Shown here: positions 1 through 64,000 of the stretch, piece by piece
How positions within the stretch are numbered: the stretch's first letter is position 1
Layout of the letters: each line of letters starts with the position of its first letter
Source: Deltaproteobacteria bacterium
GTDB lineage: Bacteria; Myxococcota; XYA12-FULL-58-9; JABJBS01
NCBI GenBank assembly: GCA_018668695.1
Contig: JABJBS010000322.1
Location: 5,718 to 69,717 of the forward strand
Length of the DNA stretch: 64,000 nt
Direction: 5' to 3'
The notes under the pieces: generated by a model
Seen by the model: the letters and a program-made list of their open reading frames with translations, nothing else
Databases searched by the model: none
What the model was told of the DNA's origin: nothing
Position numbers and translations under genes: made by a program

Positions 1-2
1 AG

Positions 3-1453
<1,451 letters not shown>

Positions 1454-1861
1454 GAGCTGGGTGCTTTACCCATATGAACTTACATTAGACGACACCCTAG
1501 TGGTCCCAAAACGCGCAAACGCCCGGTGAGATTCGAAAATCCTACCGAGCGCCGCGTTTGGTGTGCCTGTCCATAGAGCTCATTTAGGCAAGGGGCCGAG
1601 GCCCCAATTCCTCAGCCCCCCGCAAAAGCCCTAACTAGCCAGGCCAGGCATTGAAGTCATCGCCGGGATTTAGGGCAACTTAAGTGAAAAAATCAGCCCA
1701 ATCAGATCAAAAGAAGAAATACTTACTTTTAACCGGTCGGCGTAAGATGTGAATCTGACAACTGTATTCCGTACCCCTCCTGGCGAGTTACAAATGCACA
1801 AAGCTTGAGACCCCCTCTAGAATGGCTTATAAATTTCGTACACAAAGGATGGGGGTTATCC

Positions 1862-4150
1862 ATGAATAGAGTACTGGTACCACTGCTAATTGTAGGCATG
1901 GTCGGGTGCGCACCCAAAGTCGAAGTAGATGAGAATGAACTCGAACTTACTGCATCATCGATTGCAGAGTTCGACCCGGCCAACAGCATTATTCCGTTTC
2001 CGAATAATCTGTTATTTAGTGAGACGGGTTTGCTCAACATCCCGGCTGGCTGCAATGAAACTGCAACCACCGCGACCTTGCGTAGCGTTTTGCTAAACGG
2101 CATCGATGGCTTTGCCATGAACAACGCACCTATTTATGCAACGTTCAACCAGCCCGTCGACGTCAGCACAGTAGCCGGCAACGTCAAGCTTTACGACATG
2201 AGCGATGGTTCGACTCTCGACGTCTACGCTCTTGCGGATACGACGTTGCGTTGGGATTCCACATGCTCCATGCAGAGTGCAGTTGACCGCCTGATGATGA
2301 GTCCAGTCAAACCGCTTAAGGACGATACATACTACGCAGTGGTCATCGGTTCGGGTCTGAAGGCAGCAAGCGGCGAAAGCTTCAAAGCAAGCGCGACATG
2401 GGGCTTCGTTCGACAAGCAACCAACCCTGTGCAAATTGAGAACGTCACCGCGGAAGACGGTACAATGAGCCGTTCGGTCGTGAAGAATCACACGCCCTTC
2501 AACCCAGCAGATGCCGAAGGCATGGCTAGCATCGAAGGCATCGACCTACTGTGGAATACACACAGCCAACTCATGAGCTTTGCTGTAGACAGCATGGGTC
2601 ATGTACGCTCAGACATCATCCTTGCTTGGGGCTTCAAAACTCAATCAGCTGATGTGGCACTCGACGCCAACGTTCCCGGCAGTCCTGCTAACACAGCAGT
2701 CGCCCAGGCTGGAGCGATGAACATTACGTCCGAAATCAACAGCCCCGCCGCCATTGAGCAACACTTGCTCGCTGAGCTCGACGGGTACTGGGGAACATGG
2801 GCGCGCAATCAAAATAATTACGGAACCGATGATCGCTGGATTGGCCAAGACGCCGCAGCCAAAGTTCCATGGGCTTGTGGTGATAACGACGACGGCACTT
2901 ATACGTGGACAACGCCATGTAGCTCCATCGGAGCCATTGTTCACGGTAACTTCAGATCACCTAAATTTCAAAACCCAGAACTCTTTGACCTCTGGATACC
3001 AGCTTTGAATCCACCGATCATGGAGTACCAAAACATTGAGATGGTGGGCTTTATCCCCGCGGGTACAGCACCAGCGGGTGGGTGGCCAACTGTTATTTGG
3101 GCACACGGAATCGGTGATTCTAAAGAGCAGGCCTACACAGTCGCATCGGTATTTAACAAAGCGGGTATTGCGCTGGTCGCAACCGACTGGGTTAAGTCAG
3201 GCGTTCGAGCAGACCAAGTTGTGGTTGACGAAGCTGCGGGCTGTCCTCCAGGCCTTGTTCGCCCAGGCAACGGACAAGACCAATGCTTCAACGGAACAAT
3301 CGACGGAAACCCCGGAACACTTCGCGATAACCTGCGTCAGTCTGTCGTTGACGGTCACGCGTTCATTCACGCGTTGCGCACGTCTTGCGATGCAGACAAC
3401 GGCGGGTGCGGTAACCTCGCAATCGACACAGACAACATGGGTTACTTCGGTCACTCCCTCGGCGGCTACCTTGGGCAGCCTCTCCTGGGAACTCTTAAAG
3501 AGGGATACGAATTCAAATCAGTGGTCCTCAATGTTACAGGTGTTAGCTGGAGAGATGTTCTTGAGCGCATGACCAATAAAAAATGGCCCTGCTTTCTCAT
3601 CAACGCCTTGATTGACGCTGGAACCATCGAAGGAGAAGTGTGGGATGGCAACGACGACGTCACAGCATTCTGTGTGGCGGAAGAGTGGCAAATAGATCCT
3701 GCTGTAAACGCGCTCCTCACACCGTTTTCTTGGCTAGCCGATGCTGCTGAGCCTGGAATCTTTGCTGACGCAATCACCAGTCGTCATTCAACGATTCTTA
3801 TTCAAGAGAGCGTTTCTGATGCCACGGTTGATAACTCAGTCACAGAGGAAATGGCGAGTCTGCTAGGAATTGAACCAACAACTGTTGCCGCCGATGCGAT
3901 TGCTGAAGCAAACAGCGCGCTGGAACAAAATCAGCTCTATCTGAAGTACCAATCTGAGCAAGGTGTGGCCGATTTTACGCATGCCTCAGCAAAAGTACCG
4001 GAGCCCTATGCAACGTGCCTGTGGGACACCGCGGTTACAGCATGCTCGGTTGAGGAACTTGCAAACATTGAGGCATCCAAACAAGGTGTTCGACAAATGC
4101 AAGCAGACTACATTCAGTTCTTGGTCAATCACCTGACAAGCGGCGAATAA
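1862..4150 (+). CDS. Secreted lipoprotein, lipase/esterase-like alpha/beta-hydrolase with large N-terminal domain
   Basis: Lipobox LLIVGMVGC after the ATG at 1862 (SD-like AAAGGATGGGGG upstream). GHSLGG nucleophile elbow (GXSXG). N-terminal region with IPFPNNLLF motif resembling bacterial lipase N-terminal domains. Confidence 0.6.
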   Translation: MNRVLVPLLIVGMVGCAPKVEVDENELELTASSIAEFDPANSIIPFPNNLLFSETGLLNIPAGCNETATTATLRSVLLNGIDGFAMNNAPIYATFNQPVDVSTVAGNVKLYDMSDGSTLDVYALADTTLRWDSTCSMQSAVDRLMMSPVKPLKDDTYYAVVIGSGLKAASGESFKASATWGFVRQATNPVQIENVTAEDGTMSRSVVKNHTPFNPADAEGMASIEGIDLLWNTHSQLMSFAVDSMGHVRSDIILAWGFKTQSADVALDANVPGSPANTAVAQAGAMNITSEINSPAAIEQHLLAELDGYWGTWARNQNNYGTDDRWIGQDAAAKVPWACGDNDDGTYTWTTPCSSIGAIVHGNFRSPKFQNPELFDLWIPALNPPIMEYQNIEMVGFIPAGTAPAGGWPTVIWAHGIGDSKEQAYTVASVFNKAGIALVATDWVKSGVRADQVVVDEAAGCPPGLVRPGNGQDQCFNGTIDGNPGTLRDNLRQSVVDGHAFIHALRTSCDADNGGCGNLAIDTDNMGYFGHSLGGYLGQPLLGTLKEGYEFKSVVLNVTGVSWRDVLERMTNKKWPCFLINALIDAGTIEGEVWDGNDDVTAFCVAEEWQIDPAVNALLTPFSWLADAAEPGIFADAITSRHSTILIQESVSDATVDNSVTEEMASLLGIEPTTVAADAIAEANSALEQNQLYLKYQSEQGVADFTHASAKVPEPYATCLWDTAVTACSVEELANIEASKQGVRQMQADYIQFLVNHLTSGE

Positions 4151-4163
4151 GGGGGAAAATTCG

Positions 4164-5489
4164 ATGCGATATTCAGCAGCAATTTTTGTGATCGCTACCA
4201 TGGTAGCAGCGCCGGCTTTCGGCGGCGGATTTTCCGTAAGTGAACAATCGGGTAAAGCCACGGGTCAAGGCGGTGCAATCACCGCTACAACCAGTGATAG
4301 CGCCGCGATGTACTACAACTTGGCGGGGCTTACGAAGATCAAAGATCTTCACCTCACCATTGGTGCTTCCGTAGCTCTTGCTCGGCATACCTTTGAACAA
4401 TCAGTGGCAGGTGATTTGGTTTCAGTGGAATCAAACAACCCCGCCGGAATCGTACCATCGCTCTACCTTGGCTATCAGCTCTCGGATGAGTTCTCGGTTG
4501 GTTTTGGCTTCTTTAATACATGGGGCGCCACAGTCTACATGCCGAAGAATGGTACCAACAGTGCGGGCGAAAAAGTTCCCAACCCACAAGCAGACATTAA
4601 CCGTAAGACAGCCCTCAAAACTCCAACCGCAAGCCTTGGTTTTGGCTGGAACGCCGGAGACATCATTGAAGGACTCGCTCTTGGAGCCAGTGTGGATGTG
4701 ATGATGGGCAGCCTTTACGTTTACCGCAACCTCTACTTTGGTGAAGACCTTGGTAAAGTTGAGCTAAGCGCAGACGCAATTGCAGTAGGCGGCCGGATGG
4801 GCATTCAGTATGATTCCCCAGATTCAGAAGGACTCTCCATGGGTTTGTCCATAAAACTTCCCATGAAGCTAGCATTTGAAGGAAATGCTGACTTCGACAT
4901 GATGGGTGACAGTGCTACCCTCGCCGACTACCGAGGCTCTTTGCCTCCGGATGGTGCTGCTGGCGGTGACCTCACACTCCCGCTCGCTATCAACGTTGGC
5001 ATCTCCGATGTATTTCTAGAAGGTGACTTACGACTCTCTGGTGAAATCGCGATGGTTAACTTTGAGTCATACGACGAGCTTCGCTTGGCACTCCCCGACG
5101 GCTCCGAAAGTGTTTCTCCAAAAAATTGGAACAACACTGTAAGCTACCGTATCGGCGCCGAATACAAAGTGGCTGAGCAAACGTTTATTAGGGGTGGCTA
5201 TGTTTTTGATACCAACCCAATTCCAGCAGCAACACTCAACTCTTCGTTGATTGATGTAGACCGTCACTTTGTAACGGCAGGTGCTGGTACAACATTCGCG
5301 GGTATCACCCTCGATGTTGCGGCTATGTACAAGATTCCAGCCGGAAAGCGCTGGTCAAGTACTCGACTCGGTGGCGACTTGGCTGAGTATGACCTCGAAG
5401 TTTTACTGGTTGCCCTGCACGTGGGTTATCAATTTGACTTTGGCGGCGGCGGCGGCGAGGAAGCAGCTGCTGAGGCCGAAGCTGAATAA
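4164..5489 (+). CDS. FadL/TodX-family outer-membrane hydrophobic-compound transporter
   Basis: Signal peptide, then the family-typical GGFSVSEQSGKATGQGGA..A..DSAAMYYNLAGL start. Length and beta-strand-rich composition fit. 13 nt after the lipase gene. Unusual G5-EEAAAEAEAE tail. Confidence 0.75.
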   Translation: MRYSAAIFVIATMVAAPAFGGGFSVSEQSGKATGQGGAITATTSDSAAMYYNLAGLTKIKDLHLTIGASVALARHTFEQSVAGDLVSVESNNPAGIVPSLYLGYQLSDEFSVGFGFFNTWGATVYMPKNGTNSAGEKVPNPQADINRKTALKTPTASLGFGWNAGDIIEGLALGASVDVMMGSLYVYRNLYFGEDLGKVELSADAIAVGGRMGIQYDSPDSEGLSMGLSIKLPMKLAFEGNADFDMMGDSATLADYRGSLPPDGAAGGDLTLPLAINVGISDVFLEGDLRLSGEIAMVNFESYDELRLALPDGSESVSPKNWNNTVSYRIGAEYKVAEQTFIRGGYVFDTNPIPAATLNSSLIDVDRHFVTAGAGTTFAGITLDVAAMYKIPAGKRWSSTRLGGDLAEYDLEVLLVALHVGYQFDFGGGGGEEAAAEAEAE

Positions 5490-5511
5490 GCTTTAAGATA
5501 AGAGATTAAAA

Positions 5512-5547
5512 GCGGGTTCTTTCGAAAGAAAGAGCCCGTTTTTTTTT
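5512..5547 (+). terminator. Rho-independent terminator after the lipase-fadL operon
   Basis: 12-bp stem GCGGGTTCTTTC / GAAAGAGCCCGT with GAAA loop, followed by a T9 run. Confidence 0.7.
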
Positions 5548-5591
5548 GCCTACTCTGCTCTAACGAAAACCCAACAATCTAATCCTTGATA

Positions 5592-6644
5592 TCAACCGCC
5601 CTGCTCAAGGACGACCAGCTGACCGCAAGCCGCATTCTCTTCCTGCCCACGCGGCGTTCGCACAAGCGTTCGAAGACCACTGGCGGCAATTACTTTTGCA
5701 AAAGCTTCAACCCGTGCCTTCCCGCTTGGCATGAGCCCTTCCCGGCCTTCATTGAGCGGTAATAAATTAACCCGCACATCGCCTGGACATGGCTTTAAGA
5801 ACTCAGCAAGCTCACGTGCACAGACGTCGCTATCATTCACGCCATCCATTAAGGTCACTTCCACAAAAATTGTGTCGCTACGTGCTTCCAAAATCTCAGA
5901 AAACACATCTCGCATACTTTCCATGGAGATTTGTGTGGTGGGTACCAAGCGCTTGCGTAGATTTTCCTCCACAGCGTGCACACTCCAGGCAATCTGTGCG
6001 GGAAGTTTACCGAGCCGTCTGAGCTTTTGAGCGGAACCACCTACTGTGGAAACAGTAATATGATTGGAACTCAGCCCCATAGCTCTGCCATCGGTGAGAA
6101 TATCCAGGGATTTTTCAACCTCTGCTAGATTGTCGAGCGGCTCACCCATCCCCATAAAAACAACGTTGCGAATAGGTGCCATTCCCGCAGCTTTTGCCTC
6201 AGCCACCGCAGCAACCACCTGGCCCACAATTTCATGGGCACGAAGATTACGGATGATTCCCATCGTGGCTGTCATGCAGAACCGGCACCCACGTGCACAA
6301 CCAACTTGTGAAGATACGCATACTGTGGTGCGGCTCGGATTGGGGATCACAACAGACTCGATGAAATGACCATCATGAAGTGGCAACAATAGCTTTCGGG
6401 TACCACAGGCCGCGGTGCTTTTTTTAACAGGTTCCAATAAATCGATTGAGACCTTCTGCTTTAAACGCTTAAGAGCTCCGGCAGTCAGAGTATTTTCGAG
6501 AGTTTCTCCATCTTGGAGAGCCTTCCACACATTTCTGGCCCTACCCGGGCCCCCCAGAAGCGCTGAGAGCTTCTCTGGACCACAGCTTAAGAGCGAAGGT
6601 CGATTGTCTGGATATGTCGGCATAGAAGCGCCCTTACAAGACAC
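5592..6644 (-). CDS. rlmN: 23S rRNA m2A2503 / tRNA m2A37 methyltransferase RlmN (radical SAM)
   Basis: CxxxCxxC radical-SAM motif in VSSQVGCARGCRFCMTATMG, VVFMGMGEPLDNL, C-terminal AACGQL. Collinear with E. coli RlmN. Start may be the internal Met (MPTYPD). Confidence 0.85.
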   Translation of the reverse strand: MSCKGASMPTYPDNRPSLLSCGPEKLSALLGGPGRARNVWKALQDGETLENTLTAGALKRLKQKVSIDLLEPVKKSTAACGTRKLLLPLHDGHFIESVVIPNPSRTTVCVSSQVGCARGCRFCMTATMGIIRNLRAHEIVGQVVAAVAEAKAAGMAPIRNVVFMGMGEPLDNLAEVEKSLDILTDGRAMGLSSNHITVSTVGGSAQKLRRLGKLPAQIAWSVHAVEENLRKRLVPTTQISMESMRDVFSEILEARSDTIFVEVTLMDGVNDSDVCARELAEFLKPCPGDVRVNLLPLNEGREGLMPSGKARVEAFAKVIAASGLRTLVRTPRGQEENAACGQLVVLEQGG

Positions 6645-6681
6645 ACACCAAAAGATGAAGGCTTTTCGACCTCTTTACCCG

Positions 6682-9159
6682 TCATTCCCCGGTAAAGAGC
6701 TCAATACGCAACCGGCCTGAAAAAGAGCCGGATACCTGCAGGCTTCCTGTGCCGTCGCCAGAGCTCAGTTCAATACTTTGGCCCGCCTCATCAAGAGCCA
6801 GATAAAGGGCGTTTCCATCCATGCACATGGTGTCAGATTCACTGGCGCAGTTTCCTAGAGCCGCGCCGCCTAGCTGCATGGCTCCGGTTCCCAGTGCCGA
6901 CCCGGAAAACACATAGGAGATCTGACCAAAACTTGGCTCCGAGAGAGTACCCGCATCATCGCCGCCTGGAACCAGTCTCAGGGTAACCTCCTCCATCACC
7001 GCGGGCGCAGCATTGATGTCAGCCGCCACCCCATCGGCAAATTGCGCGGTGGTGTCATAATTCTCGCTTAACAAGGCAAGCACCGAACCGCCCCGAATAA
7101 AAACAATGGCATCCTCGGCTCCAACATCACTGACCGTAACGGTTCCTGTTTGAGCCACCGGCGAGAGTGCATCCACAGAGTTCCAGCGATGCCAAGTACC
7201 ACTGGGAAGCTTCACACTCCGGCTTGTCACACCTTCTTCAACTATCGGCGCCACCAAAAGATTATTACCAACCAAAAATGCGTCATCCACATCAAAGAGC
7301 GCGCTTGGGTCGACTTCGTTCCACCACACTGGGCGCACTGCAGGTGCCCCCTTGTTGACCGCTTCGTCTACAACTTGCGTCCAATACGGCAAGAGTCTTT
7401 GGTGCCATTGGCCATACTTACGGTAATGATTCAACGTATCCTCGTTCGAACTCCACTGAAGATTCGGGGCCGGTGTTCCTGAATGATGCGTACGCATAAA
7501 CGGAGTAAACGTTTCAAGCGTTACCCAACGCGCCCAGAGTTCATAAGTGCGGATCGAAGAACCAAAGCTTGTGTACCCGCCGATATCCGAATGCGTAAGA
7601 GCGATGCCTGATAGACCAGCAGAAAGATACAAACGTGGCACACTTCCTAAACCATCATTTCGGTCAAACGTAACCAATTGATCCCCAAGCCACATGATGT
7701 GCGTATGAGCGCTGATACCCGTGTAACCAGAACGATTAAAAATTGCGAAATCACCACCGGGTCGTTTCATTTCCCAAAATGCTCTTCCCGCTTCCGCCCA
7801 CAAAAGGGGGTATTCGTTATGCACTTCAAACCCGGAACGGCCATCCCCCATGACTGCATCCAGCGGCAAGGACTCACCATAATCATGCATCCAGCCATCG
7901 ATGCCCTTATCTACAGCTCGGCCTAGATAACCCCAAAACCAATCTAGCGACCCATCAACCGTCATATCATAATAGGACGGTGGCTCACCGAAGGGGAACT
8001 CTAGTTCAATGGGGTGACCGTCTTCATCACTCGCTAGAAAGCCGCCTTCAACGCCCTCAACAAAGACTTGGGTATCGCTGGCCACCATTGGGTTAATGTA
8101 GGTTAAAAACTTAAAGCCCATATCGTGTAGAGTTGTCGCCAATCCCTCTATGTCTGGATAGAGGTCGGGATCTTCTTCCCAATCGTACGTCAGGTGTTCA
8201 CCACCCATCGCTATTTCCTTACCAATCCAGTCCTCGGCCCACAGCGCACTTGCCGGGATATTATTCTCACGAGCCATTCTGGCCGCATCAATCAGAATTT
8301 CAGGACTGCCGAAGGTGTCAATCCAAGGACCGTATGTCCAGCGGTTCACCGGCCGTGCCCTTCCTGTTTCCGCAGTATACGTTTCCATCACCTCTTTAAC
8401 CGAGTCACCTGGGTAAATTCTCATTTTGAATTCTTTGGAAAAAATCTCAAGGCGGAAATGACCTGCGCTCTCACACATCTCGTATTCACTGCGCCAAGTG
8501 GTATCAAGCTGCACCCCAAGAGGCCGGCTCATCATCACGAACGGCACCGGAGCATAACTTTGATAATGGCTGCCGCTTAAACCGAAAACCACGGGCTCCT
8601 CACCCCGGTTTGCTTTACCGTTACCTTGTTCCTGAACCCACACCGGCACCCGATGGCCGCGGTGTTCAATGCTTACCTGAGCGCCCAAGCCAAAGAATTT
8701 GTCAGCCTCCAAACAATTGAAAGTCATCGCCAAGCGGTCGTTGGTCTCGTGCGTCCAAGTAATCACGACATGGCCGTCTTCAATGGCTACACTTCCGGAT
8801 GCAGCGTCGCCCAACTCAAAGCTTAGTACATCATCATCTACAGAATGGTCCGTCACGGTCAGAGCGCTGTAATCACCAAAGAGATCGTTAAAAGCGTAAG
8901 TCCCGTAGACCTCTTCAATCCGGACTCGATCCGTAAGCGCTGCAGCGAAAGGTGCATAAGCCTCGCCTGGGCGCTCATCGGCGTCCAACGTGGTAACGCC
9001 GCTGTTGGAAACGAGGACTTCGTTGCCACTATGGCTAACCACGAGGCCACGGTCATCGGTCAGTTCAACACGAATGTCCCCGCTCTCTAAAACCGGGTCG
9101 GAAGAACAAGCTGCTAAGAGGATAAAAACAAAAGGCAGATAAGTCGGTGTCTTGTGCAT
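6682..9159 (-). CDS. Glycoside hydrolase family 31 (alpha-glucosidase-like) lipoprotein
   Basis: Lipobox LLAACSS. GH31 catalytic-region motifs KGIDGWMHDYGE and WLGDQ, plus WAEDWIGK. 825 aa. Confidence 0.7.
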   Translation of the reverse strand: MHKTPTYLPFVFILLAACSSDPVLESGDIRVELTDDRGLVVSHSGNEVLVSNSGVTTLDADERPGEAYAPFAAALTDRVRIEEVYGTYAFNDLFGDYSALTVTDHSVDDDVLSFELGDAASGSVAIEDGHVVITWTHETNDRLAMTFNCLEADKFFGLGAQVSIEHRGHRVPVWVQEQGNGKANRGEEPVVFGLSGSHYQSYAPVPFVMMSRPLGVQLDTTWRSEYEMCESAGHFRLEIFSKEFKMRIYPGDSVKEVMETYTAETGRARPVNRWTYGPWIDTFGSPEILIDAARMARENNIPASALWAEDWIGKEIAMGGEHLTYDWEEDPDLYPDIEGLATTLHDMGFKFLTYINPMVASDTQVFVEGVEGGFLASDEDGHPIELEFPFGEPPSYYDMTVDGSLDWFWGYLGRAVDKGIDGWMHDYGESLPLDAVMGDGRSGFEVHNEYPLLWAEAGRAFWEMKRPGGDFAIFNRSGYTGISAHTHIMWLGDQLVTFDRNDGLGSVPRLYLSAGLSGIALTHSDIGGYTSFGSSIRTYELWARWVTLETFTPFMRTHHSGTPAPNLQWSSNEDTLNHYRKYGQWHQRLLPYWTQVVDEAVNKGAPAVRPVWWNEVDPSALFDVDDAFLVGNNLLVAPIVEEGVTSRSVKLPSGTWHRWNSVDALSPVAQTGTVTVSDVGAEDAIVFIRGGSVLALLSENYDTTAQFADGVAADINAAPAVMEEVTLRLVPGGDDAGTLSEPSFGQISYVFSGSALGTGAMQLGGAALGNCASESDTMCMDGNALYLALDEAGQSIELSSGDGTGSLQVSGSFSGRLRIELFTGE

Positions 9160-9217
9160 GCGTAAAGTTACCGCGACATGCTAGAAAAAATAAAGGTAAG
9201 AGAAGTGTGTTTATAAC

Positions 9218-9778
9218 TTACTTTTGCGTGAAAAGGTCGCGGAGCATCAGCCTCTCTGGCTCTGTCCCAGGTTTCTGGTTTTCAACCTGGACTTGCTGCA
9301 ACGCCTCCTCTGCAGGGCCCAGGGTCCAACAGGATTCAACTTCGAGAGTTTCAAGAAAATCTGGTGAATCATTTTTCGGACAAATATCTCGGTACTCGCC
9401 AAGCTCGCCCGCTTCATCTTCATCGATCCATCGTAGCGGTAGCCCTTGAGAACGGCATACATAGGGCCGGTGCTCGTATATTCGGCAACTGCCTGCATCA
9501 TTTAAAAATGCACACTTACCGACCGGGTGCGGGGTGCCGGACGTCAGAAGGTCACCGTAATGCGCCTTGATAACAACCGCCTCTACCTTAAAAACTGTTA
9601 GCTCGTCTTGGCAACAATCACTGCAACCGTCCCCGCATTTGAGCTGGTTTTCGTGCTCCCAATTCAATGGGTTTAAGGCTGAATCCACGTCGCGGTGGTA
9701 CTGCTCGATGATGGGTAATAGCGTATTATTCAAGTGTGAGCTCCTTGTGCAGCATGGATTTACACAATCACGTTGCAA
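9218..9778 (-). CDS. YkgJ-family zinc/iron-chelating domain protein (CxxCxxCC)
   Basis: CGDGCSDCC ... C.FL...GSCRIYEHRPYVCR pattern matching the putative Fe-S/Zn-chelating domain family. Confidence 0.6.
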   Translation of the reverse strand: MQRDCVNPCCTRSSHLNNTLLPIIEQYHRDVDSALNPLNWEHENQLKCGDGCSDCCQDELTVFKVEAVVIKAHYGDLLTSGTPHPVGKCAFLNDAGSCRIYEHRPYVCRSQGLPLRWIDEDEAGELGEYRDICPKNDSPDFLETLEVESCWTLGPAEEALQQVQVENQKPGTEPERLMLRDLFTQK

Positions 9779-9843
9779 GATCCAGCCAAACTAGGCATCC
9801 TAGACCGATATTCACGGCCACGATGCCCAACCCGAGGTGGAAC

Positions 9844-11025
9844 ATGCGCTCACTAAGTATACTGATTTTATTAGCTTTTCTCTCTTCGTGCGGCTCAGAA
9901 TCAACGCCCGGAACAGATCTTACGGACGTTTCCGCACCTGCCTCAGCTGACCCAGCTGATACCACCGATGCGGCTGATGCCAGTGATGATGTTGAGTCCA
10001 GTGACGCAAGCGATGCTTCAGTGAGCCCAGACCCGAGCTCCGATTCTACAGAAGCTGCCGACTCCGCAGACCCTACAGATGCGGCAGACCCGAGCGAAAC
10101 CAGCGACGCAAGTGACGCGGCAGACCCTGAAGAACCTGTCGACGATGGTATTCTTCGTTTCGTGGTGCTTGGCGATGCCGGTGAAGGAAACCAAAATCAA
10201 TATGACGTTGCCGATGCCATCCAAGAGCTTTGCACTGCTCAAGGGGGGTGCGAGTTTGCGCTTTATCTTGGCGACAACTTTTATGACGACGGAATCAATA
10301 CAGACCTTTGTTTAGACGACCCACAGTTTTTAGAAAAATTCGAATACCCCTACGCCAATCTAGATTTTCCATTTTATGTAGTGGCCGGCAATCACGACTA
10401 TGGCGTGCTGCCAATTGCTTTGGATAAAACAACCTGTGAGGTGGAATACCACCAAGTATCAGAAAAATGGTATTTCCCAGATCGCTATTACACCGTTGAA
10501 GTAGATGACGTGGCACTCTTTGCTGTCGACACCAATATTCTCATGGTCGACCAATTCATCATTGGAGATGTCGATGCGGACGACCAAAAAGCTTGGTTCA
10601 ACCAATCTGTGGCCGAGAACAACTCAATGTGGAAATTTGCATTTGGTCACCATCCCTACTTGTCCAATGGACCACACGGCAATGCTGGCAACTACGAAGG
10701 CTTGCCGGCCTCACTGATTCCAATCGTCAACGGTGATAAAATCCAAGACTTCATTGAAGAGTCCGTCTGCGGAAAAATCGATATTTATTTTTCCGGGCAC
10801 GACCACAGCCGCCAATGGTTCGACAATACCTGTGGAACTGAGTTCGTTGTGTCTGGAGCGGGCTCGAAGACTTCTGAAATCGAAGGCCGTGACAACAACC
10901 CGACCCTGTACAACGATGCCGAACTACCTGGTTTTCTCTACGTTGAGATCGACTCCAACCTGATGGTTGGCCGCTTCTTCGATATCAATGGCGACATGAA
11001 CTTTGAGAGAACTGTCCTCAAATAA
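9844..11025 (+). CDS. Secreted calcineurin-like metallophosphoesterase (purple-acid-phosphatase-like) lipoprotein
   Basis: SD GAGGTGG then ATG. Lipobox LLAFLSSC. About 60-aa D/S/A/T-rich acidic linker. Metallophosphatase motifs GDAGEG, GDNFYDDG, GNHDY, GHHPY, GHDH. Confidence 0.7.
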   Translation: MRSLSILILLAFLSSCGSESTPGTDLTDVSAPASADPADTTDAADASDDVESSDASDASVSPDPSSDSTEAADSADPTDAADPSETSDASDAADPEEPVDDGILRFVVLGDAGEGNQNQYDVADAIQELCTAQGGCEFALYLGDNFYDDGINTDLCLDDPQFLEKFEYPYANLDFPFYVVAGNHDYGVLPIALDKTTCEVEYHQVSEKWYFPDRYYTVEVDDVALFAVDTNILMVDQFIIGDVDADDQKAWFNQSVAENNSMWKFAFGHHPYLSNGPHGNAGNYEGLPASLIPIVNGDKIQDFIEESVCGKIDIYFSGHDHSRQWFDNTCGTEFVVSGAGSKTSEIEGRDNNPTLYNDAELPGFLYVEIDSNLMVGRFFDINGDMNFERTVLK

Positions 11026-11161
11026 GGCCAACCAGCGCCACAAATTGGACAAACCCGCCGAGTCCAGCAACCCTTAAAGTCAGGTCGCCCCCAGGGAATA
11101 TTCCTTGCCTGCGGCGTATTGTTTGAGCAACCCACTAAAAATGGGTTAAACAAGGCTCTCT

Positions 11162-12757
11162 ATGGCTGATGACACCTCCGCACAATCGCAACAAAAAGCG
11201 CGAAAAGGGCTTTTAAAAGCCGCGATGAGCATGAGTGTGATTACCATGGTCAGCCGCGTTCTCGGGTTGATTCGTGAACAGGTTCGAGCCCACTACCTTG
11301 GTACATCCATGGGGTCCGATGCCTTCGGTATCGCTTTTCAAATCCCAAACCTACTTCGGCGCCTCTTAGCAGAAGGTGCCATGAGCGCTGGATTTATTCC
11401 CGTGCTGAGCGAATACCGCGCCAAAGAAGGCGACGAAAAAGCGCTGAGCTTTGCGCGGAATTTCTTTAACCTCTCTTTGCTCTTGATGGTTGTCGTCAGC
11501 GCCCTGGGTGCTCTTGGAGCGGGTATCATTGTCAGTGCCTTTGCATGGCTGGGCGGAGAGCCTATTGCTCCCGAAGCACTCGCACTTACCACCGACCTAA
11601 CCCGCTGGATGTTTCCCTATATTGCGCTTGTCTCCTGGGCTGCCATTGCTCAAGGCATCCTTAACACATTCAAAATTTTCTGGGTAAGCGCCACCACCGC
11701 TGTTTTACTCAATATCGCCATTATTGGTGCAGCTCTCATCTTGGCCTCCGGAATGGACCAGCCCGCCTTCGCCTTTGCCATTGGCGTCTTAATCGGCGGG
11801 GTCTTTCAATTTGGATTCCAGATCCCCTTCGTTTACAAACTTGGTTTTCGGTGGCGACCTGACTTTCGCATGAGCGCCGGTGTCAAGCGGGTCTTGGTTC
11901 TCCTCGTACCTACAATTTTCGGAGCCGGTGTCTACCAAGTGAACGTGCTCGTCTCACAAGCCATTGCGTGGGGCGTTGGAGACGGTGCTGTCTCAAGCTT
12001 ACAATATTCATCCCGGCTTTTAGAACTGACTCTTGGCGTGTTTGCCGTGGCTTTATCCACCGTGATTCTTCCAGCCTTGGCCACCCATGTGGCCAAAGAA
12101 GAGACTCAAGAAGTCAAAGACACCATCGGGTTCTCCATACGCCTAACCTGCTTTGTCTGTTTTCCGGTTACTGCCGGCCTCTGGCTGATGCGCAATGAAA
12201 CCATCTCGCTTTTGTTCGAAAGAGGAACCTTCGATACACAATCCACAAGCATGACTGCCTTCGCCCTCAATTTTCACATTGTAGGGCTTACGTTTATCGC
12301 TCTCACGCGAATCTTTGTACCGGTCTTCTATGCCTACAAAGACACGTGGCGTCCTCTTTGGGCAGCTGTGGTCAGCATGGTCGTGAATATTGCCGCCTGT
12401 TATCTGCTCACCCCTTATCTGGACCAAGGCGGCATCGCGCTGGCCAACACGCTCTCAGCCGGTGCGCATCTTGTGGTTTTAATGGCGCTGATGGGTAGCC
12501 ATATTCAAGTGGGTATCGACCGCAAAACCCGTGGGAGTATCGTCCGCTCTCTGATTGCGACTGCCACCATGGCTGCTGCAGTGTTCGCCCTCCAGAATTA
12601 TTTTCAGACCACCTCTCTGGCCGGCTTCCAAAGCTTACTCTTTCCTTACAGTGTGATCTTGATCACAGCTATTACTGTCTTCGCTGCGACCTGCGTTTTT
12701 GTTAAACATCCGGAACTGACCGAAATCGCAGGCATTGCTCGCCGCCGACGAAAATAG
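11162..12757 (+). CDS. murJ: Lipid II flippase MurJ (MviN)
   Basis: 531 aa polytopic membrane protein. N-terminus SMSVITMVSRVLGLIREQV.A.YLG typical of MurJ. 14 predicted TM segments. Confidence 0.9.
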   Translation: MADDTSAQSQQKARKGLLKAAMSMSVITMVSRVLGLIREQVRAHYLGTSMGSDAFGIAFQIPNLLRRLLAEGAMSAGFIPVLSEYRAKEGDEKALSFARNFFNLSLLLMVVVSALGALGAGIIVSAFAWLGGEPIAPEALALTTDLTRWMFPYIALVSWAAIAQGILNTFKIFWVSATTAVLLNIAIIGAALILASGMDQPAFAFAIGVLIGGVFQFGFQIPFVYKLGFRWRPDFRMSAGVKRVLVLLVPTIFGAGVYQVNVLVSQAIAWGVGDGAVSSLQYSSRLLELTLGVFAVALSTVILPALATHVAKEETQEVKDTIGFSIRLTCFVCFPVTAGLWLMRNETISLLFERGTFDTQSTSMTAFALNFHIVGLTFIALTRIFVPVFYAYKDTWRPLWAAVVSMVVNIAACYLLTPYLDQGGIALANTLSAGAHLVVLMALMGSHIQVGIDRKTRGSIVRSLIATATMAAAVFALQNYFQTTSLAGFQSLLFPYSVILITAITVFAATCVFVKHPELTEIAGIARRRRK

Positions 12758-12766
12758 TGTGAAATT

Positions 12767-12789
12767 TACCGCAACGGTAGCTCTTTTCA
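12767..12789 (+). terminator. Weak hairpin plus T-tract after murJ
   Basis: TACCG-CAA-CGGTA stem-loop followed by GCTCTTTTCAT. Confidence 0.3.
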
Positions 12790-12836
12790 TCTGTTAACCT
12801 CCTGTGGGACTCAAACATCTGAGTGGGAGACTGGGA

Positions 12837-14015
12837 ATGAAGCGGGCTCAAACAATTTTACTGACAGCATGGCTCGTGCTGGCAGGCAGCGGTTGCGGCG
12901 ATGACCAAGACTTTGTCATTCGGCCAAGCAGCACTGAAAGTTTGTCGCTCTCCCAATCAACCTATGACCACGGATTAAGCCTCAGCCCTCACGCCGTTGC
13001 GTCGTCCACAGCGCTCGGAACGATGCTAGCCAGCGACACGGGGCTTTATCAGCTCAACACCGCCGGCATCACCCTCATCGAAGAGAGTCCGATTGTAGGC
13101 TTGGCTTCCTATGGAGAGGCGTTCATTTACGCCACAGGCTCGTCCATCTCAATTTGGGACGGCTTCATGGTTGACTCCGGGCTCAATGATTTTTTCACTG
13201 ACCCTCAATTCACAGGCCTTGCGGTATTTGGTCAAGATATCTGGATAGCCACGGCTCAAAGCGTATTCTTGCATCAAAGCAGTGCCATGATTGAATTCCC
13301 CGACTTAAGCAATGTCAGTCACTTCTCTAGCTTCTCCAGCTCCAACCAACTTGTTCTTTCCGGCAGCGATGGGTCCACTTATCTCATCGAACATTCAAAT
13401 GGGGATTACTACGGGCAAAGCCTCGCGGATGAGCCCATTTCCAAAGCGCTTATTGGAACTCAAAATAGCATCTTGGCTCACGACAATGGGGCGCTGATGC
13501 AGCGTCTACCCGGCACCACGGAAGATACGGTGAGCTGGCACCCGGTTGCTCTGACCACCAATGAAGAAGATCCCGGTGAGCAAGGCGTGCTGCAAATGCT
13601 AAGTGATCCGCAAACAGGGGCTACTTGGCTAAGAACCGAAAGCGAGCTCAAACGACTCCAGCAAGACAGGGTCTATACCATGGAGCTGCCTTCCGAGGGT
13701 GCAATGCTGATTGGTGTGGCCGACGACGCAAGTGTTTGGCTTTCCGACAACACGGCCATTTATAAACTCGAAGGTGATAATGAACCGGTAACCTTTGCTG
13801 AAAACATCAGTGCATTCGATGAAACAAACTGCGCCGAATGCCATGCACCCGGCGGCCCGGCCCATGAAATTCATACCTATGAACAATGGGTAGCAGAAAT
13901 CGACGAAATTATTGAAGCCATTGAAAGTGGAACCATGCCAGCGGGAGGAAACAAACTCGAAGGCGCAACGGTCCAGCTTCTTTATCAATGGATGGAGGAT
14001 GGCCTACGGCCATAA
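12837..14015 (+). CDS. Lipoprotein with C-terminal cytochrome-c-like (PSCyt1-type) CxxCH domain
   Basis: SD GGGAGA 6 nt before the ATG. Lipobox LAGSGC. C-terminal CAECHAPGG...MPAGGNKL...LYQWMEDG resembles the Planctomycete cytochrome C (PSCyt1) domain. Confidence 0.55.
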   Translation: MKRAQTILLTAWLVLAGSGCGDDQDFVIRPSSTESLSLSQSTYDHGLSLSPHAVASSTALGTMLASDTGLYQLNTAGITLIEESPIVGLASYGEAFIYATGSSISIWDGFMVDSGLNDFFTDPQFTGLAVFGQDIWIATAQSVFLHQSSAMIEFPDLSNVSHFSSFSSSNQLVLSGSDGSTYLIEHSNGDYYGQSLADEPISKALIGTQNSILAHDNGALMQRLPGTTEDTVSWHPVALTTNEEDPGEQGVLQMLSDPQTGATWLRTESELKRLQQDRVYTMELPSEGAMLIGVADDASVWLSDNTAIYKLEGDNEPVTFAENISAFDETNCAECHAPGGPAHEIHTYEQWVAEIDEIIEAIESGTMPAGGNKLEGATVQLLYQWMEDGLRP

Positions 14016-14027
14016 GGAGAGAGTAAT

Positions 14028-15635
14028 ATGCGGCTCACATTATTCATTTTGATATTGAGCACAGCCCTTAGCAGTCCATGCCTGGCTCAAGTGTGCGAAG
14101 AAGATGCACTGCAATCTTCCCTGCAACACCTGCGGCGTCTAAGTATCGACTTAAAGGGGACCCTTCCGAACCTGAATCAATTGGAAGAAGTCATCAATGC
14201 CACGATGGTACCAGATTCCTTGGTCGACGACTTACTCAATTCCGACGCCTTTATCCAAGAGATGCGTAACTACCACCTCCAACTGCTTTGGACGAATATA
14301 TTGTCCCAGAGATTTACGCCCGGTGTCTGGATTTTACGCAAAGGAAACGCCGCAGATGGAACCGACGCCTATTGGCTCAGAGCCAATGGCCGTTCATCGC
14401 GTTATCGGGGTGGTCAAATTCCCTGCAAAGATGAGCCTGCTGAATTTGATACCGAGGGAAATATTCTAACAACCCCCTACCCAGGTGACCCCACCATGCA
14501 GCAAGAAGGCTATGTCGAAGTGGAACCCTGGTGGGCTCCGGGAACCACCGTCAAAGTATGTGCCTTTGATGCTCAAACCAACCTGGAAGGTGCAAACCCA
14601 AGCAACAACAACCCCGACCGTGTGGCCAATTGCTCAAGCCAGGTTGTAGAAACCTGTGGTTGCGGCGAGAATCTTCAGTGGTGCCACGCAAATAACCCAG
14701 CCACCGATAAAATCCTTGCCATCTCTATGGCAGAACAAATGCTGCGTTACATCGACAACATCATTCGAAACGACCGTCCTTACACCGATATCCTTTTGGG
14801 AACGGATGCTGAAATCAACGGTCCCATTTCCCACTGGTTGCAACACCAGACGCAAAACGGTGGCAATATTTTTATTACCAGCAGTGAGCAAAACCACGAC
14901 GTTTTAACCATACCTGCGAACGAAATTTATAATTGGCAAACCATCAACCGCTACGAGCGACATGCCGGCGTGCTCACCATGCCCGGCTTCTTGCTCAAGT
15001 ACCAAACGGACCGCAGCCGGGCCAACCGGTTTCATAACGCGTTTTTGTGCCAAAGCTTCCAAGCACCGGAAGGTGGCATCCCAACCGCCGAGGATAGCTG
15101 TAACGATGAACCCGACCTTCAGGAGCGGTGCGGATGTAAATACTGCCACGCCATGCTTGAGCCTGATGCTGCTCACTGGGGCCGCTGGGCGGAAGCCGGC
15201 ATGATGGCCATGAACGAAGATAAGTTTCCCGTTTTCGACCAAAATTGCGCCGAGGGTCGTAACAATGCCATTTGCCGCCTCTTTTACCTGCAGCCCAATG
15301 AAGCCGGTGATGTGGATAGCAAACTCCAAGATTACATTGGCACTCTCTACCCTTATGTTTTCACTGACACCGAAAGCCAAGACAACATCACTCAAGGGCC
15401 ACGCAAACTTGCCCAGAAAGCCATCGACCGAGGAGACTTCGCCGAATGCACGGTGAAGAAACTTTGGAACTATTTCATGAAAAGGCCGCCCTTAGACTCT
15501 GAAGCAGATCTTATGAGCGCATTGGCCAATGACTTTGCCGGTGACAACTACAATTTTCGCAACCTTGTTAAGCGAATCATCACCCGAGACGAATACATTC
15601 AATCCGAGCGATTCGGCATGGAGGACCCATCATGA
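14028..15635 (+). CDS. Secreted DUF1549 (PSCyt2)-like protein, possibly with a DUF1553-like remainder; contains a second CxxCH
   Basis: Signal peptide. N-terminal RRLSIDLKGTLPNLNQLEEV...LVDDLLNSDAF matches the conserved DUF1549 block (RRxSLDLxGxPPTxEE...LVDxLLxSxxF). CKYCH motif. DUF1800 is an alternative assignment. Confidence 0.5.
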   Translation: MRLTLFILILSTALSSPCLAQVCEEDALQSSLQHLRRLSIDLKGTLPNLNQLEEVINATMVPDSLVDDLLNSDAFIQEMRNYHLQLLWTNILSQRFTPGVWILRKGNAADGTDAYWLRANGRSSRYRGGQIPCKDEPAEFDTEGNILTTPYPGDPTMQQEGYVEVEPWWAPGTTVKVCAFDAQTNLEGANPSNNNPDRVANCSSQVVETCGCGENLQWCHANNPATDKILAISMAEQMLRYIDNIIRNDRPYTDILLGTDAEINGPISHWLQHQTQNGGNIFITSSEQNHDVLTIPANEIYNWQTINRYERHAGVLTMPGFLLKYQTDRSRANRFHNAFLCQSFQAPEGGIPTAEDSCNDEPDLQERCGCKYCHAMLEPDAAHWGRWAEAGMMAMNEDKFPVFDQNCAEGRNNAICRLFYLQPNEAGDVDSKLQDYIGTLYPYVFTDTESQDNITQGPRKLAQKAIDRGDFAECTVKKLWNYFMKRPPLDSEADLMSALANDFAGDNYNFRNLVKRIITRDEYIQSERFGMEDPS

Positions 15636-16258
15636 AAAACCTCTGTATCTTATACGCAATTCTCTTATTCGGATTTTCTCAGAGCGGATGTTCAGACGAC
15701 AGCCTCACCGAGCATCCGAACCAATGGAATGACCTCTTGCCCACAGACCACGGAGCGGTCGATGTTTATCCTCAGGAAGAAATATTCGGTAAGCGCGCCA
15801 GACGCATCTCAGTGGACAATCTAAGGCAGTCCATTCCCCAGCTATTTGATGGAATCAGCTGGACCAATGGAAACGGAAGCCGGAATCAATTCGACCAGCT
15901 CTCCGGAACACTCGGTGAAGCCGATTACCTGAATGTAACCCAAGAAAACACTGAGCCCAGTCCGCTCTTTGCCAAATTTATGGACGACATGGCTGGTCAT
16001 GTATGTGAAAAAGCTCTCGACGGTGACGCCCAGGGAACAAGTCAACACATTGTGATGTACCCAGATGACGTTAATGCCAATTTGAGATTTTTAAGACTCA
16101 AATTCCATGGCATCTATGTACCAGAAGGCTCGAACGATAGCCTCACAGATTTGCGGGCGCTTTATGAAGACATTCTCTCCCTCACCGATGAACCCAAGCA
16201 GGCCTGGTATGGCGTATGTATCGCTATTCTAACTGCTCCAGAACTTATGGCGTACTAA
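15632..16258 (+). CDS. Hypothetical lipoprotein
   Basis: Lipobox LLFGFSQSGC. 4-bp overlap with the upstream gene. No recognisable domain. Confidence 0.5.
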   Translation: MKNLCILYAILLFGFSQSGCSDDSLTEHPNQWNDLLPTDHGAVDVYPQEEIFGKRARRISVDNLRQSIPQLFDGISWTNGNGSRNQFDQLSGTLGEADYLNVTQENTEPSPLFAKFMDDMAGHVCEKALDGDAQGTSQHIVMYPDDVNANLRFLRLKFHGIYVPEGSNDSLTDLRALYEDILSLTDEPKQAWYGVCIAILTAPELMAY

Positions 16259-16268
16259 GAAAGGAATC

Positions 16269-17642
16269 ATGATGATGCATTGGACACGAAGAAGATTCCT
16301 CAAAACATTGGGCCTGGGCACCGCAGCGTTTTCACTCAACGCGCAGTGGATGCCTCAAGCATGGGCAGAAACCGCAAGCTCAAGACGGTTTATTGTTTGC
16401 TACTTCAGCGGCGGGTGGGACACTTTACTTTGCCTAGATCCTCGTAGCCCTGCTGATTTTCCAACCTTTAATCCAGGAAGCCAGACCGTCTACCCCGGTT
16501 ATGAAATGCTCGATGGGAGTTATCCCAGCGATGTTGTCATGCCAGATGCCGCAAGCTACCCACATATGACTTTTGGTCCCGCCATTGGCAACTTTGCTGC
16601 CGCGCATTATCAAAAAAGCTGTATTGTACGTGGTGTCAGTATGAACACGCTTACCCACGGGGTCGGTAGAAATTTCTTTTTAACCGGAAAAGAACCTCGA
16701 GGGTTAGCCGCCAATGGTTCAAGCCTGGGAACGCATACCGCAAGCGCTCAAGGCGAACTGCTGCCTATTCCAAACCTTGCAGCCAATGTATCTGCGTACA
16801 ATGAAGCCGAACCCAAATGGGCAAGCCCTTTAAGCGTCAACAATGTATCCGACCTCATTGCGGTGCTGGACGATGGACCCGATGCACCGGCTGGGGATAT
16901 TCGTGCAGCTCTAGACAGATACCGCAGCACTGCGGTGGACTGTGACCCGGCGCTTTATGACCGTAAAGGCTTTCTCGGCTTTATCCGTGATACACAAACC
17001 AAAGCGCGAGAACTGGTGGCCCAAGAGCTGAGCGGCCGCTTTAAATTCACCAACGGCAGCGACCCTGAAATGGTAGGCATTCGGGCCCGCTACGGTATCC
17101 CCGGGAATATGAGCGGGTCTGGAGCCCAGGCAGCCTTGGCCTATCAAGCTATCAAATACGATATCGCTCAATCGGTGACCATTCAGCTTGCCAGTGGTTT
17201 AGACACCCACGACGAAGATTGGGCAACAGACCACCCGGCCAATCTTCAAGAAGGTTTCAATGCCCTAAGCCAACTGGTTACTGATTTAGAAAATACGCCC
17301 AATCAAGAGGGCGGAACTCTGCTGGATAACACCACCATTCTTTGCTTCAGCGAATTTGGTCGAACGGCAAATATCAATGCTCGGGGAGGCAGAGATCACA
17401 ACTTGAACTCCGCCGCATTGATGCTCGGAGCTGGCGTTCCAAAAGGCGTTGTTATTGGAGGCACTTCAGACAATGGCTTAGGCAGTTACGGTATCAATCC
17501 CGAGACCGGAGCTGTTGTGGACGGTGGTCACGTTCTGACCCCAACCGATATTCATGCTTCGATTATGCAAGCAGCTGGCTTTGATACGGACTATCTTCGG
17601 ACCGAAGGCCTGCCTTGCTTGATGGATACGAGCGAGAACTAG
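16269..17642 (+). CDS. DUF1501-family (sulfatase/alkaline-phosphatase-like) protein with Tat signal
   Basis: Twin-arginine signal RRRFLKTLGLGTAAF. FSGGWDT near the N-terminus and SEFGRT...GGRDHN near the C-terminus are typical DUF1501 blocks. Confidence 0.7.
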   Translation: MMMHWTRRRFLKTLGLGTAAFSLNAQWMPQAWAETASSRRFIVCYFSGGWDTLLCLDPRSPADFPTFNPGSQTVYPGYEMLDGSYPSDVVMPDAASYPHMTFGPAIGNFAAAHYQKSCIVRGVSMNTLTHGVGRNFFLTGKEPRGLAANGSSLGTHTASAQGELLPIPNLAANVSAYNEAEPKWASPLSVNNVSDLIAVLDDGPDAPAGDIRAALDRYRSTAVDCDPALYDRKGFLGFIRDTQTKARELVAQELSGRFKFTNGSDPEMVGIRARYGIPGNMSGSGAQAALAYQAIKYDIAQSVTIQLASGLDTHDEDWATDHPANLQEGFNALSQLVTDLENTPNQEGGTLLDNTTILCFSEFGRTANINARGGRDHNLNSAALMLGAGVPKGVVIGGTSDNGLGSYGINPETGAVVDGGHVLTPTDIHASIMQAAGFDTDYLRTEGLPCLMDTSEN

Positions 17643-17643
17643 G

Positions 17644-17675
17644 CAAAAAAAGGGGCCCCTCCAGGCCCTTTTCTT
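17644..17675. terminator. Bidirectional rho-independent terminator between convergent genes
   Basis: A7 run, GGGCC-CCTCCA-GGCCC hairpin, then TTTTCTT. Serves the + strand operon ending at 17642 and the - strand gene ending at 17707. Confidence 0.6.
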
Positions 17676-17706
17676 AATTCTATTCTGCAAAAAGCACCAA
17701 TCGGCT

Positions 17707-18225
17707 TTATACGTTTGGATCGGTCGGTAACCCCAATCCAGGGGTAGGCACTCGGCCTAATGTTTTGCGTTGAGCGGTTGGGTTATCGCCTCCGGGTTGT
17801 AAGCTGGCGACCACTTGCCGTAGTTCATCGAGCTTCCCTTTAAAAGGCGCGAGCGCTTTTTTGAGGTCATTTTGTCGTACTGAGAATTCTTCGCCTTGTG
17901 GAATCAAGCTCTCGGCCGACTGCCGCTTTGCAAGCAAGTGACGGTTATTCGCGTTGCCTCGAAGAGCCATCTCTGCGCCAAACATCGCCGCATTATCGCT
18001 GCCCGCAAACTGAGCAATCTCAGCATCCTTACCAGCATTTAATGACATAAAACGCGCTACAACTTGCTGAGGCGTGAGGATACCGTCGCCCATGGCTCGG
18101 CCTTCGATATCACCATCGGCCAATTGCTCGACCACAAATTCACCAGGCTTTAATGTTGCGGCTTGGTCTCCGCCAGGGCCTGCTTTTTTAACGCCGCCAA
18201 TGCCATCGATGGGTTGCTGACTCAT
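17707..18225 (-). CDS. Hypothetical protein
   Basis: 172-aa ORF with a clean start. No recognisable domain. Confidence 0.45.
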   Translation of the reverse strand: MSQQPIDGIGGVKKAGPGGDQAATLKPGEFVVEQLADGDIEGRAMGDGILTPQQVVARFMSLNAGKDAEIAQFAGSDNAAMFGAEMALRGNANNRHLLAKRQSAESLIPQGEEFSVRQNDLKKALAPFKGKLDELRQVVASLQPGGDNPTAQRKTLGRVPTPGLGLPTDPNV

Positions 18226-18381
18226 ATTCTCGTCTCCTCATATTTCCAGCTGGGTTGGTATCTCCAACCTCTGATTCATTCTAAACCGAGAGGGCTCTCT
18301 TCGGTTAGAAAAAAAATCCAATGAAAACAGTGATTATACTCTTTTTTTAGCCCTCAGATCTCGGGCGAGCCTGAATGAGGC

Positions 18382-19275
18382 TCAATTGTTGTGATATTCA
18401 TCACGGGCAAAGCGAAGTTCGTCTTCAAATGCCGCGACGGTTTGCAAGGTGATGCGCCCCAGTTTTCCACCACGCAGCTCCCTGATGACGAGCTGACCGG
18501 CCTTCTCAACATCCACCACCCCGCCAGGTCGCAGGCAGCCCCGCTTACGGCCGATGTCTTCAAGTGTAATCCGTGGGTCTTCGTTGAGTTCTTTGAGTTT
18601 GTAGCGGCCTTTAATGTGTTCAGGATCAATGCGCCCCAAGGTCTGAATCGCAAAGCAAGCAATGTCGTGGATATCAATCACGGCATCTTTGATGGCGCCC
18701 GTGGCTGCCAAATAGGCCCCAACACGCTGGTCCTCAAACTTGTGCCAGAGAATTCCGGGCATATCGAGTAGTTCCATCTCTTTACTCATGCGCACCCATT
18801 GGGCTTTTCGGGTGACCGCCGGCTCATCACCTGTCCGGGCAATTTTTCGCATCGCCAACCGGTTGATCAGTGAAGATTTACCCACGTTTGGAATCCCCAC
18901 CGCCATCGCCCGGTAGCGTCTATCAAGCGGACGCTGACCGTTTTCTTTGCGATGAGCATCCACCACTTTTCGAACCGCACCCTCAATCTTCTTCACACCG
19001 TGTTCGCGCATGGCTTCGATGGGCATCGCTTGAATGTCTTGGGTCGCTTTAAAATGGTTCACCCAGCGGTCGGTTTCTTTAACGTCGGCCAAATCGCTTT
19101 TATTGAGTAAAATGAGCCTCGGCTTGCCTAAAGTCAGCTCACTTATAAGCGGATTACGGCTCGCCGCCGGCACCCGGGCATCTAAGAGTTCGAGTATAAT
19201 ATCCACGCGGCGCAGGTTTTCTTCGACCATGCGCTTGGCTTTTGTCATATGTCCGGGAAACCACTGAATCGTCAT
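18382..19275 (-). CDS. rbgA: Ribosome biogenesis GTPase A (YlqF/RbgA), circularly permuted GTPase
   Basis: MTIQWFPGHMTKAKR start, G4 motif LNKSDL preceding G1 GIPNVGKSSLINRL, DMPGILW. Hallmark of RbgA. Confidence 0.9.
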   Translation of the reverse strand: MTIQWFPGHMTKAKRMVEENLRRVDIILELLDARVPAASRNPLISELTLGKPRLILLNKSDLADVKETDRWVNHFKATQDIQAMPIEAMREHGVKKIEGAVRKVVDAHRKENGQRPLDRRYRAMAVGIPNVGKSSLINRLAMRKIARTGDEPAVTRKAQWVRMSKEMELLDMPGILWHKFEDQRVGAYLAATGAIKDAVIDIHDIACFAIQTLGRIDPEHIKGRYKLKELNEDPRITLEDIGRKRGCLRPGGVVDVEKAGQLVIRELRGGKLGRITLQTVAAFEDELRFARDEYHNN

Positions 19276-19339
19276 GAGCTGCTCTTATGGGATCCCACCC
19301 CAAAAACGCAAGCACTGGAATCCTTGGCCTAGCTCAGGC

Positions 19340-20365
19340 ATGCTGTGTTCTATGATCGATTGTCACGCTCACGCATTTCCAACCGTTGCGGAACTTAGTT
19401 CCCATTTGCCCGCCACAGCTCAGGCCTTTTTGACCAGCAGCACCGGCCAAACACTTAAAGACGTTGGTAAAAATGTGCTCTCGCAGCTACCGAAAAGCTC
19501 GCGGTTTGGAAAAATTGCTCGAGGGATCTCTTCCGTTATCCCGGCCTCCCTGCCCAAAGACTCGTCCCAGCTGGCTCAGCTGCGCGACAAACTTCCCGGG
19601 AATGTACATAAAAGTCTCGAGTTTTTCCTAAGCGCCGGTACGGGCCCCAAGCTTCTTCTCGACGGGACTGTCTCGAAGCTTATCGCCTCTATGGACCGCA
19701 ACGGCATTAAAAAGACCGTACTCATCGGCGCGCCGCCTCTAGCCGATGCGCCCTGGATCTTAAAAACATCGCTTGAGCATCCCGGACGCTTTATCCCGGT
19801 TCTAAACGTTCCACCGATTGCGGCAGAGTCAGGAGAAAAGGCCTGGCGTGCTGCCTACGAAGAATTGGCCGACCTTGGGGCAAGAGGTTTTAAGATTCAC
19901 CCCAATATGGATCCTTATCATCATCACCATTTAGCCTATCAGGCCATGTTTGAAGTGGCTCAAGAGCGCGGCCTATTCATCATTCTTCACACTGGGTGCT
20001 TTACGGTACCGGGCTACAAGTCGATGAAACCAAGTGAACCCGAGGATTTTTCTCATCTCTTTACGGCTTACCCTGATGTGAAAATCTGTTTGGCTCATAT
20101 GAACCGCGACCATCCTGAACGGGCCTGGGACATGATGAAACGCCACGAACAACTCTACACCGATACCAGCTGGCAGCCTTCTGCCAACATCACCCGCGCG
20201 CTCCACGAAATAGGCAGCGACCGAATTCTTCTGGGGTCGGACTGGCCGCTTTTAAACGATGACCTTCAAACCAATGCTATTCGCGAAATGCGAAGCGCTA
20301 CCAGTGACCACGTGTTTGAAAAGCTCACTGAGCACAACGCCAAATTTTTTCTGGGCGAAGCCTAA
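19340..20365 (+). CDS. Amidohydrolase-2 family TIM-barrel metal-dependent hydrolase
   Basis: IDCHAHAFP metal-binding start, ILHTGCF, LAHMNRDHPE, LLGSDWPL. Start at M23 or M27 of the ORF. Confidence 0.65.
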   Translation: MLCSMIDCHAHAFPTVAELSSHLPATAQAFLTSSTGQTLKDVGKNVLSQLPKSSRFGKIARGISSVIPASLPKDSSQLAQLRDKLPGNVHKSLEFFLSAGTGPKLLLDGTVSKLIASMDRNGIKKTVLIGAPPLADAPWILKTSLEHPGRFIPVLNVPPIAAESGEKAWRAAYEELADLGARGFKIHPNMDPYHHHHLAYQAMFEVAQERGLFIILHTGCFTVPGYKSMKPSEPEDFSHLFTAYPDVKICLAHMNRDHPERAWDMMKRHEQLYTDTSWQPSANITRALHEIGSDRILLGSDWPLLNDDLQTNAIREMRSATSDHVFEKLTEHNAKFFLGEA

Positions 20366-20371
20366 ACGGGC

Positions 20372-21055
20372 TCAATCCCAATTAGGAACCGGTCTTCCCG
20401 CCAGCTCATAAAAAAGCGACCCGTCATAAAACTTAGCAAGCCGTTCCCGGGTGAGTACTTGGGTCTCTGTTCCATTTACTTCCATCGGCTCGCCAGCAAT
20501 CTTCAACAAAATAGGTAGTTCGAGCTGCGCCAGCGCGCTGCCGAAGAAGCTTTCTCGATTACGAGTCAGAAAGTCGGAGATTTCATCGCCGTCGAGCGCA
20601 CCATCGTTGTTTTTATCAAAACGAGTAAACAGCTCTTCAAACTTCTTGGGATCAAACTCGCCATTGGCATCGAAAACGTCTGAGTCTGAATCGTGCTTCG
20701 ATTTTTGAATTCGGCTTAAATCGATGGTGAGCGCAGGATAACCAGCAACCATCGACGCAATCACAAAATTAACCGCAGCGGCTCCGGCATAACCCTTGAG
20801 GCCATCCACTCCGAGCTCTGCGAGACGCTCGCGAGATTCCCCTACGGTGATTTTTCCGTTGCCATTGGCATCAAAAAATCCAACGTGTTTAGCCAACGCC
20901 GTCGTTTGATGCTTACCCGGGGATGGGCGTGGGCCTTCGTAGGTGTCGAACGGGGTGGATGCCGGCGATGCCGAGCTGACTGAAGGTTCGGCCGCTGCTG
21001 CGCTTGGTATAAAAGAGGCGGCGTGGGCCGTAGAACTGGATGAGACGATAGGCAT
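20372..21055 (-). CDS. Caleosin-family (plant/fungal peroxygenase-like) EF-hand protein with Ala/Ser/Pro-rich N-terminal extension
   Basis: Collinear with Arabidopsis caleosin: KHVGFFDANGNGKITVGE (EF-hand plus conserved heme His), IQKSKHDSDSDVFDANGEFDP (second conserved His), FYDGSLFYELAG. Second canonical EF loop DKNNDGALDGDE. SD GGAGA 5 nt upstream. Confidence 0.7.
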   Translation of the reverse strand: MPIVSSSSTAHAASFIPSAAAAEPSVSSASPASTPFDTYEGPRPSPGKHQTTALAKHVGFFDANGNGKITVGESRERLAELGVDGLKGYAGAAAVNFVIASMVAGYPALTIDLSRIQKSKHDSDSDVFDANGEFDPKKFEELFTRFDKNNDGALDGDEISDFLTRNRESFFGSALAQLELPILLKIAGEPMEVNGTETQVLTRERLAKFYDGSLFYELAGRPVPNWD

Positions 21056-21268
21056 ATTTTTCTCCTTGCTGAGAACTTTATTCAGCGGGACAATCCGCCA
21101 CTGCCTATTATCGGGGAAACGCGTGAATTGTTGCGAGAATCTGGGAGAGGCTTGAATATCTTCCTGCCAATCTCAAAATATCTAATCGTTACAATCTAGT
21201 TTGGTCTCTTAGGGGAGGGTTCACTCATCTAAATAAGTCGAAGTGCTTCGTGGTTTCGGGCACCAAGA

Positions 21269-22057
21269 CTATGGTGAAATATTTAGACTACCTGAATCGC
21301 GGATGGCCTGCTTGAGCGCATTCTCTATTTCCTGACAGTTACTTCCCGAGTCTTGGATCAAAATCAGGTCGTCTAATTGATCAAATTCGCCATCGAGGAT
21401 GCATTGAGAAATCGGTAACGCGCTGAACCAGCTGGATGGGTCGAGATTCAAAAAGACTGATTCGGCAGCTTCTTGCGATAAGAGCTGCGCTTGTTCGTTA
21501 AGGTAACGAGCTTCAACGTTTACGTCGATGGTTATTCTAAAAGAGTCCCCAGTGCTCTCTATTTGTCCTTCCAATAGAAACGAATTATTCAAAAGTGGGT
21601 CGTCACTTTCTAATAACCCCCAGTCACTGCGAGCATCGTCAAACCGAACATCAACGCGGCGATAGGCGCCCGTGGGAATGGTTAAACCTGCTAGGCTCGG
21701 TGTAGCCTCTCCACTGAAAAGGTCCACAACAAAGGGCCCCTCAATACGAATTTTATCTTCATCGCACACGACAGGTTCTTCGAGTTCTAAAGCAACGTCT
21801 GCACAGCTAAGACCCTCTTGAAGATGGAAGTCTATGTCTCTAACGCCAACCTTAGCCGCGGTGAACGTAAAAGCTGCGTCGGCTTCATCGAGAACCGTTA
21901 TCGACTCTGTCTCCGTAAGAGACTGTGAGTTCTGCATCGTCATCGATACGGACGTCAGGCCATTACCGGTACTGGTACCAAGGCCATTGCCCGTACTGGT
22001 CCCGCTGCATCCAGCGGTGATACAAACTAAAAATATAGGAAGCCGGGTAAAATGCAT
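21269..22057 (-). CDS. Hypothetical lipoprotein with tandem GTSTGNGL repeat
   Basis: Lipobox ITAGCSG. 24-nt tandem duplication encoding GTSTGNGL x2. Confidence 0.5.
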   Translation of the reverse strand: MHFTRLPIFLVCITAGCSGTSTGNGLGTSTGNGLTSVSMTMQNSQSLTETESITVLDEADAAFTFTAAKVGVRDIDFHLQEGLSCADVALELEEPVVCDEDKIRIEGPFVVDLFSGEATPSLAGLTIPTGAYRRVDVRFDDARSDWGLLESDDPLLNNSFLLEGQIESTGDSFRITIDVNVEARYLNEQAQLLSQEAAESVFLNLDPSSWFSALPISQCILDGEFDQLDDLILIQDSGSNCQEIENALKQAIRDSGSLNISP

Positions 22058-22083
22058 CGTTAGACTCTCTTTAAACGTTTGCT

Positions 22084-22653
22084 TTAAGGGTACGCGCTGA
22101 ACTGAACATCCAGACTGATCCGCAATTCGAAATCATCGGGTAGATTCTCCTGTGCGCCACCGCGAACCCCCAGCTTAAACGAGCCTTCTCTTAGAGCTTC
22201 TTGAACCGTCACTAAGTTTTCATTGGTGACATCTTCCAAGGTTAACGTGCTCTCTGATGTTAACTCGACATTTCCCAAACTCGCGGTTGTATCACTTGTC
22301 GATATAAATATTTCCAAAGTTTCAAACACGGTAATAAAATCGACAATGCCCTTACTCTCGCTGTGAACTTGTAAAGCCACGCTGTCTATTTCAATCAACG
22401 AGGGGGACTCTCCTTCGAGGTGCTCATCAACAACCCGGAGAAAGTCGGCATAAGGGTTACCCTCTTCTGTATTTACATTCTTTGATTCTGAGACATACCC
22501 GTTGCGCACATCACCTTCTTTAATGCCGCTCAGCTTGAGGGAGATATAATCACTAACCGCCACAGGACTGCCGCAGCCTGAAGCCAAGAAAGCGAGTATC
22601 AACCCAGCAAGGCCAGGGTTAAGAATGATTCTGGAGCGCATTAATGTCCGCAT
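22084..22653 (-). CDS. Hypothetical lipoprotein
   Basis: Signal/lipobox ILAFLASGC. Start taken at the Met preceding the signal peptide. Confidence 0.5.
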   Translation of the reverse strand: MRTLMRSRIILNPGLAGLILAFLASGCGSPVAVSDYISLKLSGIKEGDVRNGYVSESKNVNTEEGNPYADFLRVVDEHLEGESPSLIEIDSVALQVHSESKGIVDFITVFETLEIFISTSDTTASLGNVELTSESTLTLEDVTNENLVTVQEALREGSFKLGVRGGAQENLPDDFELRISLDVQFSAYP

Positions 22654-22743
22654 ATTTCCGTATTCCGTAACCAAGCCTAATAGGTTCAACGAGACTGAAG
22701 AGTGGCTTATCATTTACAAACCATAGTGGTATTGATTCATCAA

Positions 22744-22771
22744 GGTGTATTCTAAATTAGTGTATTCTGAG
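22744..22771. repeat. Two adjacent copies of a GTGTATTCT motif, the second embedded in the palindrome TGTATTCTgagAGAATgCA
   Basis: GGTGTATTCTAAA at 22744-22756 and GTGTATTCTGAG at 22760-22771. A third exact 13-mer copy lies at 22884-22896. Confidence 0.4.
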
Positions 22772-22883
22772 AGAATGCACCTCAACACCAACTCCTTCCA
22801 ATGAACCCAGAGGTTAAATAGGCCAGCAATATCAGCGCAGTAAGTGGTCAGGAAACTTAGGCCGTGAGTCAATTAAGCATCAG

Positions 22884-22896
22884 GTGTATTCTAAAA
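22884..22896. repeat. Third copy (exact 13-mer GGTGTATTCTAAA) immediately upstream of the TIGR02147-family gene
   Basis: Exact 13-nt direct repeat of 22744-22756, 140 nt apart. Confidence 0.4.
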
Positions 22897-22968
22897 ATGG
22901 CAAATGGAGCACTTTTTAATGTTTTAAGCAGAGAAAACTTCTGCCATTCTCTCATCCACGGACATCTC

Positions 22969-23847
22969 ATGAAAACAATACGCCCTCAAACAACAGACTA
23001 TGACGACTACCGAATATTCCTGACGGAGCTCGTCACTCATTTACGGGAATCTTCGCGAAGTTTCTCATTTCGAAAGTTTTCGCGTAAAGCAGGGTATCAA
23101 TCTCCAAACTTTTTGAAGCTGGTCATCGAAGGCCAACGTAATATCTCCGAAGAGTCCATCGGACGGTTTGCAAAAGCTTTTGAACTTAGTGCCGGTGAAG
23201 AAAAAGATTTTGGGCACCTCGTTCGATTTAACCAATCGAAGACCGATGTCGAACGCAACAAAAATTACCAACTCTTGAAACGCAACCGCCCTGGCCCAAC
23301 TGCAGAACTTCATTCTGCCCAATACGATATTTACTCAAAATGGTATGCCCTGCCAATTCGTGAACTGTCGACGATACCCGGGTTTAAAGAAGACCCTGAA
23401 TGGATAGCATCACAATTCCGGGAAAACGTTACCGCTCATGAAGCGAGCCACGCATTAGACCTCTTACAAAAGGTTGGGCTCTTGATCAGAAATGCAGCCG
23501 GGCATCTGCGAGCTGCTGCTGCACGCTTAAAAACGGGCGCCGAGGTACCGCTGGCCGTGCGTAACTTTCATAGGTCGATGTTAGAACATACTCAGAAATC
23601 ACTCGATGGGCTCAGTACCCGCGAACGGCATGTCTCATCGCTCACCCAGGCCTTAACACGCGCTCAGTACGAAGACATTTGTGAAAGAATCGACACGTTT
23701 CGTGAAGACCTACTGCAAATCATGGAAGACGTACCCGCCCAGAACGAGGACGCACAAGTGTATTTTGTGGGTTTTGAAGTCATCCCATTAACGCAACCAA
23801 CGCTTCGCAATAGTGAATCGAATAAAAATACGAACCCTAAAACCTAA
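22969..23847 (+). CDS. TIGR02147/DUF4423-family putative HTH transcription regulator
   Basis: Block DYDDYRIFLTELVTHLRESSRSFSFRKFSRKAGYQSPNFLKLVIEGQRNIS...FGHLVRFNQSKT matches the conserved N-terminal HTH block of this family. Alternative start at 22897. Confidence 0.5.
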   Translation: MKTIRPQTTDYDDYRIFLTELVTHLRESSRSFSFRKFSRKAGYQSPNFLKLVIEGQRNISEESIGRFAKAFELSAGEEKDFGHLVRFNQSKTDVERNKNYQLLKRNRPGPTAELHSAQYDIYSKWYALPIRELSTIPGFKEDPEWIASQFRENVTAHEASHALDLLQKVGLLIRNAAGHLRAAAARLKTGAEVPLAVRNFHRSMLEHTQKSLDGLSTRERHVSSLTQALTRAQYEDICERIDTFREDLLQIMEDVPAQNEDAQVYFVGFEVIPLTQPTLRNSESNKNTNPKT

Positions 23848-23858
23848 AAGGAAACAAA

Positions 23859-24152
23859 ATGAGAAAGCCCTCCCCAACTAATATCTCTATGCCCATCTTC
23901 GCCAGTCTACTTGGACAGCCCACCGGCAGCACGATGTGTCGGCGCGATGTCGTTGAACAAGATATGGCTCACGGTAAACAAGGTCCCACTACCGCAACCA
24001 ACGCCCTGCGAGAGAGCAATCGAGAAAACACACAAATCCTATACCGACAGGCCGGTATCAATGCCTGGCTCAACGCGCCCTATGCACTTAATATCGCTTT
24101 GGTGGGGCTCTTAACCGCAGTGGCGACCGCACTCGTTTATCTTGTGCGCTAA
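23859..24152 (+). CDS. Small membrane protein (C-terminal TM helix)
   Basis: SD AAAGGAAAC 5 nt before the ATG. C-terminal hydrophobic helix LNIALVGLLTAVATALVYLV. 11 nt after the regulator gene. Confidence 0.45.
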   Translation: MRKPSPTNISMPIFASLLGQPTGSTMCRRDVVEQDMAHGKQGPTTATNALRESNRENTQILYRQAGINAWLNAPYALNIALVGLLTAVATALVYLVR

Positions 24153-24263
24153 GTAAAGCTCGGTTTTATCGCTAGATCATCTGGGGGGAACATCAGAGTC
24201 TGGGCGCTGAATTTGGGGCGGCGCTCAGACTCTTTCGACATCCAAAATCCACATGCGTTGGCC

Positions 24264-25259
24264 CTAGAGATCTCGAAACCAAGACAGAGTTTCTAAACTC
24301 GGGGCTTTCATCACCTTGGCGGCCGTTGCTAAATAAATCGAATACATCTCAAGTGAGCCGCTACTAAGTGCTTGGCTCGAAGGCAACGTCCATTCACCGC
24401 CGCCTTGGTCGCCGCCGTAAGATTCCTGGATATCCCACGCACTGCTGATCACCCAATAAGCATATTCCTGAAGGTAAATACGCATTCTTTCGTCGCTGCT
24501 TTGCGGACCGTAATCGGCATTGTAATAACCGCTACTAAGAGCATCCAGCATATGGGTGTGGTGGGTGGACTCTCGGTTAACACCCCAATCGTCGTAAAAT
24601 GTATAGTGCAAGCCCACCATAGTGACATGGTGGAGGATATGCTCTACCACTTCCATGGTCTGGCCTTCTCCGCCTATTTCAAAAATAGCATCGCACAAGC
24701 TGTTGTTGTCGTGTACCCGGTCAAACTGAGTTTCCGCTTCGCCGCTAAACTCTACCCCAACGTCACCTTTAAAAAATGGAATCACAGTTTTGCGTTCATA
24801 CATCGAACGAATCACTTTGCGCTGCAGTTCAGCATCCAAACTGGAATCGTTTTCGGGAAACATCTCTTCCACCGCCTGCGCCACCTTGAGCATGAACGCA
24901 TCGGTATTATCATCCTGGCCCATAAGCGTGATGCCTCGAACGCGAATGATTTTGGTAAACGGAAGATAGGCATCGGTTTGAACCAAGCCACTATTTTCAT
25001 AAAGATTCTCGGGTACCTCTCCCGAGGGACTCGAGATCACGCAGCCGCCAATAGGGGCTGGTATCGCGGCGGTATCTGGAGCTTCCTCAGCCCTCTCGCC
25101 TATCTCGTCGCTGGAGGTATTCGTGGTACCTGTGTCCGCGTTGTCGCCCCCTGTAATGGGTTCAGGCGATTCTTGGTTCGCCGTCCCGCAGCCGCTCGGC
25201 ACGGCCGCGCCGAGCACCACTGCGCTTAGCCATATGTATTTTCGTAAAGCCTGCTTCAT
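24264..25259 (-). CDS. Hypothetical lipoprotein
   Basis: Lipobox AVPSGCG, acidic linker. No confident domain. Confidence 0.5.
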   Translation of the reverse strand: MKQALRKYIWLSAVVLGAAVPSGCGTANQESPEPITGGDNADTGTTNTSSDEIGERAEEAPDTAAIPAPIGGCVISSPSGEVPENLYENSGLVQTDAYLPFTKIIRVRGITLMGQDDNTDAFMLKVAQAVEEMFPENDSSLDAELQRKVIRSMYERKTVIPFFKGDVGVEFSGEAETQFDRVHDNNSLCDAIFEIGGEGQTMEVVEHILHHVTMVGLHYTFYDDWGVNRESTHHTHMLDALSSGYYNADYGPQSSDERMRIYLQEYAYWVISSAWDIQESYGGDQGGGEWTLPSSQALSSGSLEMYSIYLATAAKVMKAPSLETLSWFRDL

Positions 25260-25389
25260 TGTCCAACCTCGTCATCATGGATTCGTACCCTACGACCCGC
25301 CGGCGCGGGTGTTGGGCAAATATTATTCTCCCATTATCGGCCGCAGTAAAGATAGACGTTTGGATGACGGAGAGTCTCAAATGAAGACA

Positions 25390-26949
25390 CTACATTCCAC
25401 AGGCCGCATATTCAGTGGCACAGGATGTTTCAAAGCACTGCTCATACGTGGTGCCTGCGCCGGTATTACAAGCATTCTGGCAGGCAGTGTCTCCTGAGCC
25501 GCAGCTACCGGTGCACTCCGTGAAAAAGGCATTCGCCTCATCATAACAGGATTGGTAATTGTCCACTCGGCATCCATACATCGCCTGAAATGAAGCTACG
25601 GCCGTACCTGGTGCACCTACCTGCTGAGTATCAATACAACCTTCCATGGTTTGAGCACATGCCTGAGCGCAATCATCAGTGGTGCAAGCGGCAACACACT
25701 CACTGTGAACAGGGACGCAAACCGCTAGGATGCCCTCGTGTATTTCCACACAGGTTGCATGAGCTTGCGCTGTATTGGTACCCGCGGTTGCCGTAGCCGT
25801 ATCCTCAATACATGCGGCGTATTCTTCGGGGCAAAAATCTTGCTGGCAACGGTAATAGTTTTCAAGAGAGCCCGGCACGTCTACACATTGAACATTGCTA
25901 CACGCTACAAGGCTGTTCATCAAAGCAGTGCCCTGCGAACTCATCACGTTGTAACAACCATCAACACAGCTGTAGAAGGATGTTTCATCCGTTGAGTTTG
26001 CGTAACAACCCTGCACACACGAGTAGCCTTCGCCGCAGGTCGTACCACCGGTAGAACCGCCGGGGTTCGTGCCGCCGCCAGATGTTGAACCGCCGCCGAA
26101 GCATACATTGTACTCAGCCGCGCAAGAACGAGCGAGGCAATCGCGGTACTCCGCTGCATCAACCACCTGTCCATCGCACATTTGCTGACCGCACTGAATG
26201 AGGGAAGTCCATTCACCTCGGGCCTGGCCCGTTGCTCGGTCGTAACAATCTTGGCCACAACTTTGGTTGCCATTGCATGCGTCTTCGCATTCGTAGAGCT
26301 GTGAGCACGAAAGATTGGATGGAGCACTTTCTGAGTTTGAGCCACCGGTATCAGACCCTGAGCCCGTATTGCCCGAAGAGCCATTCCCCGCCTCTTCTGG
26401 CTCGGTCGCAACCCCGCATGTTGAGTACTCCCCATAGCAGGACTCAACCATACATCCTTGAAGCGCATCGTTTGCCTGAGCGCCGCACTGCTGCAAGCAC
26501 GCATCATCTGAGCAGGCCTCAGCACATGGGTTATAGAGTTCCAGGCCTTGATCGTAGCAGCCCTGGTAAACTTCTTCTTCGCAAGCGCGCAGAGCTTCAA
26601 ACTCTGACTGGCCTGCGCCGCTACCCTGCGCAAGCTCTGCGTCGTAACAACTGGTATAGGTCGCCTGGCAAGCGTCAGCGCATGTCTGATCCTCACACGC
26701 TCCTGCACACTCGTAGTAAGAAGAATAACAGACCGACACGGCATTGTAGATTTCCAAACAGCTGGCACCGGCGGCGGTGTCACTTGAGCCGGCCTCGCCA
26801 CTGGGAGCAGTGTCCCCGGTGGGTAACTCAGATCCTTCTGGGCCCGAATAACCATAAGTTCCTGCGGGAGAGCCGCAGCCCATCAAAGCAATCGCCAAAC
26901 AACACGAGAAAAATATAACGGTACAACGAGAGGGCATAGCTGTCTCCAT
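25390..26949 (-). CDS. Cysteine-rich secreted lipoprotein with about three repeated Cys modules
   Basis: Lipobox ALMGCGS. About 70 Cys in 519 aa. Repeats of the CxEIx..C...EC..AC.D..C...C pattern separated by Gly/Ser linkers. Confidence 0.6.
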   Translation of the reverse strand: METAMPSRCTVIFFSCCLAIALMGCGSPAGTYGYSGPEGSELPTGDTAPSGEAGSSDTAAGASCLEIYNAVSVCYSSYYECAGACEDQTCADACQATYTSCYDAELAQGSGAGQSEFEALRACEEEVYQGCYDQGLELYNPCAEACSDDACLQQCGAQANDALQGCMVESCYGEYSTCGVATEPEEAGNGSSGNTGSGSDTGGSNSESAPSNLSCSQLYECEDACNGNQSCGQDCYDRATGQARGEWTSLIQCGQQMCDGQVVDAAEYRDCLARSCAAEYNVCFGGGSTSGGGTNPGGSTGGTTCGEGYSCVQGCYANSTDETSFYSCVDGCYNVMSSQGTALMNSLVACSNVQCVDVPGSLENYYRCQQDFCPEEYAACIEDTATATAGTNTAQAHATCVEIHEGILAVCVPVHSECVAACTTDDCAQACAQTMEGCIDTQQVGAPGTAVASFQAMYGCRVDNYQSCYDEANAFFTECTGSCGSGDTACQNACNTGAGTTYEQCFETSCATEYAACGM

Positions 26950-27080
26950 CTTTTAACCAAGAACGGGTTCAATCATTTTGCATCGAGAAAATGGAAGCTT
27001 CGAAACCGCCCCACCCGGTCGATGTGGGGGCACAACACCACGAGACGTTCTAAAAAAATAGCGGAATAAATCGAACCCAC

Positions 27081-27099
27081 TGTTCAATTTAACTGAACA
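27081..27099. promoter_or_regulatory. Palindrome TGTTCA-N7-TGAACA upstream of the Cys-rich lipoprotein gene
   Basis: Perfect 6-bp inverted arms with 7-nt spacer in a 270-nt AT-richer intergenic region. GTTC/GAAC core resembles LexA-type boxes of some deltaproteobacteria. Confidence 0.3.
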
Positions 27100-27219
27100 A
27101 ATTAAGACCAACTGATTAGTTATTTCAAATCAATGGTTTAGCCGTCATGGACTGTGTTTTTACCGATACGTTCTCTGATCTTTATGAACAAATCGACAGG
27201 GGTCGCCCTCTAAGGAGCG

Positions 27220-27708
27220 TTATGGGCACTCTTCCAGCGATTCCATAGCAGCCCGCTGAGTTGGAGAAACCCACTGTAAAGCCGAACGATTCCACCATTT
27301 TTGAGGATTGTCTTTTTGGGCGCCTGCCCGCAAGCGAGTACTTAAAATAGGTTGAATCTGAATCACCGGCTCCTCATAAGGATGGGCGCAAAATAGAGCT
27401 TCTACGACGGTAGAGAGGACCGAGTCATTTTGAGGCACCACAAAGGAGACCTCATCACACGGAACTTCAATCAATCCGAGCTTTCCCGAACATGCATTGA
27501 CCATGGGCTCAAACTGCTGCGTTCCTGAACGATGGCGAAAGGCAACTTTTTGATAGTCCCCGTACTGAAGCGAGTCTACTTGCAAAACAGCTTGGAGAAC
27601 TTCATCAACATTTTCAGGCGGAATTTGAACGCGAACTTGGTAGGACGACACCACTTCGGCGCTCGGTGTTTTGAGGTGTATTTTATTTTCTGGGCTTAGA
27701 GAGGTCAT
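27220..27708 (-). CDS. Hypothetical protein, possibly PII/Nif3-C-terminal-like (COG3323-like)
   Basis: HPYEEPV motif as in Nif3/YqfO C-terminal and PII-like small proteins. Weak. Confidence 0.4.
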   Translation of the reverse strand: MTSLSPENKIHLKTPSAEVVSSYQVRVQIPPENVDEVLQAVLQVDSLQYGDYQKVAFRHRSGTQQFEPMVNACSGKLGLIEVPCDEVSFVVPQNDSVLSTVVEALFCAHPYEEPVIQIQPILSTRLRAGAQKDNPQKWWNRSALQWVSPTQRAAMESLEECP

Positions 27709-27847
27709 TCAGGTTCCATTTATATTCTATGAAAGGGTCGCGGCTTATAGAGGAAGTGTGTTGAGGCTTCAATGGGAGGCATTCAAGAAGCGATGCCTTG
27801 TCTGCAACAATTTCAAAGTTACGCACGCCTGCGCACTCGTCAAACCC

Positions 27848-29782
27848 TTAGGCTAAAACTTTAAAAAGCGGCTTTTGAGACTTAACCCCTTTAAGCTCAA
27901 AATCACCGGCGTATTCCGTCTCTTGAAGTAAACCCTCAGCCACGGCTCCAGAGACATAAACCGAACCGGGCTCACACGCTGATTCTATCCGAGCCGCAAT
28001 GTTCACAGTGTGACCAATGGCCGTATAGTCGGCGCGTTTGTCTGAGCCGAAATTACCGACAACCGCCGGGCCTTGATGAATCCCAATTCTCATCGAAAGC
28101 TCGGGATAACCCTTCTCTGCACACCGTTTTGTAAAGACCTGCATCTTCTCTTGCATCGCTAAACCGCAGCTTACCGAGCGCTCACGTTGCTCCTGAGTAC
28201 TCATCGATTTAGGCGCCCCAAAGATGACCATCACCGCGTCGCCAATAAATTTATCGATGGTTCCGCCATGCTCAAAAATCACATCACTCATCACACTTAA
28301 GTAATCATTCAAGAGTTCCGTGATGACCTCTGCACCATACTGCTCACAGGTGGACGTAAATCCTGCCAAGTCCGAAAATAGGATGGTAATGTTACGGCTA
28401 TGGGGTGCTTCATCCATTGTAATCTCTTTAGCCAAGAGTTCATCTACGAGTTGAGGCGGGAGGTAGCGATTCATAATATGGGCAGATAAGAGCTGCTCAG
28501 CTTCGGCATGGTCTTTCTCTTTTTCGAGAACCTGCAGTTTGTCTGCCAAGGCAAAGGAAAGCAGAACAATTTCCGCTGCAGCTCCCAATTGAAATGCATA
28601 ATTTGTGAGAACATTAGCCTCTACCAAACCTACGGTCTTTAAAACGAGGACAGCTTCTCCAATCAATAACATGCCCCACGATGCTAAGTAATAACGTGCA
28701 GGGTGATACCCTTGCCGGACCACACAGAGCGCCGCTGTTATCCAAACAACAATCATACAAACAGCCAACACAACGGTGCTTATGAGAACCACGCGGTTTG
28801 ATAAAACGAAGGCCCCGACCAAAAGGCTCAAAGACAAATAGGTAAGGCCACGTGCTATTAGAGCCAAGCGAGGCAGGCGCTCACGCATTTGCAAGAAAGA
28901 ATAGGTAAATAAGTTTCCGAATAGTGAAAGCGTAATGAGAGCTAGAGAGAGGCCTTGGTTAACCCAGTAAGGAGAGTCCGGCACGAAGAACTCACTCCAG
29001 ATACCATTGCCACAGACCGCCGCCCATCCAAGCGAGAGTACGTAGAACAAATAGTAGAGATGGCTTCGCTCTCGATTAAGAAGATAAATAAAGAGATTGT
29101 AAAAAAAAGTGAGTAAGACAATCCCATAAAACATGCCGATGACCAGCCGAAAGTCCCGCTCAGACTTGCGCAAGGCGTCCAAGGTAAGAACCGCTAATGG
29201 GAGCTGAATGGAGCTTGAGGATTCAACCCTTAAAAGAACAGTGGAGGTCTTTCCGTAGGAGGTCTCGAGTGGGAAAACAAAATTGTGATGTAGAATTGCT
29301 CGGTTGTTAAACGGCAGTATATCGCCGCCGCCTAAGTGCAGCACCCCGCCATCCGCATCGACTTGGTAAAAATCAATTTGGTCTAAATAAGGGTGCCCCA
29401 ACTCCAAGACCCATGTCTTGGCCAAGGGTGTCCTTACGCGAAAGTCAAAACGTAGCCAGTATGCTGACTCACTGAGCCCAAATTGGGGAACCTCTTTGTC
29501 AGCGATCTTCCAAAGCCCTGAACGCACGGGTGACTGGACATCTGAAAGAGTGAAGAGACCTTCTTCGTCCTCGAGCGTGTAGAGATGCCCCAAGAGCGTT
29601 TGCTGCTCCGTTGAACCATCTATAACCAGAGCTTGGGCGAAAACCTGCCCGGGCAAAGCACAAGCTGCCCATACGACAACTAAAAGCTGCAGATAGAGAT
29701 TGGTACTCCTGGGTTCACAAACTGTCTGTCTTGGGTTCACACTTGAGCTTATTGATTTTTCGAGTCGATCCCAAGAGAACAA
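27848..29782 (-). CDS. Receptor-type class III adenylate/guanylate cyclase (7TMR-DISM extracellular and 7TM domains plus CHD)
   Basis: Signal peptide, periplasmic domain, 7 TM helices. C-terminal cyclase domain ILFSDLAGFT...HGGTIDKFIGDAVMVIFGAP...IGIHQGPAVVGNFG. Confidence 0.8.
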   Translation of the reverse strand: MFSWDRLEKSISSSVNPRQTVCEPRSTNLYLQLLVVVWAACALPGQVFAQALVIDGSTEQQTLLGHLYTLEDEEGLFTLSDVQSPVRSGLWKIADKEVPQFGLSESAYWLRFDFRVRTPLAKTWVLELGHPYLDQIDFYQVDADGGVLHLGGGDILPFNNRAILHHNFVFPLETSYGKTSTVLLRVESSSSIQLPLAVLTLDALRKSERDFRLVIGMFYGIVLLTFFYNLFIYLLNRERSHLYYLFYVLSLGWAAVCGNGIWSEFFVPDSPYWVNQGLSLALITLSLFGNLFTYSFLQMRERLPRLALIARGLTYLSLSLLVGAFVLSNRVVLISTVVLAVCMIVVWITAALCVVRQGYHPARYYLASWGMLLIGEAVLVLKTVGLVEANVLTNYAFQLGAAAEIVLLSFALADKLQVLEKEKDHAEAEQLLSAHIMNRYLPPQLVDELLAKEITMDEAPHSRNITILFSDLAGFTSTCEQYGAEVITELLNDYLSVMSDVIFEHGGTIDKFIGDAVMVIFGAPKSMSTQEQRERSVSCGLAMQEKMQVFTKRCAEKGYPELSMRIGIHQGPAVVGNFGSDKRADYTAIGHTVNIAARIESACEPGSVYVSGAVAEGLLQETEYAGDFELKGVKSQKPLFKVLA

Positions 29783-29808
29783 GAATCTATTGACCTATTA
29801 ACTGATTC

Positions 29809-30714
29809 TCAGCCCTCTTTGCCACGCCCTCTCCAGTAACCCGCAAGGGCAATACCGGAAAGATTGTGCCAGAGGCTAAAAATTGCCCCAGGTAAAGCGG
29901 TGGCAGCGCTGAAAAAGGAGGTCGCCAAAGAGACCCCAAGGCCAGAATTTTGCATGCCCACTTCGATGGCCAAGGTTCGCCGGTCTTGCTCAGTGCAGCC
30001 AAGAAATCCTGCAGCTGTGTAGCCCAAAAATAGTCCCGAGAGGTTGTGTAGAATAACCGCCAACATCACAAGCCACGGGAAAGTCAGAAGCATCGTTTGA
30101 TTAAGCGCCACGATAATGCCGATCACAAAACTAATCGCAACCATCGAGATCACTGGGAAGACCTGGAGCACCGAGTCGATGCGGCCAACCAAAAATCGGC
30201 GTAATACAATACCATCAAAAACGGGGAAGAGGACAATCCAGAATACTGATTTCATCATGCCCCACATATTCACATCGACAGTTTGGGAAACGAGTGCATC
30301 GACCCACAAGGGCGTGAGAAACGGCGCAAGAACGGTTGAGGCAAGAGTCATGCAAACAGAAAGAGCGATATTAGCGCCGGCCAAATAGACAATCACATTG
30401 GAAGCGGTCCCGCCCGGACAAGCCCCCACTAGCACCAGCCCCACAACCATCTCATCGGGTAAACCAAGCGCCGCTCCCAAGGCGACCGCAAGCAAAGGCA
30501 TAAGCGTGTACTGCATCGTCAGCCCAGCCAGTACCAGCCGCCGGTGCTCCCACACTTTCTTAAAGTCATCCACCTCAAGGGTTAGCCCCATGCCAAACAT
30601 GATGACGCCGAGCAGCCAAACGATAGATGGTTTCGCCCAAATGAAGAGAGAAGGCGCCGCCAATGCAGCCGCCGACATCAAAAGAGCAGTCGGTAAAAAG
30701 AGGTTTCTTGCCAT
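29809..30714 (-). CDS. Bile acid:sodium symporter (BASS) family transporter
   Basis: 301-aa polytopic protein. GLTLEVDDF, LVGACPGGTASN, GMQNSGL motifs of the BASS/SBF family. Confidence 0.8.
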   Translation of the reverse strand: MARNLFLPTALLMSAAALAAPSLFIWAKPSIVWLLGVIMFGMGLTLEVDDFKKVWEHRRLVLAGLTMQYTLMPLLAVALGAALGLPDEMVVGLVLVGACPGGTASNVIVYLAGANIALSVCMTLASTVLAPFLTPLWVDALVSQTVDVNMWGMMKSVFWIVLFPVFDGIVLRRFLVGRIDSVLQVFPVISMVAISFVIGIIVALNQTMLLTFPWLVMLAVILHNLSGLFLGYTAAGFLGCTEQDRRTLAIEVGMQNSGLGVSLATSFFSAATALPGAIFSLWHNLSGIALAGYWRGRGKEG

Positions 30715-30768
30715 GCCCGCAATTAGCGCAAGGTACGGCCAATGAAAAGCGCTATTGGCGGATCTAGC

Positions 30769-32016
30769 CTACGACTCGCTGGGTGCTTCTTCCAGCGGGC
30801 AATAAAGCACCACGGGTTGCTCCCGGCCTCGAATCGGAACTTTTGCCACCGAGCGCCAATGAAAAGCTTCACCAGAACGAAGCCTCGTTTCATCAGAGAC
30901 CAAGATCGGTGTTTTCTGATCCTTCGTCAACTGCTCAATGCGGGCCGTCAGATTGACCGTATCACCGATCACCGTGTAATCCCGGCGCTCAGCTGAACCA
31001 ACATCCCCCAGGACCGCAGGGCCACTGTGAATCCCAATGCCCACCGAAAACTCTGCTTCACCGCGACTGCTCCTAAGTGTGTTGAGTTCTGCAAGTTCGT
31101 TCAACATGCCCATGGCACAAGCTACGGCCGATGTGGCGCTGTTCTGGTCTTCGTTATGCCCCCCAAAATAAGCCAGGATTCCATCGCCCATAAATTTATC
31201 CAAGGTTCCCCCGTGGGCGAAAATGATAGTGACCATCGCTTCGAAGTACTCATTGAGGTGAGTCACCAAAGTACCAGGATCCATGGTCTCAGCCAGCTTG
31301 GTAAAACCCCGAATATCCGCGAAAAGAACAGTGATATGACACCGCCGACTTTCAGTACCCTCCTGGGCAATCTGGGCCGCTACCGCCGGAGAAAAATAGC
31401 GCGCAAGTCGTGAACGCGCCTCCTCCTCAAAGTGAATCCGATGAATCAAACGGTGCTGATAGGCCACGGTCATCATACCGATGCCGCCAGCAAAAAAGAT
31501 GAGTAAGGCATCTGTTAAAATAAATTGGGTGGGGAAATCGATAGCAGCTTCGAGGTAAACCAACGAGCCGATGCCCGCAATGGTCACTGCGGCAATCGTC
31601 GTGCGCCGAAGCGTTAATATCGCGATGAGTAAAATAACGAGAATAAGCGCCATGGCCACGCCAAATGATCGAACGTGCCGACCGGTTTCAATCGCAAGTT
31701 CGTACTGCATCCAAAGTGCAAAAGGTAGGTCCACCACCGCGAGAAAAAGAGTCGACGGAACTCGGATGCCTGAATATTTTCGGTAGCAAAATAAAACAGT
31801 TGCTGCGAGCGCAAGGTAGACCAGTAGGTAAGGTATTTGTTGGCGATAGCTGGAGAGCTCGGAGAGAGCACTGAAGAGAAGACTCAAGCCCAACCACACC
31901 AGAGCCCCAATCACCCGTATCTTAAGGACTGTATCAGCGAGCGTCTGGCGTTGCCGGTCGATGGCTTGCCGGACTTGCTCGGAGAATTCTGTTGTTTTTC
32001 GATTCGACCAGTTCAC
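30769..32016 (-). CDS. Membrane-anchored class III adenylate/guanylate cyclase (6TM plus CHD)
   Basis: Six N-terminal TM helices. VLFADIRGFT...HGGTLDKFMGDGILAYFG...IGIHSGPAVLGDVGS. Confidence 0.8.
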   Translation of the reverse strand: MNWSNRKTTEFSEQVRQAIDRQRQTLADTVLKIRVIGALVWLGLSLLFSALSELSSYRQQIPYLLVYLALAATVLFCYRKYSGIRVPSTLFLAVVDLPFALWMQYELAIETGRHVRSFGVAMALILVILLIAILTLRRTTIAAVTIAGIGSLVYLEAAIDFPTQFILTDALLIFFAGGIGMMTVAYQHRLIHRIHFEEEARSRLARYFSPAVAAQIAQEGTESRRCHITVLFADIRGFTKLAETMDPGTLVTHLNEYFEAMVTIIFAHGGTLDKFMGDGILAYFGGHNEDQNSATSAVACAMGMLNELAELNTLRSSRGEAEFSVGIGIHSGPAVLGDVGSAERRDYTVIGDTVNLTARIEQLTKDQKTPILVSDETRLRSGEAFHWRSVAKVPIRGREQPVVLYCPLEEAPSES

Positions 32017-32079
32017 TCGCTTAGTTCCTTACTTCTAAACTATAGGCAAGTTGGTTGGAAAGACGAAATCTTGGTCAAT

Positions 32080-33489
32080 CTAATCAAGTAATCTTTGCTT
32101 GCGCCTCAAGAGGTAAACCGTGAATACCAGTAAAAGAAGTTCCAAAGGGGCCCGATTTGAGGCCGAGCAACCCGAGGTCTCGTCAAGATCGTCGGCAGAG
32201 TCAGATGCGTCTTCGACAAACTCCACCCATTCAGCGCGGAAAGCCTCCGCACCGTCAAGCTTTGCCGGTTCAAGCACAGGCGTATCCCCACAAAGGTCCA
32301 TGTTGTCGTCTCTACAGTTCACTTGGAATTCAATGTTGTGGTCGATGCTCCAGCTCTTATCACCCACGCCGCTTACGGTCCCGCTGATAGTACTCGTATA
32401 ATACCCGCCCGGTACAAGATTCTCGGTAGGCTTCAGGCGCATGAGACGTGTCCAATTGCCGCCCCATGCGTGACTTCGCTGGTCAAACCCGACTTCATCG
32501 CCGGAGCTGTCTTTCCATGTAGCTGTCAACTCTTCCTGGGCAATGCCACTTGAAAACAAATACGACACCCAACTGTCGGGAGCGCTGGCATCATGACTAC
32601 GAAGTCTTCTCGAAGACTCTGGAAAAGAAAACATCACGACATCCGAATCGGAGTAATCCCCGTGCATCCTCTTCCAGAGGCCCTCCATATAAAACATGGT
32701 TGGATAAATTTCTGAATGCAGGCTGCCGGGAATATCCGGATTCATATAGTTGTCTCGTGTCCAAATCAGATCATCGAGTAGGCCGTTGGTCGCAACTGTT
32801 GCTAAGAGAGGACCCGCGTCTTCATCGATGTATAGATCGGTCATGGTCTTCATAGATGATAGAAGGTGGTCTTCAACAATCTCTTCGTCAAACACACCCG
32901 AAGCATTGTAAAGGCTTATGAGCGCATCTACTGGAATGTCTCCATCTGGGACGGTAGCCAGCAAAAGGTCCATCACCAAAAAGCCATCGGAGGCTGGATC
33001 TGCCTCGGATTGCCCCTGGCCATCGTGATGACCAACTTGGTCCAAAAAGAGAGAGTCAAAGACCTCATCTTGGTATCCGTGAGCAGCGCAACCCAGTAAA
33101 AACGCGATGCGCTTACGTGATTCAAGGGTTCTCCAAGGCGGCGGATCATTCTCGCGGACCCACTGAGCAAAGGATTCGATAAAAGGTGGCCAGTGGCTAT
33201 ACTCTGCAAACTGCCGCGCCAGCTCGGGGTATTTGAGTCCTGGATAATATCCAATATCGGGGTAGGCCGCGCCAAAGAGCAGAGAGTTAAAAACATGCTC
33301 ATTGGCAAGGAAAGTACGAAGCTCCCCTTCAGGTAAGTTTTCGGCCGCCCACGCGGTCACTTGGATATGTCCAAGTCCCCCATGCGCCTCGGCACGCGTT
33401 GCGCTAAAGTTTATCGACATAAACAATACCGATGCCATCAAGAGCTGATTCGAAGTGCTACGAAGTGTTGTCATAAAATTCCTTATCAC
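32080..33489 (-). CDS. Secreted protein with MYXO-CTERM sorting signal (possible Zn-dependent phospholipase-C-like N-terminus)
   Basis: Signal peptide. C-terminal GCSASNRAPLELLLLVFTVYLLRRKQ has the MYXO-CTERM pattern (GC, hydrophobic helix, Arg cluster). N-terminal His-rich HGGLGH..W segment. Confidence 0.6.
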   Translation of the reverse strand: MIRNFMTTLRSTSNQLLMASVLFMSINFSATRAEAHGGLGHIQVTAWAAENLPEGELRTFLANEHVFNSLLFGAAYPDIGYYPGLKYPELARQFAEYSHWPPFIESFAQWVRENDPPPWRTLESRKRIAFLLGCAAHGYQDEVFDSLFLDQVGHHDGQGQSEADPASDGFLVMDLLLATVPDGDIPVDALISLYNASGVFDEEIVEDHLLSSMKTMTDLYIDEDAGPLLATVATNGLLDDLIWTRDNYMNPDIPGSLHSEIYPTMFYMEGLWKRMHGDYSDSDVVMFSFPESSRRLRSHDASAPDSWVSYLFSSGIAQEELTATWKDSSGDEVGFDQRSHAWGGNWTRLMRLKPTENLVPGGYYTSTISGTVSGVGDKSWSIDHNIEFQVNCRDDNMDLCGDTPVLEPAKLDGAEAFRAEWVEFVEDASDSADDLDETSGCSASNRAPLELLLLVFTVYLLRRKQRLLD

Positions 33490-33861
33490 CTAGCCCACAT
33501 TAGAGATCTTATCGAACAACGCCCCAAGAGCAACAAAGAACCGAATCCTTGGAACCCCATTTCTCTATCTCTCACAGGTGCTGTAAAAATAGTTGGCACC
33601 ACGATCATGTTAGCCCCGTTTTTGAAGGAGTTCTTATGCGTCAGCCGAGATTTTGCTTTTTCAATCAGCAATGGTGTCAATGGCGGCGGGGTCTTTGTAA
33701 ATCTTGCTCCCAGCCGCTACACACTCAACCATCTCAACTTACCCCAGAGCTGTACACCCATGCTTGGTTGGGGCGAGGCCAGCTCAATGTCATTTGAAGT
33801 CATGGCCAATCGAGTCACTTATGCTCGGGTGGAGTGTATGGAGCCCAGTTCGCCTTAAGCT

Positions 33862-34359
33862 TCAGTCAGGGCTTGCTCCTTGCGCCACCGAGACGCGTTC
33901 GACCTTTAAAAGAGACTCCAAAACCGCCGGGTCGATGGAAACCAAGAGTCCTCGCTGACCGCCATTGATGTAAATCAAGCCAAGCTCGAAGATACTCTCT
34001 TGCGTATAAATGGGCAGCCTCTTTCGAGTTCCAAAAGGAGACGTTCCGCCAACGAGATAGCCACTGTGCTTTTGAGCTGTCTCCGGCTTTGAGGCATTTA
34101 CATTTTTTACCCCGAGATGGCGCGCCAACGCACGGGTCGACACTTCCTTGTCCCCATGCATTAAGACAATCATTGGATTGGCGAGATGGTCTTCCATGAC
34201 CAAGGTTTTGATGACTGAGTGTTGCTCTACCTTCAGCTCTCGGGCCGACACCTGAGTACCCCCACGGGCTTCATATTTATACCGATGAATTTCAAAATCC
34301 ACGCCGGCAGCCTTCAGCATACGCAACGCACCTGTGCTTGGCATTTTCTGCTTTCCCAT
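33862..34359 (-). CDS. ybaK: Cys-tRNA(Pro)/Cys-tRNA(Cys) deacylase YbaK
   Basis: Collinear with E. coli YbaK (ALRMLKAAGVDFEIHRY ~ AVKLLEKNKISFQIHTY, KTLV, GYLVGGTSPFG). SD GAGGAG upstream of the chosen ATG. Confidence 0.75.
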   Translation of the reverse strand: MGKQKMPSTGALRMLKAAGVDFEIHRYKYEARGGTQVSARELKVEQHSVIKTLVMEDHLANPMIVLMHGDKEVSTRALARHLGVKNVNASKPETAQKHSGYLVGGTSPFGTRKRLPIYTQESIFELGLIYINGGQRGLLVSIDPAVLESLLKVERVSVAQGASPD

Positions 34360-34469
34360 GATCTCCTCAGCAACGTTCATTCTTAGTCGATAAACCGCTG
34401 CTATCATTCAACTTGTCTCGTACTATCGAACATTTAAGGCAAGCGCGAATGTACATTTTTTTGTCGGCC

Positions 34470-34485
34470 TGTGACCGAGATCACA
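34470..34485. promoter_or_regulatory. CRP/FNR-type consensus site TGTGA-N6-TCACA
   Basis: tGTGAccgagaTCACA, a perfect match to the cAMP-receptor-protein half-site consensus, in the divergent ybaK / hypothetical-REC intergenic region. Confidence 0.35.
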
Positions 34486-34518
34486 TCAGATTATGCTCGA
34501 CAAGGTCATAGTAAGGGC

Positions 34519-34926
34519 ATGAAACGTTTAGATGAGGTCATGCTCCCCAAAGGTCGCAAACGTGTCATTTACGAACACACTTGGCGGCCTGACTTTGTTG
34601 GTGAAGCTTTAACAATTGAACTAGAAAAAGGGCAGGAAGTTGTTTCCCTCGAGTTCTATTCATCCGAACACGGCATCGTAAAATGGGTTCGCAAGCAGGG
34701 CCTCCTTCCAAGCCACAGCTGGGAATGCGACAAAAATCCGCTGGGTACACTTCACGGACAACATTACCCTACAGTACTGCTAAACGGAGCTGAGCCATTT
34801 TCAAACACCCTCAAGATTGTACAAGATGTACTCAAGCACCCATGCCTTGAGCACCTACGCTCGACACTTGGCCCACAAGCCCTTCAAGAAAAAAATTCCA
34901 TCGCGTCCAAAGGTCAGCGCTGGTAA
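34519..34926 (+). CDS. Hypothetical protein
   Basis: ORF with SD TAAGGG before the ATG at 34519. The longer GTG-initiated version would overlap the CRP-like site. Confidence 0.4.
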   Translation: MKRLDEVMLPKGRKRVIYEHTWRPDFVGEALTIELEKGQEVVSLEFYSSEHGIVKWVRKQGLLPSHSWECDKNPLGTLHGQHYPTVLLNGAEPFSNTLKIVQDVLKHPCLEHLRSTLGPQALQEKNSIASKGQRW

Positions 34927-34936
34927 CAATCGGTTC

Positions 34937-34948
34937 TTAGAAATTTCT
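34937..34948. promoter_or_regulatory. Perfect 12-bp palindrome TAGAAATTTCTA upstream of the receiver gene
   Basis: Self-complementary 12-mer about 55 nt upstream of the REC start. Confidence 0.25.
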
Positions 34949-35001
34949 ACCATCCATAGACAAACCCTGATTCAATAGACCCTCAGTGATTGGGGAGAAC
35001 T

Positions 35002-35535
35002 ATGCCTAAGCCGAAACTGCTTGTTGTTGATGATTCCGAGATTTGCCGCCAACCTTTTCGCAAAGTGGGAACAGATAAACAAGGTAATATCTTGGTAGAG
35101 GTCTTAGAAGCCAAAACCGGCGAAGAGGGGCTGGAGCTCTTTAAGAAGCACCCTGGCATTCTTTACGCGGTCGTGGATGTTCACCTGCCTGGAATAGACG
35201 GATTTGAAATGCTTAACGCCTGCCGACGTTTCGACCTCGACAGATTCAATCAGACCACTGTTTTTATGAGTTGCTCGGATTCAGACGACCATCACCATGA
35301 ATCACCCGACTTTCCAACACCCACATGGATACTTAAGCCGGCCGACCCCGAACTCTTTAACCGTTTTTTATTAAGCGATGTGCGGATGAAGATGGCATTG
35401 CAAACCGCTTCACTCACCGACACACAACGAACACATCTACGAAAGCTTTTTGAGGATGCGACGAACCTAGACGAGTCTCAGCACCAAGCTTTAGTCAGTT
35501 TGGTCAAATCACTCACCGCCACTGACGAAGAATAA
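35002..35535 (+). CDS. Response regulator receiver (CheY-like) protein with C-terminal extension, no known output domain
   Basis: LLVVDDSE, phospho-acceptor context VVDVHLPGIDGFEM. SD GGGGAGA. Confidence 0.7.
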   Translation: MPKPKLLVVDDSEICRQPFRKVGTDKQGNILVEVLEAKTGEEGLELFKKHPGILYAVVDVHLPGIDGFEMLNACRRFDLDRFNQTTVFMSCSDSDDHHHESPDFPTPTWILKPADPELFNRFLLSDVRMKMALQTASLTDTQRTHLRKLFEDATNLDESQHQALVSLVKSLTATDEE

Positions 35536-35536
35536 G

Positions 35537-36175
35537 TCAGGCGTGCTTTTGTGCGATCATGATTCCGTCGCGAACCGGTAAGAGTAAGTTATGAACGCGT
35601 GGGTCATCGAATACGAGCGAATTCATACGTGCTAACGCGTGATCAGACTCTTCAACGGGCTCTAAAACCGCCCCACTCCAGAGCGCGTTATCAAGCATGA
35701 TGAAGCCGCCCGGCCGCGTTATTTCTACAAGGTGATTGTAGTAACTCATGTAGTTCACTTTATCTGCATCAATAAAGCTGAGATCGATAGGGCCTTTAAT
35801 TTGTGGCAATGACTCAAGTGCGGTTCCCTGCATTAAAGTGATTTTGTCACCCCATGGGCATCGCTGAAAATACCGGCGCGCCATGTCTGCATGCTTTGGG
35901 TCATACTCAAGAGTAATCAATTCGCCGTCTTCAGGGAGTACCTCTGCCATCTTCATGGAGCTGTAACCCGTAAACGTACCTACTTCGACGATTCGTTTTG
36001 CACCGCTGCTGCGAATCATCATTTGTAGAAAGCTGCCCACCAAGTGGCCCGCAATCATCTGAGGGCATTCCATATTCGCGTAGGTCTCGTCGCGAAGCTC
36101 TTTAAAGAGAGCATGCTCCGGGGTTGAGTGAGCCAACGCGTATTCTTCAATCTTTTCGTCTACTAATCTTGGCAC
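35537..36175 (-). CDS. Class I SAM-dependent O-methyltransferase (family 3, caffeoyl-CoA OMT-like)
   Basis: VEVGTFTGYSS SAM motif, FIDADK, collinear with CCoAOMT-type OMTs. Confidence 0.8.
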   Translation of the reverse strand: MPRLVDEKIEEYALAHSTPEHALFKELRDETYANMECPQMIAGHLVGSFLQMMIRSSGAKRIVEVGTFTGYSSMKMAEVLPEDGELITLEYDPKHADMARRYFQRCPWGDKITLMQGTALESLPQIKGPIDLSFIDADKVNYMSYYNHLVEITRPGGFIMLDNALWSGAVLEPVEESDHALARMNSLVFDDPRVHNLLLPVRDGIMIAQKHA

Positions 36176-36658
36176 GTAAAACCCCCTTGAATGTGAGCGC
36201 CCTTATTGATCAGCTCAACCCGAAAGTTCAAGTAGGAAAAACAATAAATCACCAATTGTATAGCTGAGCTAAATTCTCGTATTTGTATTTACTTCCCTAT
36301 TAAGTCCCCGCTTCCCAAAACGAATCATTTCATTCTAAACGATTAGTCCGTCCGCCGTCAGATTTCCGACGAGAGAAGCTCTTACCTGCGGGGAAATCAA
36401 TGATTCGCACGACAGATACGAAAACACAGTAATGTTAGAGCCTTAGAAGTATTCTGGAGGTTTTCGAAGAAACAATCGTTCACGCATTATGCCCATCTTT
36501 CTCCGAAATCTATCAGCTCCTATCTTCATCGTACCGACACCGTGTGACATGCGCCTACTTTATAAATCTCAAAATAGGTCGCAAACCTTGGTCATCCCGA
36601 CACCGCGCCTCTAAGACGACGAAGTCCTGACGATCCATTTACCCTAACGACCGCAACA

Positions 36659-36674
36659 CGTGATCCAGATCACA
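36659..36674. promoter_or_regulatory. Second CRP-like site cGTGA-N6-TCACA upstream of the cyclase-STAND gene
   Basis: cGTGAtccagaTCACA (9/10 to consensus), about 100 nt upstream of the 36779 start, inside a 600-nt intergenic region. Confidence 0.3.
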
Positions 36675-36778
36675 CTCAGCGTCCCATTTTGACCTAAAAC
36701 GGTTCAAAGCCTTATGGCATCAGGCTTGCAGTAGTTCATACGAAGACAAGAAACCACGACGCACCAGGGGAGAGAGTG

Positions 36779-46882: not shown

Positions 46883-47148
46883 CCTACTCTCCAGGGTCGA
46901 CGGTTAAGGGGCGGCGGGCTCATCTACAAGATTTCCTCCACACGCTGGCATTATCGGGAAAAGTGCAGCGGTGTTTCGTCTAAATCACACCCAAACCCAA
47001 GCAGCTGTAATCATTGGGTTTTCAGCTCTCTTCCAGGAGGCATTGAAGCGAGAATTCAAGGAACATCTTTTCCTTTGGAACCACAAGCACTCCCCGCTAT
47101 AAAACCTTGAATTGGGGTTAAACACGTAAGCATGGTGACTGAAGTACG

Positions 47149-47346
47149 ATGAAGAAGCAGCAGACCATTGAAGAGCTCAACGCACAGCTCCACTCTTTGT
47201 ACAAAGAGAAAGAGGAGCTGCAAGAGGCTCTGGGCGTCAGTGATGCGCGCGATATCATCCTCATGGTTCGCAATCTTGAAGAACAACTCTGCGCTCTCTA
47301 CGCCGAACGCCAAGAGTCTTTAAACAATGAAAAAGAGTCATCATGA
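47149..47346 (+). CDS. Small coiled-coil protein, translationally coupled to the HTH-PYP gene
   Basis: 65-aa all-helical, heptad-rich sequence. Stop TGA overlaps the ATG of the next gene (ATGA). Confidence 0.4.
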   Translation: MKKQQTIEELNAQLHSLYKEKEELQEALGVSDARDIILMVRNLEEQLCALYAERQESLNNEKESS

Positions 47347-47909
47347 GTGAAGAGCTTCTTAGTAGCCAAAAGGCCGCTGCTATTCTTAAAGTCGCGGTAT
47401 CCACAGTAAAGCGCTGGACCGACGAAGGACTCTTACCCTGCGTCAAGACTGCAGGCGGTCACCGGCGTTATGCCCTATCCGATCTTGAACGGTTTTCATC
47501 CTTGCAAGGAGGCATTGCCGACGAGATTCCCATGATGGATAAGGATAAAATCCACGATTTACCACTGGGTGTGATTGAGCTTGATGACGAGGGTAATATT
47601 ATCTTCTACTCAAAGGGTGAGTCGAAACTTTCTGGATACAAAGCCGAAGAAGTCATGGGTCGGCATTTTTTTACCGACGTGGCGCCTTGCACCAACAACC
47701 GCATTGTTTACCGCCCGTTTCAAGAAGGTATTCTTAAAGGCGTGCTGAACATGGAAGTAAGCTACACCTTCACCTATGTGATGCGCCCTACGAATGTACG
47801 CTTGCACCTCTTTCGTCACCAAGTAACACAGACAAATTGGCTGCTGGTTTGGCACGAGTTGGCCACCGAGCAAGAGAGCACACCCGCGGCGGCAAGTATT
47901 GAAGAATAA
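47343..47909 (+). CDS. Excisionase/MerR-type HTH fused to a complete photoactive yellow protein (PYP) domain
   Basis: N-terminus AAILKVAVSTVKRWTDEGLLPCVKTAGGHRRYALSDLERF (HTH_17-type). Residues ~62-180 are collinear with Halorhodospira PYP: GNIIFYSKGESKLSGYKAEEVMGRHFFTDVAPCT (Tyr42, Glu46, Cys69 equivalents), YTFTYVMRPTNVRLHL (Phe96, Tyr98, Met100 equivalents). Cys codon at 47688-47690. Confidence 0.8.
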   Translation: MSEELLSSQKAAAILKVAVSTVKRWTDEGLLPCVKTAGGHRRYALSDLERFSSLQGGIADEIPMMDKDKIHDLPLGVIELDDEGNIIFYSKGESKLSGYKAEEVMGRHFFTDVAPCTNNRIVYRPFQEGILKGVLNMEVSYTFTYVMRPTNVRLHLFRHQVTQTNWLLVWHELATEQESTPAAASIEE

Positions 47910-48146
47910 GCCTGGTCTATACACATTCCTGCTTAATCTGTTTTTCAAGGCGCGAGGAGGCAAAGGATGGCCACGATCACTGCCGGAGTTGAGGCAAAAC
48001 GCAGCCAGGGCAACTTGGTCTGGAAATTCGGATACGGCAGCAACATGCCCCAGGAGAACCTGCGCCAAAAGAAGGGCCTCGATCCCCAAGGTGCAAAGCC
48101 TCTGGCGGTCCTTCGAGAATTCTGGGACGAGCAATAAAGCGCCGCA

Positions 48147-50231
48147 TCAATCCGGGTCGCAGGCACCATCGCAAGTTTGGCTGATCACACCATCACGAAT
48201 CAAAGTGATGATTTGATTAAAACCAGGCTCACTGAATGTAGCGTCCGAATGGGTGCCATTGTCTTGAGCTGGAACCACTGCTTCATCTGGTGGATAATAC
48301 TCAGCAAGATTTTCCGGCAACGTAAACTGCACCAAAGCCCCGCCGCGGCCAGTATCAGACTGCTCCAGCCCCCAAACATCTTCAACCGCCGGCGTAAGTT
48401 GTACCAAATCGAGATTTCTCGCCAACATGCGGGTGTTTAGGTTGGGCACTTGGCAGTCGCCAATGGCTTCTTGCAAAATTACTTTCGCTTTCAAAGAACC
48501 ATCCTCTTGCTTCATCATATGCGAGAGGTTGATAGGATCTGTAAAATCAAACATACCTTGCAGAAACGAAACAAAGGCAAGCTGAGTGAGTGGATCTGGG
48601 TAAAGCTGATCTACAAACATTTTGATGGGCTGATAGACAACCGAACGCGGAAGCATTGTTGACCAAGCCCCGCCTGGTACCGCGAGTATCGCTCGGTCGA
48701 TGCGATCGGATAAAGACGTGAGAGACGTTCCTTGAATCCCGCCTAAGCTGATTCCGTAATATCCAACCTTCTCGTCGCCAATAAGTGGCGCGTGGGCAAC
48801 CTCCAGTGCTGGGTCAAACTGAAGAGCGCGAATCGTGAGTTCCATCAAAATAACGTTATTGATAAGAGACTGTTGCAAGCGGTCTGTAACCACCGACAAG
48901 CGGTTTAAATCTCCAACGACCTCGCTGATAATCAAGTTGCGATCGCCGCCAGAAAGACCGATCCAGTTGGTAGCAATCACCACAGACTCGGTTGCCTGAG
49001 CCATTGGGTGAGTACGCTCGTAAGCATTCGGGTGGTCGCTGATATAGCCCCAACCTTCACCAAAAATACCGTGACCAATCAACGTGAATCGTAAGTTTCC
49101 TTTTTCGTTGGCAACGGCCGGCGCACCCATCGTGAAGGGGTAATTACACATGCCCTGCATCACGGGGGTACCGTCTTCAGCATAAACAAGCTCGTTGGTC
49201 TCTGTGAGAAAGCACGGTACATCAAACGTGCCTTTAACAATCATCGACATATTTTCGTTGATGTCCCGCTCAATGGACTCGATTTGATAAGAGAAACCGT
49301 TTGCATCGACATAAGCGAGTGCTTGGTCGCGCATCGATTGAACAGGACCAAGAAGATGCTCTTCACTTGCTACAGCAAAATCCCAAGCTAGGAATAAGCC
49401 GGAGCGCTCGTGGCCGTAGTTTTCAAGTGTCGTAAAAAGCTCTTCGTAAGATGCGCGGTGTGCTTCAAGCGCTTCATTGTTCGACGGGCGATTATCTCTT
49501 AGCGCGATAAAGCCAGGTGACTCAGGCAACGGCTGGCCGTCAACATCCAATAAGCCTTTTTCAATCACCACTGCATGGCGGTGACCCATGGACATTGGCT
49601 TCATGGGACGAACAATCAAGGCAAAGCGGTCTTCAACATCACTTAAGTCTCGCAGGTTCGCATCCATCTCCAACATAAAAGGAAGTGAATCACCGGTGGT
49701 CAGATCGATCAGGTGGACTTTCTGTTCATCGGAGAGAGAGTCTCCAATATTGGATTGATCAATCAAAAACTCAGGCGCAACATCGACACCAAAGTGCAGA
49801 AGAATCGGCATGGCCGGCGAGGCGCCATCTGCGCGGTTGTAGCGGTCAAAGTTGACCGGCATTTCACCGGTAGGAAGCGCGAGGCCCTCTTGCTTATAGT
49901 CCCAGCGAACACCTGTGGGTGACGAGATATCCTCTCGCTCAAAAAATCGGCTCGGGATAGGAAACAAACATTCACGAGTCGACGCGATGGGGTTACAGCC
50001 TGGCTCAACATTCACTTCGATGGGCTCGGCTTGCTCCACCTCTGGCTCAGTTTCAGTATCATCACCGGGCGTAGTACCATTATTTTGTGGCTCGGAGGGT
50101 TCTGTTGTGGTCGATGGGTCACCCACCGGCTCTCCTGTATGACTTGGCTCAGAGCTAGTACAAGCGCCAAGAAGCCCGCATGAGGCAACCAACAAGAGAA
50201 CGACTGATAGATTCAGGTGTAACTTTTTCAT
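48147..50231 (-). CDS. Secreted lipase/esterase-like alpha/beta-hydrolase lipoprotein, paralogous to the 1862..4150 product
   Basis: Lipobox LLLVASCGLLGAC, acidic linker. FPIPSRFF motif as in the paralog. GISLGG nucleophile elbow. Confidence 0.6.
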   Translation of the reverse strand: MKKLHLNLSVVLLLVASCGLLGACTSSEPSHTGEPVGDPSTTTEPSEPQNNGTTPGDDTETEPEVEQAEPIEVNVEPGCNPIASTRECLFPIPSRFFEREDISSPTGVRWDYKQEGLALPTGEMPVNFDRYNRADGASPAMPILLHFGVDVAPEFLIDQSNIGDSLSDEQKVHLIDLTTGDSLPFMLEMDANLRDLSDVEDRFALIVRPMKPMSMGHRHAVVIEKGLLDVDGQPLPESPGFIALRDNRPSNNEALEAHRASYEELFTTLENYGHERSGLFLAWDFAVASEEHLLGPVQSMRDQALAYVDANGFSYQIESIERDINENMSMIVKGTFDVPCFLTETNELVYAEDGTPVMQGMCNYPFTMGAPAVANEKGNLRFTLIGHGIFGEGWGYISDHPNAYERTHPMAQATESVVIATNWIGLSGGDRNLIISEVVGDLNRLSVVTDRLQQSLINNVILMELTIRALQFDPALEVAHAPLIGDEKVGYYGISLGGIQGTSLTSLSDRIDRAILAVPGGAWSTMLPRSVVYQPIKMFVDQLYPDPLTQLAFVSFLQGMFDFTDPINLSHMMKQEDGSLKAKVILQEAIGDCQVPNLNTRMLARNLDLVQLTPAVEDVWGLEQSDTGRGGALVQFTLPENLAEYYPPDEAVVPAQDNGTHSDATFSEPGFNQIITLIRDGVISQTCDGACDPD

Positions 50232-50662
50232 GGGCGGAATATCTAAGTTAGAACACGTTCTAGTCAATCCAGAAATGTCATGAGGAGTCTTGGAATTGCG
50301 CACCTCTCAACATCTTCGCAAGATCCTAAAATGACGAAACGATAAGTAGGACAGAAGTTTTCGCCCTAGTTTTTTGCGGCCACAAATTCAACGTTTTCTA
50401 AAATCGGTTGCATTTCGACCACTTAAAAATCTACCCCACAGTAAGATGCTAACAAGTCGGCGGCGTACTCGATGCTTGGCCGAGAAATGGCCCATTTTGG
50501 TACGCTTATTTGTCCCAAAATCAAATCGTAAGATCTACTTTTGTAAGCGAAGGTGAGGCTTCAGGGATGGGGAAACTCAAGAACGTAGTCTGCGGAACTG
50601 CGCTCCTTGATGCCTACTTTTAGCTGGTGAGAAGAAGGCATGGAGCCAGTGAACATTTCGCT

Positions 50663-51175
50663 TTATTTCAAATCGCGCTTGTTTAAACAGGGCAACCATG
50701 CCGAATCGGGTTTTGCCTGAGTCCAAGCCTTGAGATAGACCCGGCTCCAAACAGAATAACGCCAGATGAAAAATGGCCGGTGACCGGATGGCACATTTTC
50801 TTCCAACCGAAAACCCATAGCTTCCGAAACAAGATCTGTTTCAGTCACTTCATATTCTAAAAAGGGCGCATCCTCCGGCTCAGGCTCTAAGGAGGCTGCA
50901 CCCAAGTCGCTCGGCTCTACCTCATTCTCTAAAACCGTTAGAGGGCTGCGTTCATAGAGCGCCGTAAGCTTAAAGACCGCAGGTGAATAAGCTTCCAAAA
51001 GTTCAGCGTCATTACTTTTAATCGTGAGATAAACCTTGTTAACGCCAGATACATCCGCGACTTCCATCGATTTGGTAAAGAGCCCCTGCCAACTGGTGCG
51101 GAACTTGATAGTATCGTAAAGGCTACAAAATTTAGAAATACGCTGATTAGCCATAAGGTATAGTATGTCGTCCAA
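50663..51175 (-). CDS. Hypothetical protein
   Basis: 170-aa ORF. The 5' end overlaps the divergent ydeP-like start, so the true start is probably the internal Met at 51154. Confidence 0.45.
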   Translation of the reverse strand: MDDILYLMANQRISKFCSLYDTIKFRTSWQGLFTKSMEVADVSGVNKVYLTIKSNDAELLEAYSPAVFKLTALYERSPLTVLENEVEPSDLGAASLEPEPEDAPFLEYEVTETDLVSEAMGFRLEENVPSGHRPFFIWRYSVWSRVYLKAWTQAKPDSAWLPCLNKRDLK

Positions 51176-53474
51176 GAACCCATTGTTTAAATCAAATGCT
51201 CAGCCCCCTGTTCGTAAAGAGAAGATGCTGCGCACTGCCGCATCAACGTCTGCCGGCGGCGTTAAAGCAGTTGTTGAGGCGCTGCGTCATGGCATGTTGG
51301 AAATGGGACCCATACGAACCGGCCAAACCTTACTCAAAGTCAATCAGACTGAAGGTTTCGATTGCCCTGGCTGCGCCTGGCCAGATCCTAAACACCGCAG
51401 TCAATTCGAGTTTTGTGAAAATGGGGCCAAAGCAGTGGCCGAAGAGGCGACCTTAAAACGCGCCGGTCCTAAGTTTTTCAAGAAACACAGCGTAGCTGAG
51501 CTGGGCCAGTGGACCGATTATGAACTGGGTCATGCCGGGCGTCTCACCCAGCCGATGGTGCTTGAGCCCGGCGCCACACATTATACAACGATTGGTTGGG
51601 AAGAAGCTTTCAAAGTTATCGCCGCCGAGCTGAACCAGCTCGCACACCCAGACGAAGCCGCGTTTTACACTTCGGGCAGAACCTCCAATGAGGCTGCGTT
51701 TCTCTACCAGCTCTTTGTTCGGCAATTTGGCACCAACAACATGCCGGACTGTTCCAACATGTGTCACGAGTCCAGTGGCCTTGCCATGGTCCCGATCATC
51801 GGTATCGGCAAGGGTACGGTCACCCTAGAAGACTTCGAAAAAGCGGGAGCGATTTTCATCTTTGGGCAAAACCCCGGTACCAATCATCCCCGGATGCTCT
51901 CCACGTTACGAGAGGCCAAAGCTGCCGGAGCAAAAATTGTCTCCGTCAATCCACTTAAAGAAGTTGGGCTTCAAAGATTCACTCACCCTCAAAAGGTGGG
52001 GGATTTTTTAGTCGGTGGGCGTGAACTCACAGATTTGTATCTTCAAGTTCGAATCAACGGAGACATCGCTCTTTTAAAAGGAATGATGAAAGTCCTTTTA
52101 GAAAACGAAGCGAAACACCCTGGCTCAGTACTGGATGAAGCCTTCATTGAGTCAAAAACTGAAGACTTTGAAGCATTCGCGGCTGATATCGAAGCAACTC
52201 CCTGGGACGAGATTGTGGAAGTTAGTGGCCTGCTCGAAAAAGATATTCGGCAAGCCGCTCAGCTCTACCAAGAGGCTGACGGTGTCATTATCTGCTGGGC
52301 CATGGGGCTTACTCAGCACGTCAATGGTGTGGCCAATATTCAGTCGGTTTTAAATCTTCTTCTCATGGGCGGAAATATCGGCAAGCCTGGAGCTGGGGCC
52401 TGCCCCGTGCGCGGCCACAGCAATGTTCAAGGCGACCGCACAATGGGTATTTGGGAGGCGCCTCCTAAGGAGTTTCTCGATCGACTCGGCGAGGTCTTTC
52501 ACTTCGAGCCTCCTCGTGAACACGGACTTGCAGTGGTGCCAGTGATAGAAGCTATGAAGCGCAACGAGGTTAAAGTTTTTGTAGGTCTCGGCGGGAATTT
52601 TATCAGCGCCACCCCCGACACCGAGTACACAGCCGATGCATTGAGAACCTGTAAACTCACCGTTCAAATCTCAACCAAGCTCAACCGAAGTCACTTAATC
52701 ACTGGGCACAGAGCGCTGATTCTTCCCTGCTTGGGCCGCACCGAAATTGACCAGCAGCCTAGCGGTCGTCAATTTGTCACGGTGGAGAACTCCATGGGCA
52801 TTGTGCACAGGTCTCAGGGGCACCTAAACCCTGCCTCCAAGCATCTGCTGTCGGAGCCGGCCATTGTTGCCGGTATGGCCCAGGCAGCCCTTAAAACCAA
52901 AACGGGAACCGACTGGAACTCCCTGAGCCATAATTACAATATTATTCGCGACCTCATCGAGGAGTGCATTCCCGGGTTTGAAAACTTTAACGAACGGGTG
53001 GCCAACCCCCATGGCTTTTCGTTACCCAACGGGCCTCGGGAAGGAAACTTTACAACCCCTTCTGGAAAGGCTGCCTTCACGGTTCACCCAATCCCGAAGC
53101 ATCAACTTAATCCGCATCAGTTCCTAATGATGACCATTCGCAGCCACGACCAATACAACACAACGATTTACGGTTTGGACGACCGGTACCGCGGTATCTT
53201 ACAGGTACGGCGCGTTATCTTAATGAATGTCGACGATATGGCAGAGCAGAAGCTACAGGACGAGGATATGGTCAACATCCACAATACATTTGGCGGCCGT
53301 GAACGTGTGGCACAAGCCTTTAAGGTGGTGCCTTACGACATCCCGCGAGGATGCGTCGCAACCTATTTTCCAGAGGCGAATGTTTTGGTTCCGATTGATA
53401 AGTTTGCCAAGAAGAGTCTGACACCTGCGAGTAAATCAGTGGTTGTAAGCCTGGAGAAGGCGCCTAAAAATTAA
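51165..53474 (+). CDS. FdhF/YdeP-family molybdopterin oxidoreductase
   Basis: GFDCPGCAWPDPKH motif near the N-terminus as in E. coli YdeP. MopB-type domain blocks throughout. 769 aa. Start may be M21 (51225). Confidence 0.85.
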   Translation: MSSKNPLFKSNAQPPVRKEKMLRTAASTSAGGVKAVVEALRHGMLEMGPIRTGQTLLKVNQTEGFDCPGCAWPDPKHRSQFEFCENGAKAVAEEATLKRAGPKFFKKHSVAELGQWTDYELGHAGRLTQPMVLEPGATHYTTIGWEEAFKVIAAELNQLAHPDEAAFYTSGRTSNEAAFLYQLFVRQFGTNNMPDCSNMCHESSGLAMVPIIGIGKGTVTLEDFEKAGAIFIFGQNPGTNHPRMLSTLREAKAAGAKIVSVNPLKEVGLQRFTHPQKVGDFLVGGRELTDLYLQVRINGDIALLKGMMKVLLENEAKHPGSVLDEAFIESKTEDFEAFAADIEATPWDEIVEVSGLLEKDIRQAAQLYQEADGVIICWAMGLTQHVNGVANIQSVLNLLLMGGNIGKPGAGACPVRGHSNVQGDRTMGIWEAPPKEFLDRLGEVFHFEPPREHGLAVVPVIEAMKRNEVKVFVGLGGNFISATPDTEYTADALRTCKLTVQISTKLNRSHLITGHRALILPCLGRTEIDQQPSGRQFVTVENSMGIVHRSQGHLNPASKHLLSEPAIVAGMAQAALKTKTGTDWNSLSHNYNIIRDLIEECIPGFENFNERVANPHGFSLPNGPREGNFTTPSGKAAFTVHPIPKHQLNPHQFLMMTIRSHDQYNTTIYGLDDRYRGILQVRRVILMNVDDMAEQKLQDEDMVNIHNTFGGRERVAQAFKVVPYDIPRGCVATYFPEANVLVPIDKFAKKSLTPASKSVVVSLEKAPKN

Positions 53475-53631
53475 GAGACGCTCCTACGATACCTGCCCCG
53501 CCCGACGAACTCCCACACACTCAACTTGGCTTGGAGCTAAAGCTTCTCCCAAGCGAACACAGCTGAGTACAAACGACTTATCCAAGCCGTCTGAATGAAT
53601 TCATAAAATTTGAGATGAGATAAAAAAGAAG

Positions 53632-53719
53632 TGGCGGAGGAAGAGGGATTCGAACCCCCGGTAGGTCGCCCTACGCTGGTTTTCAAGACCAGTGCCTTCG
53701 GCCGCTCGGCCATTCCTCC
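53632..53719 (-). tRNA. tRNA-Ser (anticodon UGA)
   Basis: Reverse complement folds as a cloverleaf: acceptor GGAGGAA/TTCCTCC, anticodon stem CTGGT/ACCAG with loop CTTGAAA, long variable arm, GGTTCGAATCC T-loop, encoded CCA. Confidence 0.85.
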
Positions 53720-53791
53720 AACCGAGGCCGGATCTATACCAAGTGCTTGAAACTTTCAACTCTTTGCGCTACTACCCGCCTCGCCTTTGGT

Positions 53792-53883
53792 GGAGTGGTG
53801 GCCGAGCGGCTGAAGGCGGTGGCTTGCTAAGCCATTGTACTGGGAGACCGGTACCGGGGGTTCGAATCCCCCCCACTCCGCCA
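53792..53883 (+). tRNA. tRNA-Ser (anticodon GCU)
   Basis: Acceptor GGAGTGG/CCACTCC, anticodon loop TTGCTAA, long variable arm TGTACTGGGAGACCGGTACC, GGTTCGAATCC T-loop, encoded CCA. Confidence 0.85.
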
Positions 53884-54330
53884 TTTGCAAATCTTGTAAA
53901 TTCCCCTGTTAAATCAATAAGACAGAGCCTTTTTAATCAAGGGCAACGGGAATTTGCGTCCGATTTTTCGCCCCCCGCCCACTTCCAACCGATTCAATAC
54001 AGAGCGTTAAAAAAGTACGCCGACCCAAAATAATCTCCTAAAGCACCTCTGAAACAGCCGTCAAAAGGCCTATTTTTCAGATCGCCGGGCCGTGGAAATG
54101 CATTTTTGAGAGTTAAAATTCTAGAAAATGATCTGATTTCTGATCGGATTCACCAATCACGATCAAAAATTTCTCTGCATTGAACCACTAAGACCCTGTT
54201 TTCACTGGGCTCTGACCAAGGAATTCAAAGAATTCCTTATGAGCCACATTTTCGGCTCAAACAAGCAACTGTCTAAGAGCTGAAGCGATACTCTCACTAA
54301 CCAAGAGAACTTTAGACCAAGGATATCAGC

Positions 54331-54720
54331 ATGCCCGCCATCACAAACAATCAGCCCATCACACACAATTACCTCAGTAACACTGCTTCAGCTCCATCTA
54401 GGGCTCCAGCCTCTCCCCAAGCGCAGCTCGAAGCCCTCAACCAGCAATATCCCAACCTCGACCAGAGCCTGGAGCAGGCCCGTGCCGACGTAGCTTCTTC
54501 AAAAGGTGCAGATACTTGGGCTGGCCTTAAGTGGTATGAGAAGGCTGTCTTCTTTGTCCCACCTTTCGGACCCCTTATTGGCGTCATGATGCTCGACTCC
54601 AACAAAGACATGATTCGTTCGGCGGATAACAAATTAGAGAAATTAGAAAACGTAGCCACCCAGAGAGACGCTCTGAAGTCGCAAATTGCGGCTAACCAAA
54701 TAGACAGGTGGGTTGCATAA
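54331..54720 (+). CDS. Hypothetical protein
   Basis: SD AAGGA 7 nt before the ATG. Q/A-rich N-terminus and a hydrophobic segment (FFVPPFGPLIGVMML). Confidence 0.45.
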   Translation: MPAITNNQPITHNYLSNTASAPSRAPASPQAQLEALNQQYPNLDQSLEQARADVASSKGADTWAGLKWYEKAVFFVPPFGPLIGVMMLDSNKDMIRSADNKLEKLENVATQRDALKSQIAANQIDRWVA

Positions 54721-54726
54721 ACTGCA

Positions 54727-55260
54727 TCAAGCCTTGCGCACTTTTTGATAAAGCATAAATCCGCCAACCAAGAGAACGCTGAAAACAAGTAATATTGTTG
54801 CAGCTACACTTAAGGTGAGCGCACTTTTCAAAACCGCGACAAAAACGATGGCCACTAAAAACAAGGTGGCCACTTCATTTACCATTCTAAGCGACTTAGA
54901 ACTCCACGTACTCGTTCCATCCATTAAACGGCGGTGAATAATTCCCAGCATGTAATGGTAACCTAAAAGTGATCCCACCAAACTCAATTTGATAATCAAC
55001 CACGCAGGGACATTCCCGAAGAGTTGTACGTAGAGATGAGCAAGCCAGAGACCAAAAATCATCGTGAAGACCATGGCCGGAGTGGTAATCCCATTCCATA
55101 GACGCCTCTGCATGGTGCTTAGCTGCTCAATAAGTTCCGGGTTGTCGTTTCGCGCTCGGGCCTCGGTGTTGTAAATAAAGAGCCGAACCACATAAAAAAG
55201 GCCCGCAAACCAGCAAGTAAAAGCGATGATGTGAAGAGCTTTGACGATACCGTAGGTCAT
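54727..55260 (-). CDS. hemJ: Protoporphyrinogen IX oxidase HemJ
   Basis: KALHIIAFTCWFAGLFYVVRLFIYNTEA start and YHYMLGIIHRRL block typical of HemJ (UPF0093). 4-5 TM helices. Confidence 0.75.
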   Translation of the reverse strand: MTYGIVKALHIIAFTCWFAGLFYVVRLFIYNTEARARNDNPELIEQLSTMQRRLWNGITTPAMVFTMIFGLWLAHLYVQLFGNVPAWLIIKLSLVGSLLGYHYMLGIIHRRLMDGTSTWSSKSLRMVNEVATLFLVAIVFVAVLKSALTLSVAATILLVFSVLLVGGFMLYQKVRKA

Positions 55261-55278
55261 AAATACCTTTTGAAGGTT

Positions 55279-56661
55279 TCAGCTGGGACAATCAAGAGAG
55301 CGTTTTCGAAACCTGAGCACACCCACGAAAGCCAAAAGCCACCAAAGAGGCAATCCGGCTGCAGCACAGCCCTCTTCCCCGGGCTCAAAACCATTGTCGA
55401 TTGCGTTTTGTAAAAAATCAAACTCGCAACCATTCGCAGGATCTCCGTCCACGTCGTAAAACCCAGTTTGGCAGCCTTGAAGCTTGCAAAGCCCAAGGTC
55501 ACACAGACCATAACCGTTTTCCGGTGCACATGGGCTGTCACATGCGCCGCAATGCTCCATCGAAAAAGAAACATCGGTGCAAACACCGTCGCACGTTACG
55601 CATTCCGCACAGTCGTAACCTTCGTCCGGGCCTTGGAAGACACATAACTCACCCTGAGCCCCGCAGTCCCTGTTGCGCAAGCCATTGCGGGCGCACCATG
55701 TGAGAACATTGCCATCACAACTTCCGTAAAAATCGATCTCACCACATTCCTCAGGAAGACAAGCCCAACCCCGGGAGTTACCCCACCAGCCGCAGTACCT
55801 ATCGGTTGCTCTGCAGTCTTCAATCCGCTTGTAGCCATCCACGCATTGAACCAGAATATCCTCTTCACAAGCCCTCGGGGTATCGTCTTCACATTTTTCG
55901 AAAACCGGAGGCAGGCCCATTGCCAAAGTTTCGTCGACCCAATCGGCCATTAAATCAACACGCGTGAGATGATCGACATCAACACAGGTTGAATCGCCCC
56001 ACTGCTCCGTTCCCACAACAACCGGCGCCACATCGGCTGAAGGTTGCCAAAGAATTGGACCGCCAGAGTCGCCGTAACAAATGCCTTGTTCACCCTGACC
56101 ATCTACAGTGACTGTTTCGGAGTCAAAAGAAGTGATTTTTACCGATGCGAAGAACTGCCCAGTATCGTTTGAATAGGTATTTCCGTATCCCGATGCATCT
56201 ACCCATCGGTCTTCCCAACCTTCTAGGCTCTCTCGGTTCATGGCAATCGGCGTAAGATCGGCGACAAGCTCTGAGGCGTTGATACCTAAAATCAAGACCG
56301 CAAAATCCACCGAGGGGTGCTCAATAATTTGAGCAACTGGGATAAGAGCCAATGGTTCAAGAGGCAACATGCCGAAGCCAAAAAATATACGGTACGCCTG
56401 CTCACCCTCTGTGCAGTGACTGGCAGTAATGACCACTCGATCTGAGATTAAAGTTCCTGAACAAAACTCGGTGCCGGCTTCACCCGCTAAGTAGCCAATC
56501 GCATTGATCTGCCCTTGCGTTAGAAATGTGTTCTGTGGCTCACGGGTTCCGTTTACGATGGACTCTTCACACCACTGCGATGAGTCATCCAAAGACACCT
56601 CATCTAAGGGTGCGCAAGCACCCAGAAAACCGATAAAAAATACAGCTAAAAATCGATACAT
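55279..56661 (-). CDS. Secreted S1 (trypsin-like) serine protease with Cys-rich C-terminal region and MYXO-CTERM sorting signal
   Basis: Lipobox FLGACA. Catalytic His in ITASHCTEG and Ser in GDSGGP. C-terminal GCAAAGLPLWWLLAFVGVLRFRKRS is MYXO-CTERM. Confidence 0.7.
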   Translation of the reverse strand: MYRFLAVFFIGFLGACAPLDEVSLDDSSQWCEESIVNGTREPQNTFLTQGQINAIGYLAGEAGTEFCSGTLISDRVVITASHCTEGEQAYRIFFGFGMLPLEPLALIPVAQIIEHPSVDFAVLILGINASELVADLTPIAMNRESLEGWEDRWVDASGYGNTYSNDTGQFFASVKITSFDSETVTVDGQGEQGICYGDSGGPILWQPSADVAPVVVGTEQWGDSTCVDVDHLTRVDLMADWVDETLAMGLPPVFEKCEDDTPRACEEDILVQCVDGYKRIEDCRATDRYCGWWGNSRGWACLPEECGEIDFYGSCDGNVLTWCARNGLRNRDCGAQGELCVFQGPDEGYDCAECVTCDGVCTDVSFSMEHCGACDSPCAPENGYGLCDLGLCKLQGCQTGFYDVDGDPANGCEFDFLQNAIDNGFEPGEEGCAAAGLPLWWLLAFVGVLRFRKRSLDCPS

Positions 56662-56700
56662 TCCATGGAGCTTAGTGTGAATGCCAGCAACTGACAATGC

Positions 56701-59700
56701 CTATTCCAAGCTTCCTGTGAGCAAGAGATAGCCGTCACCTGGGTCACGCTCGATAGATGAATTGGTAAGTTCCCAGATCGTTCCAGGCGGTACTACGCCC
56801 TCGCCCGCTAAAGCGGCAAGGTCAAATGCTGGAATCGGGAATGCTCCCAATGTTTCACCGAGTAAGTTCGGAATCAAAAGCTCCAAGATCTTGGCGAGTA
56901 AGTCGCTCATCACACCTTGGTAGCCTACGTCATCAATTTGAACCACTTCAATGTAAGCGCTGTAATCGTCGTTAACGAGCAGCTGCAACTGATTCGTGGT
57001 TGGATCGATATCGATGGACCCGCCAACAATGGTGGAGAGATAAGCACCTATATTGAGTACGCCCACGCCATCGGTCGATGGTTCAGAGCCGAGTAGGCCC
57101 GCAATATCAATCTGAGCTTCAATCCAAACATCACCAAGACCAATATCCACTTCGTAACCAGAACGCCCTGGCATGAGCACAGGAGGCAGCTCCGCATTAA
57201 ACGATAAACTCACCACGTCACTGAAGTCATCGTCCCCGCCAGAGCCCAGTTGGCCAACCGTTTCCATCAAGTTGTCAAAGCTTAAACCGCCGCCATACCA
57301 CATAGCCCAGAGTACCTGGTTAACCATTTCATCCTTCAAACCAATCCCGAAGTTATAATCGGTTCGGCTAAAGGCAGGCATGGTGCTCTCTCGTTTAAGT
57401 GAGCCGCGTGCATCGTTGGCAATCATATCGCCTTGAGTGCTTGGATAGAGCTGAGTACCGAGACCAATTTCGCCGTAACCTGGCTGACCGTTGAATGAAC
57501 CTTGGAACTCCGCGTGGTCCAAAGCACTTGCCACGTTAAGCGTCATGTCGATCGGCTCAGGAATGTCGAAACCGTTGTCTAAGATAAAACCGCTCAGTAA
57601 ATCTTCCATCGTGTCTGAAAGCGTGTCGCGTAGGGCATCGGAAATGGCATCCACCAACTGGTCTTCAACGAGTGGAACTACAATGTCGGTAACAATATCG
57701 CAGAGGAAATCTAAGATGCCGCAATCAAGGTTTACGTAAAGACCAGAGGTTTGAACGTTAAGAGAGCTCAGCTCAACTTGAGGCTGCCCATTAACAACAT
57801 CAATATTTAGCGTGGCGTCCACATCGGCGTTGCTTAGGCCAACCCAGCCGTTCACACCGATTTCTGCAGGTCCAACGCCGCTGATTCCAGCACACACAAT
57901 AAGTGCGCCATAGGCATAAATTGGAAAGTCAAAATCGGAAACCGTCATACTCAATTCCATGCCGCCATCGATGGCCTTCATGTAATTGATCCAAGGACCC
58001 GCCACATTGATCTGGCGATTCGCGTTGGGGTCGCGCCCAACCCAATAGCCTGTATCACTCGTAAACTCGAACCAGCTGCATGAAGATGGGCTTAAGGAGT
58101 CTTGCGCGAAGGCTGTTCCCGGAGGCGCAATCTCGTTGAAGTCGATGTACTGAAGAACCACTTCACCCAAGGTCGCCAAATCGTCGACATCGCTTCGGTC
58201 GTAGTCATCAATGATTGGCTGGTTCATGTGGGCGATGATGCCTTGGTCAGCCACCGAACTGTTACTCGTAGAGGTCAACGCCGGGTAATACTCTGGGCTT
58301 CGCAAATACGACTGAGCAATCACACGCCTGTTGCCACATTCATCTACCGCTTCACCATTAACAATCGTAAGACCCCAGCGGCTGTCTTGTGGCTGCGAAA
58401 AGTTTTCCGACGTACTCGCACCGCTGACGCTCAAATCAGTATTGTTGATGGAAAGTGCGGTCACGAAACTTAGAGAGTCATTGACGCTACCGTTAACCCA
58501 AATTTGTTGATCGCCATTTCCACCAGACTGCAGCATTTCTGCGCGGTTCGGTGAGTCCACCACAATCCTCGGAGGGGTTGAATCAACCCGCACGTTCAGG
58601 GCGAAGGGTTCAATGGTACTTTCTGGATGCTGCTCGCTTAGGACCTCAACCGTTAAGTCGTAATCCGCTTCTGCCTGAAGCCGGTAGGTACCGTCTCCCA
58701 TGGCTACAAAGCCATCTTCGGGAACCGATGTGACTTGCACCGAAACGTTGGGAACAACGTTGCCCCAGTAATCGTACACAACCCAATCAATTGGGATATT
58801 GCGGTCTTGCCAAAAACAGTCTTGGTCTAGAGCATCCACGCCCCACGAGAAAGGAAGGCCGGGAACGACCGTCACAATCGCCGGAGACTCATCCCCGCCC
58901 GTATAACCAGGTGTTGTACAGTGAACCCAGTACTGTCCGGTAACCGTCGCGCTGAAATCCATGTCACCCATCACGAGGCCGTCATACGAAGCACCCATCG
59001 CAGCCGAAGGCACCACGGTCACGCTCGTTGTAACACCCTCAAGCGGGTTGCCGTATGAGTCGGTATAGGTACAGCTCACGCCCACGACCTCAGTGGGAGA
59101 AACAACATCTGCGGTAATCGTCGTCTGACTTTGCGCCGGGAATCCTGGCAAAACAGTAAGCTGCTCTGGCGTAACATCAACCACACCATTGGCAAGCTCA
59201 CACGCCACCGGATAAGTCCCCACGAGGGTTCCGCGCAAAACATACTGGCTGGCGATTCCAAGATGGCGTTCAACAATTGGGTCCGTCGCAATTTCAATAT
59301 CGCGTACGTTCAGAGAGGTTTCGTTGCCATAAGCATCAAACATCTGGCAATCCACACCGACGGCTACGCCCGCAACTGCACTCGTCGCATCTAGCCGAGT
59401 TTCCACCGCCACAGGCTCGCCCGGCTCAACGGTGAATTTATCACCCGAGATATCGGTCACTGCACCATCGCTTGTTCCGCAAAAAACGATGTATTCGCCC
59501 ACCGCGGTTGGCGTGATCGTAAAGCGGTCACTCGATTCACTCAGGACTTCAATCACTGGTGCCACACGAGCGGTTAGCTCCAGCGCAGCCGCGGCCACTC
59601 CATCCTGCACACCCAGCAGCTCACATTGCACCTGCACAACGTCGCCAGCCTGGACGTAAGGGTTCAGGACCGTTGTTGTCACGCTCCAGCTGCTGCGGTC

Positions 59701-59802
59701 CAACGGCACGGTGTAACCATCAGGAATATCCATCCCGGGCGAACGTATGCCGCACCCGGCCAAAACTAAAATCGATACTATGGGGAGGTATTTATTCAAC
59801 AT
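56701..59802 (-). CDS. Large (1033 aa) secreted lipoprotein, probably Ig-like/beta-rich repeats, co-transcribed with the S1 protease
   Basis: Lipobox ILVLAGCG. Long ORF rich in T/V/G beta-strand-like sequence. 3-nt gap to the protease gene. Confidence 0.6.
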   Translation of the reverse strand: MLNKYLPIVSILVLAGCGIRSPGMDIPDGYTVPLDRSSWSVTTTVLNPYVQAGDVVQVQCELLGVQDGVAAAALELTARVAPVIEVLSESSDRFTITPTAVGEYIVFCGTSDGAVTDISGDKFTVEPGEPVAVETRLDATSAVAGVAVGVDCQMFDAYGNETSLNVRDIEIATDPIVERHLGIASQYVLRGTLVGTYPVACELANGVVDVTPEQLTVLPGFPAQSQTTITADVVSPTEVVGVSCTYTDSYGNPLEGVTTSVTVVPSAAMGASYDGLVMGDMDFSATVTGQYWVHCTTPGYTGGDESPAIVTVVPGLPFSWGVDALDQDCFWQDRNIPIDWVVYDYWGNVVPNVSVQVTSVPEDGFVAMGDGTYRLQAEADYDLTVEVLSEQHPESTIEPFALNVRVDSTPPRIVVDSPNRAEMLQSGGNGDQQIWVNGSVNDSLSFVTALSINNTDLSVSGASTSENFSQPQDSRWGLTIVNGEAVDECGNRRVIAQSYLRSPEYYPALTSTSNSSVADQGIIAHMNQPIIDDYDRSDVDDLATLGEVVLQYIDFNEIAPPGTAFAQDSLSPSSCSWFEFTSDTGYWVGRDPNANRQINVAGPWINYMKAIDGGMELSMTVSDFDFPIYAYGALIVCAGISGVGPAEIGVNGWVGLSNADVDATLNIDVVNGQPQVELSSLNVQTSGLYVNLDCGILDFLCDIVTDIVVPLVEDQLVDAISDALRDTLSDTMEDLLSGFILDNGFDIPEPIDMTLNVASALDHAEFQGSFNGQPGYGEIGLGTQLYPSTQGDMIANDARGSLKRESTMPAFSRTDYNFGIGLKDEMVNQVLWAMWYGGGLSFDNLMETVGQLGSGGDDDFSDVVSLSFNAELPPVLMPGRSGYEVDIGLGDVWIEAQIDIAGLLGSEPSTDGVGVLNIGAYLSTIVGGSIDIDPTTNQLQLLVNDDYSAYIEVVQIDDVGYQGVMSDLLAKILELLIPNLLGETLGAFPIPAFDLAALAGEGVVPPGTIWELTNSSIERDPGDGYLLLTGSLE

Positions 59803-59917
59803 GATAAGACCATAACGAACAGAATCTAATTGGGCATGCCGCGCCGCGTCAAAAACAGGTTCATCTTGACCCCGGCGGGCGTGTTTGCTTTTCTGCCCAT
59901 GAAGGAGAGCTAAGTTA

Positions 59918-61117
59918 GTGCCATTGAACGAAAATTTCGGTGATTACATGCTTTTGGAGCAGGTCGGCATCGGCGGCATGGCTGAGGTCTACTTGGCGCG
60001 CCGTACGGGTATGGCGGGCTTTGAAAAAGACATCGTCATCAAGCGCATTCGACCTCACCTCACCGAGCAAAGAGCCTTCGTCAATATGTTCCTTGGCGAG
60101 GCAAAACTTGCCGCTCAGCTCATCCACCCCAACATTGTGCACATCTATGATCTCGGCCGGATCGAGGACAGTTACTTCATCGCCATGGAGTATGTAGCCG
60201 GGCAAGATATGAGCGCCATCATCCCCAAAATCAAAGAGCGGGGCATTCATCTACCTGTAGAATATGCATTAAAAATAGGTAGTTCCGTGTGCGAGGCCCT
60301 TAATTACGCGCACAACCAAAACGATACCCAAGGCAAGCCGCTGCAAATTGTTCACCGCGATGTTTCACCGGAAAATATCCGAATCGCCTGGACTGGAACC
60401 GTCAAAATTCTCGATTTCGGCATCGCCAAAGCGGCCACTCAAATGCACGAAACCAAGGCCGGGGAAATCAAAGGCAAGCTCTGTTACATGTCGCCCGAAC
60501 AGGTGCTGGGAAAAGAAGTCGACAAGCGCTCGGACATCTTTGCATTGGGCTGCGTTCTTTACGAAGCGCTTACAAGTTTTAAACTTTATTCTGGCAGTAA
60601 CGATCTCGATATTATGAATCAGATCATCGATGGCCGAATCTACCCGCCGAGCTACTTCCGAGATGAAATCCCGGCCCGAGCCGAAGAAATTATCATGAAA
60701 GCGCTTCAGAAGGATCGCAAGAAGCGTTACCAAACTGCACAAGAAATGCAGATGGATATCGATGACTTTCTAGCCCAAAACGAGTTCACCCCGTCGAATA
60801 TGCACTTGGCCAACTTTCTCAAGCAGCAATTCAAGGAGGAACTGGCCGACGAGCAACAACGTAGGCGGATGGACACTCCAACATCGTCCAAGCAGCCAAA
60901 CAGTCCCCCACCGCCGCCCAGTATTTCCGCGGTCACATCCCACTCAACACCCTCGAGCCAGCGCCTGGCCCGTCAGCTCACACCCGGAACAGCCGAACTT
61001 CAGCTTACGGTCCCCAACGATACCCTTGAGCGCCTAGAGCGCCTGGCTGGCAAGAGAAAACTTAGCCGTGAAGAAGTACTTCGCGACATCATTGAGCACT
61101 ATCTAAAGTACCACTGA
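59918..61117 (+). CDS. Ser/Thr protein kinase with C-terminal ribbon-helix-helix-like tail
   Basis: GTG start with SD GAAGGAGAG. Kinase subdomains GIGGMAEVYLA, VIKRI, HRDVSPENI, DFGIAK, SPEQ. Pro-rich linker, then LQLTVPNDTLERLERLAGKRKLSREEVLRDIIEHYLKY (RHH/CopG-like). Confidence 0.85.
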   Translation: MPLNENFGDYMLLEQVGIGGMAEVYLARRTGMAGFEKDIVIKRIRPHLTEQRAFVNMFLGEAKLAAQLIHPNIVHIYDLGRIEDSYFIAMEYVAGQDMSAIIPKIKERGIHLPVEYALKIGSSVCEALNYAHNQNDTQGKPLQIVHRDVSPENIRIAWTGTVKILDFGIAKAATQMHETKAGEIKGKLCYMSPEQVLGKEVDKRSDIFALGCVLYEALTSFKLYSGSNDLDIMNQIIDGRIYPPSYFRDEIPARAEEIIMKALQKDRKKRYQTAQEMQMDIDDFLAQNEFTPSNMHLANFLKQQFKEELADEQQRRRMDTPTSSKQPNSPPPPPSISAVTSHSTPSSQRLARQLTPGTAELQLTVPNDTLERLERLAGKRKLSREEVLRDIIEHYLKYH

Positions 61118-61225
61118 GTCAAGACAGCTCCGCCCCACAGATGCCTATTGTGTCACTTAGGCAAACCAGTCATCATTTGAAGTAAGAGACGTCAAAGTGT
61201 GGCGGCACGTGCCAATGGATTGTTT

Positions 61226-62107
61226 ATGAACAAGAAAATCCTAGTGATTGATGACGATGAAAACATTCAAACGCTGCTGCGACAGCTTCTGAAGTCCCTC
61301 CAATATGAGGATATCCACTGCGTTGGCACCGGGCTCGAAGCGCTCGATTACCTCACAGACCACACGCCAGACCTTATCTTTTTAGATGTAGATATGCCCC
61401 GAATGGACGGCTGGTTGATGTGCGAAATCATCAACAACGTCAAACGTTGGAAAAAAATCCCAGTGGTATTTCAAAGCGCGCTGGTCGGCAGTGAAAATAT
61501 CAAACGCGGTATTTCACTGGGTGCTCACTCTTATCTCGAAAAGCCCTATACACGTGAAGGTGTAAGCGAAGTACTCGATGCCGTTTTCAATGCCCAGGAG
61601 CATGAAGCGCCGACCACCCCTGAAATCAACATGGTCGTAAAACAAGTTGCTGAGGCAACCAAGCAAACCTTCAACCTGATGCTTGGAGCTCAAACCCATA
61701 TCTTGAAGGTGAACAATCTCGACGCAAAAATCCAGGACCGAAATTGGGACTTCGCCGGCATGATACCCGCAGAAGGCGTGGCCGATATTGAGATCAGCAT
61801 GGGTTGGTCACGTGACCTCGCGGCGTCCGCAGCCTGCGCCCTCATGCAAATGGACCCAAGCGAGCTGGACGACGATTTAATTCTCGACAGCATGCAAGAA
61901 ATTCTCAATATGGTTCTTGGGTCAGCAGTTCGAATCATCGGGAAAACATTCCCCGTCAAACTCTCACTGCCTTCGGGCGGACAAGACTGCGGAATTCCTT
62001 ACAAACAAACCGCTCGGCATAAATTCAAGGTTGACGTAAAAACTCGAAACTGGATCTTCCCAATCGTTGTGACGGTGGTACCACCCGATCAGATGCAGGC
62101 GGCTTAA
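61226..62107 (+). CDS. Response regulator receiver fused to a CheX/CheC-like domain
   Basis: ILVIDDDEN, DLIFLDVDMPRMDG receiver motifs. C-terminal half has CheX-like blocks (EINMVVKQV...FNLMLG, ILNMVLG). Confidence 0.6.
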   Translation: MNKKILVIDDDENIQTLLRQLLKSLQYEDIHCVGTGLEALDYLTDHTPDLIFLDVDMPRMDGWLMCEIINNVKRWKKIPVVFQSALVGSENIKRGISLGAHSYLEKPYTREGVSEVLDAVFNAQEHEAPTTPEINMVVKQVAEATKQTFNLMLGAQTHILKVNNLDAKIQDRNWDFAGMIPAEGVADIEISMGWSRDLAASAACALMQMDPSELDDDLILDSMQEILNMVLGSAVRIIGKTFPVKLSLPSGGQDCGIPYKQTARHKFKVDVKTRNWIFPIVVTVVPPDQMQAA

Positions 62108-62838
62108 AGGCCGTGCAATGACTCTCCTTCAACAATACGTGGAGAGTCTTTCCCTAATAGCCCATGGTGGATAACAGCTCGTGCCAACTCCGTGTTGGTG
62201 ATGGAACGGTATCGGTCTCTTAAACGCCCTGCCCCGATCAAACCCATGGTGCCCAGCAAAACGTCACTTAGACCTGCTCCTATGCGCTCCATTGGCCTCG
62301 CATCATCTCTACCTTCTCCCGTAATGAACGAGGGGCGAATTGAAACGAAATTATCATAAGACTCTCGCAGAGCCTCTTCAATGCGGTGTCTCACTTTGAG
62401 ATAGTCACCTTTGGCCTTCGGCCCAGAACCCGCCGAAGAGAGGTAGACAAAACGAGGTTGCGAAGTCATTTTCTGCCCAGCAACCAGGAGCTCCATCGTT
62501 AAACCGTAATCGACTGTTTCGTAAGTGTTCAGTGAAGCATCGCCACCCGATCGCCCCACTCTCTTTGCCCGTGCCTTGGTTGTTCCCAGTAAGCCAAACA
62601 CATGCGTGGGCTCTAATTCCTTCAATCGTTCTTCAAAAGCCTGGGCTCGCCAAGAGGTCGTATCGAGATAAACGCCAGCGTCTTCTGCATAACTTTTCCA
62701 GCGCTCGAGCTGCCGCGAGTCTGGCCTAACATGCATGTAAGTTTCGATGTTTTGCTCGCCAAGCAAACGAGCCACTTCACGGCCCGTGTAACCTGTGGCC
62801 CCAGCAACAAAAGCACGTATCGGAGAATCGTTTCCCAT
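62104..62838 (-). CDS. NAD(P)-binding Rossmann-fold protein (NmrA/atypical SDR-like)
   Basis: N-terminal AFVAGATGYTGREVARLL dinucleotide-binding motif. Confidence 0.65.
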   Translation of the reverse strand: MGNDSPIRAFVAGATGYTGREVARLLGEQNIETYMHVRPDSRQLERWKSYAEDAGVYLDTTSWRAQAFEERLKELEPTHVFGLLGTTKARAKRVGRSGGDASLNTYETVDYGLTMELLVAGQKMTSQPRFVYLSSAGSGPKAKGDYLKVRHRIEEALRESYDNFVSIRPSFITGEGRDDARPMERIGAGLSDVLLGTMGLIGAGRLRDRYRSITNTELARAVIHHGLLGKDSPRIVEGESLHGL

Positions 62839-62849
62839 CTAGATAACTT

Positions 62850-63830
62850 CTAGCGCATACCGCGGCGGCGGTCGTTTTGATTACGTCGTCGATAAAGCTC
62901 GTTGAGCCGCTCAACCGGGTCGTAAGCCTCTAAACCGTCAGCACCTGACTGGGGGTGATGGGCAAGCCAAATTGTATAATCGGCAATAAGTTCCATCATT
63001 TTTTCCCAAGCGCTCATCTCGCTGTAGGCCGTGGTGAACATTTCCGCCACTTCCCAAATACCTGGAGCCAACCGCCCGAATTCCTTCAAACCTTCACGTA
63101 AAATCTGTTGTTTCCGGGTGTTGATGAGCCCAAAAAGTCCTCTCGAGCGCATGTGGGTACCGTAAAAAATCAAAGCCCAGGCCCGGTAAATACGGGCACC
63201 TGGCACAGCTCCAACCAGCGCAGTCATTTCAGAGATAAAAGTCTCCACCCGCTGTACATCGCGCCGGGTATCGAGCCTGAAACCACCGGATGGGCTCGGT
63301 AGGGGGTACATAAAATTATCCCCAAAGAAATCTTGAAGAGCTAAACCGTAGCGCCGAAAATCAATTTCAGAAGGCGGTTCTACTTCCAGCTGCGGTTCAC
63401 CCTGCAGCTCTGGCTCTTCCTCGACAATTTCTACGTCAGAAAGATCGTCGATCGATACTTCGTCTCGTCCCGGCTCAAATCGTGGATCGGCCTGAAGAAT
63501 CGACATTTCGAAAATTTTCCACAAAGCCACCAACGCTGGCTCCGTGCCGACCAATTGCTCTCGAAAGGCTGTGAAACGCCCCGCTGCCCGGAGCTCTTCC
63601 AAAATATAGGGATACTGGGATTTTGCCTGGGCCTCGTCGTGATTCGCGGCTAAATCAAAACATATCAATGCAGAGGCCACCACGGATGCCTCATCCGCGC
63701 GGCGGCTCAGGTTTTCGTAGTAGCGTTGAAGAGTCTCGCAGTCTAACTCGCCTTGGCTATAACACTGTCCAAGCGCCGCACCGGGTTCTAATCGCGAGGT
63801 TTCCTGGTGAAATCGAGCTAAATCCATCAA
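62850..63830 (-). CDS. Hypothetical protein
   Basis: 326-aa ORF with acidic central linker. No recognised domain. Confidence 0.5.
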   Translation of the reverse strand: MMDLARFHQETSRLEPGAALGQCYSQGELDCETLQRYYENLSRRADEASVVASALICFDLAANHDEAQAKSQYPYILEELRAAGRFTAFREQLVGTEPALVALWKIFEMSILQADPRFEPGRDEVSIDDLSDVEIVEEEPELQGEPQLEVEPPSEIDFRRYGLALQDFFGDNFMYPLPSPSGGFRLDTRRDVQRVETFISEMTALVGAVPGARIYRAWALIFYGTHMRSRGLFGLINTRKQQILREGLKEFGRLAPGIWEVAEMFTTAYSEMSAWEKMMELIADYTIWLAHHPQSGADGLEAYDPVERLNELYRRRNQNDRRRGMR

Positions 63831-63833
63831 TCA

Positions 63834-64000
63834 CTGGACTCAGCGACCAGATCGGCGAGGGTTGTCTGGTGTAGAATGGCCTGCATTTGACTCAGCGCAT
63901 GATTGAATCGGGTGCGGATATGATCGGCTCCCACGATATCAAGTCGGTCGGCCTCCCCTAAGCGCTCGTTTTGGTAATGAATCTGTTCCGGCGCGCCTTC
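63834..64000 (-). CDS. 3' end of a CDS running in from downstream; hypothetical
   Basis: Open frame ending TGA at 63834-63836 (...GADHIRTRFNHALSQMQAILHQTTLADLVAESSD*). Continues beyond the window. Confidence 0.35.

Follow-up and report, generated by a model that had tools for sequence, protein, structure and literature searches.

Four-gene clusters described in PVC bacteria (Kamneva et al. 2012, PMC3542564) encode a DUF1501 protein, a giant PSCyt1/(Big_2)/PSCyt2/PSD1 protein, a PSCyt1/WD40 protein, and a signal-peptide protein with a weak PPC match, which is annotated as a 6-bladed or NHL propeller in the examples examined. The canonical clusters from other phyla comprise a DUF1553 giant protein, a DUF1501 protein, an NHL propeller and a membrane PSCyt1 protein; this canonical system, which also includes simple pairs of a PSCyt1-PSCyt2-PSD1 (DUF1549/DUF1553) giant protein and a Tat-DUF1501 protein, was seen in Planctomycetota, Verrucomicrobiota, Bacteroidota and marine Gammaproteobacteria (examples L087 and L090-L095). 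DUF1592-type proteins (PSD3-PSD5-PSD4-PSCyt3-PSD2) have been described in pairs with DUF1552 (HXXSHH) proteins (He et al. 2017, PMC5615132; our examples were L071 1245-4696 and L084 586-4346), and pairs of DUF1800 and DUF1501 proteins are reported for Proteobacteria and Actinobacteria (PMC5122149).

Here, we analyzed a 64,000-nucleotide stretch of DNA from a Deltaproteobacteria bacterium (the window), whose translation reveals four plus-strand ORFs, g1-g2-g3-g4, spanning 12837-17642 (Table 1). The initial annotation had described them as tightly packed adjacent genes, and both this layout and all the motifs quoted for the four translations were found. Its spacings of 13, −4 and 11 nt were right for the overlap only, the other two being off by one each: read off the DNA, the g1/g2 junction is 12 nt, g2 and g3 overlap by 4 nt (ATGA, where the g3 start overlaps the g2 stop), and the g3/g4 junction is 10 nt. 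A ribosome-binding site precedes each of the four starts, with GGAGAG, GGAGGA and AAAGGA upstream of g2, g3 and g4, respectively. For g1, an alternative in-frame GTG start is present at 12804, with the reading frame open. By its sequence organization, the region is a predicted single operon ended by a terminator-like hairpin, its genes being laid out ready for co-transcription and kept as a block. We consider it likely that the four genes encode an extracytoplasmic membrane-tethered unit representing a third, compact PSCyt/PSD + DUF1501/DUF1552 lineage typical of Myxococcota.

Table 1. Features of the four-gene locus; nucleotide positions refer to the window and residue numbers to the encoded proteins.
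Feature	Position	Strand	Description or basis
g1	12837-14015	+	392 aa counted from ATG
g1 lipobox	Cys20	+	translation
g1 propeller-like repeat domain	~residues 44-310	+	internal repeats
g1 C-terminal PSCyt1-like mono-haem cytochrome c domain	~residues 315-392	+	profile comparisons
g1 predicted haem-attachment motif CAECH (C332-H336)	13830-13844	+	translation
g2	14028-15635	+	535 aa, Sec-secreted; 598 homologous clusters
g2 CKYCH (C370, C373, H374), then E378-P379	15135-15149	+	translation and family alignment
g3	15632-16258	+	208-aa helical lipoprotein, lipobox Cys20
g4	16269-17642	+	457 aa
g4 twin-arginine motif TRRRFLK	residues 6-12	+	translation
Terminator-like hairpin, GC-rich, then T run	17649-17672	+, readable on both strands	directly 3' of the g4 stop

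The identity of g4 as a Tat-signal DUF1501 protein, proposed earlier, was borne out: it scores 82.2 bits on DUF1501 (PF07394; E=5.5e-23, gathering threshold 27, model positions 3-370 of 390) and 18.4 bits on TIGR01409 (Tat; cut-off 16.7), and carries GGWDT and SEFGRT...GGRDHN. The RR/Tat motif is present in 73 of 78 homologues, R7 and R8 being invariant. D57, H130, T139, D312, H314, E362, R365, D376 and H377 are invariant, canonical DUF1501 proteins included; eight of the latter share D57, H130, D312/H314, E362-F363-x-R365 and G374-R375-D376-H377 with g4, but have GGPS in place of its GGWD. Thus, an Asp/His-rich invariant set common to canonical DUF1501 proteins is evident from the alignment. 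Besides DUF1501, members of the g4 family match DUF1552 (23/44), Phosphodiest (4) and Sulfatase (2). The matches to the alkaline-phosphatase superfamily are weak (Sulfatase 0.0075, Phosphodiest 0.097), as is the hhalign comparison with a protein of the NPP (nucleotide pyrophosphatase/phosphodiesterase) type (E=0.058), and a search of solved structures gave no match. These weak hits hint that g4 may be a phosphatase/sulfatase-like enzyme of this superfamily.

The g1 protein is a lipoprotein, as initially annotated. Its assignment to PSCyt1 found support in profile comparisons but not in hmmscan, where PSCyt1 (PF07635) gave zero matches even at E<=10; the last 92 residues instead scored 29.2 bits on Cytochrome_CBB3 (cut-off 27). 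The cytochrome domain matched the PSCyt1 region of canonical PSCyt1-PSCyt2-PSD1 proteins by hhalign (96.6%, E=6e-10) and a Singulisphaera PSCyt1 domain by BLASTP (E=7e-5). Its translation also reads GTMPAGGNKL...WMEDG, Met367 in GTMP being a probable axial haem ligand, and the proteins encoded upstream in related loci have CxxCH 58-81 residues before the C-terminus plus an 'MP' motif. When g1 was compared with itself by hhalign, the N-terminal repeats emerged as matches offset by ~78 positions (E=2.4e-10); against the 6-bladed propellers found in canonical clusters, the similarity of this domain was not significant (E=0.12). In its sequence features, g1 is closer to the separate 'PSCyt1/WD40' accessory protein (PMC3542564) than to a fragment of the giant protein; cytochrome and repeat domain are here combined in a single lipoprotein, in an order reversed relative to 'PSCyt1/WD40'.

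The g2 protein opens with a PSCyt2-like helix motif, which is followed by an insert rich in Cys and beta structure; the CxxCH region after it is PSCyt3-like, and the C-terminus is PSD2 (DUF1585). PSD2 is the sole Pfam family it passes (PF07624; 32.4 bits vs. gathering 25.8; residues 457-521, model positions 7-72 of 74). Scores fell under the gathering thresholds for PSCyt2/DUF1549 (PF07583; 25.1 vs. 29.8 bits; model positions 23-81 of 209, i.e., just the first ~40% of the model), PSD1/DUF1553 (PF07587; 11.9 vs. 28.5 bits) and DUF1800 (PF08811; 13.2 bits, the family consensus reaching 20.6, vs. 26.1), and Pfam similarity to PSCyt3 was weak. Canonical proteins match the full PSCyt2 model at 252-280 bits; the g2-family consensus reaches 37.8 bits on PSCyt2 (positions 7-92 only) and 33.9 bits on PSD2. 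When 30 family members were compared with Pfam, PSD2 was matched by 28, PSCyt2 by 28, DUF1800 by 19, PSD4 by 14, PSD1 by 11 and PSCyt3 by 5, the best DUF1800 match in the family (E=1.9e-6) lying at the C-terminus.

The initial annotation had placed g2 in DUF1549 by the signature RRLSIDLKGTLP...LVDDLL, which the protein does carry, and had proposed hmmscan for settling DUF1549 versus DUF1800; the protein reached neither threshold, and it was PSD2 that exceeded the cut-off. What stands of the DUF1549 assignment is the N-terminus, which hhalign aligned with the start of PSCyt2 in canonical proteins (E=1.8e-6), while the C-terminus aligned with the start of PSD1 (E=7e-6). Over 240 columns (E=2e-5), g2 also aligned with PSD4-PSCyt3-PSD2 of DUF1592-type proteins, the CxxCH motifs being in register. 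At the level of profiles, these data show homology of the g2 N-terminus to the start of PSCyt2 and of its last ~300 residues, collinearly, to PSD4(end)-PSCyt3-PSD2, a stretch whose equivalent is the beginning of PSD1. Judged in this way, g2 does not fall cleanly into DUF1549 but lies equally near the PSCyt2/PSD1 and the PSCyt3/PSD2 lineages.

The locus thus shares features with all the described systems. With the canonical one it has in common a Tat-signal DUF1501 partner, a PSCyt1-like cytochrome c domain, and, in the body protein, an N-terminal RRxxLDLxGxxP helix motif, CxxCHx3[DE]P and the helical PSD1-start region; the four-gene canonical versions are also alike in that a propeller protein and a PSCyt1 protein with a membrane anchor are added. 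However, the canonical giant protein occupies one gene (780-1125 aa), whereas the body in the window takes two (535 + 208 aa); g2 lacks a PSCyt1 domain of its own and has the added insert, and carbohydrate-binding modules are absent from the window system. Relative to the PVC four-gene module (PMC3542564), g2 and g3 replace the giant protein and the NHL/PPC protein is absent; the parts are analogous, with a different architecture. The DUF1592/DUF1552 pairs are approached through PSD2 and through the DUF1552 matches of about half the g4 family, but g2 is without PSD3, PSD5 and a carbohydrate-binding module, the score of the partner enzyme (82 bits) puts it in DUF1501 and not in DUF1552, and g1 and g3 are additional, with no counterparts. 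In some Myxococcota loci, a DUF1592/DUF1552 system and a window-type system stand in tandem. With the DUF1800 + DUF1501 pairs, compared by description and Pfam model, the locus shares the two-gene logic of a helical partner and a Tat-DUF1501 enzyme, as well as the weak C-terminal DUF1800 similarity in 19/30 g2-family members; g2 itself, however, stays at 13 bits.

Both CxxCH motifs noted initially (CAECH in g1, CKYCH in g2) are present and conserved. The g2 family has exactly one CxxCH in each of its 111 members, always within the signature C-x-x-C-H-x3-[DE]-P (CKYCHAMLEP in g2), which also occurs in 7/8 canonical PSCyt2 and 2/2 PSCyt3 proteins and is thereby common to three lineages. Having export signals (Sec or lipoprotein) and conserved CxxCH, g1 and g2 possess the sequence prerequisites for c-type cytochromes and are probably two haem proteins. 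An alternative that we regard as rather unlikely is that the unit is not redox-active: the g2 CxxCH would be metal-binding or structural, the unit would be purely a hydrolase or transferase with g2 and g3 binding the substrate, and g1 would be a separate cytochrome in loose association with it. This would be in line with the invariable [DE]-P after the motif (the canonical CxxCHDHKxDP could bind metal), with 13 g2 cysteines besides the motif's own, which point to a disulfide-rich fold, and with the failure to detect g1 upstream in about a quarter of loci. The AlphaFold2 model of g2 (pLDDT 94.6) found no match in a PDB fold search and is unlike any cytochrome fold there, and a conserved candidate for the second axial haem ligand could not be assigned. 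However, CxxCH in a Sec-exported protein is what the haem-attachment machinery normally acts on, and in the model the motif opens a predicted helix (371-384), as is typical of c-type cytochromes. Moreover, most loci have a gene for a genuine cytochrome c domain immediately upstream, canonical systems carry such a domain as part of the giant protein, and some of the g1 absences reflect ORF calling in high-GC loci.

The g3 protein, correctly described earlier as a small lipoprotein, is conserved and always lies 3' of g2. It has 581 representatives in a 50%-identity library (the best 150 of the 581 are all 112-360 aa); its AlphaFold2 model (pLDDT 83) has an all-helical core. It matched no Pfam family, PSD1/DUF1553 included, and no PDB structure. 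Its similarity to canonical PSD1 proteins, over their last ~200 residues, is weak, though collinear and end-to-end (hhalign E=0.024, HHsuite probability 2%). When 4374 ORFs were ranked with a PSD1-C HMM, the top 50 included 9 g3 ORFs vs. 0.95 expected, these ORFs being not independent because they are related to one another; the reversed-profile control placed 1 there. In Saccharobesus residue numbering, g2 maps up to residue 558 and the conserved part of g3 from 571, so that, within the weak g3 statistics, g2 appears to end where g3 seems to begin inside canonical PSD1.

This brings up the earlier view that a planctomycete-type system has been split, which our data bear out in part. Literally, a canonical PSCyt1-PSCyt2-PSD1 gene would have been cut into g1 (PSCyt1), g2 (PSCyt2 and the first part of PSD1) and g3 (the rest of PSD1), the pieces still lying beside the DUF1501 partner. 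Gene order does match domain order, the g1 and g2 profile links fit, and g3, weakly, is collinear with the PSD1 remainder, the g2/g3 break being a single point in PSD1. Nevertheless, we find such a fission quite improbable. Not only is g2 as close to PSCyt3/PSD2 as to PSCyt2/PSD1, with a PSCyt2 score of 25 bits against 250-280, but its Cys-rich, beta-rich region (~130 residues) has no canonical counterpart; g1 carries a lipobox of its own and an additional repeat domain of ~270 residues, g3 brings a separate signal peptide, and the g4 family also matches DUF1552. The arrangement is, moreover, old and widespread, and the direction is ambiguous, as separate genes could equally be ancestral and later fused.

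All related loci with sufficient flanking DNA, drawn from 152 species-level genomes of which nearly all belong to Myxococcota, have the genes in the order g2-g3-g4; tblastn showed this order in all informative loci among 86 from Myxococcota, while the flanking genes vary. Homologous loci reach down to 33% identity, and those at 35-42% identity again show g2 and g3 overlapping by 4 nt. In at least 54 of 78 loci, g2 is preceded by a gene for a cytochrome c lipoprotein; some of the seeming absences arose from ORF calling in high-GC DNA. Two or three copies of the system are present in several genomes. The arrangement, initially thought unusual in a Myxococcota-like genome, is thus common there. 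The suggestion of horizontal acquisition also gained no ground: GC content is even across the region and therefore gives no pointer to a recent event. This is an old, conserved lineage with no sign of recent splitting or transfer. Synteny despite differing flanks places the arrangement far beyond chance, and it is hardly conceivable that the four are chance neighbours or functionally unrelated secreted proteins, given the order and tight spacing kept in dozens of genomes at 33-50% identity, the overlapping g2/g3 stop and start codons, and the one terminator-like site, after g4.

Under our preferred reading, a membrane-tethered unit, g2 and g3 together would be the counterpart of the PSCyt2-PSD1 body in the giant proteins of planctomycetes, with the break falling within PSD1. 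A putative metalloenzyme, g4 would be folded and metal-loaded in the cytoplasm and then exported by Tat, g2 (with g3) serving as its obligate partner or substrate-binding subunit, and the lipid anchors of g1 and g3 would fix the assembly to a membrane. From the sequences we infer haem binding, complex formation and electron transfer: electrons may pass between the g1 and g2 haems, in either direction, thereby coupling an ester- or glycan-processing reaction of g4/g2 to a periplasmic electron-transfer chain. Each copy may be substrate-specific, to judge from the variability of the g1 N-terminal domain and from the paralogue families. The locus would be the compact form, with separately encoded parts, that a very abundant system of bacteria takes in Myxococcota.

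The four genes g1 to g4 form one operon, and all of their products are exported: g1 and g3 as lipoproteins, g2 by Sec and g4 by Tat. The genes are arranged head to tail, with 12 nt between g1 and g2, a 4-nt overlap of g2 and g3 (ATGA) and 10 nt between g3 and g4. The gene order and the −4 junction of the initial annotation held, as did every motif it quoted for the four proteins, but its spacings of 13 and 11 nt were each one too many. Just 5′ of the starts of g2, g3 and g4 lie GGAGAG, GGAGGA and AAAGGA, respectively; g1 is taken to start at an ATG downstream of a GGGAG motif, and a public protein with 100% identity to it has the same length. The upstream neighbour of the operon is murJ; a GC-rich hairpin with a T run lies 3′ of the g4 stop, and the gene after it is convergent. 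GC content over the operon region is flat (0.505-0.515; window range 0.46-0.54), and the system is present only once in the 64-kb window. The second gene upstream of g1 encodes a calcineurin-like metallophosphoesterase; ~37 leading residues precede a probable lipoprotein signal in its translation, and a long Asp/Ser/Ala/Pro-rich low-complexity linker comes next. In the further loci for which gene tables were examined, this gene is not kept beside the cluster.

Features of the window and of compared loci (L-numbers)
Feature	Stretch	Position	Strand	Description
Metallophosphoesterase	window	9736-11025	+	calcineurin-like
murJ	window	end at 12757		upstream neighbour
g1	window	12837-14015	+	ORF, 392 aa; cytochrome c lipoprotein
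g2	window	14028-15635	+	ORF, 535 aa; CxxCH core
g3	window	15632-16258	+	ORF, 208 aa; small helical lipoprotein
g4	window	16269-17642	+	ORF, 457 aa; Tat-DUF1501
Hairpin	window	17649-17672		GC-rich, T run
Caleosin-family protein	window	20372-21055	-	EF-hand; Pfam Caleosin E=3.5e-30
Large ORF	window	25390-26949	-	519 aa, no Pfam match at E<=1e-5
7TMR-DISM receptor	window	27848-29782	-	fused to cyclase
Adenylate cyclase	window	36776-39760	+	fused to NB-ARC and TPR domains (STAND-type)
NPP-type enzyme	window	41456-43015	-	Phosphodiest E=2e-23; fused to Vps62-like domain
Large ORF	window	48147-50303	-	718 aa, no Pfam match at E<=1e-5
Large ORF	window	56701-59802	-	1033 aa, no Pfam match at E<=1e-5
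DUF1592-type and DUF1552 pair	L071	1005-4696		directly upstream of g2-g3-g4 homologues
DUF1592-type and DUF1552 pair	L084	586-4346		directly upstream of g2-g3-g4 homologues
DUF1552 gene only	L073	1-1317		contig end, upstream of cluster homologue
Cytochrome c′ and cytochrome b genes	L087	6710-7938		after canonical DUF1549/1553-DUF1501 pair

The g2 family comprises 598 clusters at 90% identity, the named ones being 'DUF1585', 'DUF1549 domain-containing' or 'hypothetical' proteins from Deltaproteobacteria/Myxococcota MAGs. Relatives of g2 are encoded in 152 stretches (GTDB contigs, one genome per species). The best 80 of these, where titled beyond 'bacterium' or 'Proteobacteria', belong almost all to Myxococcota in the broad sense (Myxococcales, Polyangiales, Sandaracinaceae, Archangiaceae, Bradymonadia), with a bin labelled Bdellovibrionales as the sole exception. 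Searches with tblastn found g3 and g4 directly downstream of g2, in the same order, in each locus with enough sequence, and the 4-nt overlap of g2 and g3 was seen again in loci at only 35-42% identity. The data show that the g2-g3-g4 core is inseparable over long evolutionary distances. Beyond g1-g4 no conserved flanking genes were found; the neighbours differ between the genomes inspected, thus indicating that the cluster is self-contained. Several MAGs carry two or three copies; diverged paralogues within single MAGs (e.g., L019/L054/L065, L021/L026, L020/L027, L036/L078) recall the paralogue expansions of PSCyt proteins in Planctomycetota. In two loci (L071, L084), a DUF1592-type protein (PSD3-CBM60-PSD5-PSD4-PSCyt3-PSD2) and its DUF1552 partner adjoin the g2-g3-g4 homologues, so that two different PSCyt/PSD systems stand in tandem.

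The g2 protein bears a Sec-type signal (...CLA/QVCE), and its AlphaFold2 model is very confident (pLDDT 94.6, pTM 0.90), in which helices make up the N-terminus and the C-terminal half, strands dominate the segment ~100-205, and helix 371-384 has the CxxCH at its start. Foldseek found no PDB relative (best E=1.4), nor did PDB sequence and profile searches give a match. Residues C370, C373, H374, E378 and P379 are invariant in 111 relatives, each of which has exactly one CxxCH, and 13 further cysteines are mostly conserved. With the site in g1, the system has two conserved CxxCH sites.

Pfam matches of the g2 protein
Family	Bits	Cut-off	g2 residues	Model positions
PSD2/DUF1585	32.4	25.8	457-521	7-72 of 74
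PSCyt2/DUF1549	25.1	29.8	31-87	23-81 of 209
DUF1800	13.2	26.1	471-527	241-294 of 419
PSCyt3/DUF1588	12.5	27	313-391	2-92 of 98
PSD1/DUF1553	11.9	28.5	491-528	49-86 of 244

To which family does g2 belong? DUF1800, named initially as the alternative to DUF1549, found no support, the score of g2 lying far under its cut-off. The assignment to DUF1549 survived in part: the N-terminus does resemble PSCyt2, residues 28-89 matching the start of the canonical domain in profile-profile comparison (89.7%, E=1.8e-6), but the hmmscan score stays below the cut-off. Among 30 relatives, PSD2 and PSCyt2 were matched by 28 each, DUF1800 by 19, PSD4 by 14, PSD1 by 11 and PSCyt3 by 5, and the family consensus scored 37.8 bits with PSCyt2 and 33.9 bits with PSD2. 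Residues 469-530 matched the start of canonical PSD1 (Saccharobesus 485-558; 84%, E=7e-6), and residues 227-523 aligned over 240 columns, CxxCH on CxxCH, with the end of PSD4, PSCyt3 and PSD2 of two Myxococcota DUF1592-type proteins (77%, E=2e-5). The pattern C-x-x-C-H-x3-[DE]-P is common to PSCyt2 (CARCHDHKYDP), PSCyt3 (CASCHQLMDP) and g2 (CKYCHAMLEP). In sequence, g2 is thus about equally distant from the PSCyt2/PSD1 and PSCyt3/PSD2 lineages, and the scores of canonical proteins on the Pfam models of their own families are tenfold those of g2. For both reasons we place the g2-type proteins of Myxococcota in a lineage of their own, the third of one superfamily, rather than assigning g2 to DUF1549.

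In the g3 protein, a variable linker joins the lipobox (Cys20) to a conserved helical domain of ~155 residues with the motifs ARRxSVDQLRRSIPxLFxG, FAKFMDDMA, NLRFLRLKxHG and, C-terminally, VCxAxLTAPExxxY. No Pfam or NCBIfam family was matched by the protein, its 63 relatives or their consensus, weak traces apart (PSD5 in 3 of the 63, E>=0.059; PSD3 in one), and its AlphaFold2 model (pLDDT 83) had no Foldseek match in the PDB. Its profile, run against 1.84 billion representatives, retrieved 581 at 50% identity clustering; no fused form was found among the best 150 of these, all of 112-360 aa. Comparison with g2 by hhalign was not significant (2.5% probability), and an equivalence of g3 to the N-terminal PSD3+PSD5 module of DUF1592-type proteins found no support (hhalign E=0.28-0.39).

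A broad g3 profile of 340 sequences gave a single collinear alignment of residues 53-207 with the ~200 residues at the end of canonical proteins (Saccharobesus 571-778 of 779), at E=0.024 and an HHsuite probability of 2% (E=0.093 with a narrower profile); in it, RRLxxxQLR of g3 falls on RRLxAExxRD of PSD1, and the C-termini coincide. When an HMM of the canonical C-terminal module was used to rank 4374 ORFs of >=100 aa from the Myxococcota loci and the window, 9 g3 ORFs came in the top 50 (0.95 expected) and 25 in the top 200 (3.8 expected), a result that the nominal p-values make look stronger than it is, since these ORFs are related to one another; the matched segments were collinear, and a reversed profile placed one g3 ORF in the top 50 and two in the top 200. 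Finally, on the Saccharobesus protein the end of g2 maps to residue 558 and g3 starts from residue 571, i.e., at one point. Taken together, these results tip the balance modestly towards g3 being the C-terminal PSD1 module.

The identification of g4 as a Tat-signal DUF1501 protein was confirmed (DUF1501, 82 bits; TRRRFLK, with TIGR01409 above cut-off), with the RR motif recurring in 73 of 78 homologues. An alignment of the enzyme-like g4, 35 homologues from Myxococcota and 8 canonical DUF1501 proteins revealed an invariant set rich in Asp and His (D57, H130, T139-G140, D312, H314, E362-F363, R365 and G374-R375-D376-H377); GGWDT is lineage-specific, canonical proteins having GGPS at this position. 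Of 44 family members, 23 match DUF1552/HXXSHH as well (best 6.8e-8), and there are faint hits to Phosphodiest (4) and Sulfatase (2); apart from these matches, the proposed membership of g4 in the alkaline-phosphatase superfamily leans on the Pfam clan classification. PDB sequence and profile searches gave no match save the Tat signal of FdhA. The window also encodes an NPP-type phosphodiesterase of the sulfatase clan; its similarity to g4 (E=0.058) is too weak to transfer catalytic residues by homology.

The N-terminus of g1, MKRAQTILLTAWLVLAGSGC, is a lipoprotein-type signal (Cys20), and its last 92 residues match Cytochrome_CBB3 (29.2 bits, cut-off 27) and hold CAECH (C332-H336) and a GTMP methionine. 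The proposed PSCyt1 likeness of this C-terminus found no match in hmmscan, but a profile of 54 upstream proteins of related loci did align by hhalign with the N-terminal PSCyt1 of canonical PSCyt1-PSCyt2-PSD1 proteins (96.6% probability, E=6e-10) and with PSCyt1 of accessory 'c-type cytochrome domain-containing' proteins (94%, E=1e-7). Self-hhalign detected internal repeats within residues ~44-310 (shifts of ~78, E=2.4e-10, and ~157 positions, E=2.4e-7); the recurring 'G.lW.a...gL' pattern and weak WD40 matches suggest a beta-propeller-like domain. Similarity to the NHL/6-bladed propellers of canonical clusters was not significant (E=0.12). In at least 54 of 78 loci, the upstream gene encodes a protein with a cytochrome c domain at its end; CxxCH lies 58-81 residues before the C-terminus, an MP motif is also present, and the N-terminal part of the protein diverges fast between loci. 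Several seeming absences are wrong-frame ORF picks in high-GC loci.

For comparison we used annotated plasmid loci, domains being checked with Pfam. In Singulisphaera, the PSCyt1-PSCyt2-PSD1 proteins have 1018 and 815 aa, and a DUF1501 gene comes after each; Catenovulum, Chondrinema, Haliscomenobacter and Saccharobesus encode DUF1553 proteins of 779-1125 aa, with DUF1501 next downstream except in Haliscomenobacter (L094), where it lies upstream. Genes for an NHL/6-bladed propeller protein and for a PSCyt1 protein are present in three of the loci as well (L090, L091, L093); both PSCyt1 proteins that were scanned have leucine-rich repeats, one together with a weak membrane domain. In L094, the PSCyt1 protein is encoded but no propeller. 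The Myxococcota cluster has the same parts as four small separate proteins, whereas its canonical counterparts are fusions of 800-1100 aa. In Saccharobesus litoralis (L087), the canonical pair is followed, after a 141-aa hypothetical gene, by cytochrome c′ and cytochrome b genes, which may hint at a membrane electron transfer link; this cluster is flanked by a GH88 gene upstream and by LamG and TonB-dependent receptor genes downstream. The four-gene form of these comparators was reported from the PVC superphylum in 2012 as DUF1501, a signal-peptide protein, PSCyt1/Big_2/PSCyt2/PSD1 and PSCyt1/WD40, with its function given as not known (PMC3542564); the descriptions of PSCyt/PSD-DUF1501/DUF1552 modules from 2012 (PMC3542564) and 2017 (PMC5615132) both state that nothing is known of function, and the searchable literature yielded no functional study.

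Elsewhere in the window, a caleosin-family protein, a STAND-type adenylate cyclase, a 7TMR-DISM-cyclase and three large ORFs are encoded. Caleosins are best known as haem peroxygenases of plants and fungi and, to our knowledge, are uncommon in bacteria; both cyclase architectures are typical of Myxococcota-like genomes, in line with the taxonomic guess of the initial annotation.

Mechanistically, g4 would be a metal-dependent enzyme of the alkaline-phosphatase superfamily, folded and metal-loaded ahead of Tat export. Its obligate partner would be g2 with g3, as PSCyt2-PSD1, PSCyt3-PSD2 and DUF1800 proteins would be for their DUF1501/DUF1552 partners; g1 and g3 would anchor the unit to a membrane, and electrons might be relayed in either direction between the putative haems of g1 and g2. 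The fast-evolving repeat domain of g1 and the paralogues point to copies that may be substrate-specific. Canonical systems of other phyla have carbohydrate-binding modules, and glycoside hydrolases, TonB-dependent receptors and sugar transporters as neighbours (PMC5615132 and the comparator loci), which makes modified-glycan processing our best guess for the likeliest role of the superfamily; no such glycan-type context surrounds the Myxococcota cluster. We regard the architectural description of g1-g4 as probably correct, and any specific chemistry as doubtful. A long shot is a minimal, naturally dissected PSCyt/PSD-DUF1501 machine in which haem c in the novel g2 fold would be directly catalytic with a Tat-exported bimetal g4, g3 being the detachable PSD1 C-terminal module and serving as a lipid anchor or adaptor; if true, this would establish a new enzyme class, periplasmic, coupled to the respiratory chain and active on esterified or glycan substrates.

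Public databases already list the proteins themselves under the labels hypothetical, DUF1585 or DUF1549, and the parent system, still uncharacterised, has been on record since 2004-2012. The searchable literature yielded nothing on four points: the conserved four-gene form of Myxococcota, the g3 family, the position of g2 and g4 as intermediates between the DUF1549/1501 and the DUF1592/1552 lineages, and the location of the g2/g3 break inside PSD1. The comparisons suggest that the three Pfam-defined lineages, DUF1549/1553, DUF1592-type and DUF1800, make up one superfamily, in which a CxxCHx3[DE]P core is shared and a helical module is movable. In Planctomycetota and Verrucomicrobiota, few families of unknown function have expanded as much as the PSCyt/PSD proteins with their DUF1501/DUF1552 partners, and the systems are also common in polysaccharide-degrading marine bacteria. 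Compared with the large fusions, separate small proteins ease tests of haem binding, subunit contacts and enzyme activity, and g2 offers a compact core with a very confidently predicted fold and no solved relative. The main value of the Myxococcota cluster is as a smaller, naturally dissected model of a very abundant system.

What the first reader, a model, noticed from the sequence alone, without database searches (positions are those of the whole stretch)
20372..21055. Bacterial caleosin (peroxygenase-type EF-hand heme protein) homologue
The product is collinear with plant/fungal caleosins. It has the EF-hand loop DANGNGKITVGE, both His residues that ligate heme in plant peroxygenases (KHVGFF and KSKHDSDS), and the C-terminal YDGSLF signature. 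It lacks the proline-knot lipid-body anchor. It carries an Ala/Ser/Pro-rich N-terminal extension and a second canonical EF loop DKNNDGALDGDE. Caleosins are overwhelmingly eukaryotic, so this points to horizontal transfer or an ancient bacterial lineage. A peroxygenase could act on fatty-acid hydroperoxides, fitting the lipid-degradation theme of the window.
Basis: partly seen in the sequence, partly recalled or inferred. Interest (0 to 1): 0.6.

Follow-up and report, generated by a model that had tools for sequence, protein, structure and literature searches.

The report
Bacterial caleosin with two calcium loops
This is a real, well-conserved bacterial gene of the caleosin/peroxygenase family, best known from plant and fungal oil bodies; it belongs to a large, mostly unstudied bacterial branch of that family, so it is a new member of a known family rather than a new kind of gene.

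Summary
Window 20372-21055 (minus strand) encodes a 227-aa protein with a good ribosome-binding site. It matches Pfam Caleosin PF05042 over the whole model (E 3.5e-30, 105.6 bits, cutoff 27).

Both family-invariant histidines are present (H57, H121), as are the YDGSLF motif and two canonical EF loops. The proline knot is absent. Residues 1-49 form a disordered Ala/Ser/Pro-rich extension.

The gene is native, not contamination or a recent plant/fungal transfer:
- Its GC content matches its neighbours.
- It is syntenic in three related lineages (70-81% identity).
- dN/dS is about 0.05.
- In an NJ tree, 33 bacterial sequences separate from 13 eukaryotic ones with 100% bootstrap.

Homologues occur in GTDB genomes labelled as about ten bacterial lineages, including complete Sorangium genomes. 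Bacterial caleosin-like genes were already reported in Sorangium and Legionella, and JGI already names this exact protein "peroxygenase".

The most likely function is a Ca2+-binding heme protein that uses hydroperoxides to oxidise or reduce lipids. This is inferred, not shown. The "lipid-degradation theme" is weak, because the lipid-related genes are scattered and no operon partner is conserved.

Verdict: new member of a known kind, modest interest.

The parts
20372..21055 (-). Caleosin-family gene, 227 aa plus stop codon
   Evidence: ORF list and translation. PF05042 E 3.5e-30, 105.6 bits, model 2-170/170. dN/dS 0.048 against the 81%-identical orthologue.
21062..21067 (-). Shine-Dalgarno AAGGAG, 6 nt upstream of the ATG
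   Evidence: Read directly from the sequence.
20909..21055 (-). N-terminal extension, residues 1-49. It is Ala/Ser/Pro-rich, predicted disordered, and has no signal-peptide-like hydrophobic core.
   Evidence: pLDDT below 50 for residues 1-49. dN is 0.44 here against 0.046 in the domain. Best 10-aa hydropathy is 1.31, below the 2.2 cutoff used as a signal-peptide heuristic.
20885..20887 (-). His57 codon, the first invariant His (aligns with the plant QQH-xFFD His)
   Evidence: Alignment with labelled eukaryotic caleosins. His in 171 of the 176 aligned sequences not gapped here.
20837..20872 (-). EF loop 1, DANGNGKITVGE (residues 62-73)
   Evidence: Canonical ligand positions 1, 3, 5 and 12, with Gly at 6. 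The column conservation is D62, N/D64, D/N66, E73.
20726..20797 (-). Central hydrophobic helix (residues 87-110), with no proline knot
   Evidence: Maximum 19-aa Kyte-Doolittle hydropathy 1.62. The EF1-to-His121 segment containing this helix is 47 aa with 1 Pro, against 50-51 aa with 2-6 Pro in eukaryotes. Predicted helix at 85-103.
20693..20695 (-). His121 codon, the second invariant His (the KSKH-DSDS motif)
   Evidence: Invariant in alignments A1, A2 and A3, in all 45 sequences that align at this column of the 46-sequence alignment, and in 179 of 184 aligned sequences.
20582..20617 (-). EF loop 2, DKNNDGALDGDE (residues 147-158). It is canonical here but degenerate in plants and fungi.
   Evidence: Pfam EF-hand_1 32 bits (cutoff 25.4) at residues 138-165. 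Alignment against eukaryotes.
20411..20428 (-). C-terminal YDGSLF signature (residues 210-215)
   Evidence: Y210, G212, L214 and F215 are invariant or nearly invariant.

Best explanation
This is a native, vertically inherited gene of a marine-type Bdellovibrionota-like bacterium. The identical protein is deposited from a "Deltaproteobacteria bacterium" MAG. It encodes a member of the caleosin/peroxygenase family (PF05042).

It belongs to a large bacterial subfamily that differs from plant and fungal caleosins in three ways. It has two canonical Ca2+-binding EF loops instead of one, it lacks the proline knot, and its central segment is about 4 residues shorter.

Shown: family membership, conservation of both family-invariant histidines and of the EF-loop ligand positions, purifying selection, and synteny.

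Inferred from the biochemistry of plant and fungal members (as summarised in PMC5957377):
- The protein binds heme through His57 and/or His121.
- It needs Ca2+ for its active fold.
- It uses an organic, probably fatty-acid, hydroperoxide as oxygen donor. It reduces the hydroperoxide to the alcohol while epoxidising or hydroxylating an unsaturated lipid (plant seed peroxygenase chemistry, EC 1.11.2.3).

Because it has no signal peptide and keeps one moderately hydrophobic helix, it most likely works at the cytoplasmic face of the inner membrane as a peripheral protein. There it would detoxify or remodel peroxidised lipids.
For: - PF05042 full-length hit.
- H57 and H121 lie in the invariant His columns shared with labelled plant, algal and fungal caleosins.
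- Two canonical EF loops; the second passes Pfam EF-hand thresholds.
- Strong SD sequence.
- dN/dS 0.048, with the domain about 10 times more constrained than the N-terminal extension.
- The same downstream gene order (Amidohydro_2, YlqF-type GTPase, 172-aa ORF, DUF1501, 208-aa ORF, PSD2) is found in three related lineages at 70-81% identity.
- GC is 0.50, against 0.51-0.54 on the amidohydrolase/GTPase side; the upstream island is lower, 0.43-0.49.
- The bacterial/eukaryotic bipartition has 100% bootstrap.
- Bacterial loci carry labels for about ten lineages, including complete Sorangium genomes.
- The literature states that the two invariant His and Ca2+ are required for the peroxygenase activity of plant and fungal members (PMC5957377).
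Against: - No bacterial caleosin has been characterised biochemically in anything I could find.
- No solved structure exists for any family member; PDB sequence searches return only generic EF-hand proteins. His-heme geometry could therefore not be checked.
- No oxylipin-pathway partner (lipoxygenase, desaturase, catalase) is adjacent, and no neighbour is conserved across phyla.
- The canonical second EF loop and the missing proline knot could mean a different, more sensor-like role than in plants.
- About 19% of homologues carry signal-peptide or lipobox-like N-termini, so localisation is not uniform in the family.
Confidence: 0.6

Rival explanations
1. It is a Ca2+ sensor or buffer of the calmodulin-like EF-hand type with no catalytic heme. 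The conserved histidines would be structural or bind another ligand, and the protein would signal through Ca2+-dependent conformational change or membrane binding.
For: - Two canonical EF loops.
- The model has four helix-loop-helix units, and the best PDB fold matches are compact calmodulin complexes (E 9e-4, prob 1.00).
- The profile search of PDB hits only EF-hand Ca2+ sensors and buffers.
- The window is rich in signalling genes: three adenylate/guanylate cyclases, a Ser/Thr kinase and response regulators.
Against: - The two His, the KH-SDS-D motif and YDGSLF are conserved across bacteria and eukaryotes at a level not expected for a generic sensor. In plants and fungi these residues are tied to heme-dependent activity.
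- The fold match to calmodulin is weak (TM 0.25/0.36).
Confidence: 0.22
2. It is mainly a structural coat or anchor protein of lipid inclusions or membranes, like the structural role of seed caleosins on oil bodies. Enzymatic activity would be secondary or absent.
For: - It retains a hydrophobic central helix whose maximum hydropathy (1.62) is higher than in most bacterial homologues (1.0-1.4).
- Plant caleosins have a documented structural role on lipid droplets.
Against: - The proline knot, which in plants goes with lipid-droplet targeting, is absent, and the segment is 4 residues shorter.
- No neutral-lipid synthesis genes (wax ester synthase, PHA synthase) are nearby.
- In the AF2 model the hydrophobic helix is packed as a helix of the second EF-hand-like unit, not an exposed hairpin.
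Confidence: 0.1
3. It is eukaryotic contamination or a chimeric contig, or a very recent horizontal transfer from a plant, alga or fungus.
For: Named database members are mostly plants and fungi. Earlier papers interpreted bacterial cases as isolated transfers from plants.
Against: - Bacterial SD sequence.
- Bacterial neighbours on both sides.
- GC equal to that of the conserved downstream flank.
- Conserved synteny in three related bacterial lineages.
- dS is saturated between orthologues, showing long residence.
- 100% bootstrap separation from all 13 eukaryotic sequences.
- Only 28-38% identity to eukaryotic members.
Confidence: 0.02

Closest known systems
Plant seed caleosin / peroxygenase (CLO/PXG, e.g. 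Arabidopsis AtCLO1/PXG1, maize caleosin; EC 1.11.2.3; Pfam PF05042)
   Same: - Collinear over the whole Pfam domain.
- Same first EF loop position.
- The same two invariant His, in QKH-xFFD and K-x-K-H-x-SDS contexts.
- The same FEE-F helix and the same YDGSLF C-terminal motif.
- The motif-2 consensus [32 protein letters not shown] quoted in PMC5957377 matches the window's RIQKSKHDSDSDVFDANGEFDPKKFEELFTRF at 17 of 32 positions (my count).
   Different: - Only about 28-35% identity.
- No proline knot (PGWxPSPxxPIY), and a central segment 4 residues shorter.
- EF loop 1 lacks the eukaryotic IYPWE ending.
- The second loop is a canonical Ca2+ site (DKNNDGALDGDE), whereas plants and fungi have a degenerate AKT-P--LT.
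- No H-domain; instead a disordered Ala/Ser/Pro extension.
- Activity is untested.
Sorangium cellulosum CLO/PXG-like proteins (Rahman et al. 2018, PLoS One, PMC5957377)
   Same: Bacterial proteins with an EF hand plus both His. They fall in the same bacterial half of the tree, and they also have a canonical second loop (DKDRDGALNARE) and no proline knot.
   Different: - About 38-39% identity to the window protein over the aligned segment, in a separate, well-supported clade.
- Multi-copy in Sorangium according to the paper.
- The paper interpreted them as isolated HGT from plant L-caleosins, which the present tree does not support.
Caleosin-domain proteins of the Legionella longbeachae clade (Gomez-Valero et al., bioRxiv 10.1101/350777; mBio review PMC7542358)
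   Same: A bacterial occurrence of the Pfam Caleosin domain.
   Different: - They are described as eukaryote-like effector candidates acquired from plants.
- None was recovered by my peptide-pattern scan, so their relation to the window's clade was not tested.
Calmodulin-like four-EF-hand proteins
   Same: The AF2 model shows four helix-loop-helix units with short beta bridges between the loops. The best PDB fold hits are compact calmodulin complexes aligned over 155-160 columns. Both canonical loops hit EF-hand profiles.
   Different: - The fold match is weak (TM 0.25/0.36).
- The second and fourth units are degenerate, and the fourth carries a beta-hairpin insertion.
- Calmodulins have no counterpart of the invariant His pair or of the YDGSLF motif.

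Membership tests
Caleosin / peroxygenase (Pfam PF05042) | Sequence match to PF05042 above the gathering score, over the full domain | tested here: met
   E 3.5e-30, 105.6 bits against a cutoff of 27, model positions 2-170/170, residues 50-219.
Caleosin / peroxygenase (Pfam PF05042) | Conserved Ca2+-binding EF-hand N-terminal to the hydrophobic segment | tested here: met
   DANGNGKITVGE at 62-73 has canonical ligand positions and aligns with the EF loop of plant, algal and fungal members. Actual Ca2+ binding was not tested.
Caleosin / peroxygenase (Pfam PF05042) | Two invariant histidines, described in the literature as heme-coordinating | tested here: met
   H57 and H121 occupy the invariant His columns shared with 13 labelled eukaryotic caleosins. 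Conserved in 171 of 176 non-gapped sequences and 179 of 184. The role of the His pair is taken from PMC5957377.
Caleosin / peroxygenase (Pfam PF05042) | [quoted passage not shown] | tested here: inconclusive
   A hydrophobic stretch, AAVNFVIASMVAGYPALTI, is present (Kyte-Doolittle 1.62 over 19 aa). Eukaryotes score 1.3-2.05, and the segment here is 4 residues shorter.
Caleosin / peroxygenase (Pfam PF05042) | Proline knot / proline-rich motif (PGWxPSPxxPIY) linked to lipid-droplet association | tested here: not met
   Only one Pro (YPA) in the segment, with gaps at the knot positions. The same holds for all 33 bacterial sequences aligned. This is a feature of the eukaryotic lipid-droplet caleosins rather than of the Pfam family as a whole.
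Caleosin / peroxygenase (Pfam PF05042) | C-terminal conserved [YF]DGSLF box | tested here: met
   YDGSLF at 210-215. Y210, G212, L214 and F215 are invariant or nearly so.
Caleosin / peroxygenase (Pfam PF05042) | Heme binding and hydroperoxide-dependent oxygenase activity (EC 1.11.2.3) | not testable with these tools
   No solved structure of any family member exists to model against. This needs biochemistry.
Bacterial two-EF-loop caleosin subfamily (defined here) | Canonical second EF loop (D-x-[DNS]-x-[DNS]-...-[ED]) at the position that is degenerate in plants and fungi, with no Pro at position 10 of EF loop 1 | tested here: met
   DKNNDGALDGDE. Pfam EF-hand_1 32 bits. 138 of the 184 aligned sequences share both features. 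Nearly all bacterial genome loci share them too (Polyangiaceae L043, with a degenerate second loop, is the clear exception), while the land-plant and fungal sequences do not.
Calmodulin-like EF-hand proteins | Paired EF-hands forming a four-EF-hand globular fold | tested here: inconclusive

The most novel reading that the evidence does not exclude
Bacterial caleosins would not be scattered acquisitions from plants. They would form the older, more diverse lineage of the family, which keeps an ancestral two-Ca2+-site, four-EF-hand-like architecture. The eukaryotic caleosins of plants and fungi would then derive from a bacterial donor by losing the second Ca2+ site and gaining the proline-knot lipid-droplet anchor. 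This would overturn the published LECA-origin and plant-to-bacterium HGT views. It would also give a soluble or peripheral bacterial model for obtaining the first structure of this heme enzyme family.
Probability: 0.3. Interest if true: 0.55.

Novelty: new member of a known kind. Interest (0 to 1): 0.33.

Why it matters
Caleosin/peroxygenases are an unusual class of heme enzymes built on an EF-hand scaffold. [quoted passage not shown]

This gene is one well-anchored example of a broad bacterial branch: it is syntenic, under purifying selection, and separated from eukaryotes with 100% bootstrap. That branch bears on where the family came from.

Its members lack the lipid-droplet anchor, so they may be easier to express and crystallise than the plant enzymes. 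As an individual gene, however, it is already recognisable by Pfam and already labelled "peroxygenase" by JGI. Nothing in its surroundings points to a new pathway.

Tried and rejected
- **Conserved operon partner.** All-against-all BLASTP of every ORF of at least 80 aa within about 6-7 kb of the gene, in 43 bacterial loci plus the window. It found only generic families (ABC ATPases, histidine kinases) and antisense shadow ORFs of the gene itself, so there is no functional partner.
- **Lipid-degradation theme.** Pfam annotation of 40 ORFs across the window found FadL (4164-5489), a Zn-phospholipase C (32080-33489) and a PAF-AH-like hydrolase (39621-41015). They are scattered, on other transcription units, and sit among unrelated genes.
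- **Promoter and terminator scan.** Nothing was found in the 213-nt upstream spacer, and the counts are no higher than in shuffles.
- **First genome scan with the diverse alignment A1.** It was redone with A2, which used a single peptide pattern, so the bacterial census is an undercount and may be biased.
- **Model coordinates.** Not exposed to scripts, so the His57-His121 distance and a heme pocket could not be examined.
- **NCBIfam.** It gave only a sub-threshold EF-hand match to XopAW (18 bits against a cutoff of 120), which I rejected as meaningless.
- **Residues 122-133 (DSDSDVFDANGE).** They match a loose EF-loop regular expression. They lack Gly6 and flanking helices and correspond to the family's KH-GSDS-G-YD motif, so I rejected them as a third EF loop.
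- **One broad literature search** returned mostly irrelevant myxobacterial papers.

Full report

Yes. The ORF list shows a 227-aa ATG-initiated ORF at 20372-21055 on the minus strand. An AAGGAG Shine-Dalgarno sequence sits 6 nt upstream of the ATG.

Against Pfam, the protein matches Caleosin PF05042 with E 3.5e-30 and 105.6 bits (gathering score 27). The match covers model positions 2-170 of 170, which are residues 50-219. The region 138-165 independently passes the EF-hand_1 threshold (32 bits, cutoff 25.4) and the EF-hand_6 threshold (31.7 bits, cutoff 25).

**2. The diagnostic residues**

I collected 184 homologues from two large libraries and aligned them.
- His57 is His in 171 of the 176 aligned sequences not gapped at that column.
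- His121 is His in 179 of 184.
- The EF-loop ligand columns and Y210, G212 and L214 are similarly conserved.

I also aligned the window protein with 32 proteins from named bacterial genomes and 13 labelled eukaryotic caleosins. The eukaryotes were maize, Dioscorea, Ginkgo, Lactuca, Sarracenia, Lycium, Klebsormidium, Chlorokybus, Closterium, Myrmecia, Blastocladiella, Sorochytrium and Phialocephala; their labels come. In that alignment both His sit in the invariant His columns: the plant QQH-xFFD context and the HK-x-KH-GSDS context.

From my memory of the AtCLO1 sequence, these correspond to His70 and His138. That numbering is recalled, not tested. [quoted passage not shown]

**3. How the bacterial form differs from the plant and fungal form**

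- *EF loop 1.* Eukaryotes end it with IYPWE; bacteria have K-I-T-x-x-E.
- *Proline knot.* Eukaryotes carry PGWxPSPxxPIY. Bacteria have gaps there. The window's segment between EF1 and His121 is 47 aa with one Pro, against 50-51 aa with 2-6 Pro.
- *Second loop.* It is canonical (D-x-N-x-D-G-A-L-x-x-x-E) in nearly all bacterial sequences. It is degenerate (AKT-P--LT) in land plants and fungi, and half-degenerate (DR--KG-LT) in green algae.

The window protein still has a fairly hydrophobic helix, AAVNFVIASMVAGYPALTI (Kyte-Doolittle 1.62 over 19 aa). That is more hydrophobic than in most bacterial homologues (1.0-1.4) and at the low end of eukaryotes (1.3-2.05).

Of the 184 aligned sequences, 138 combine a canonical second loop with the absence of the eukaryotic Pro in loop 1.

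**4. Is it native to a bacterium?**

Yes, on several independent lines.
- The identical protein is deposited from a "Deltaproteobacteria bacterium" MAG. NCBI calls it hypothetical; JGI calls it "peroxygenase".
- The neighbours are bacterial: Amidohydro_2 (convergent, 6 nt away), a YlqF-type GTPase, DUF1501, PSD2/DUF1585 and DUF4423.
- GC over the gene is 0.50, against 0.51-0.54 on the amidohydrolase/GTPase side.
- The same downstream gene order recurs next to orthologues of 75% (Bdellovibrionales MAG L001), 81% (L046) and 70% (L044) identity. That order is caleosin, Amidohydro_2, GTPase, 172-aa ORF, DUF1501, 208-aa ORF, PSD2.
- Between the window and L046, dN is 0.114 and dS is 2.37, giving dN/dS of 0.048. 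dS is close to saturation, and the other pairs are fully saturated. The caleosin domain (dN 0.046) is about ten times more constrained than the N-terminal extension (dN 0.44).

**5. How widespread is it in bacteria?**

A single degenerate peptide pattern, KHx[SG]D[TS][DG][VI][YF]D, scanned over one genome per GTDB species returned 43 confirmed loci. They carry labels for:
- a Bdellovibrionales MAG;
- several Myxococcota and Polyangiaceae MAGs;
- more than ten complete Sorangium genomes;
- Acidobacteriota/Vicinamibacteria;
- Planctomycetota;
- Vulcanimicrobiota;
- Xenobia;
- Burkholderiales-labelled MAGs;
- Elusimicrobia;
- Sericytochromatia/Cyanobacteria.

This is an undercount, because only one pattern was used. 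In the 1.84-billion-representative library the query has 510 hits at E up to 1e-3 and 226 at E up to 1e-10. A profile search found 883 proteins at E up to 1e-10 among the candidates scored. In that list the unnamed metagenomic sequences rank above the named plant caleosins.

**6. Phylogeny**

I built a neighbour-joining tree on 185 trimmed columns, using Kimura-corrected distances and 100 bootstraps.
- It separates the 13 eukaryotic from the 33 bacterial sequences with 100% support.
- The window groups with the Bdellovibrionales MAG at 100%.
- The Acidobacteriota (99%) and Sorangium (100%) clades are distinct.
- Deep branching inside the bacterial half is unresolved, with supports of 2-36%.

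The tree is unrooted, so the direction of any inter-domain transfer is undetermined. The window protein is clearly not nested in plants or fungi, which rules out a recent transfer. The NJ method and the small eukaryotic sample are limitations.

**7. Structure**

AlphaFold2 was run with a 34-sequence alignment and gave mean pLDDT 67.9 and pTM 0.64. Residues 1-49 are disordered, and the core blocks score 78-90.

The secondary structure reads as four helix-loop-helix units:
- H53-61 / loop 62-73 / H71-80;
- H85-103 / strand 110-112 / H113-118;
- H136-146 / loop 147-158 / H156-168;
- H175-187 / beta hairpin 189-202 / H203-211.

On this reading the caleosin domain looks like two EF-hand pairs, in which units 1 and 3 are canonical in bacteria. 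Foldseek against PDB gives compact calmodulin complexes as best hits (E 9e-4, probability 1.00, about 159 aligned columns), but with low TM-scores of 0.25/0.36.

Sequence and profile searches of PDB find only generic EF-hand proteins, matched over stretches of roughly 30-55 residues. I could therefore identify no solved caleosin structure.

His57 lies in the entering helix of unit 1, and His121 just after the exiting helix of unit 2. In an EF-hand pair these two helices pack against each other, so a shared heme site is geometrically plausible. That is an inference; I could not measure it.

**8. Localisation**

The window's clade has no signal-peptide-like hydrophobic core in its N-terminus. 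Its best 10-aa hydropathy is 1.31, against 2.4-3.1 in the homologues flagged as having clear signal peptides or lipoboxes. About 19% of homologues (30 of 158) have such exported-type N-termini.

The extension keeps a conserved start (mostly MP[ITS][IV]SS) and a conserved D[TS]YEGP[RK]P motif just before the domain, while the rest diverges quickly. A cytoplasmic, peripherally membrane-associated location is the simplest reading. This is inference.

**9. Context and the "lipid theme"**

No neighbour is conserved across phyla. Within the window, lipid-related genes exist but are 11-19 kb away and sit among unrelated genes. They are FadL/TodX at 4164-5489, a Zn-dependent phospholipase C at 32080-33489, and a PAF-acetylhydrolase-like alpha/beta hydrolase at 39621-41015.

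In the 70% orthologue lineage the gene is preceded by an SDR, a TetR regulator and a Rieske oxygenase instead. Context therefore does not inform function.

**10. What is known already**

- Rahman et al. 2018 (PMC5957377) described CLO/PXG-like sequences in Sorangium cellulosum with the EF hand, both His and a lipid-binding domain. They read them as isolated HGT, probably from plant L-caleosins, and noted no homologues in close relatives.
- Gomez-Valero et al. (bioRxiv 10.1101/350777) reported a Caleosin domain in the Legionella longbeachae clade "and only four prokaryotic genomes".
- Rahman et al. [quoted passage not shown]
- A 2025 paper on caleosin origins does not mention bacteria at all.
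- I found no paper describing the broad bacterial branch, or the canonical second EF loop, in the searchable library. That is an absence of evidence within this library only.

**11. Verdict**

The finding is a correct identification of a bacterial caleosin/peroxygenase-family protein. It is a new member of a known family, already recognised by Pfam and labelled by JGI, with plausible but untested heme-peroxygenase chemistry.

The more interesting point is collective rather than specific to this gene. The bacterial branch is large, spans many bacterial lineages, is cleanly separated from eukaryotes, and has two canonical Ca2+ sites. That fits poorly with the published "isolated HGT from plants" picture and leaves a bacterial origin open.

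Interest is modest (0.33).

Noticed in passing
window 21089-24255: About 3.1 kb directly upstream of the caleosin gene has no counterpart in the 81%-orthologue lineage L046. There the 331/333-aa gene (window 24264-25259) lies only about 400 nt from the caleosin gene.

The segment holds two lipoprotein-like ORFs with no Pfam hit (21269-22057 and 22084-22713, both with Cys-containing lipobox-like N-termini), a DUF4423 protein (22864-23847) and a small ORF (23859-24152). It has lower GC (0.43-0.47 against 0.50-0.53), so it looks like an inserted islet, or a deletion in the relative.
   Followed up: partly
window 20909-21055 (residues 1-49) and homologues P0002-P0016, P0020, P0037, P0041: The disordered N-terminal extension evolves about 10 times faster than the domain, yet it keeps its length (about 49 aa), a conserved start that is mostly MP[ITS][IV]SS, and a D[TS]YEGP[RK]P motif. 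A similar MP-x-x-S start recurs in clades only 40-50% identical. It could be a targeting or secretion signal of unknown type; this is unexplained.
   Followed up: partly
homologues P0039, P0044, P0051, P0053, P0058, P0060, P0065 (not in the window): About 19% of the homologues (30 of 158 scored) have signal-peptide or lipobox-like N-termini, so part of the subfamily seen in bacterial genomes is probably exported to the periplasm or outer membrane. The window's clade is not.
   Followed up: partly
L014/L016 and L015/L017: Caleosin paralogues from a "Candidatus Xenobia" MAG and from "Burkholderiales" MAGs are nearly identical pairwise in the tree. This suggests mis-binning or mislabelling of one of these MAGs, or very recent transfer. 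Phylum labels of the MAG loci should therefore be read with caution.
   Followed up: no
window 27848-29782, 30769-32016, 36776-39760: Three adenylate/guanylate-cyclase-domain genes lie within 12 kb: one fused to 7TMR-DISM sensor domains and one fused to NB-ARC plus TPR (STAND-type). This is a notable concentration of cyclic-nucleotide signalling genes.
   Followed up: no
window 20365-20372: The caleosin gene and the convergent Amidohydro_2 gene (19274-20365) end 6 nt apart, and the two overlap by 4 nt in the 70% orthologue lineage L044. No terminator-like hairpin was found between them. This tail-to-tail pairing is conserved in all four lineages examined.
   Followed up: partly
window 14028-17642: A PSD2/DUF1585 protein, a 208-aa ORF and a DUF1501 protein, a gene set typical of Planctomycetota-type "PSD/DUF1501" systems, are conserved next to the caleosin block in all related lineages.
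   Followed up: no
window 45992-46882 and 55279-56697: A Peptidase_M91 "effector protein" domain ORF and a 472-aa trypsin-domain ORF sit alongside the phospholipase C and the lipase-like hydrolase. This is consistent with a predatory or degradative Bdellovibrionota-like lifestyle.
   Followed up: no

Follow-up and report, generated by a model that had tools for sequence, protein, structure and literature searches.

The cyclases considered here resemble several described groups of signalling proteins. The 7TMR-DISM receptors, a family defined by Anantharaman and Aravind and exemplified by RgsP and SagS-type sensors, feed signals from a DISMED2 ectodomain and seven transmembrane helices (7TM) into an intracellular signalling domain, which in most relatives is a histidine kinase or a GGDEF domain. 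Bacterial 6TM cyclases, such as "adenylate cyclase 1" of Myxococcus/Stigmatella and Rv1625c/Cya of M. tuberculosis, contain a hexahelical membrane domain followed by one cyclase domain; the Rv1625c enzyme belongs to subclass IIIa. The class IIIb (sAC-like) enzymes, among them CyaC of Spirulina, are marked by a metal-binding Asp pair, a substrate Lys, transition-state Asn and Arg residues and Thr in place of Asp at the specificity position. Mycobacterial proteins of the Rv0386/Rv1358/Rv2488c type combine an N-terminal cyclase, a STAND/AAA NTPase, helical repeats and a C-terminal LuxR/GerE HTH. In Pycsar defence systems, a class III-type cyclase domain is accompanied by an adjacent effector. The membrane domains of Rv1625c-type cyclases have been described as lipid receptors (PMC12505454), and the hexahelical domains of related 6TM cyclases bind fatty acids/lipids and regulate the cyclase (PMC11606603, PMC12505454).

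The DNA studied is a 64 kb window (the whole stretch that was analysed) from an uncultured marine bacterium labelled Deltaproteobacteria by NCBI, the nearest named relative of which is a Bdellovibrionales MAG. According to the Pfam search, the region 27848-39760 encodes a 7TMR-DISM cyclase (DISM cyclase), a BASS transporter, a 6TM cyclase, a stand-alone receiver and a cyclase-STAND-TPR protein (STAND cyclase). These results are in full agreement with the domain calls of the first-pass annotation, including three class III cyclases inside 12 kb: Guanylate_cyc (PF00211) was matched in three proteins (101.8, 86.5 and 95.8 bits; cut-off 21.9). A tblastn search with the three cyclase domains as queries found no further cyclase domain in the window, and the clustering of the three could be non-random. 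A fourth gene on the same strand as the two membrane cyclase genes, which was absent from the first-pass annotation, is located 63 nt upstream of the 6TM cyclase gene and encodes a Zn_dep_PLPC-like (PLC-like) protein. The features are listed in Table 1.

Table 1. Features of the cyclase region, with coordinates in the window
Feature	Coordinates	Strand	Evidence and remarks
162-aa protein	27220..27708	-	tentative PII-like; phmmer vs PDB
7TMR-DISM cyclase	27848..29782	-	Pfam 7TMR-DISMED2 1.9e-35, 7TMR-DISM_7TM 1.2e-41, Guanylate_cyc 4.3e-29
BASS/SBF transporter	29809..30714	-	Pfam SBF 1e-41
6TM cyclase	30769..32016	-	Pfam Guanylate_cyc 2.2e-24
Zn-PLC-like gene	32080..33489	-	Pfam Zn_dep_PLPC; first gene of co-oriented run
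151-aa ORF	34471-34926	+	no family assigned
Receiver	34990..35535	+	Pfam Response_reg
Cyclase-STAND-TPR	36776..39760	+	Pfam Guanylate_cyc 3e-27, NB-ARC 5.3e-10, TPR_12/TPR_MalT
Alpha/beta hydrolase (PAF acetylhydrolase / PETase-like lipase)	39621..41015	+	Pfam PAF-AH_p_II 8.4e-11, PETase 1.3e-8

The intergenic distances given earlier were correct, namely 54 nt between the 6TM cyclase and BASS genes and 26 nt between the BASS and DISM cyclase genes, counted from a TTG start at 29782. The start of the DISM cyclase is probably the GTG at 29740, which is used in public gene calls (630 aa) and gives a distance of 68 nt. The co-orientation and short gaps that had suggested an operon were confirmed; with the PLC-like gene included, the gaps are 63, 54 and 26/68 nt. 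Consensus-based promoter and terminator scans gave no terminator-like site between the genes, but their counts were no different from those in shuffled sequence and the consensus may not fit this organism. The DISM cyclase gene is followed after 139 nt by the gene for the 162-aa protein, which may be the last of the co-oriented run. In an Rfam search, neither a riboswitch nor any other RNA was detected near the cluster, and the only matches were two tRNAs at 53.6-53.9 kb.

Between the four-gene run and the STAND cyclase gene there are also genes for YbaK and an O-methyltransferase, together with the 151-aa ORF. The receiver gene starts 63 nt past this ORF on the same strand. Its product was assigned to PF00072 (33.8 bits, cut-off 30.2) and has a short C-terminal helical tail; D14/D15, D63 and K116 are present, so the stand-alone receiver reported between the cyclases has an intact phospho-acceptor pocket. 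The alpha/beta hydrolase gene is located downstream of the STAND cyclase gene on the same strand; in the public call it starts at about 39867, leaving a gap of ~106 nt. The PAF-AH-like hydrolase, a caleosin and FadL are lipid-related neighbours in the window. Note that the GC content is uniform across the region (~0.49-0.52), and horizontal acquisition was rejected on this basis.

Analysis of the catalytic domains revealed D457, K497, D501, T573, N580 and R584 in the DISM cyclase (630-aa numbering), D234, K274, D278, T348, N355 and R359 in the 6TM cyclase, and D44, K83, D87, D161, N168 and R172 in the STAND cyclase. All three domains therefore retain both metal-binding Asp residues, the substrate Lys and the transition-state Asn and Arg, and the catalytic residues are also kept in the orthologues or relatives of each. 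Loss of the Asp pair or of Asn/Arg had been named as the sign of pseudo-cyclases; with the complete catalytic set, the three proteins do not belong to this category. The substrate-specifying pairs are of the adenine type (K497/T573, K274/T348 and K83/D161), and the guanine pair Glu/Cys does not occur in them. Judging from these residues, all three are predicted to be active adenylyl cyclases making cAMP. The Lys/Thr pair places the DISM and 6TM cyclases in class IIIb, and Asp at the same position in the STAND cyclase sets it outside this class.

In line with these assignments, the DISM and 6TM catalytic domains are closest to Spirulina CyaC, and the STAND cyclase domain has its closest counterpart in trypanosome GRESAG4. 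The best PDB match of the DISM cyclase was CyaC 1wc1 (1.1e-41), with the catalytic motifs aligned, and that of the STAND cyclase domain was GRESAG4.3/4.1 (5e-27). Between them, the DISM and 6TM cyclase domains share 41% identity and neither is the nearest relative of the other; a recent tandem duplication was rejected on account of this identity and because each has closer relatives elsewhere. Both share the whole set of class IIIb residues with CyaC. However, the sensor modules are unlike those of CyaC, being 7TMR-DISM in one case and 6TM in the other. Thr at the specificity position predicts bicarbonate regulation (PMC3383692), and this makes the two membrane cyclases candidates for bicarbonate/CO2 modulation.

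The DISM cyclase consists of a signal peptide, a DISMED2 ectodomain, the 7TM region and a class IIIb cyclase domain, in this order. Both receptor profiles were matched over their full length (PF07696, 122 bits; PF07695, 143 bits). Thus, the protein shares the ectodomain and the 7TM region with the 7TMR-DISM receptors and differs from most of them in having a cyclase output. The same DISMED2-7TM-cyclase architecture was found in other lineages at 26-30% identity. Orthologues of this cyclase are confined to a narrow lineage: they end at 57-62% identity, and the next relatives are at ~30%. A metagenome scan with the DISM cyclase was swamped by the generic 7TM motif and returned only 7TMR-DISM proteins of 23-36% identity and no close relatives; the 46 generic loci were used solely as a negative background for adjacency to BASS genes.

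The 6TM cyclase has a hydrophobic N-terminal half, in which a crude hydropathy scan indicated five clear segments and one weaker one, followed by the Guanylate_cyc domain; an AAGGA motif is located 11 nt upstream of its GTG start. Over its full length it is 38-41% identical to myxobacterial proteins labelled "adenylate cyclase 1". It shares the domain order of the described bacterial 6TM cyclases and has a Lys/Thr (IIIb) catalytic domain. A neighbouring gene for a secreted PLC-like protein is a peculiarity of this lineage. This partner was assigned to Zn_dep_PLPC (34.8 bits, cut-off 26.8) and contains a signal peptide and a C-terminal anchor of the "SGC + hydrophobic helix + RRK" type. H36, H41, D78, H99, H137, D141 and H155 are invariant in four orthologues. 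A search of PDB by sequence and a search of NCBIfam gave no match for it. The protein is regarded as a putative secreted Zn-dependent phospholipase C / P1-nuclease-like phosphoesterase.

For the STAND cyclase, NB-ARC was matched with 39.4 bits (cut-off 23.5). The Walker A sequence is GAGGIGKT, with K282, and D351 belongs to Walker B; among 41-51 relatives, no variation was seen at G279, G281, K282 or D351. The N-terminal cyclase, the STAND/AAA NTPase and the helical repeats are common to this protein and the Rv0386-type enzymes, whereas the C-terminal HTH of the latter is missing and the cyclase domain is nearer to GRESAG4 than to mycobacterial cyclases. The first-pass annotation had singled out the missing LuxR HTH. 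Indeed, neither GerE nor any HTH was matched by Pfam at E<=0.01, and none is among the top families in 41 relatives. However, this is not a distinctive feature: all of the 41 nearest full-length relatives sampled have the HTH-less form, with cyclase, AAA_22 and TPR in 41/41. The family is very large, with 35,921 cluster representatives at E<=1e-30.

The BASS protein was matched by SBF (143.2 bits, cut-off 24.3), and SBF and SBF_like covered its full length, a feature in common with the BASS family transporters ASBT_NM, PanS and plant BASS2/BASS6. A comparison with NCBIfam gave PanS, a ketopantoate/pantoate transporter, as the best match (273.4 bits, cut-off 400), and TIGR00841 reached 236.6 bits (cut-off 326.3). 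Both scores are below the curated cut-offs and hence do not allow a substrate to be named; bile acids are improbable. The "bile-acid-like" solute proposed earlier is thus not indicated. The protein is 55-60% identical to homologues across many phyla and is a widespread transporter of a Na+-coupled family, with small organic anions as its predicted substrates.

A phmmer search of PDB with the 162-aa protein yielded 2gx8 (E 1.5e-3) and SA1388 (4e-3), with an HPYEEP motif in common. Modeling with AF2 from the single sequence led to a low-confidence model (pLDDT 54) with a bab-bab pattern, for which the top Foldseek matches were NIF3, PII, CPII and CutA, all with E above 1e-3. At this confidence the Foldseek search only hints at a PII-like fold, and the protein may tentatively be described as a stand-alone PII-like domain resembling the NIF3/YqfO insert.

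To evaluate the conservation of gene order, the two source MAGs (GCA_018668175.1, GCA_018702995.1; loci L001/2) were compared with their closest relative (L058/9), the further relatives L003, L057, L060/61 and L062, and more distant homologues. The PLC-like, 6TM cyclase, BASS and DISM cyclase genes are contiguous only in the source MAGs (100% identity) and in the closest relative (85-94%), where the gaps of 54 and 68 nt have the same lengths (L058). In L003 (6TM cyclase 76%, BASS 82%, DISM cyclase 62%), 2.4 kb lie between the 6TM cyclase and BASS genes, including a MarR gene on the opposite strand and two small genes. Two gene pairs are nevertheless conserved within the lineage. The PLC-like gene adjoins the 6TM cyclase gene in L001/2, L058/9, L003 and L057; in the last of these (56/64% identity) the pair stands alone and the reading frames overlap by 4 nt. 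BASS-DISM cyclase adjacency was seen at 100, 94/85 and 82/62% identity. The two pairs are directly adjacent in the source genome and in its closest relative, and co-transcription of the four or five genes is therefore probable here.

Outside these loci the pairings were not observed. No BASS gene adjoins the 6TM cyclase orthologues at 64-70% identity (L057, L060/61), and in L060/61 the cyclase gene occurs alone. No such pairing was found in the gene context of BASS homologues at ~60% (L004, L006), of DISM cyclases of the same architecture at 28-30% (L008-L010) or of 6TM cyclases at 39-41% (L083, L084), and BASS-cyclase adjacency was absent from the 46 generic 7TMR-DISM loci. None of 21 more distant PLC-like homologues (L062-L082) is directly adjoined by a 6TM cyclase gene; the sole cyclase domain in their flanks is located ~3 kb upstream in L066, and the contig of L062 ends just past the PLC-like gene. 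Among the remaining genes, the receiver gene is syntenic in L003, L058 and L062. L003 and L062 lack the STAND cyclase gene at the syntenic position, and it is not a conserved neighbour of the four-gene run. L058 has the gene for the 162-aa protein (81% identity), which was not seen after the DISM cyclase gene in L003.

The results are best explained by three separate cAMP sensors, each a single polypeptide of a known architecture, that do not form an integrated system; we estimate the probability of this reading at roughly 60%. The grouping around the transporter occurs only in close relatives, which points to a local gene arrangement and not to a new signalling system. The first-pass annotation had instead proposed that placing a BASS transporter between two sensor cyclases couples a transported solute to cNMP production. 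In such a module, the transported anion or the transport cycle would control cAMP synthesis by one or both membrane cyclases, with the transporter as a "trigger transporter" co-sensor. The shared strand, the short gaps with their lengths kept in L058, the BASS-DISM cyclase adjacency down to 82/62% and the membrane location of all three proteins are consistent with it. However, the sandwich is broken in L003 by the opposite-strand MarR insert, 6TM cyclase orthologues at 64-70% lack the BASS gene and the adjacency is absent in every more distant homologue examined. Moreover, the transporter is 55-60% identical to homologues of a housekeeping type in many phyla, and the DISM cyclase already has an ectodomain sensor of its own. 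The sandwich is therefore not supported as a functional unit; a module of this kind is unlikely, and solute-cAMP coupling via the BASS protein is unproven. An obligate heterodimer of the 6TM cyclase with the DISM cyclase would account for the proximity of their genes; class III cyclases are dimeric, and these two are membrane proteins of the same subclass encoded 1 kb apart. Yet in L057 and L060/61 the 6TM cyclase is not accompanied by the DISM cyclase, the two belong to separate transcription units in L003 and each has a full catalytic set, so that homodimers suffice; we consider a heterodimer very improbable.

The lipid-related features of the locus could be read as a lipid/organic-anion (or inorganic-carbon) cAMP operon, in which a lipid or head-group released by the PLC-like enzyme would be sensed by the membrane domain of the 6TM cyclase, the BASS protein would import a related anion and the PII-like protein would provide a nucleotide-binding output. 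This is a doubtful proposal, although the PLC-like-6TM cyclase pair is kept down to 56/64% with its 4-nt overlap, lipid binding by hexahelical cyclase domains is documented (PMC11606603, PMC12505454) and the lipid-related genes mentioned above lie nearby. An analogy with cyanobacteria is also at hand, where cAMP is sensed by SbtB, the PII-like partner of SbtA, a protein with the ASBT 5+5 fold (PMC8352866), and the 162-aa protein weakly resembles PII-like domains. Against it, the PII-like assignment is weak (E ~1e-3, pLDDT 54, no Foldseek match at E<=1e-3), the 162-aa gene does not follow the DISM cyclase gene in L003 and 0/21 distant PLC-like homologues lie directly beside a 6TM cyclase gene. 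Its fullest form, a previously undescribed module of predatory Bdellovibrionota/Myxococcota-like bacteria in which the PLC-like enzyme supplies the 6TM ligand and the BASS and PII-like proteins act as SbtA and SbtB, is slightly less probable still. An anti-phage or conflict function of the cluster or of the STAND cyclase alone (Pycsar-like or STAND/Avs-like), with a nucleotide as alarm signal, would fit the matches of the cyclase domains to PycC models, the STAND-TPR pattern-recognition architecture and the known fusions of cNMP cyclases to NTP-dependent conflict modules in multicellular/social bacteria (PMC7159879). However, the PycC matches reported by PADLOC reflect general class III homology, no PycTM/PycTIR or other effector model was matched in ten neighbouring proteins and Pfam found no cNMP_binding domain among the scanned window ORFs of 150 aa or more. 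The studied cyclases further differ from Pycsar in their elaborate sensor domains, and their Lys/Thr and Lys/Asp pairs, together with the similarity to CyaC and GRESAG4, indicate cAMP. There are no signs of a mobile element or a defence island, the GC content is uniform and the STAND cyclase family has a very large, housekeeping-like distribution. A Pycsar or other defence role was rejected for lack of an effector, as had been concluded for Pycsar at the outset, and defence in any form has hardly any probability.

Under the preferred reading of three independent sensors, the DISM cyclase would act as a homodimer in which the extracellular DISMED2/7TM receptor is coupled to the class IIIb catalytic domain, and the 6TM cyclase as a homodimer in which the hexahelical membrane domain is coupled to a second class IIIb domain. 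The STAND cyclase would be a homodimeric cytoplasmic switch: a ligand or partner would bind the TPR array, the STAND module would oligomerise in an NTP-dependent manner, and both events would place the N-terminal cyclase domains side by side. The BASS protein would be co-expressed with the cyclases with no indication of mechanistic coupling, and the STAND cyclase, the receiver and the genes between would be ordinary neighbours. Against this reading, conservation of the BASS-DISM cyclase pair down to 62% and of the PLC-like-6TM cyclase pair down to 56%, with overlapping frames, possibly goes beyond neutral synteny, and each pair may be functionally coupled.

With this analysis, a little-known marine lineage gains three adenylyl cyclases that are predicted to be active and have familiar architectures, and the locus illustrates that genes brought together recently and locally can look like a striking signalling cluster. 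The two lineage-conserved pairings are the only parts of the locus that could reward experiments. If functional, the pair of the PLC-like protein and the 6TM cyclase would be a natural bacterial test case for hexahelical domains as lipid receptors.

The ORF listing and Pfam search revealed all the cyclase, BASS (SBF-family transporter) and receiver genes that had been claimed in the first-pass annotation, and each protein belongs to an already known kind. A tblastn search with the three cyclase domains as queries found no further cyclase domain in the 64 kb window. The intergenic distances were also correct, namely 54 nt and, when counted from the TTG start of the DISM cyclase (7TMR-DISM receptor cyclase) at 29782, 26 nt; public gene calls start this gene at the GTG at 29740, giving a protein of 630 aa and a 68-nt gap to the BASS gene. 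The co-oriented run was described properly for the genes named, but a fourth co-oriented gene, encoding the secreted PLC-like protein, had been overlooked. A 151-aa ORF without a family match is kept together with the receiver in loci L003, L058 and L062 from other genomes and may therefore be its partner.

Positions of features in the window
Feature	Position	Strand	Characteristics
Caleosin gene	20372-21055	-	EF-hand
162-aa protein gene	27220-27708	-	139 nt downstream of DISM cyclase
DISM cyclase	27848-29782	-	7TMR-DISMED2, 7TMR-DISM_7TM, Guanylate_cyc (Pfam)
BASS transporter	29809-30714	-	SBF (Pfam)
6TM cyclase (hexahelical membrane cyclase)	30769-32016	-	Polytopic N-terminal half, Guanylate_cyc (Pfam)
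PLC-like gene	32080-33489	-	Zn_dep_PLPC-like (Pfam), secreted, 63 nt upstream of 6TM cyclase
151-aa ORF	34471-34926	+	63 nt upstream of receiver
Receiver	34990-35535	+	33.8 bits (Pfam); D14/D15, D63, K116 in place
Spacer	36176-36775		Between divergent O-methyltransferase and STAND cyclase genes
STAND cyclase	36776-39760	+	Guanylate_cyc, NB-ARC, TPR, HTH absent (Pfam)
Hairpin	39289-39320	+	12 bp, GC-rich, then T-rich run
PAF-acetylhydrolase-like gene	39621-41015	+
ENPP-type phosphodiesterase-Vps62 fusion	41456-43015	-
Peptidase_M91 gene	45992-46882	-	'Effector protein' domain
tRNA gene	53635-53719	-
tRNA gene	53792-53880	+
Ser/Thr protein kinase	59918-61117	+	C-terminal ribbon-helix-helix (CopG) domain
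Receiver-CheX protein	61199-62107	+	After kinase gene

The DISM cyclase matched Spirulina CyaC (1wc1; E 1.1e-41) with every catalytic motif aligned. The catalytic residues are D457, K497, D501, T573, N580 and R584 in this protein (630-aa numbering), D234, K274, D278, T348, N355 and R359 in the 6TM cyclase, and D44, K83, D87, D161, N168 and R172 in the STAND cyclase, for which the closest solved structures were those of GRESAG4.3/4.1, receptor cyclases of trypanosomes (5e-27). Orthologues and 41-51 family members retain these residues, and a pseudo-cyclase reading was therefore ruled out for all three. From their residues, all are predicted to be adenylyl rather than guanylyl cyclases. By their Lys/Thr pair the DISM and 6TM cyclases belong to class IIIb; in that class the Thr is taken to predict bicarbonate regulation (PMC3383692), which makes both enzymes candidates for it.

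Identical proteins were found in two MAGs (GCA_018668175.1 and GCA_018702995.1, NCBI label 'Deltaproteobacteria bacterium'), and the nearest named relative sharing local synteny was 'uncultured Bdellovibrionales bacterium' (L062). The PLC-like, 6TM cyclase, BASS and DISM cyclase genes are contiguous in the source MAGs (L001/L002, 100% identity) and in L058/L059 (6TM cyclase 89%, BASS 94%, DISM cyclase 85%), where the 54- and 68-nt gaps are identical to those of the window. In L003 (PLC-like 63%, 6TM cyclase 76%, BASS 82%, DISM cyclase 62%), the PLC-like-6TM cyclase pair is separated by 2.4 kb from the BASS-DISM cyclase pair. This spacer contains an opposite-strand MarR gene and two small genes (at the 6TM cyclase/BASS junction, 7660-9482: the MarR-family gene, a 63-aa ORF and a 236-aa opposite-strand gene), representing either an insertion in L003 or a deletion in the window. 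The conserved pairing of the PLC-like gene, upstream, with the 6TM cyclase extends to relatives as divergent as L057 (PLC-like 56%, 6TM cyclase 64%), where both genes overlap by 4 nt and are followed by an opposite-strand gene, BASS being absent; L060/L061 (6TM cyclase 70%) contain neither partner.

No pairings were found around BASS homologues of ~60% identity (Myxococcota MAG, 163-kb contig), DISM cyclases of the same architecture at 28-30% identity, 6TM cyclases at 39-41% identity or at 46 generic 7TMR-DISM loci. None of 21 PLC-like homologues (36-67% identity) had a cyclase gene directly beside it; the L062 contig stops just past the PLC-like gene, and L066 has a cyclase domain ~3 kb upstream. 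These arrangements, together with the lack of pairing further out, show that the conserved units are two gene pairs, PLC-like + 6TM cyclase and BASS + DISM cyclase, and that the single run formed by joining them is a recent, local arrangement. Thus, a BASS gene sandwiched between two cyclases is not a conserved design. Both pairings are confined to a narrow lineage and, to our knowledge, have not been described. Two distant DISM-cyclase homologue loci (L008, 12779-13869; L010, 3481-4785) have, one, a second cyclase ~5 kb off and, the other, a gene with cNMP_binding and HATPase_c_2 domains ~1.2 kb upstream, which suggests cyclase-rich genomes where such proximity is common.

The PLC-like protein has a signal peptide, and its C-terminal tail ('SGC + hydrophobic helix + RRK') looks like a sorting signal of the MYXO-CTERM type. 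A set of its His/Asp residues with the spacing of the PLC/P1-nuclease zinc site is unchanged in four orthologues; no PDB or NCBIfam match was found for the protein. More distant homologues come from Myxococcota and Bradymonadia MAGs. A 207-kb contig carrying one homologue of 42% identity (L072, CAMAXZ010000003.1) belongs to a MAG labelled Klebsiella pneumoniae, a label that looks doubtful because all the other homologues come from Myxococcota, Bradymonadia or Bdellovibrionales MAGs.

The STAND cyclase gene is divergently placed after a 600-nt spacer, unusually long for a compact region, with no ORF of at least 50 aa and no Rfam match; the divergent tRNA genes gave the sole Rfam matches in the window. 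In L003 and L062 this cyclase was not found beside the conserved O-methyltransferase/receiver block. An exhaustive search revealed 35,921 cluster representatives of its family at E<=1e-30, many colinear over ~900 residues. Guanylate_cyc, AAA_22 and TPR occurred in 41/41 sampled full-length relatives and GerE HTH was not among the families listed for them; the LuxR HTH is indeed missing, as first noted, but this is the rule in the family rather than a special feature of this protein. By analogy with STAND biology, the TPR array would recognise a ligand or partner, NTP would drive oligomerisation, and the N-terminal cyclase domains would form active dimers. The hairpin inside this gene, ~440 nt before its stop, was the top terminator-like match; promoter and terminator scans were uninformative.

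The caleosin, ENPP-Vps62, Peptidase_M91 and PAF-acetylhydrolase-like genes carry domains better known from eukaryotes or effectors and hint at a theme connected with lipids or with a host or prey. The kinase and receiver-CheX genes form a second signalling pair at the far end of the window.

The proposal that a BASS-transported solute is coupled to cNMP production is unlikely, although it keeps some weight because the BASS-DISM cyclase adjacency persists down to 62% identity. The BASS protein is one of a very large group that spans phyla, with 55-60% identity to proteins of Desulfovibrio, Myxococcota and others. Among curated families PanS, the transporter of ketopantoate/pantoate, scored highest, at 273 bits under a cut-off of 400. 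A small organic acid is more plausible as the solute than a bile acid. Less probable still than solute coupling is an integrated lipid/anion or inorganic-carbon module, whose links are all inferred. It is favoured by reports that hexahelical cyclase membrane domains act as lipid receptors (PMC11606603, PMC12505454) and that a cAMP-sensing PII-like protein controls SbtA, a bicarbonate transporter with the ASBT fold (PMC8352866). Sequence similarity between the 162-aa protein and the PII-like insert of NIF3/YqfO proteins is weak (E 1.5e-3), with an HPYEEP motif in common. Its low-confidence model (pLDDT 54) has a bab-bab fold, for which NIF3, PII, CPII and CutA ranked first, none at E<=1e-3; a small-ligand binder is possible. 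Its gene was not found downstream in L003.

A defence system is very improbable and poorly supported. PADLOC found no Pycsar effector, only PycC matches to the cyclase domains that reflect general class III homology, so the locus was rightly distinguished from Pycsar. No cNMP_binding, CRP or GAF domain was found in the Pfam-scanned window ORFs of at least 150 aa, which comprised all but a few overlapping or nested ones. An obligate heterodimer of the 6TM and DISM cyclases, likewise poorly supported, is just as improbable. We favour, with a probability of about 60%, three one-component cAMP sensors that work independently, with two of their genes in lineage-specific pairs that happen to abut and are probably co-transcribed here.

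Follow-up and report, generated by a model that had tools for sequence, protein, structure and literature searches.

Two overlapping genes in the window, i.e., the whole 64-kb stretch of DNA that was analysed, probably encode a light-signalling pair, in which a photoactive yellow protein (PYP) domain forms the photoreceptor part of a one-component regulator and a small helical hairpin protein serves as its partner (Table 1). PYP is much studied in biophysics, but both the 2022 (PMC9664959) and the December 2025 (PMC12826048) survey stress that next to nothing is known of how its signal is passed on. A PYP joined directly to a DNA-binding domain would be the shortest route from light to DNA, with an output readable as gene expression, and such an HTH-PYP protein would give optogenetics a compact blue-light transcription switch of 188 aa, its chromophore chemistry unlike that of the LOV, BLUF and B12 systems.

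Table 1. Positions of the two genes, their domains and key codons, and the flanking elements (numbered within the window)
Feature	Position	Strand	Basis or remark
Peptidase_M91 gene	45992..46882	-	PF14891, 8e-14; divergently transcribed neighbour
Conserved non-coding island	46949..46978		CATTATCGGGAAAA (46949-46962), then GTTTCG (46973-46978)
Candidate promoter of the two-gene operon	47075..47103	+	Island kept in five orthologous loci
Hairpin protein gene	47149..47346	+	65 aa, acidic two-helix hairpin; unannotated PYP-associated family
HTH-PYP gene	47343..47909	+	188 aa; candidate one-component light-responsive DNA-binding regulator
Winged HTH, residues 5-51, HTH_17/MerR superfamily, BldC/CtMerR type	47355..47495	+	Pfam, PDB relatives, conservation
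Linker helix, residues 45-64	47475..47534	+	AF2 secondary structure (H45-64); query 58-62 = PYP 11-15
PYP domain, residues 57-169, both N-cap helices and PAS core	47511..47849	+	TIGR02373, alignment, superposition
Tyr89 codon TAC, equivalent of Tyr42	47607-47609	+	Alignment to PYP
Glu93 codon GAG, equivalent of Glu46	47619-47621	+	Alignment to PYP
Cys116 codon TGC, equivalent of chromophore-attachment Cys69	47688..47690	+	Sequence and alignment to PYP

Both open reading frames, which a sequence-only reading of the window had paired as an HTH-PYP fusion and a coupled partner, were confirmed in the sequence, together with the ATGA in which the stop codon of the first overlaps the start codon of the second. 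The 188-aa protein (pN/pS ~0.08) consists, in order, of a winged HTH of the HTH_17/MerR type, a 20-residue linker helix and a complete PYP domain. The excisionase/MerR-type assignment of the HTH held in profile searches, with Pfam HTH_17 (PF12728) matching residues 5-51 (E 1.4e-11, 44.9 bits, cut-off 27), and MerR_1 (PF13411) and MerR (PF00376) scoring 36.4 and 35.2 against cut-offs of 21.6 and 28.2; the excisionase model TIGR01764 fell just short of its own (28.1, cut-off 28.8). The best model in NCBIfam was BldC (NF033787; 8e-12), whose 44.8 bits lie below the family cut-off of 77, and the relatives in the PDB were CtMerR (8jbs, 8.8e-9), BldC (6ama, 2.6e-6) and CarH (5c8d, 0.055). Within the family alignment, K23-R24-W25 and G38-G39-H40-R41-R42 are invariant or nearly so. 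In the AF2 model (mean pLDDT 84.9), the HTH wing is followed by the 20-residue helix in the place where a MerR dimerisation helix would be looked for, and then directly by PYP; the helix extends from where the wing ends to the place taken in PYP by N-cap helix alpha-1. In BldC-type HTHs the dimerisation helix of MerR is missing, and they bind DNA as head-to-tail multimers. The BldC of Streptomyces, which has no long dimerisation helix, shares with HTH-PYP this kind of small MerR-like HTH, but it is a stand-alone protein of 68 aa without a sensor domain, whereas HTH-PYP carries a PYP.

The parallel to CarH, offered at first as a conceptual one, turned out to be closer than that, the nearest solved relative of the HTH being CtMerR, an AdoCbl regulator whose light response is experimentally established, and Myxococcota proteins that combine an HTH with a B12-binding domain (P0115-P0120) being 55-61% identical to the HTH of the window. 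CarH/LitR and CtMerR are one-component light-dependent regulators with an N-terminal MerR-superfamily HTH, as HTH-PYP would be, but they sense green light with a B12-binding domain, whereas the sensor of HTH-PYP is PYP, with p-coumarate and blue light expected. Neither Pfam nor NCBIfam found a B12-binding domain (PF02310/PF02607) in the 188-aa protein, in which PYP occupies that position; HTH-PYP would therefore be a functional analogue of CarH/LitR and is not a member of that family. EL222 and other LOV-HTH proteins likewise fuse a PAS-fold blue-light sensor directly to an HTH, and in both systems the signal would be expected to set free a helix that packs against the PAS core; LOV-HTH proteins use flavin and a C-terminal LuxR-type HTH, whereas HTH-PYP would use p-coumarate and has an N-terminal HTH of the MerR/BldC type. 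LOV-HTH proteins are not known to have a dedicated small partner.

The identity of the sensor domain was followed with profiles, alignment and structure. Pfam PAS matches residues 70-150 (31.1 bits, cut-off 22.6), and the NCBIfam model TIGR02373 (photo_yellow) matches residues 57-169 over its positions 9-121 of 124 with 100.3 bits. The equivalog cut-off of 143.05 is not reached, which counts against the light-signalling reading, but it is a weak criterion, since TIGR02373 recognises only ~20% of the accepted PYP homologs (PMC9664959). A phmmer search of the PDB aligned the protein with Halorhodospira halophila PYP at ~1e-22 and without gaps (query 58-169 to PYP 11-122), so that the residue-for-residue correspondence extends far beyond the 34 residues over which it had originally been noticed. 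As the alignment begins at PYP residue 11 and includes the PYP-specific N-terminal cap, the domain is not a generic PAS. All top Foldseek matches of the AF2 model were PYP structures, and superposition on PYP aligned 117 of ~125 residues, cap included, with an rmsd of 1.5-1.6 A and a PYP-normalised TM of 0.87-0.89; H. halophila PYP (2phy, 1nwz) thus has the fold, N-cap and all, in common with HTH-PYP at an rmsd of ~1.6 A and 36% identity. It also shares Tyr42, Glu46, Cys69 and the pocket aromatics; with an offset of 47, Phe62, Phe96, Tyr98 and Met100 map to F109, F143, Y145 and M147, as the sequence-only reading had them. The PYP family is defined by the p-coumarate-binding residues Tyr42, Glu46 and Cys69 along with an array of aromatics (PMC9664959). 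By these marks, i.e., the cysteine in DVAPCT, Tyr42, Glu46 and the N-terminal cap, the domain is assigned to the PYP family from its sequence. The equivalents of Cys69, Tyr42 and Glu46 are invariant in 35 of 35 aligned family members and in all 33 HTH-PYP loci, those of Phe62, Phe96, Met100 and Trp119 nearly so in the HTH-PYP family. HTH-PYP differs from H. halophila PYP in the added N-terminal DNA-binding domain, in the lack of adjoining pcl/tal genes, in its score below the TIGR02373 cut-off, and in two substitutions that had also been read correctly, Ser for Thr50 (S97) and Tyr for Arg52 (Y99). The Arg52 position is variable across the family, which weighs against a light role; Thr50Ser and loss of Arg52 are both common among the sister stand-alone PYPs.

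The HTH-PYP family comprises ~80 protein clusters of 39-52% identity, almost exclusively from Myxococcota-type metagenome-assembled genomes (MAGs), the hosts being mostly marine or sediment bacteria. MAGs and metagenomes are the source of every member and no cultured host was seen among them, another point against the light-signalling reading. In a neighbour-joining tree, the PYP domains of the HTH fusions form a coherent lineage, as judged by a bipartition and nearest-neighbour test (midpoint rooting was uninformative). Published multidomain PYPs include Ppr (PYP-phytochrome-histidine kinase), Ppd (PYP-phytochrome-GGDEF/EAL), MCP-PYP, PYP-V4R and REC-PYP (PMC9664959, PMC12826048), so that Ppr and Ppd, which the sequence-only reading had given as the characterised fusions, are joined by MCP, V4R, REC and HisKA fusions. 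These proteins, like HTH-PYP, use PYP as the sensing unit within a larger protein for signalling, but the output of HTH-PYP would be an N-terminal DNA-binding HTH, without a kinase, cyclase or chemoreceptor step. A DNA-binding PYP fusion is described in neither the 2022 (PMC9664959) nor the December 2025 (PMC12826048) survey, an absence that rests on these two sources, with an older article by Meyer et al. 2012 (Photochem Photobiol Sci 11:1495) that may mention the fusion in passing. The 2025 survey counted only proteins of >200 aa as multidomain (PMC12826048), and most HTH-PYP members are outside that set because they have 175-200 aa.

The product of the upstream gene, for which the description as a coiled-coil holds insofar as it is small and helical, is better called a two-helix hairpin: AF2 (pLDDT 77) predicts helices at residues 2-28 and 33-64 around a GVSD turn. 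The protein has no Pfam or NCBIfam family, and its relatives are annotated as "hypothetical" only, including the named ones of ~140 aa, whose sources are Spiribacter, Arthrospira-associated or metagenomic. An exhaustive profile search, with the protein of the window as first sequence of the profiles, gathered 522 representatives. The core motif, QLxxLYxE(K/R)ExLxxxLG(V/I/T)(S/A)DAxxIIxMVRxLExQLxxLY, is made up of two half-repeats with a G-x-S/A-D turn between them. The window protein carries the elements that delimit the family (QLxxLYxE(K/R)E ... G-x-(S/A)-D ... MVRxLExQLxxLY, adjoining or fused to PYP). Compared with the ortholog L001, its gene shows a pN/pS of ~0.16 with synonymous sites saturated, and it is under purifying selection.

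The loci compared (about 80-86) were those of the PYPs most similar to that of the window, with other clades such as that of H. halophila outside the sample, and in 81 of 86 of them, from at least eight phyla, a hairpin homolog adjoins pyp at a median distance of 271 bp. Fused and stand-alone PYPs alike have this neighbour, which adjoins HTH-PYP in 30 of 32 loci and in three gene orders, the two exceptions being truncated contigs; look-ups in the reverse direction, starting from hairpin genes, found an adjoining PYP or HTH-PYP in 6/6. In ~35 clusters, hairpin repeats and PYP-like domains form in-frame fusions, with Cys-less domains in Salinibacter relatives, and giant proteins with up to 16 repeats were found by profile search. 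The synteny strongly supports the coupled partner that had been proposed for the fusion, but the partner is not special to it: the hairpin family would accompany PYP domains generally. It is described in neither PYP census (PMC9664959, PMC12826048).

Could the adjacency be a by-product of shared ancestry, without a functional or physical link, or the 65-aa ORF not be a real gene? Short, low-complexity-like and coiled-coil-like sequence can give spurious similarity, and the weak Pfam matches to SlyX and Takusan are noise of that kind. This explanation is nevertheless so improbable as to be effectively refuted: the amino acids are conserved though synonymous sites are saturated, the adjacency persists over three gene orders and the many phyla, the in-frame fusions and the reciprocal look-ups agree, and at 79 of 86 loci the hairpin HMM has a match no more than 1 kb away from the PYP domain, far above the positional expectation, as ~20% of the locus sequence lies that close. 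It is a different matter whether the hairpin acts in signalling or is a maturation factor, a chaperone that keeps apo-PYP open or aids chromophore loading. A maturation role would fit its presence whatever the output domain and its first place in the hairpin-pyp-pcl-tal operons of stand-alone loci, i.e., its co-expression with the chromophore-synthesis enzymes. We nonetheless consider it unlikely, because the repeats are also fused to Cys-less domains that cannot be loaded covalently, the arrays of up to 16 repeats look structural or scaffolding, the gene is kept at HTH-PYP loci without nearby pCL/TAL, and E. coli makes H. halophila holo-PYP when supplied with just TAL and pCL (literature cited in PMC12826048). 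Found beside PYP genes across phyla, the hairpin family is a testable candidate for PYP's signalling partner. The more far-reaching proposal, that it is a general adaptor which binds PYP directly, recognises one photostate and relays or gates the signal, with HTH-PYP the first natural PYP to act directly on DNA, is made tentatively and given somewhat less than an even chance; if true, it would fill the decades-old gap left by the single-domain PYPs of many phyla, for which no downstream partner is known.

A further rival concerns light itself: the PYP-like domain of the fusion might be light-blind in vivo, serving as a ligand or redox PAS sensor, or with Cys116 as a thiol switch. As had been noted from the start, TAL and pCL are absent from the window, in which a motif scan of all six frames turned up neither an MIO nor an AMP-binding signature and Pfam no Lyase_aromatic or AMP-binding domain among the 47 substantial ORFs. 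Of 30 HTH-PYP loci, none has a TAL or pCL gene within 10 kb, as against 23 of 55 loci of sister stand-alone PYPs (Fisher p = 6e-6). The chromophore supply of HTH-PYP is therefore unexplained, and the absence raises the question of where these bacteria obtain p-coumarate. The non-conserved Arg52 points the same way, as do the redox-type neofunctionalised PYP homologs proposed for other clades (PMC9664959), and a Pfam scan of the ORFs of the window found no light-related neighbours, which also counts against the light-signalling reading. However, most pyp operons in general lack these enzymes as well, with TAL in 5-10% and pCL in ~30% of them (PMC9664959, PMC12826048), and Arg52 is also missing from sister stand-alone PYPs, including Salinibacter and Leptospiraceae relatives; photoactivity has been reported for the PYPs of both S. 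ruber and L. biflexa. Together with the location of one sub-clade in a photolyase/light-stress gene cluster, the (near-)invariance of Tyr42, Glu46, Cys69, Phe62, Phe96, Met100 and the APCTNN loop, unexpected after chromophore loss, makes a light-blind domain decidedly improbable.

For the light-signalling pair, the course of events that we infer, from chromophore loading through photocycle, physical contact and DNA binding to the direction of regulation, would be as follows. Translational coupling at the ATGA probably yields the hairpin and HTH-PYP in roughly equal amounts, and the hairpin probably binds the PYP domain, in which p-coumarate would be thioester-linked to Cys116 and hydrogen-bonded to Tyr89 and Glu93. 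Blue light would isomerise the chromophore, and the N-terminal cap would then loosen from the PAS core, as in H. halophila PYP. Since the HTH linker is proposed to end, on its C-terminal side, as the cap helix, the loosening would change the arrangement of the HTH, altering its positioning or oligomerisation on DNA. The hairpin would tune the signal or pass it on, either by holding PYP in one photostate or by forming a bridge between PYP domains. The operon itself would be a likely target of regulation, as would nearby genes, in this clade that of the M91 peptidase and in another those of the photolyase/light-stress cluster.

For a PYP partner of this dedicated kind, the one precedent from experiment is the PBP of Rhodobacter capsulatus, a small acidic protein encoded beside pyp that binds Rc-PYP in a light-state-dependent manner (bioRxiv 10.1101/2021.06.01.446672). 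The hairpin protein is likewise small, acidic and pyp-adjacent, but PBP, of 142 aa, has helices at its N-terminus and a beta-sheet after them; no Rhodobacter member was found among the named hairpin-family matches.

Apart from the hairpin gene, no neighbour is conserved family-wide. An apparent neighbour cluster of 18 loci was rejected as an antisense-ORF artefact of GC-rich DNA. Within this clade, the divergent Peptidase_M91 gene is conserved as a neighbour, the arrangement being shared by the window and two other loci (L090, L091), and this gene may, speculatively, be a regulatory target. The light-stress cluster is confined to one sub-clade (L002, L006, L022, L024, L086) and part of L011, where the pair lies amid genes for photolyase, DUF1722 (YbgA), DUF2177, GTP cyclohydrolase II, amine oxidase and ferrochelatase. 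No operator was definable across loci, as the divergent pairs often have overlapping or nearly overlapping start codons and hence no shared intergenic region to compare.

Between the divergent peptidase gene and the operon, the non-coding island with CATTATCGGGAAAA is invariant in 5/5 orthologous loci despite saturated synonymous sites, and it may serve as an operator or as part of a promoter, although its exact 12-mer was found only at the loci of this clade, which counts against a defined operator. The window has two further copies of it with two mismatches, but this is no more than chance can give: of 100 shuffles, 3 did equally well. The inverted repeat AAACCCAA-N13-TTGGGTTT (46993-47021) was rejected as an operator, not being conserved in L001, the 90% ortholog. 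An automatic promoter and terminator scan gave nothing above background; it missed the candidate promoter because the -10 element ends in A. This putative promoter has a -35 element TTGGAA (47075-47080), a 17-nt spacer and a -10 element TATAAA (47098-47103), and it stands out as a conserved island across the five orthologous loci, the remaining intergenic DNA having diverged.

In the 188-residue HTH-PYP protein, a single helix connects a photoactive yellow protein (PYP) domain, whose predicted chromophore pocket is intact, to a helix-turn-helix (HTH) of MerR/BldC type; the start codon of its gene shares the bases ATGA with the stop of a small gene. The sequence-only reading had described an N-terminal HTH, a full-length PYP domain, the pocket residues including the Cys codon and the Thr50 and Arg52 replacements, and the overlapping small ORF, all of which were found again (see table). 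Pfam HTH_17 was matched at residues 5–51 (E 1.4e-11), together with MerR_1 and MerR at the N-terminus, each exceeding its curated cut-off, and a PAS fold at residues 70–150. The NCBIfam photoactive-yellow-protein model, TIGR02373, aligned residues 57–169 with its positions 9–121 of 124; the score, 100.3 bits, falls short of the strict equivalog cut-off (143). Among solved structures PYP was matched unambiguously, by over 30 H. halophila entries at 1e-20 to 4e-23, and residues 58–169 align gaplessly with PYP 11–122, i.e., with a constant offset of 47. An AlphaFold2 model, computed from a 35-sequence family alignment, was confident (mean pLDDT 84.9), and its C-terminal 117 residues superposed on PYP crystal structures at 1.5–1.6 Å (TM 0.87–0.89 normalised to PYP). 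Since the N-terminal cap is included in this superposition, the domain is a PYP rather than a generic PAS, an alternative raised earlier against which the TIGR02373 match also speaks.

Features of the HTH-PYP locus, with equivalents of H. halophila PYP residues (window positions)
Feature	Position	Strand	Detail
Small gene	47149..47346	+	ORF, 65 aa
HTH-PYP gene	47343..47909	+	ORF, 188 aa
Tyr42 equivalent	47607-47609		Y89
Glu46 equivalent	47619-47621		E93
Thr50 equivalent			S97
Arg52 equivalent			Y99
Phe62 equivalent			F109
Cys69 equivalent	47688-47690		C116, TGC
Phe96 equivalent			F143
Tyr98 equivalent			Y145
Met100 equivalent			M147
Invariant CATTATCGGGAAAA	46949-46962		five-locus footprinting
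GTTTCG, 3′ of CATTATCGGGAAAA	46973-46978		five-locus footprinting
Putative sigma-70-like promoter	TTGGAA 47075-47080, TATAAA 47098-47103		17-nt spacer; five-locus footprinting

Relatives were sought among 5.8 billion proteins, where the nearer ones show 87–94% identity and about 80 clusters of 175–230 residues share the HTH_17/MerR plus PAS architecture at 39–52% identity. In the family alignment Y89, E93 and C116 are invariant, and F109, the APCTNN loop, Y141-T142-F143 and M147, as well as K23-R24-W25 and G38-G39-H40-R41-R42 of the HTH, are nearly so. Every member derives from an uncultured bacterium: the 33 genomic loci that could be retrieved are without exception MAGs or metagenome contigs, labelled mostly Myxococcota, Kofleriaceae, Sandaracinaceae and Haliangium, with a few names evidently mis-binned, and the gene in the window is identical to that on contigs of the ‘Deltaproteobacteria bacterium’ MAGs GCA_018702995.1 and GCA_018668175.1. 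In a neighbour-joining (distance) tree of PYP domains, drawn without support values, one pure clade holds 28 of the 33 HTH-fused domains; the other five branch beside it, each with another HTH-PYP as nearest neighbour, which is consistent with a single old fusion event. Replacement of Thr50 by Ser or Ala and loss of Arg52 likewise prevail among the sister stand-alone PYPs, so that these changes are lineage traits and not decay. Judged by its sequences, the family is real and maintained.

A DNA-binding PYP fusion and a small helical operon partner are undescribed in the two broadest PYP surveys (PMC9664959, PMC12826048), which speaks against the earlier suggestion that the architecture might belong to a characterised family. 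The 789 RefSeq homologs of Xing, Gumerov and Zhulin (2022; PMC9664959) are discussed in a main text that mentions neither HTH, MerR nor DNA-binding, and the neighbourhood table lacks an HTH_17 architecture, its MerR/HTH entries being neighbouring genes. From 984 homologs, 153 multidomain proteins and 113 operons, Dohmen et al. (December 2025; PMC12826048) list PHY, HisKA/HATPase, GGDEF/EAL, V4R, MCP and REC as fusions and pCL, TAL, GGDEF/EAL, HK and BLUF as operon partners; because only proteins above 200 aa were counted as multidomain, the HTH-PYP family would be hidden there. In reviews of light-regulated bacterial gene expression PYP appears only via Ppr. Database records already bear HTH and PYP-domain annotations for these proteins; the PYP kind itself is known, and what appears new is a candidate PYP photoreceptor with a new type of output, together with an undescribed accessory family.

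When the isolated HTH (residues 1–63) was compared with solved structures, the closest DNA-binding domain was that of CtMerR (8jbs, E 8.8e-9), besides Streptomyces BldC (6ama, E 2.6e-6) and, marginally, CarH (5c8d, E 0.055). The regulator CtMerR binds AdoCbl; spectroscopy and crystallography demonstrated that it responds to light, and its DNA-binding domain was noted as unlike that of CarH (PMC11796333). Myxococcota proteins combining an HTH with a B12-binding domain (P0115–P0120) are 55–61% identical to the window’s HTH, and one DNA-binding module thus occurs with either of two unrelated sensors of light, B12 or PYP. The parallel to CarH, proposed as a conceptual one, has thereby become a statement of homology about the HTH, although HTH-PYP is not a CarH-family member because it lacks the B12-binding domain. 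In the model, a wing strand (41–44) is followed by a single helix (45–64), the C-terminal end of which sits at the PYP cap helix α1, query 58–62 being PYP 11–15. By analogy with established PYP photochemistry, light would isomerise p-coumarate and lead to a proton transfer involving Glu46, after which the N-terminal cap would partly unfold; this would put strain on the linker helix or release it, and so shift the geometry of the HTH or its oligomerisation on DNA. A light-sensing, DNA-binding regulator is what we consider HTH-PYP likely to be.

The small gene proved the bigger story, and one both broader and more testable than that of the sequence-only reading. Its product matches no Pfam or NCBIfam family; against its ortholog at locus L001, synonymous differences are saturated (31/40) and non-synonymous ones number 19/155, and since amino-acid sites are kept in this way the ORF is a real gene. 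The ATGA overlap points to translational coupling with HTH-PYP. The product models as a helical hairpin (helices 2–28 and 33–64, turn G29-V-S-D32, pLDDT 77) in which a half-repeat, (E/A)QLxxLYxE(K/R)E, occurs twice in similar form. Homologs adjoin HTH-PYP in 30 of 32 loci, the other two lying on truncated contigs, and are found in three gene orders: upstream and co-directional, with the ATGA overlap confined to the window’s clade and gaps of ~76–113 bp outside it; divergent (~17 loci); and downstream (3 loci). In the divergent pairs of L008, L014, L085 and others, the start codons overlap or lie a few bases apart (CATG-type), so that each promoter must sit within the coding sequence of the other gene. 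Unexpectedly, homologs also adjoin almost every stand-alone PYP returned by the locus search, in Gemmatimonadota, Salinibacter relatives, Ignavibacteria/Kapaibacteria, Armatimonadota, Leptospiraceae, Planctomycetota, Myxococcaceae and a Janthinobacterium MAG. In a comparison set biased toward PYPs resembling that of the window, the hairpin-family HMM was matched in 81 of 86 non-redundant loci, with the nearest copy within 1 kb of the PYP domain in 79 (median 271 bp), where only ~20% of the locus sequence lies. A reciprocal test started from six small-protein homologs picked without reference to PYP, and a PYP was next door to all six: HTH-PYP in three, a 140-aa PYP in one, and in two an operon in the order hairpin-repeat gene, pyp, AMP-binding ligase, aromatic ammonia-lyase.

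Searching 1.84 billion representatives exhaustively with a profile gave 522 family members (331 at E ≤ 1e-10), which carry no Pfam domain and are named only ‘hypothetical’ or, via a fused domain, ‘photoactive yellow protein’. Giant members (P0276–P0300 range) reach 1,290 aa and 16 tandem units with no recognisable Pfam domain; JGI calls some of these ‘photoactive yellow protein’ as well. Relatives of Salinibacter, Salinivenus and Longibacter encode in-frame fusions (~35 clusters, 330–515 aa), in each of which several units precede a PYP-like domain where APAA, APAT, APGT or APST replaces APCT, i.e., the Cys is missing; the Salinibacter/Salinivenus proteins may be non-photoactive PYP decoys or scaffolds. 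Fusion proteins P0241–P0275 adjoin a genuine PYP gene (loci L044, L051, L052, L054, L059, L065, L067, L071, L079 and L080).

Synteny across phyla, its survival of rearrangement, and fusion, each a classic indicator independent of the other two, argue for a functional link between hairpin and PYP that is probably physical, which extends the earlier proposal of a small coupled partner from one overlap to 30/32 loci, the reciprocal 6/6 and the in-frame fusions; a meaningless adjacency is effectively excluded. The hairpin protein might instead be a maturation factor for PYP, an unlikely role against which both the Cys-less fusions and the multi-repeat giants count. Direct binding to PYP is the reading we moderately favour, whereby the hairpin would bias, stabilise or bridge one state of the domain. 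Set beside it by description alone is Rc-PBP, the one experimentally supported dedicated PYP partner, which differs in having 142 aa and a beta-sheet besides helices (bioRxiv 10.1101/2021.06.01.446672). That the PYP domain of HTH-PYP is a non-photoactive sensor seems improbable given the invariant chromophore pocket. The combined picture, a light-sensing DNA-binding regulator with a PYP-binding hairpin, is somewhat favoured, and, to the limit of what sequences can tell, the interpretation is supported.

The main uncertainty is the missing TAL and pCL, the enzymes of p-coumarate chromophore synthesis, near HTH-PYP. Their absence from the window, already remarked upon, was borne out by a six-frame scan (no MIO motif, no AMP-binding signature) and by Pfam, which found neither Lyase_aromatic nor AMP-binding domains in its substantial ORFs. 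Across 30 non-redundant HTH-PYP loci, 474 kb altogether, no MIO lyase was found within ~10 kb, whereas in the sister lineages, in marked contrast, 23 of the 55 loci with a stand-alone PYP have one (Fisher p = 6e-6). The absence is not disqualifying, since pyp neighbourhoods overall contain TAL in only 5–10% and pCL in ~30% (PMC9664959, PMC12826048). The PYP gene is 11 kb away from the gene for a caffeoyl-CoA-type O-methyltransferase (35537..36175, −; Methyltransf_3, E 4e-57). The chemistry of such enzymes is related to hydroxycinnamates; the proximity is probably coincidental.

Apart from the small gene, HTH-PYP has no family-wide conserved neighbours; in the window’s clade, the operon always has a divergently oriented Peptidase_M91 gene beside it. 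Footprinting of five orthologous loci with saturated synonymous sites gave the upstream elements of the table, of which the CATTATCGGGAAAA/GTTTCG element is restricted to this clade, and mismatch copies of the conserved upstream motif in the window are not above chance in number. One two-mismatch copy, TATTATCGGGGAAA at 21106–21119, lies ~50 nt upstream of the start of a gene for a caleosin-related EF-hand protein (20372..21055, −; E 3e-30), of a family known mostly from plants and fungi. In one sub-clade (L002/L089, which are one locus, L006, L022, L024, L086 and partly L011) the pair lies among genes for DNA photolyase, YbgA-like DUF1722, DUF2878, SRPBCC cyclase, DUF2177, GTP cyclohydrolase II, amine oxidase, SOUL, DUF1295 and ferrochelatase (L089 1..15711). 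This set, which we take to resemble known light-induced and photo-oxidative-stress regulons, looks like a light or photo-oxidative-stress island and is circumstantial support for a light-response role of the pair; a Pfam scan of the window’s ORFs found none of these genes.

Downstream of HTH-PYP, MAG annotations call a gene for the ORF at 47967..48137 (+; 56 aa, ‘KFGYGSNM...’). It is what remains, after truncation, of the N-terminal part of an AIG2/gamma-glutamylcyclotransferase-like gene; in ortholog locus L090 (94% identical) a complete AIG2_2 gene of 297 aa occupies the corresponding place (L090 3625..4518). An unusual kinase and DNA-binding domain fusion is encoded at 59918..61117 (+), where a CopG-type ribbon-helix-helix (RHH_1, E 2.5e-7) forms the C-terminal domain of a Ser/Thr protein kinase. 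Another region is dense in cyclic-nucleotide signalling genes, with three class III adenylate/guanylate cyclases in 12 kb (27848..29782, −; 30769..32016, −; 36776..39760, +), one having a 7TMR-DISM sensor and one being fused to NB-ARC and TPR.
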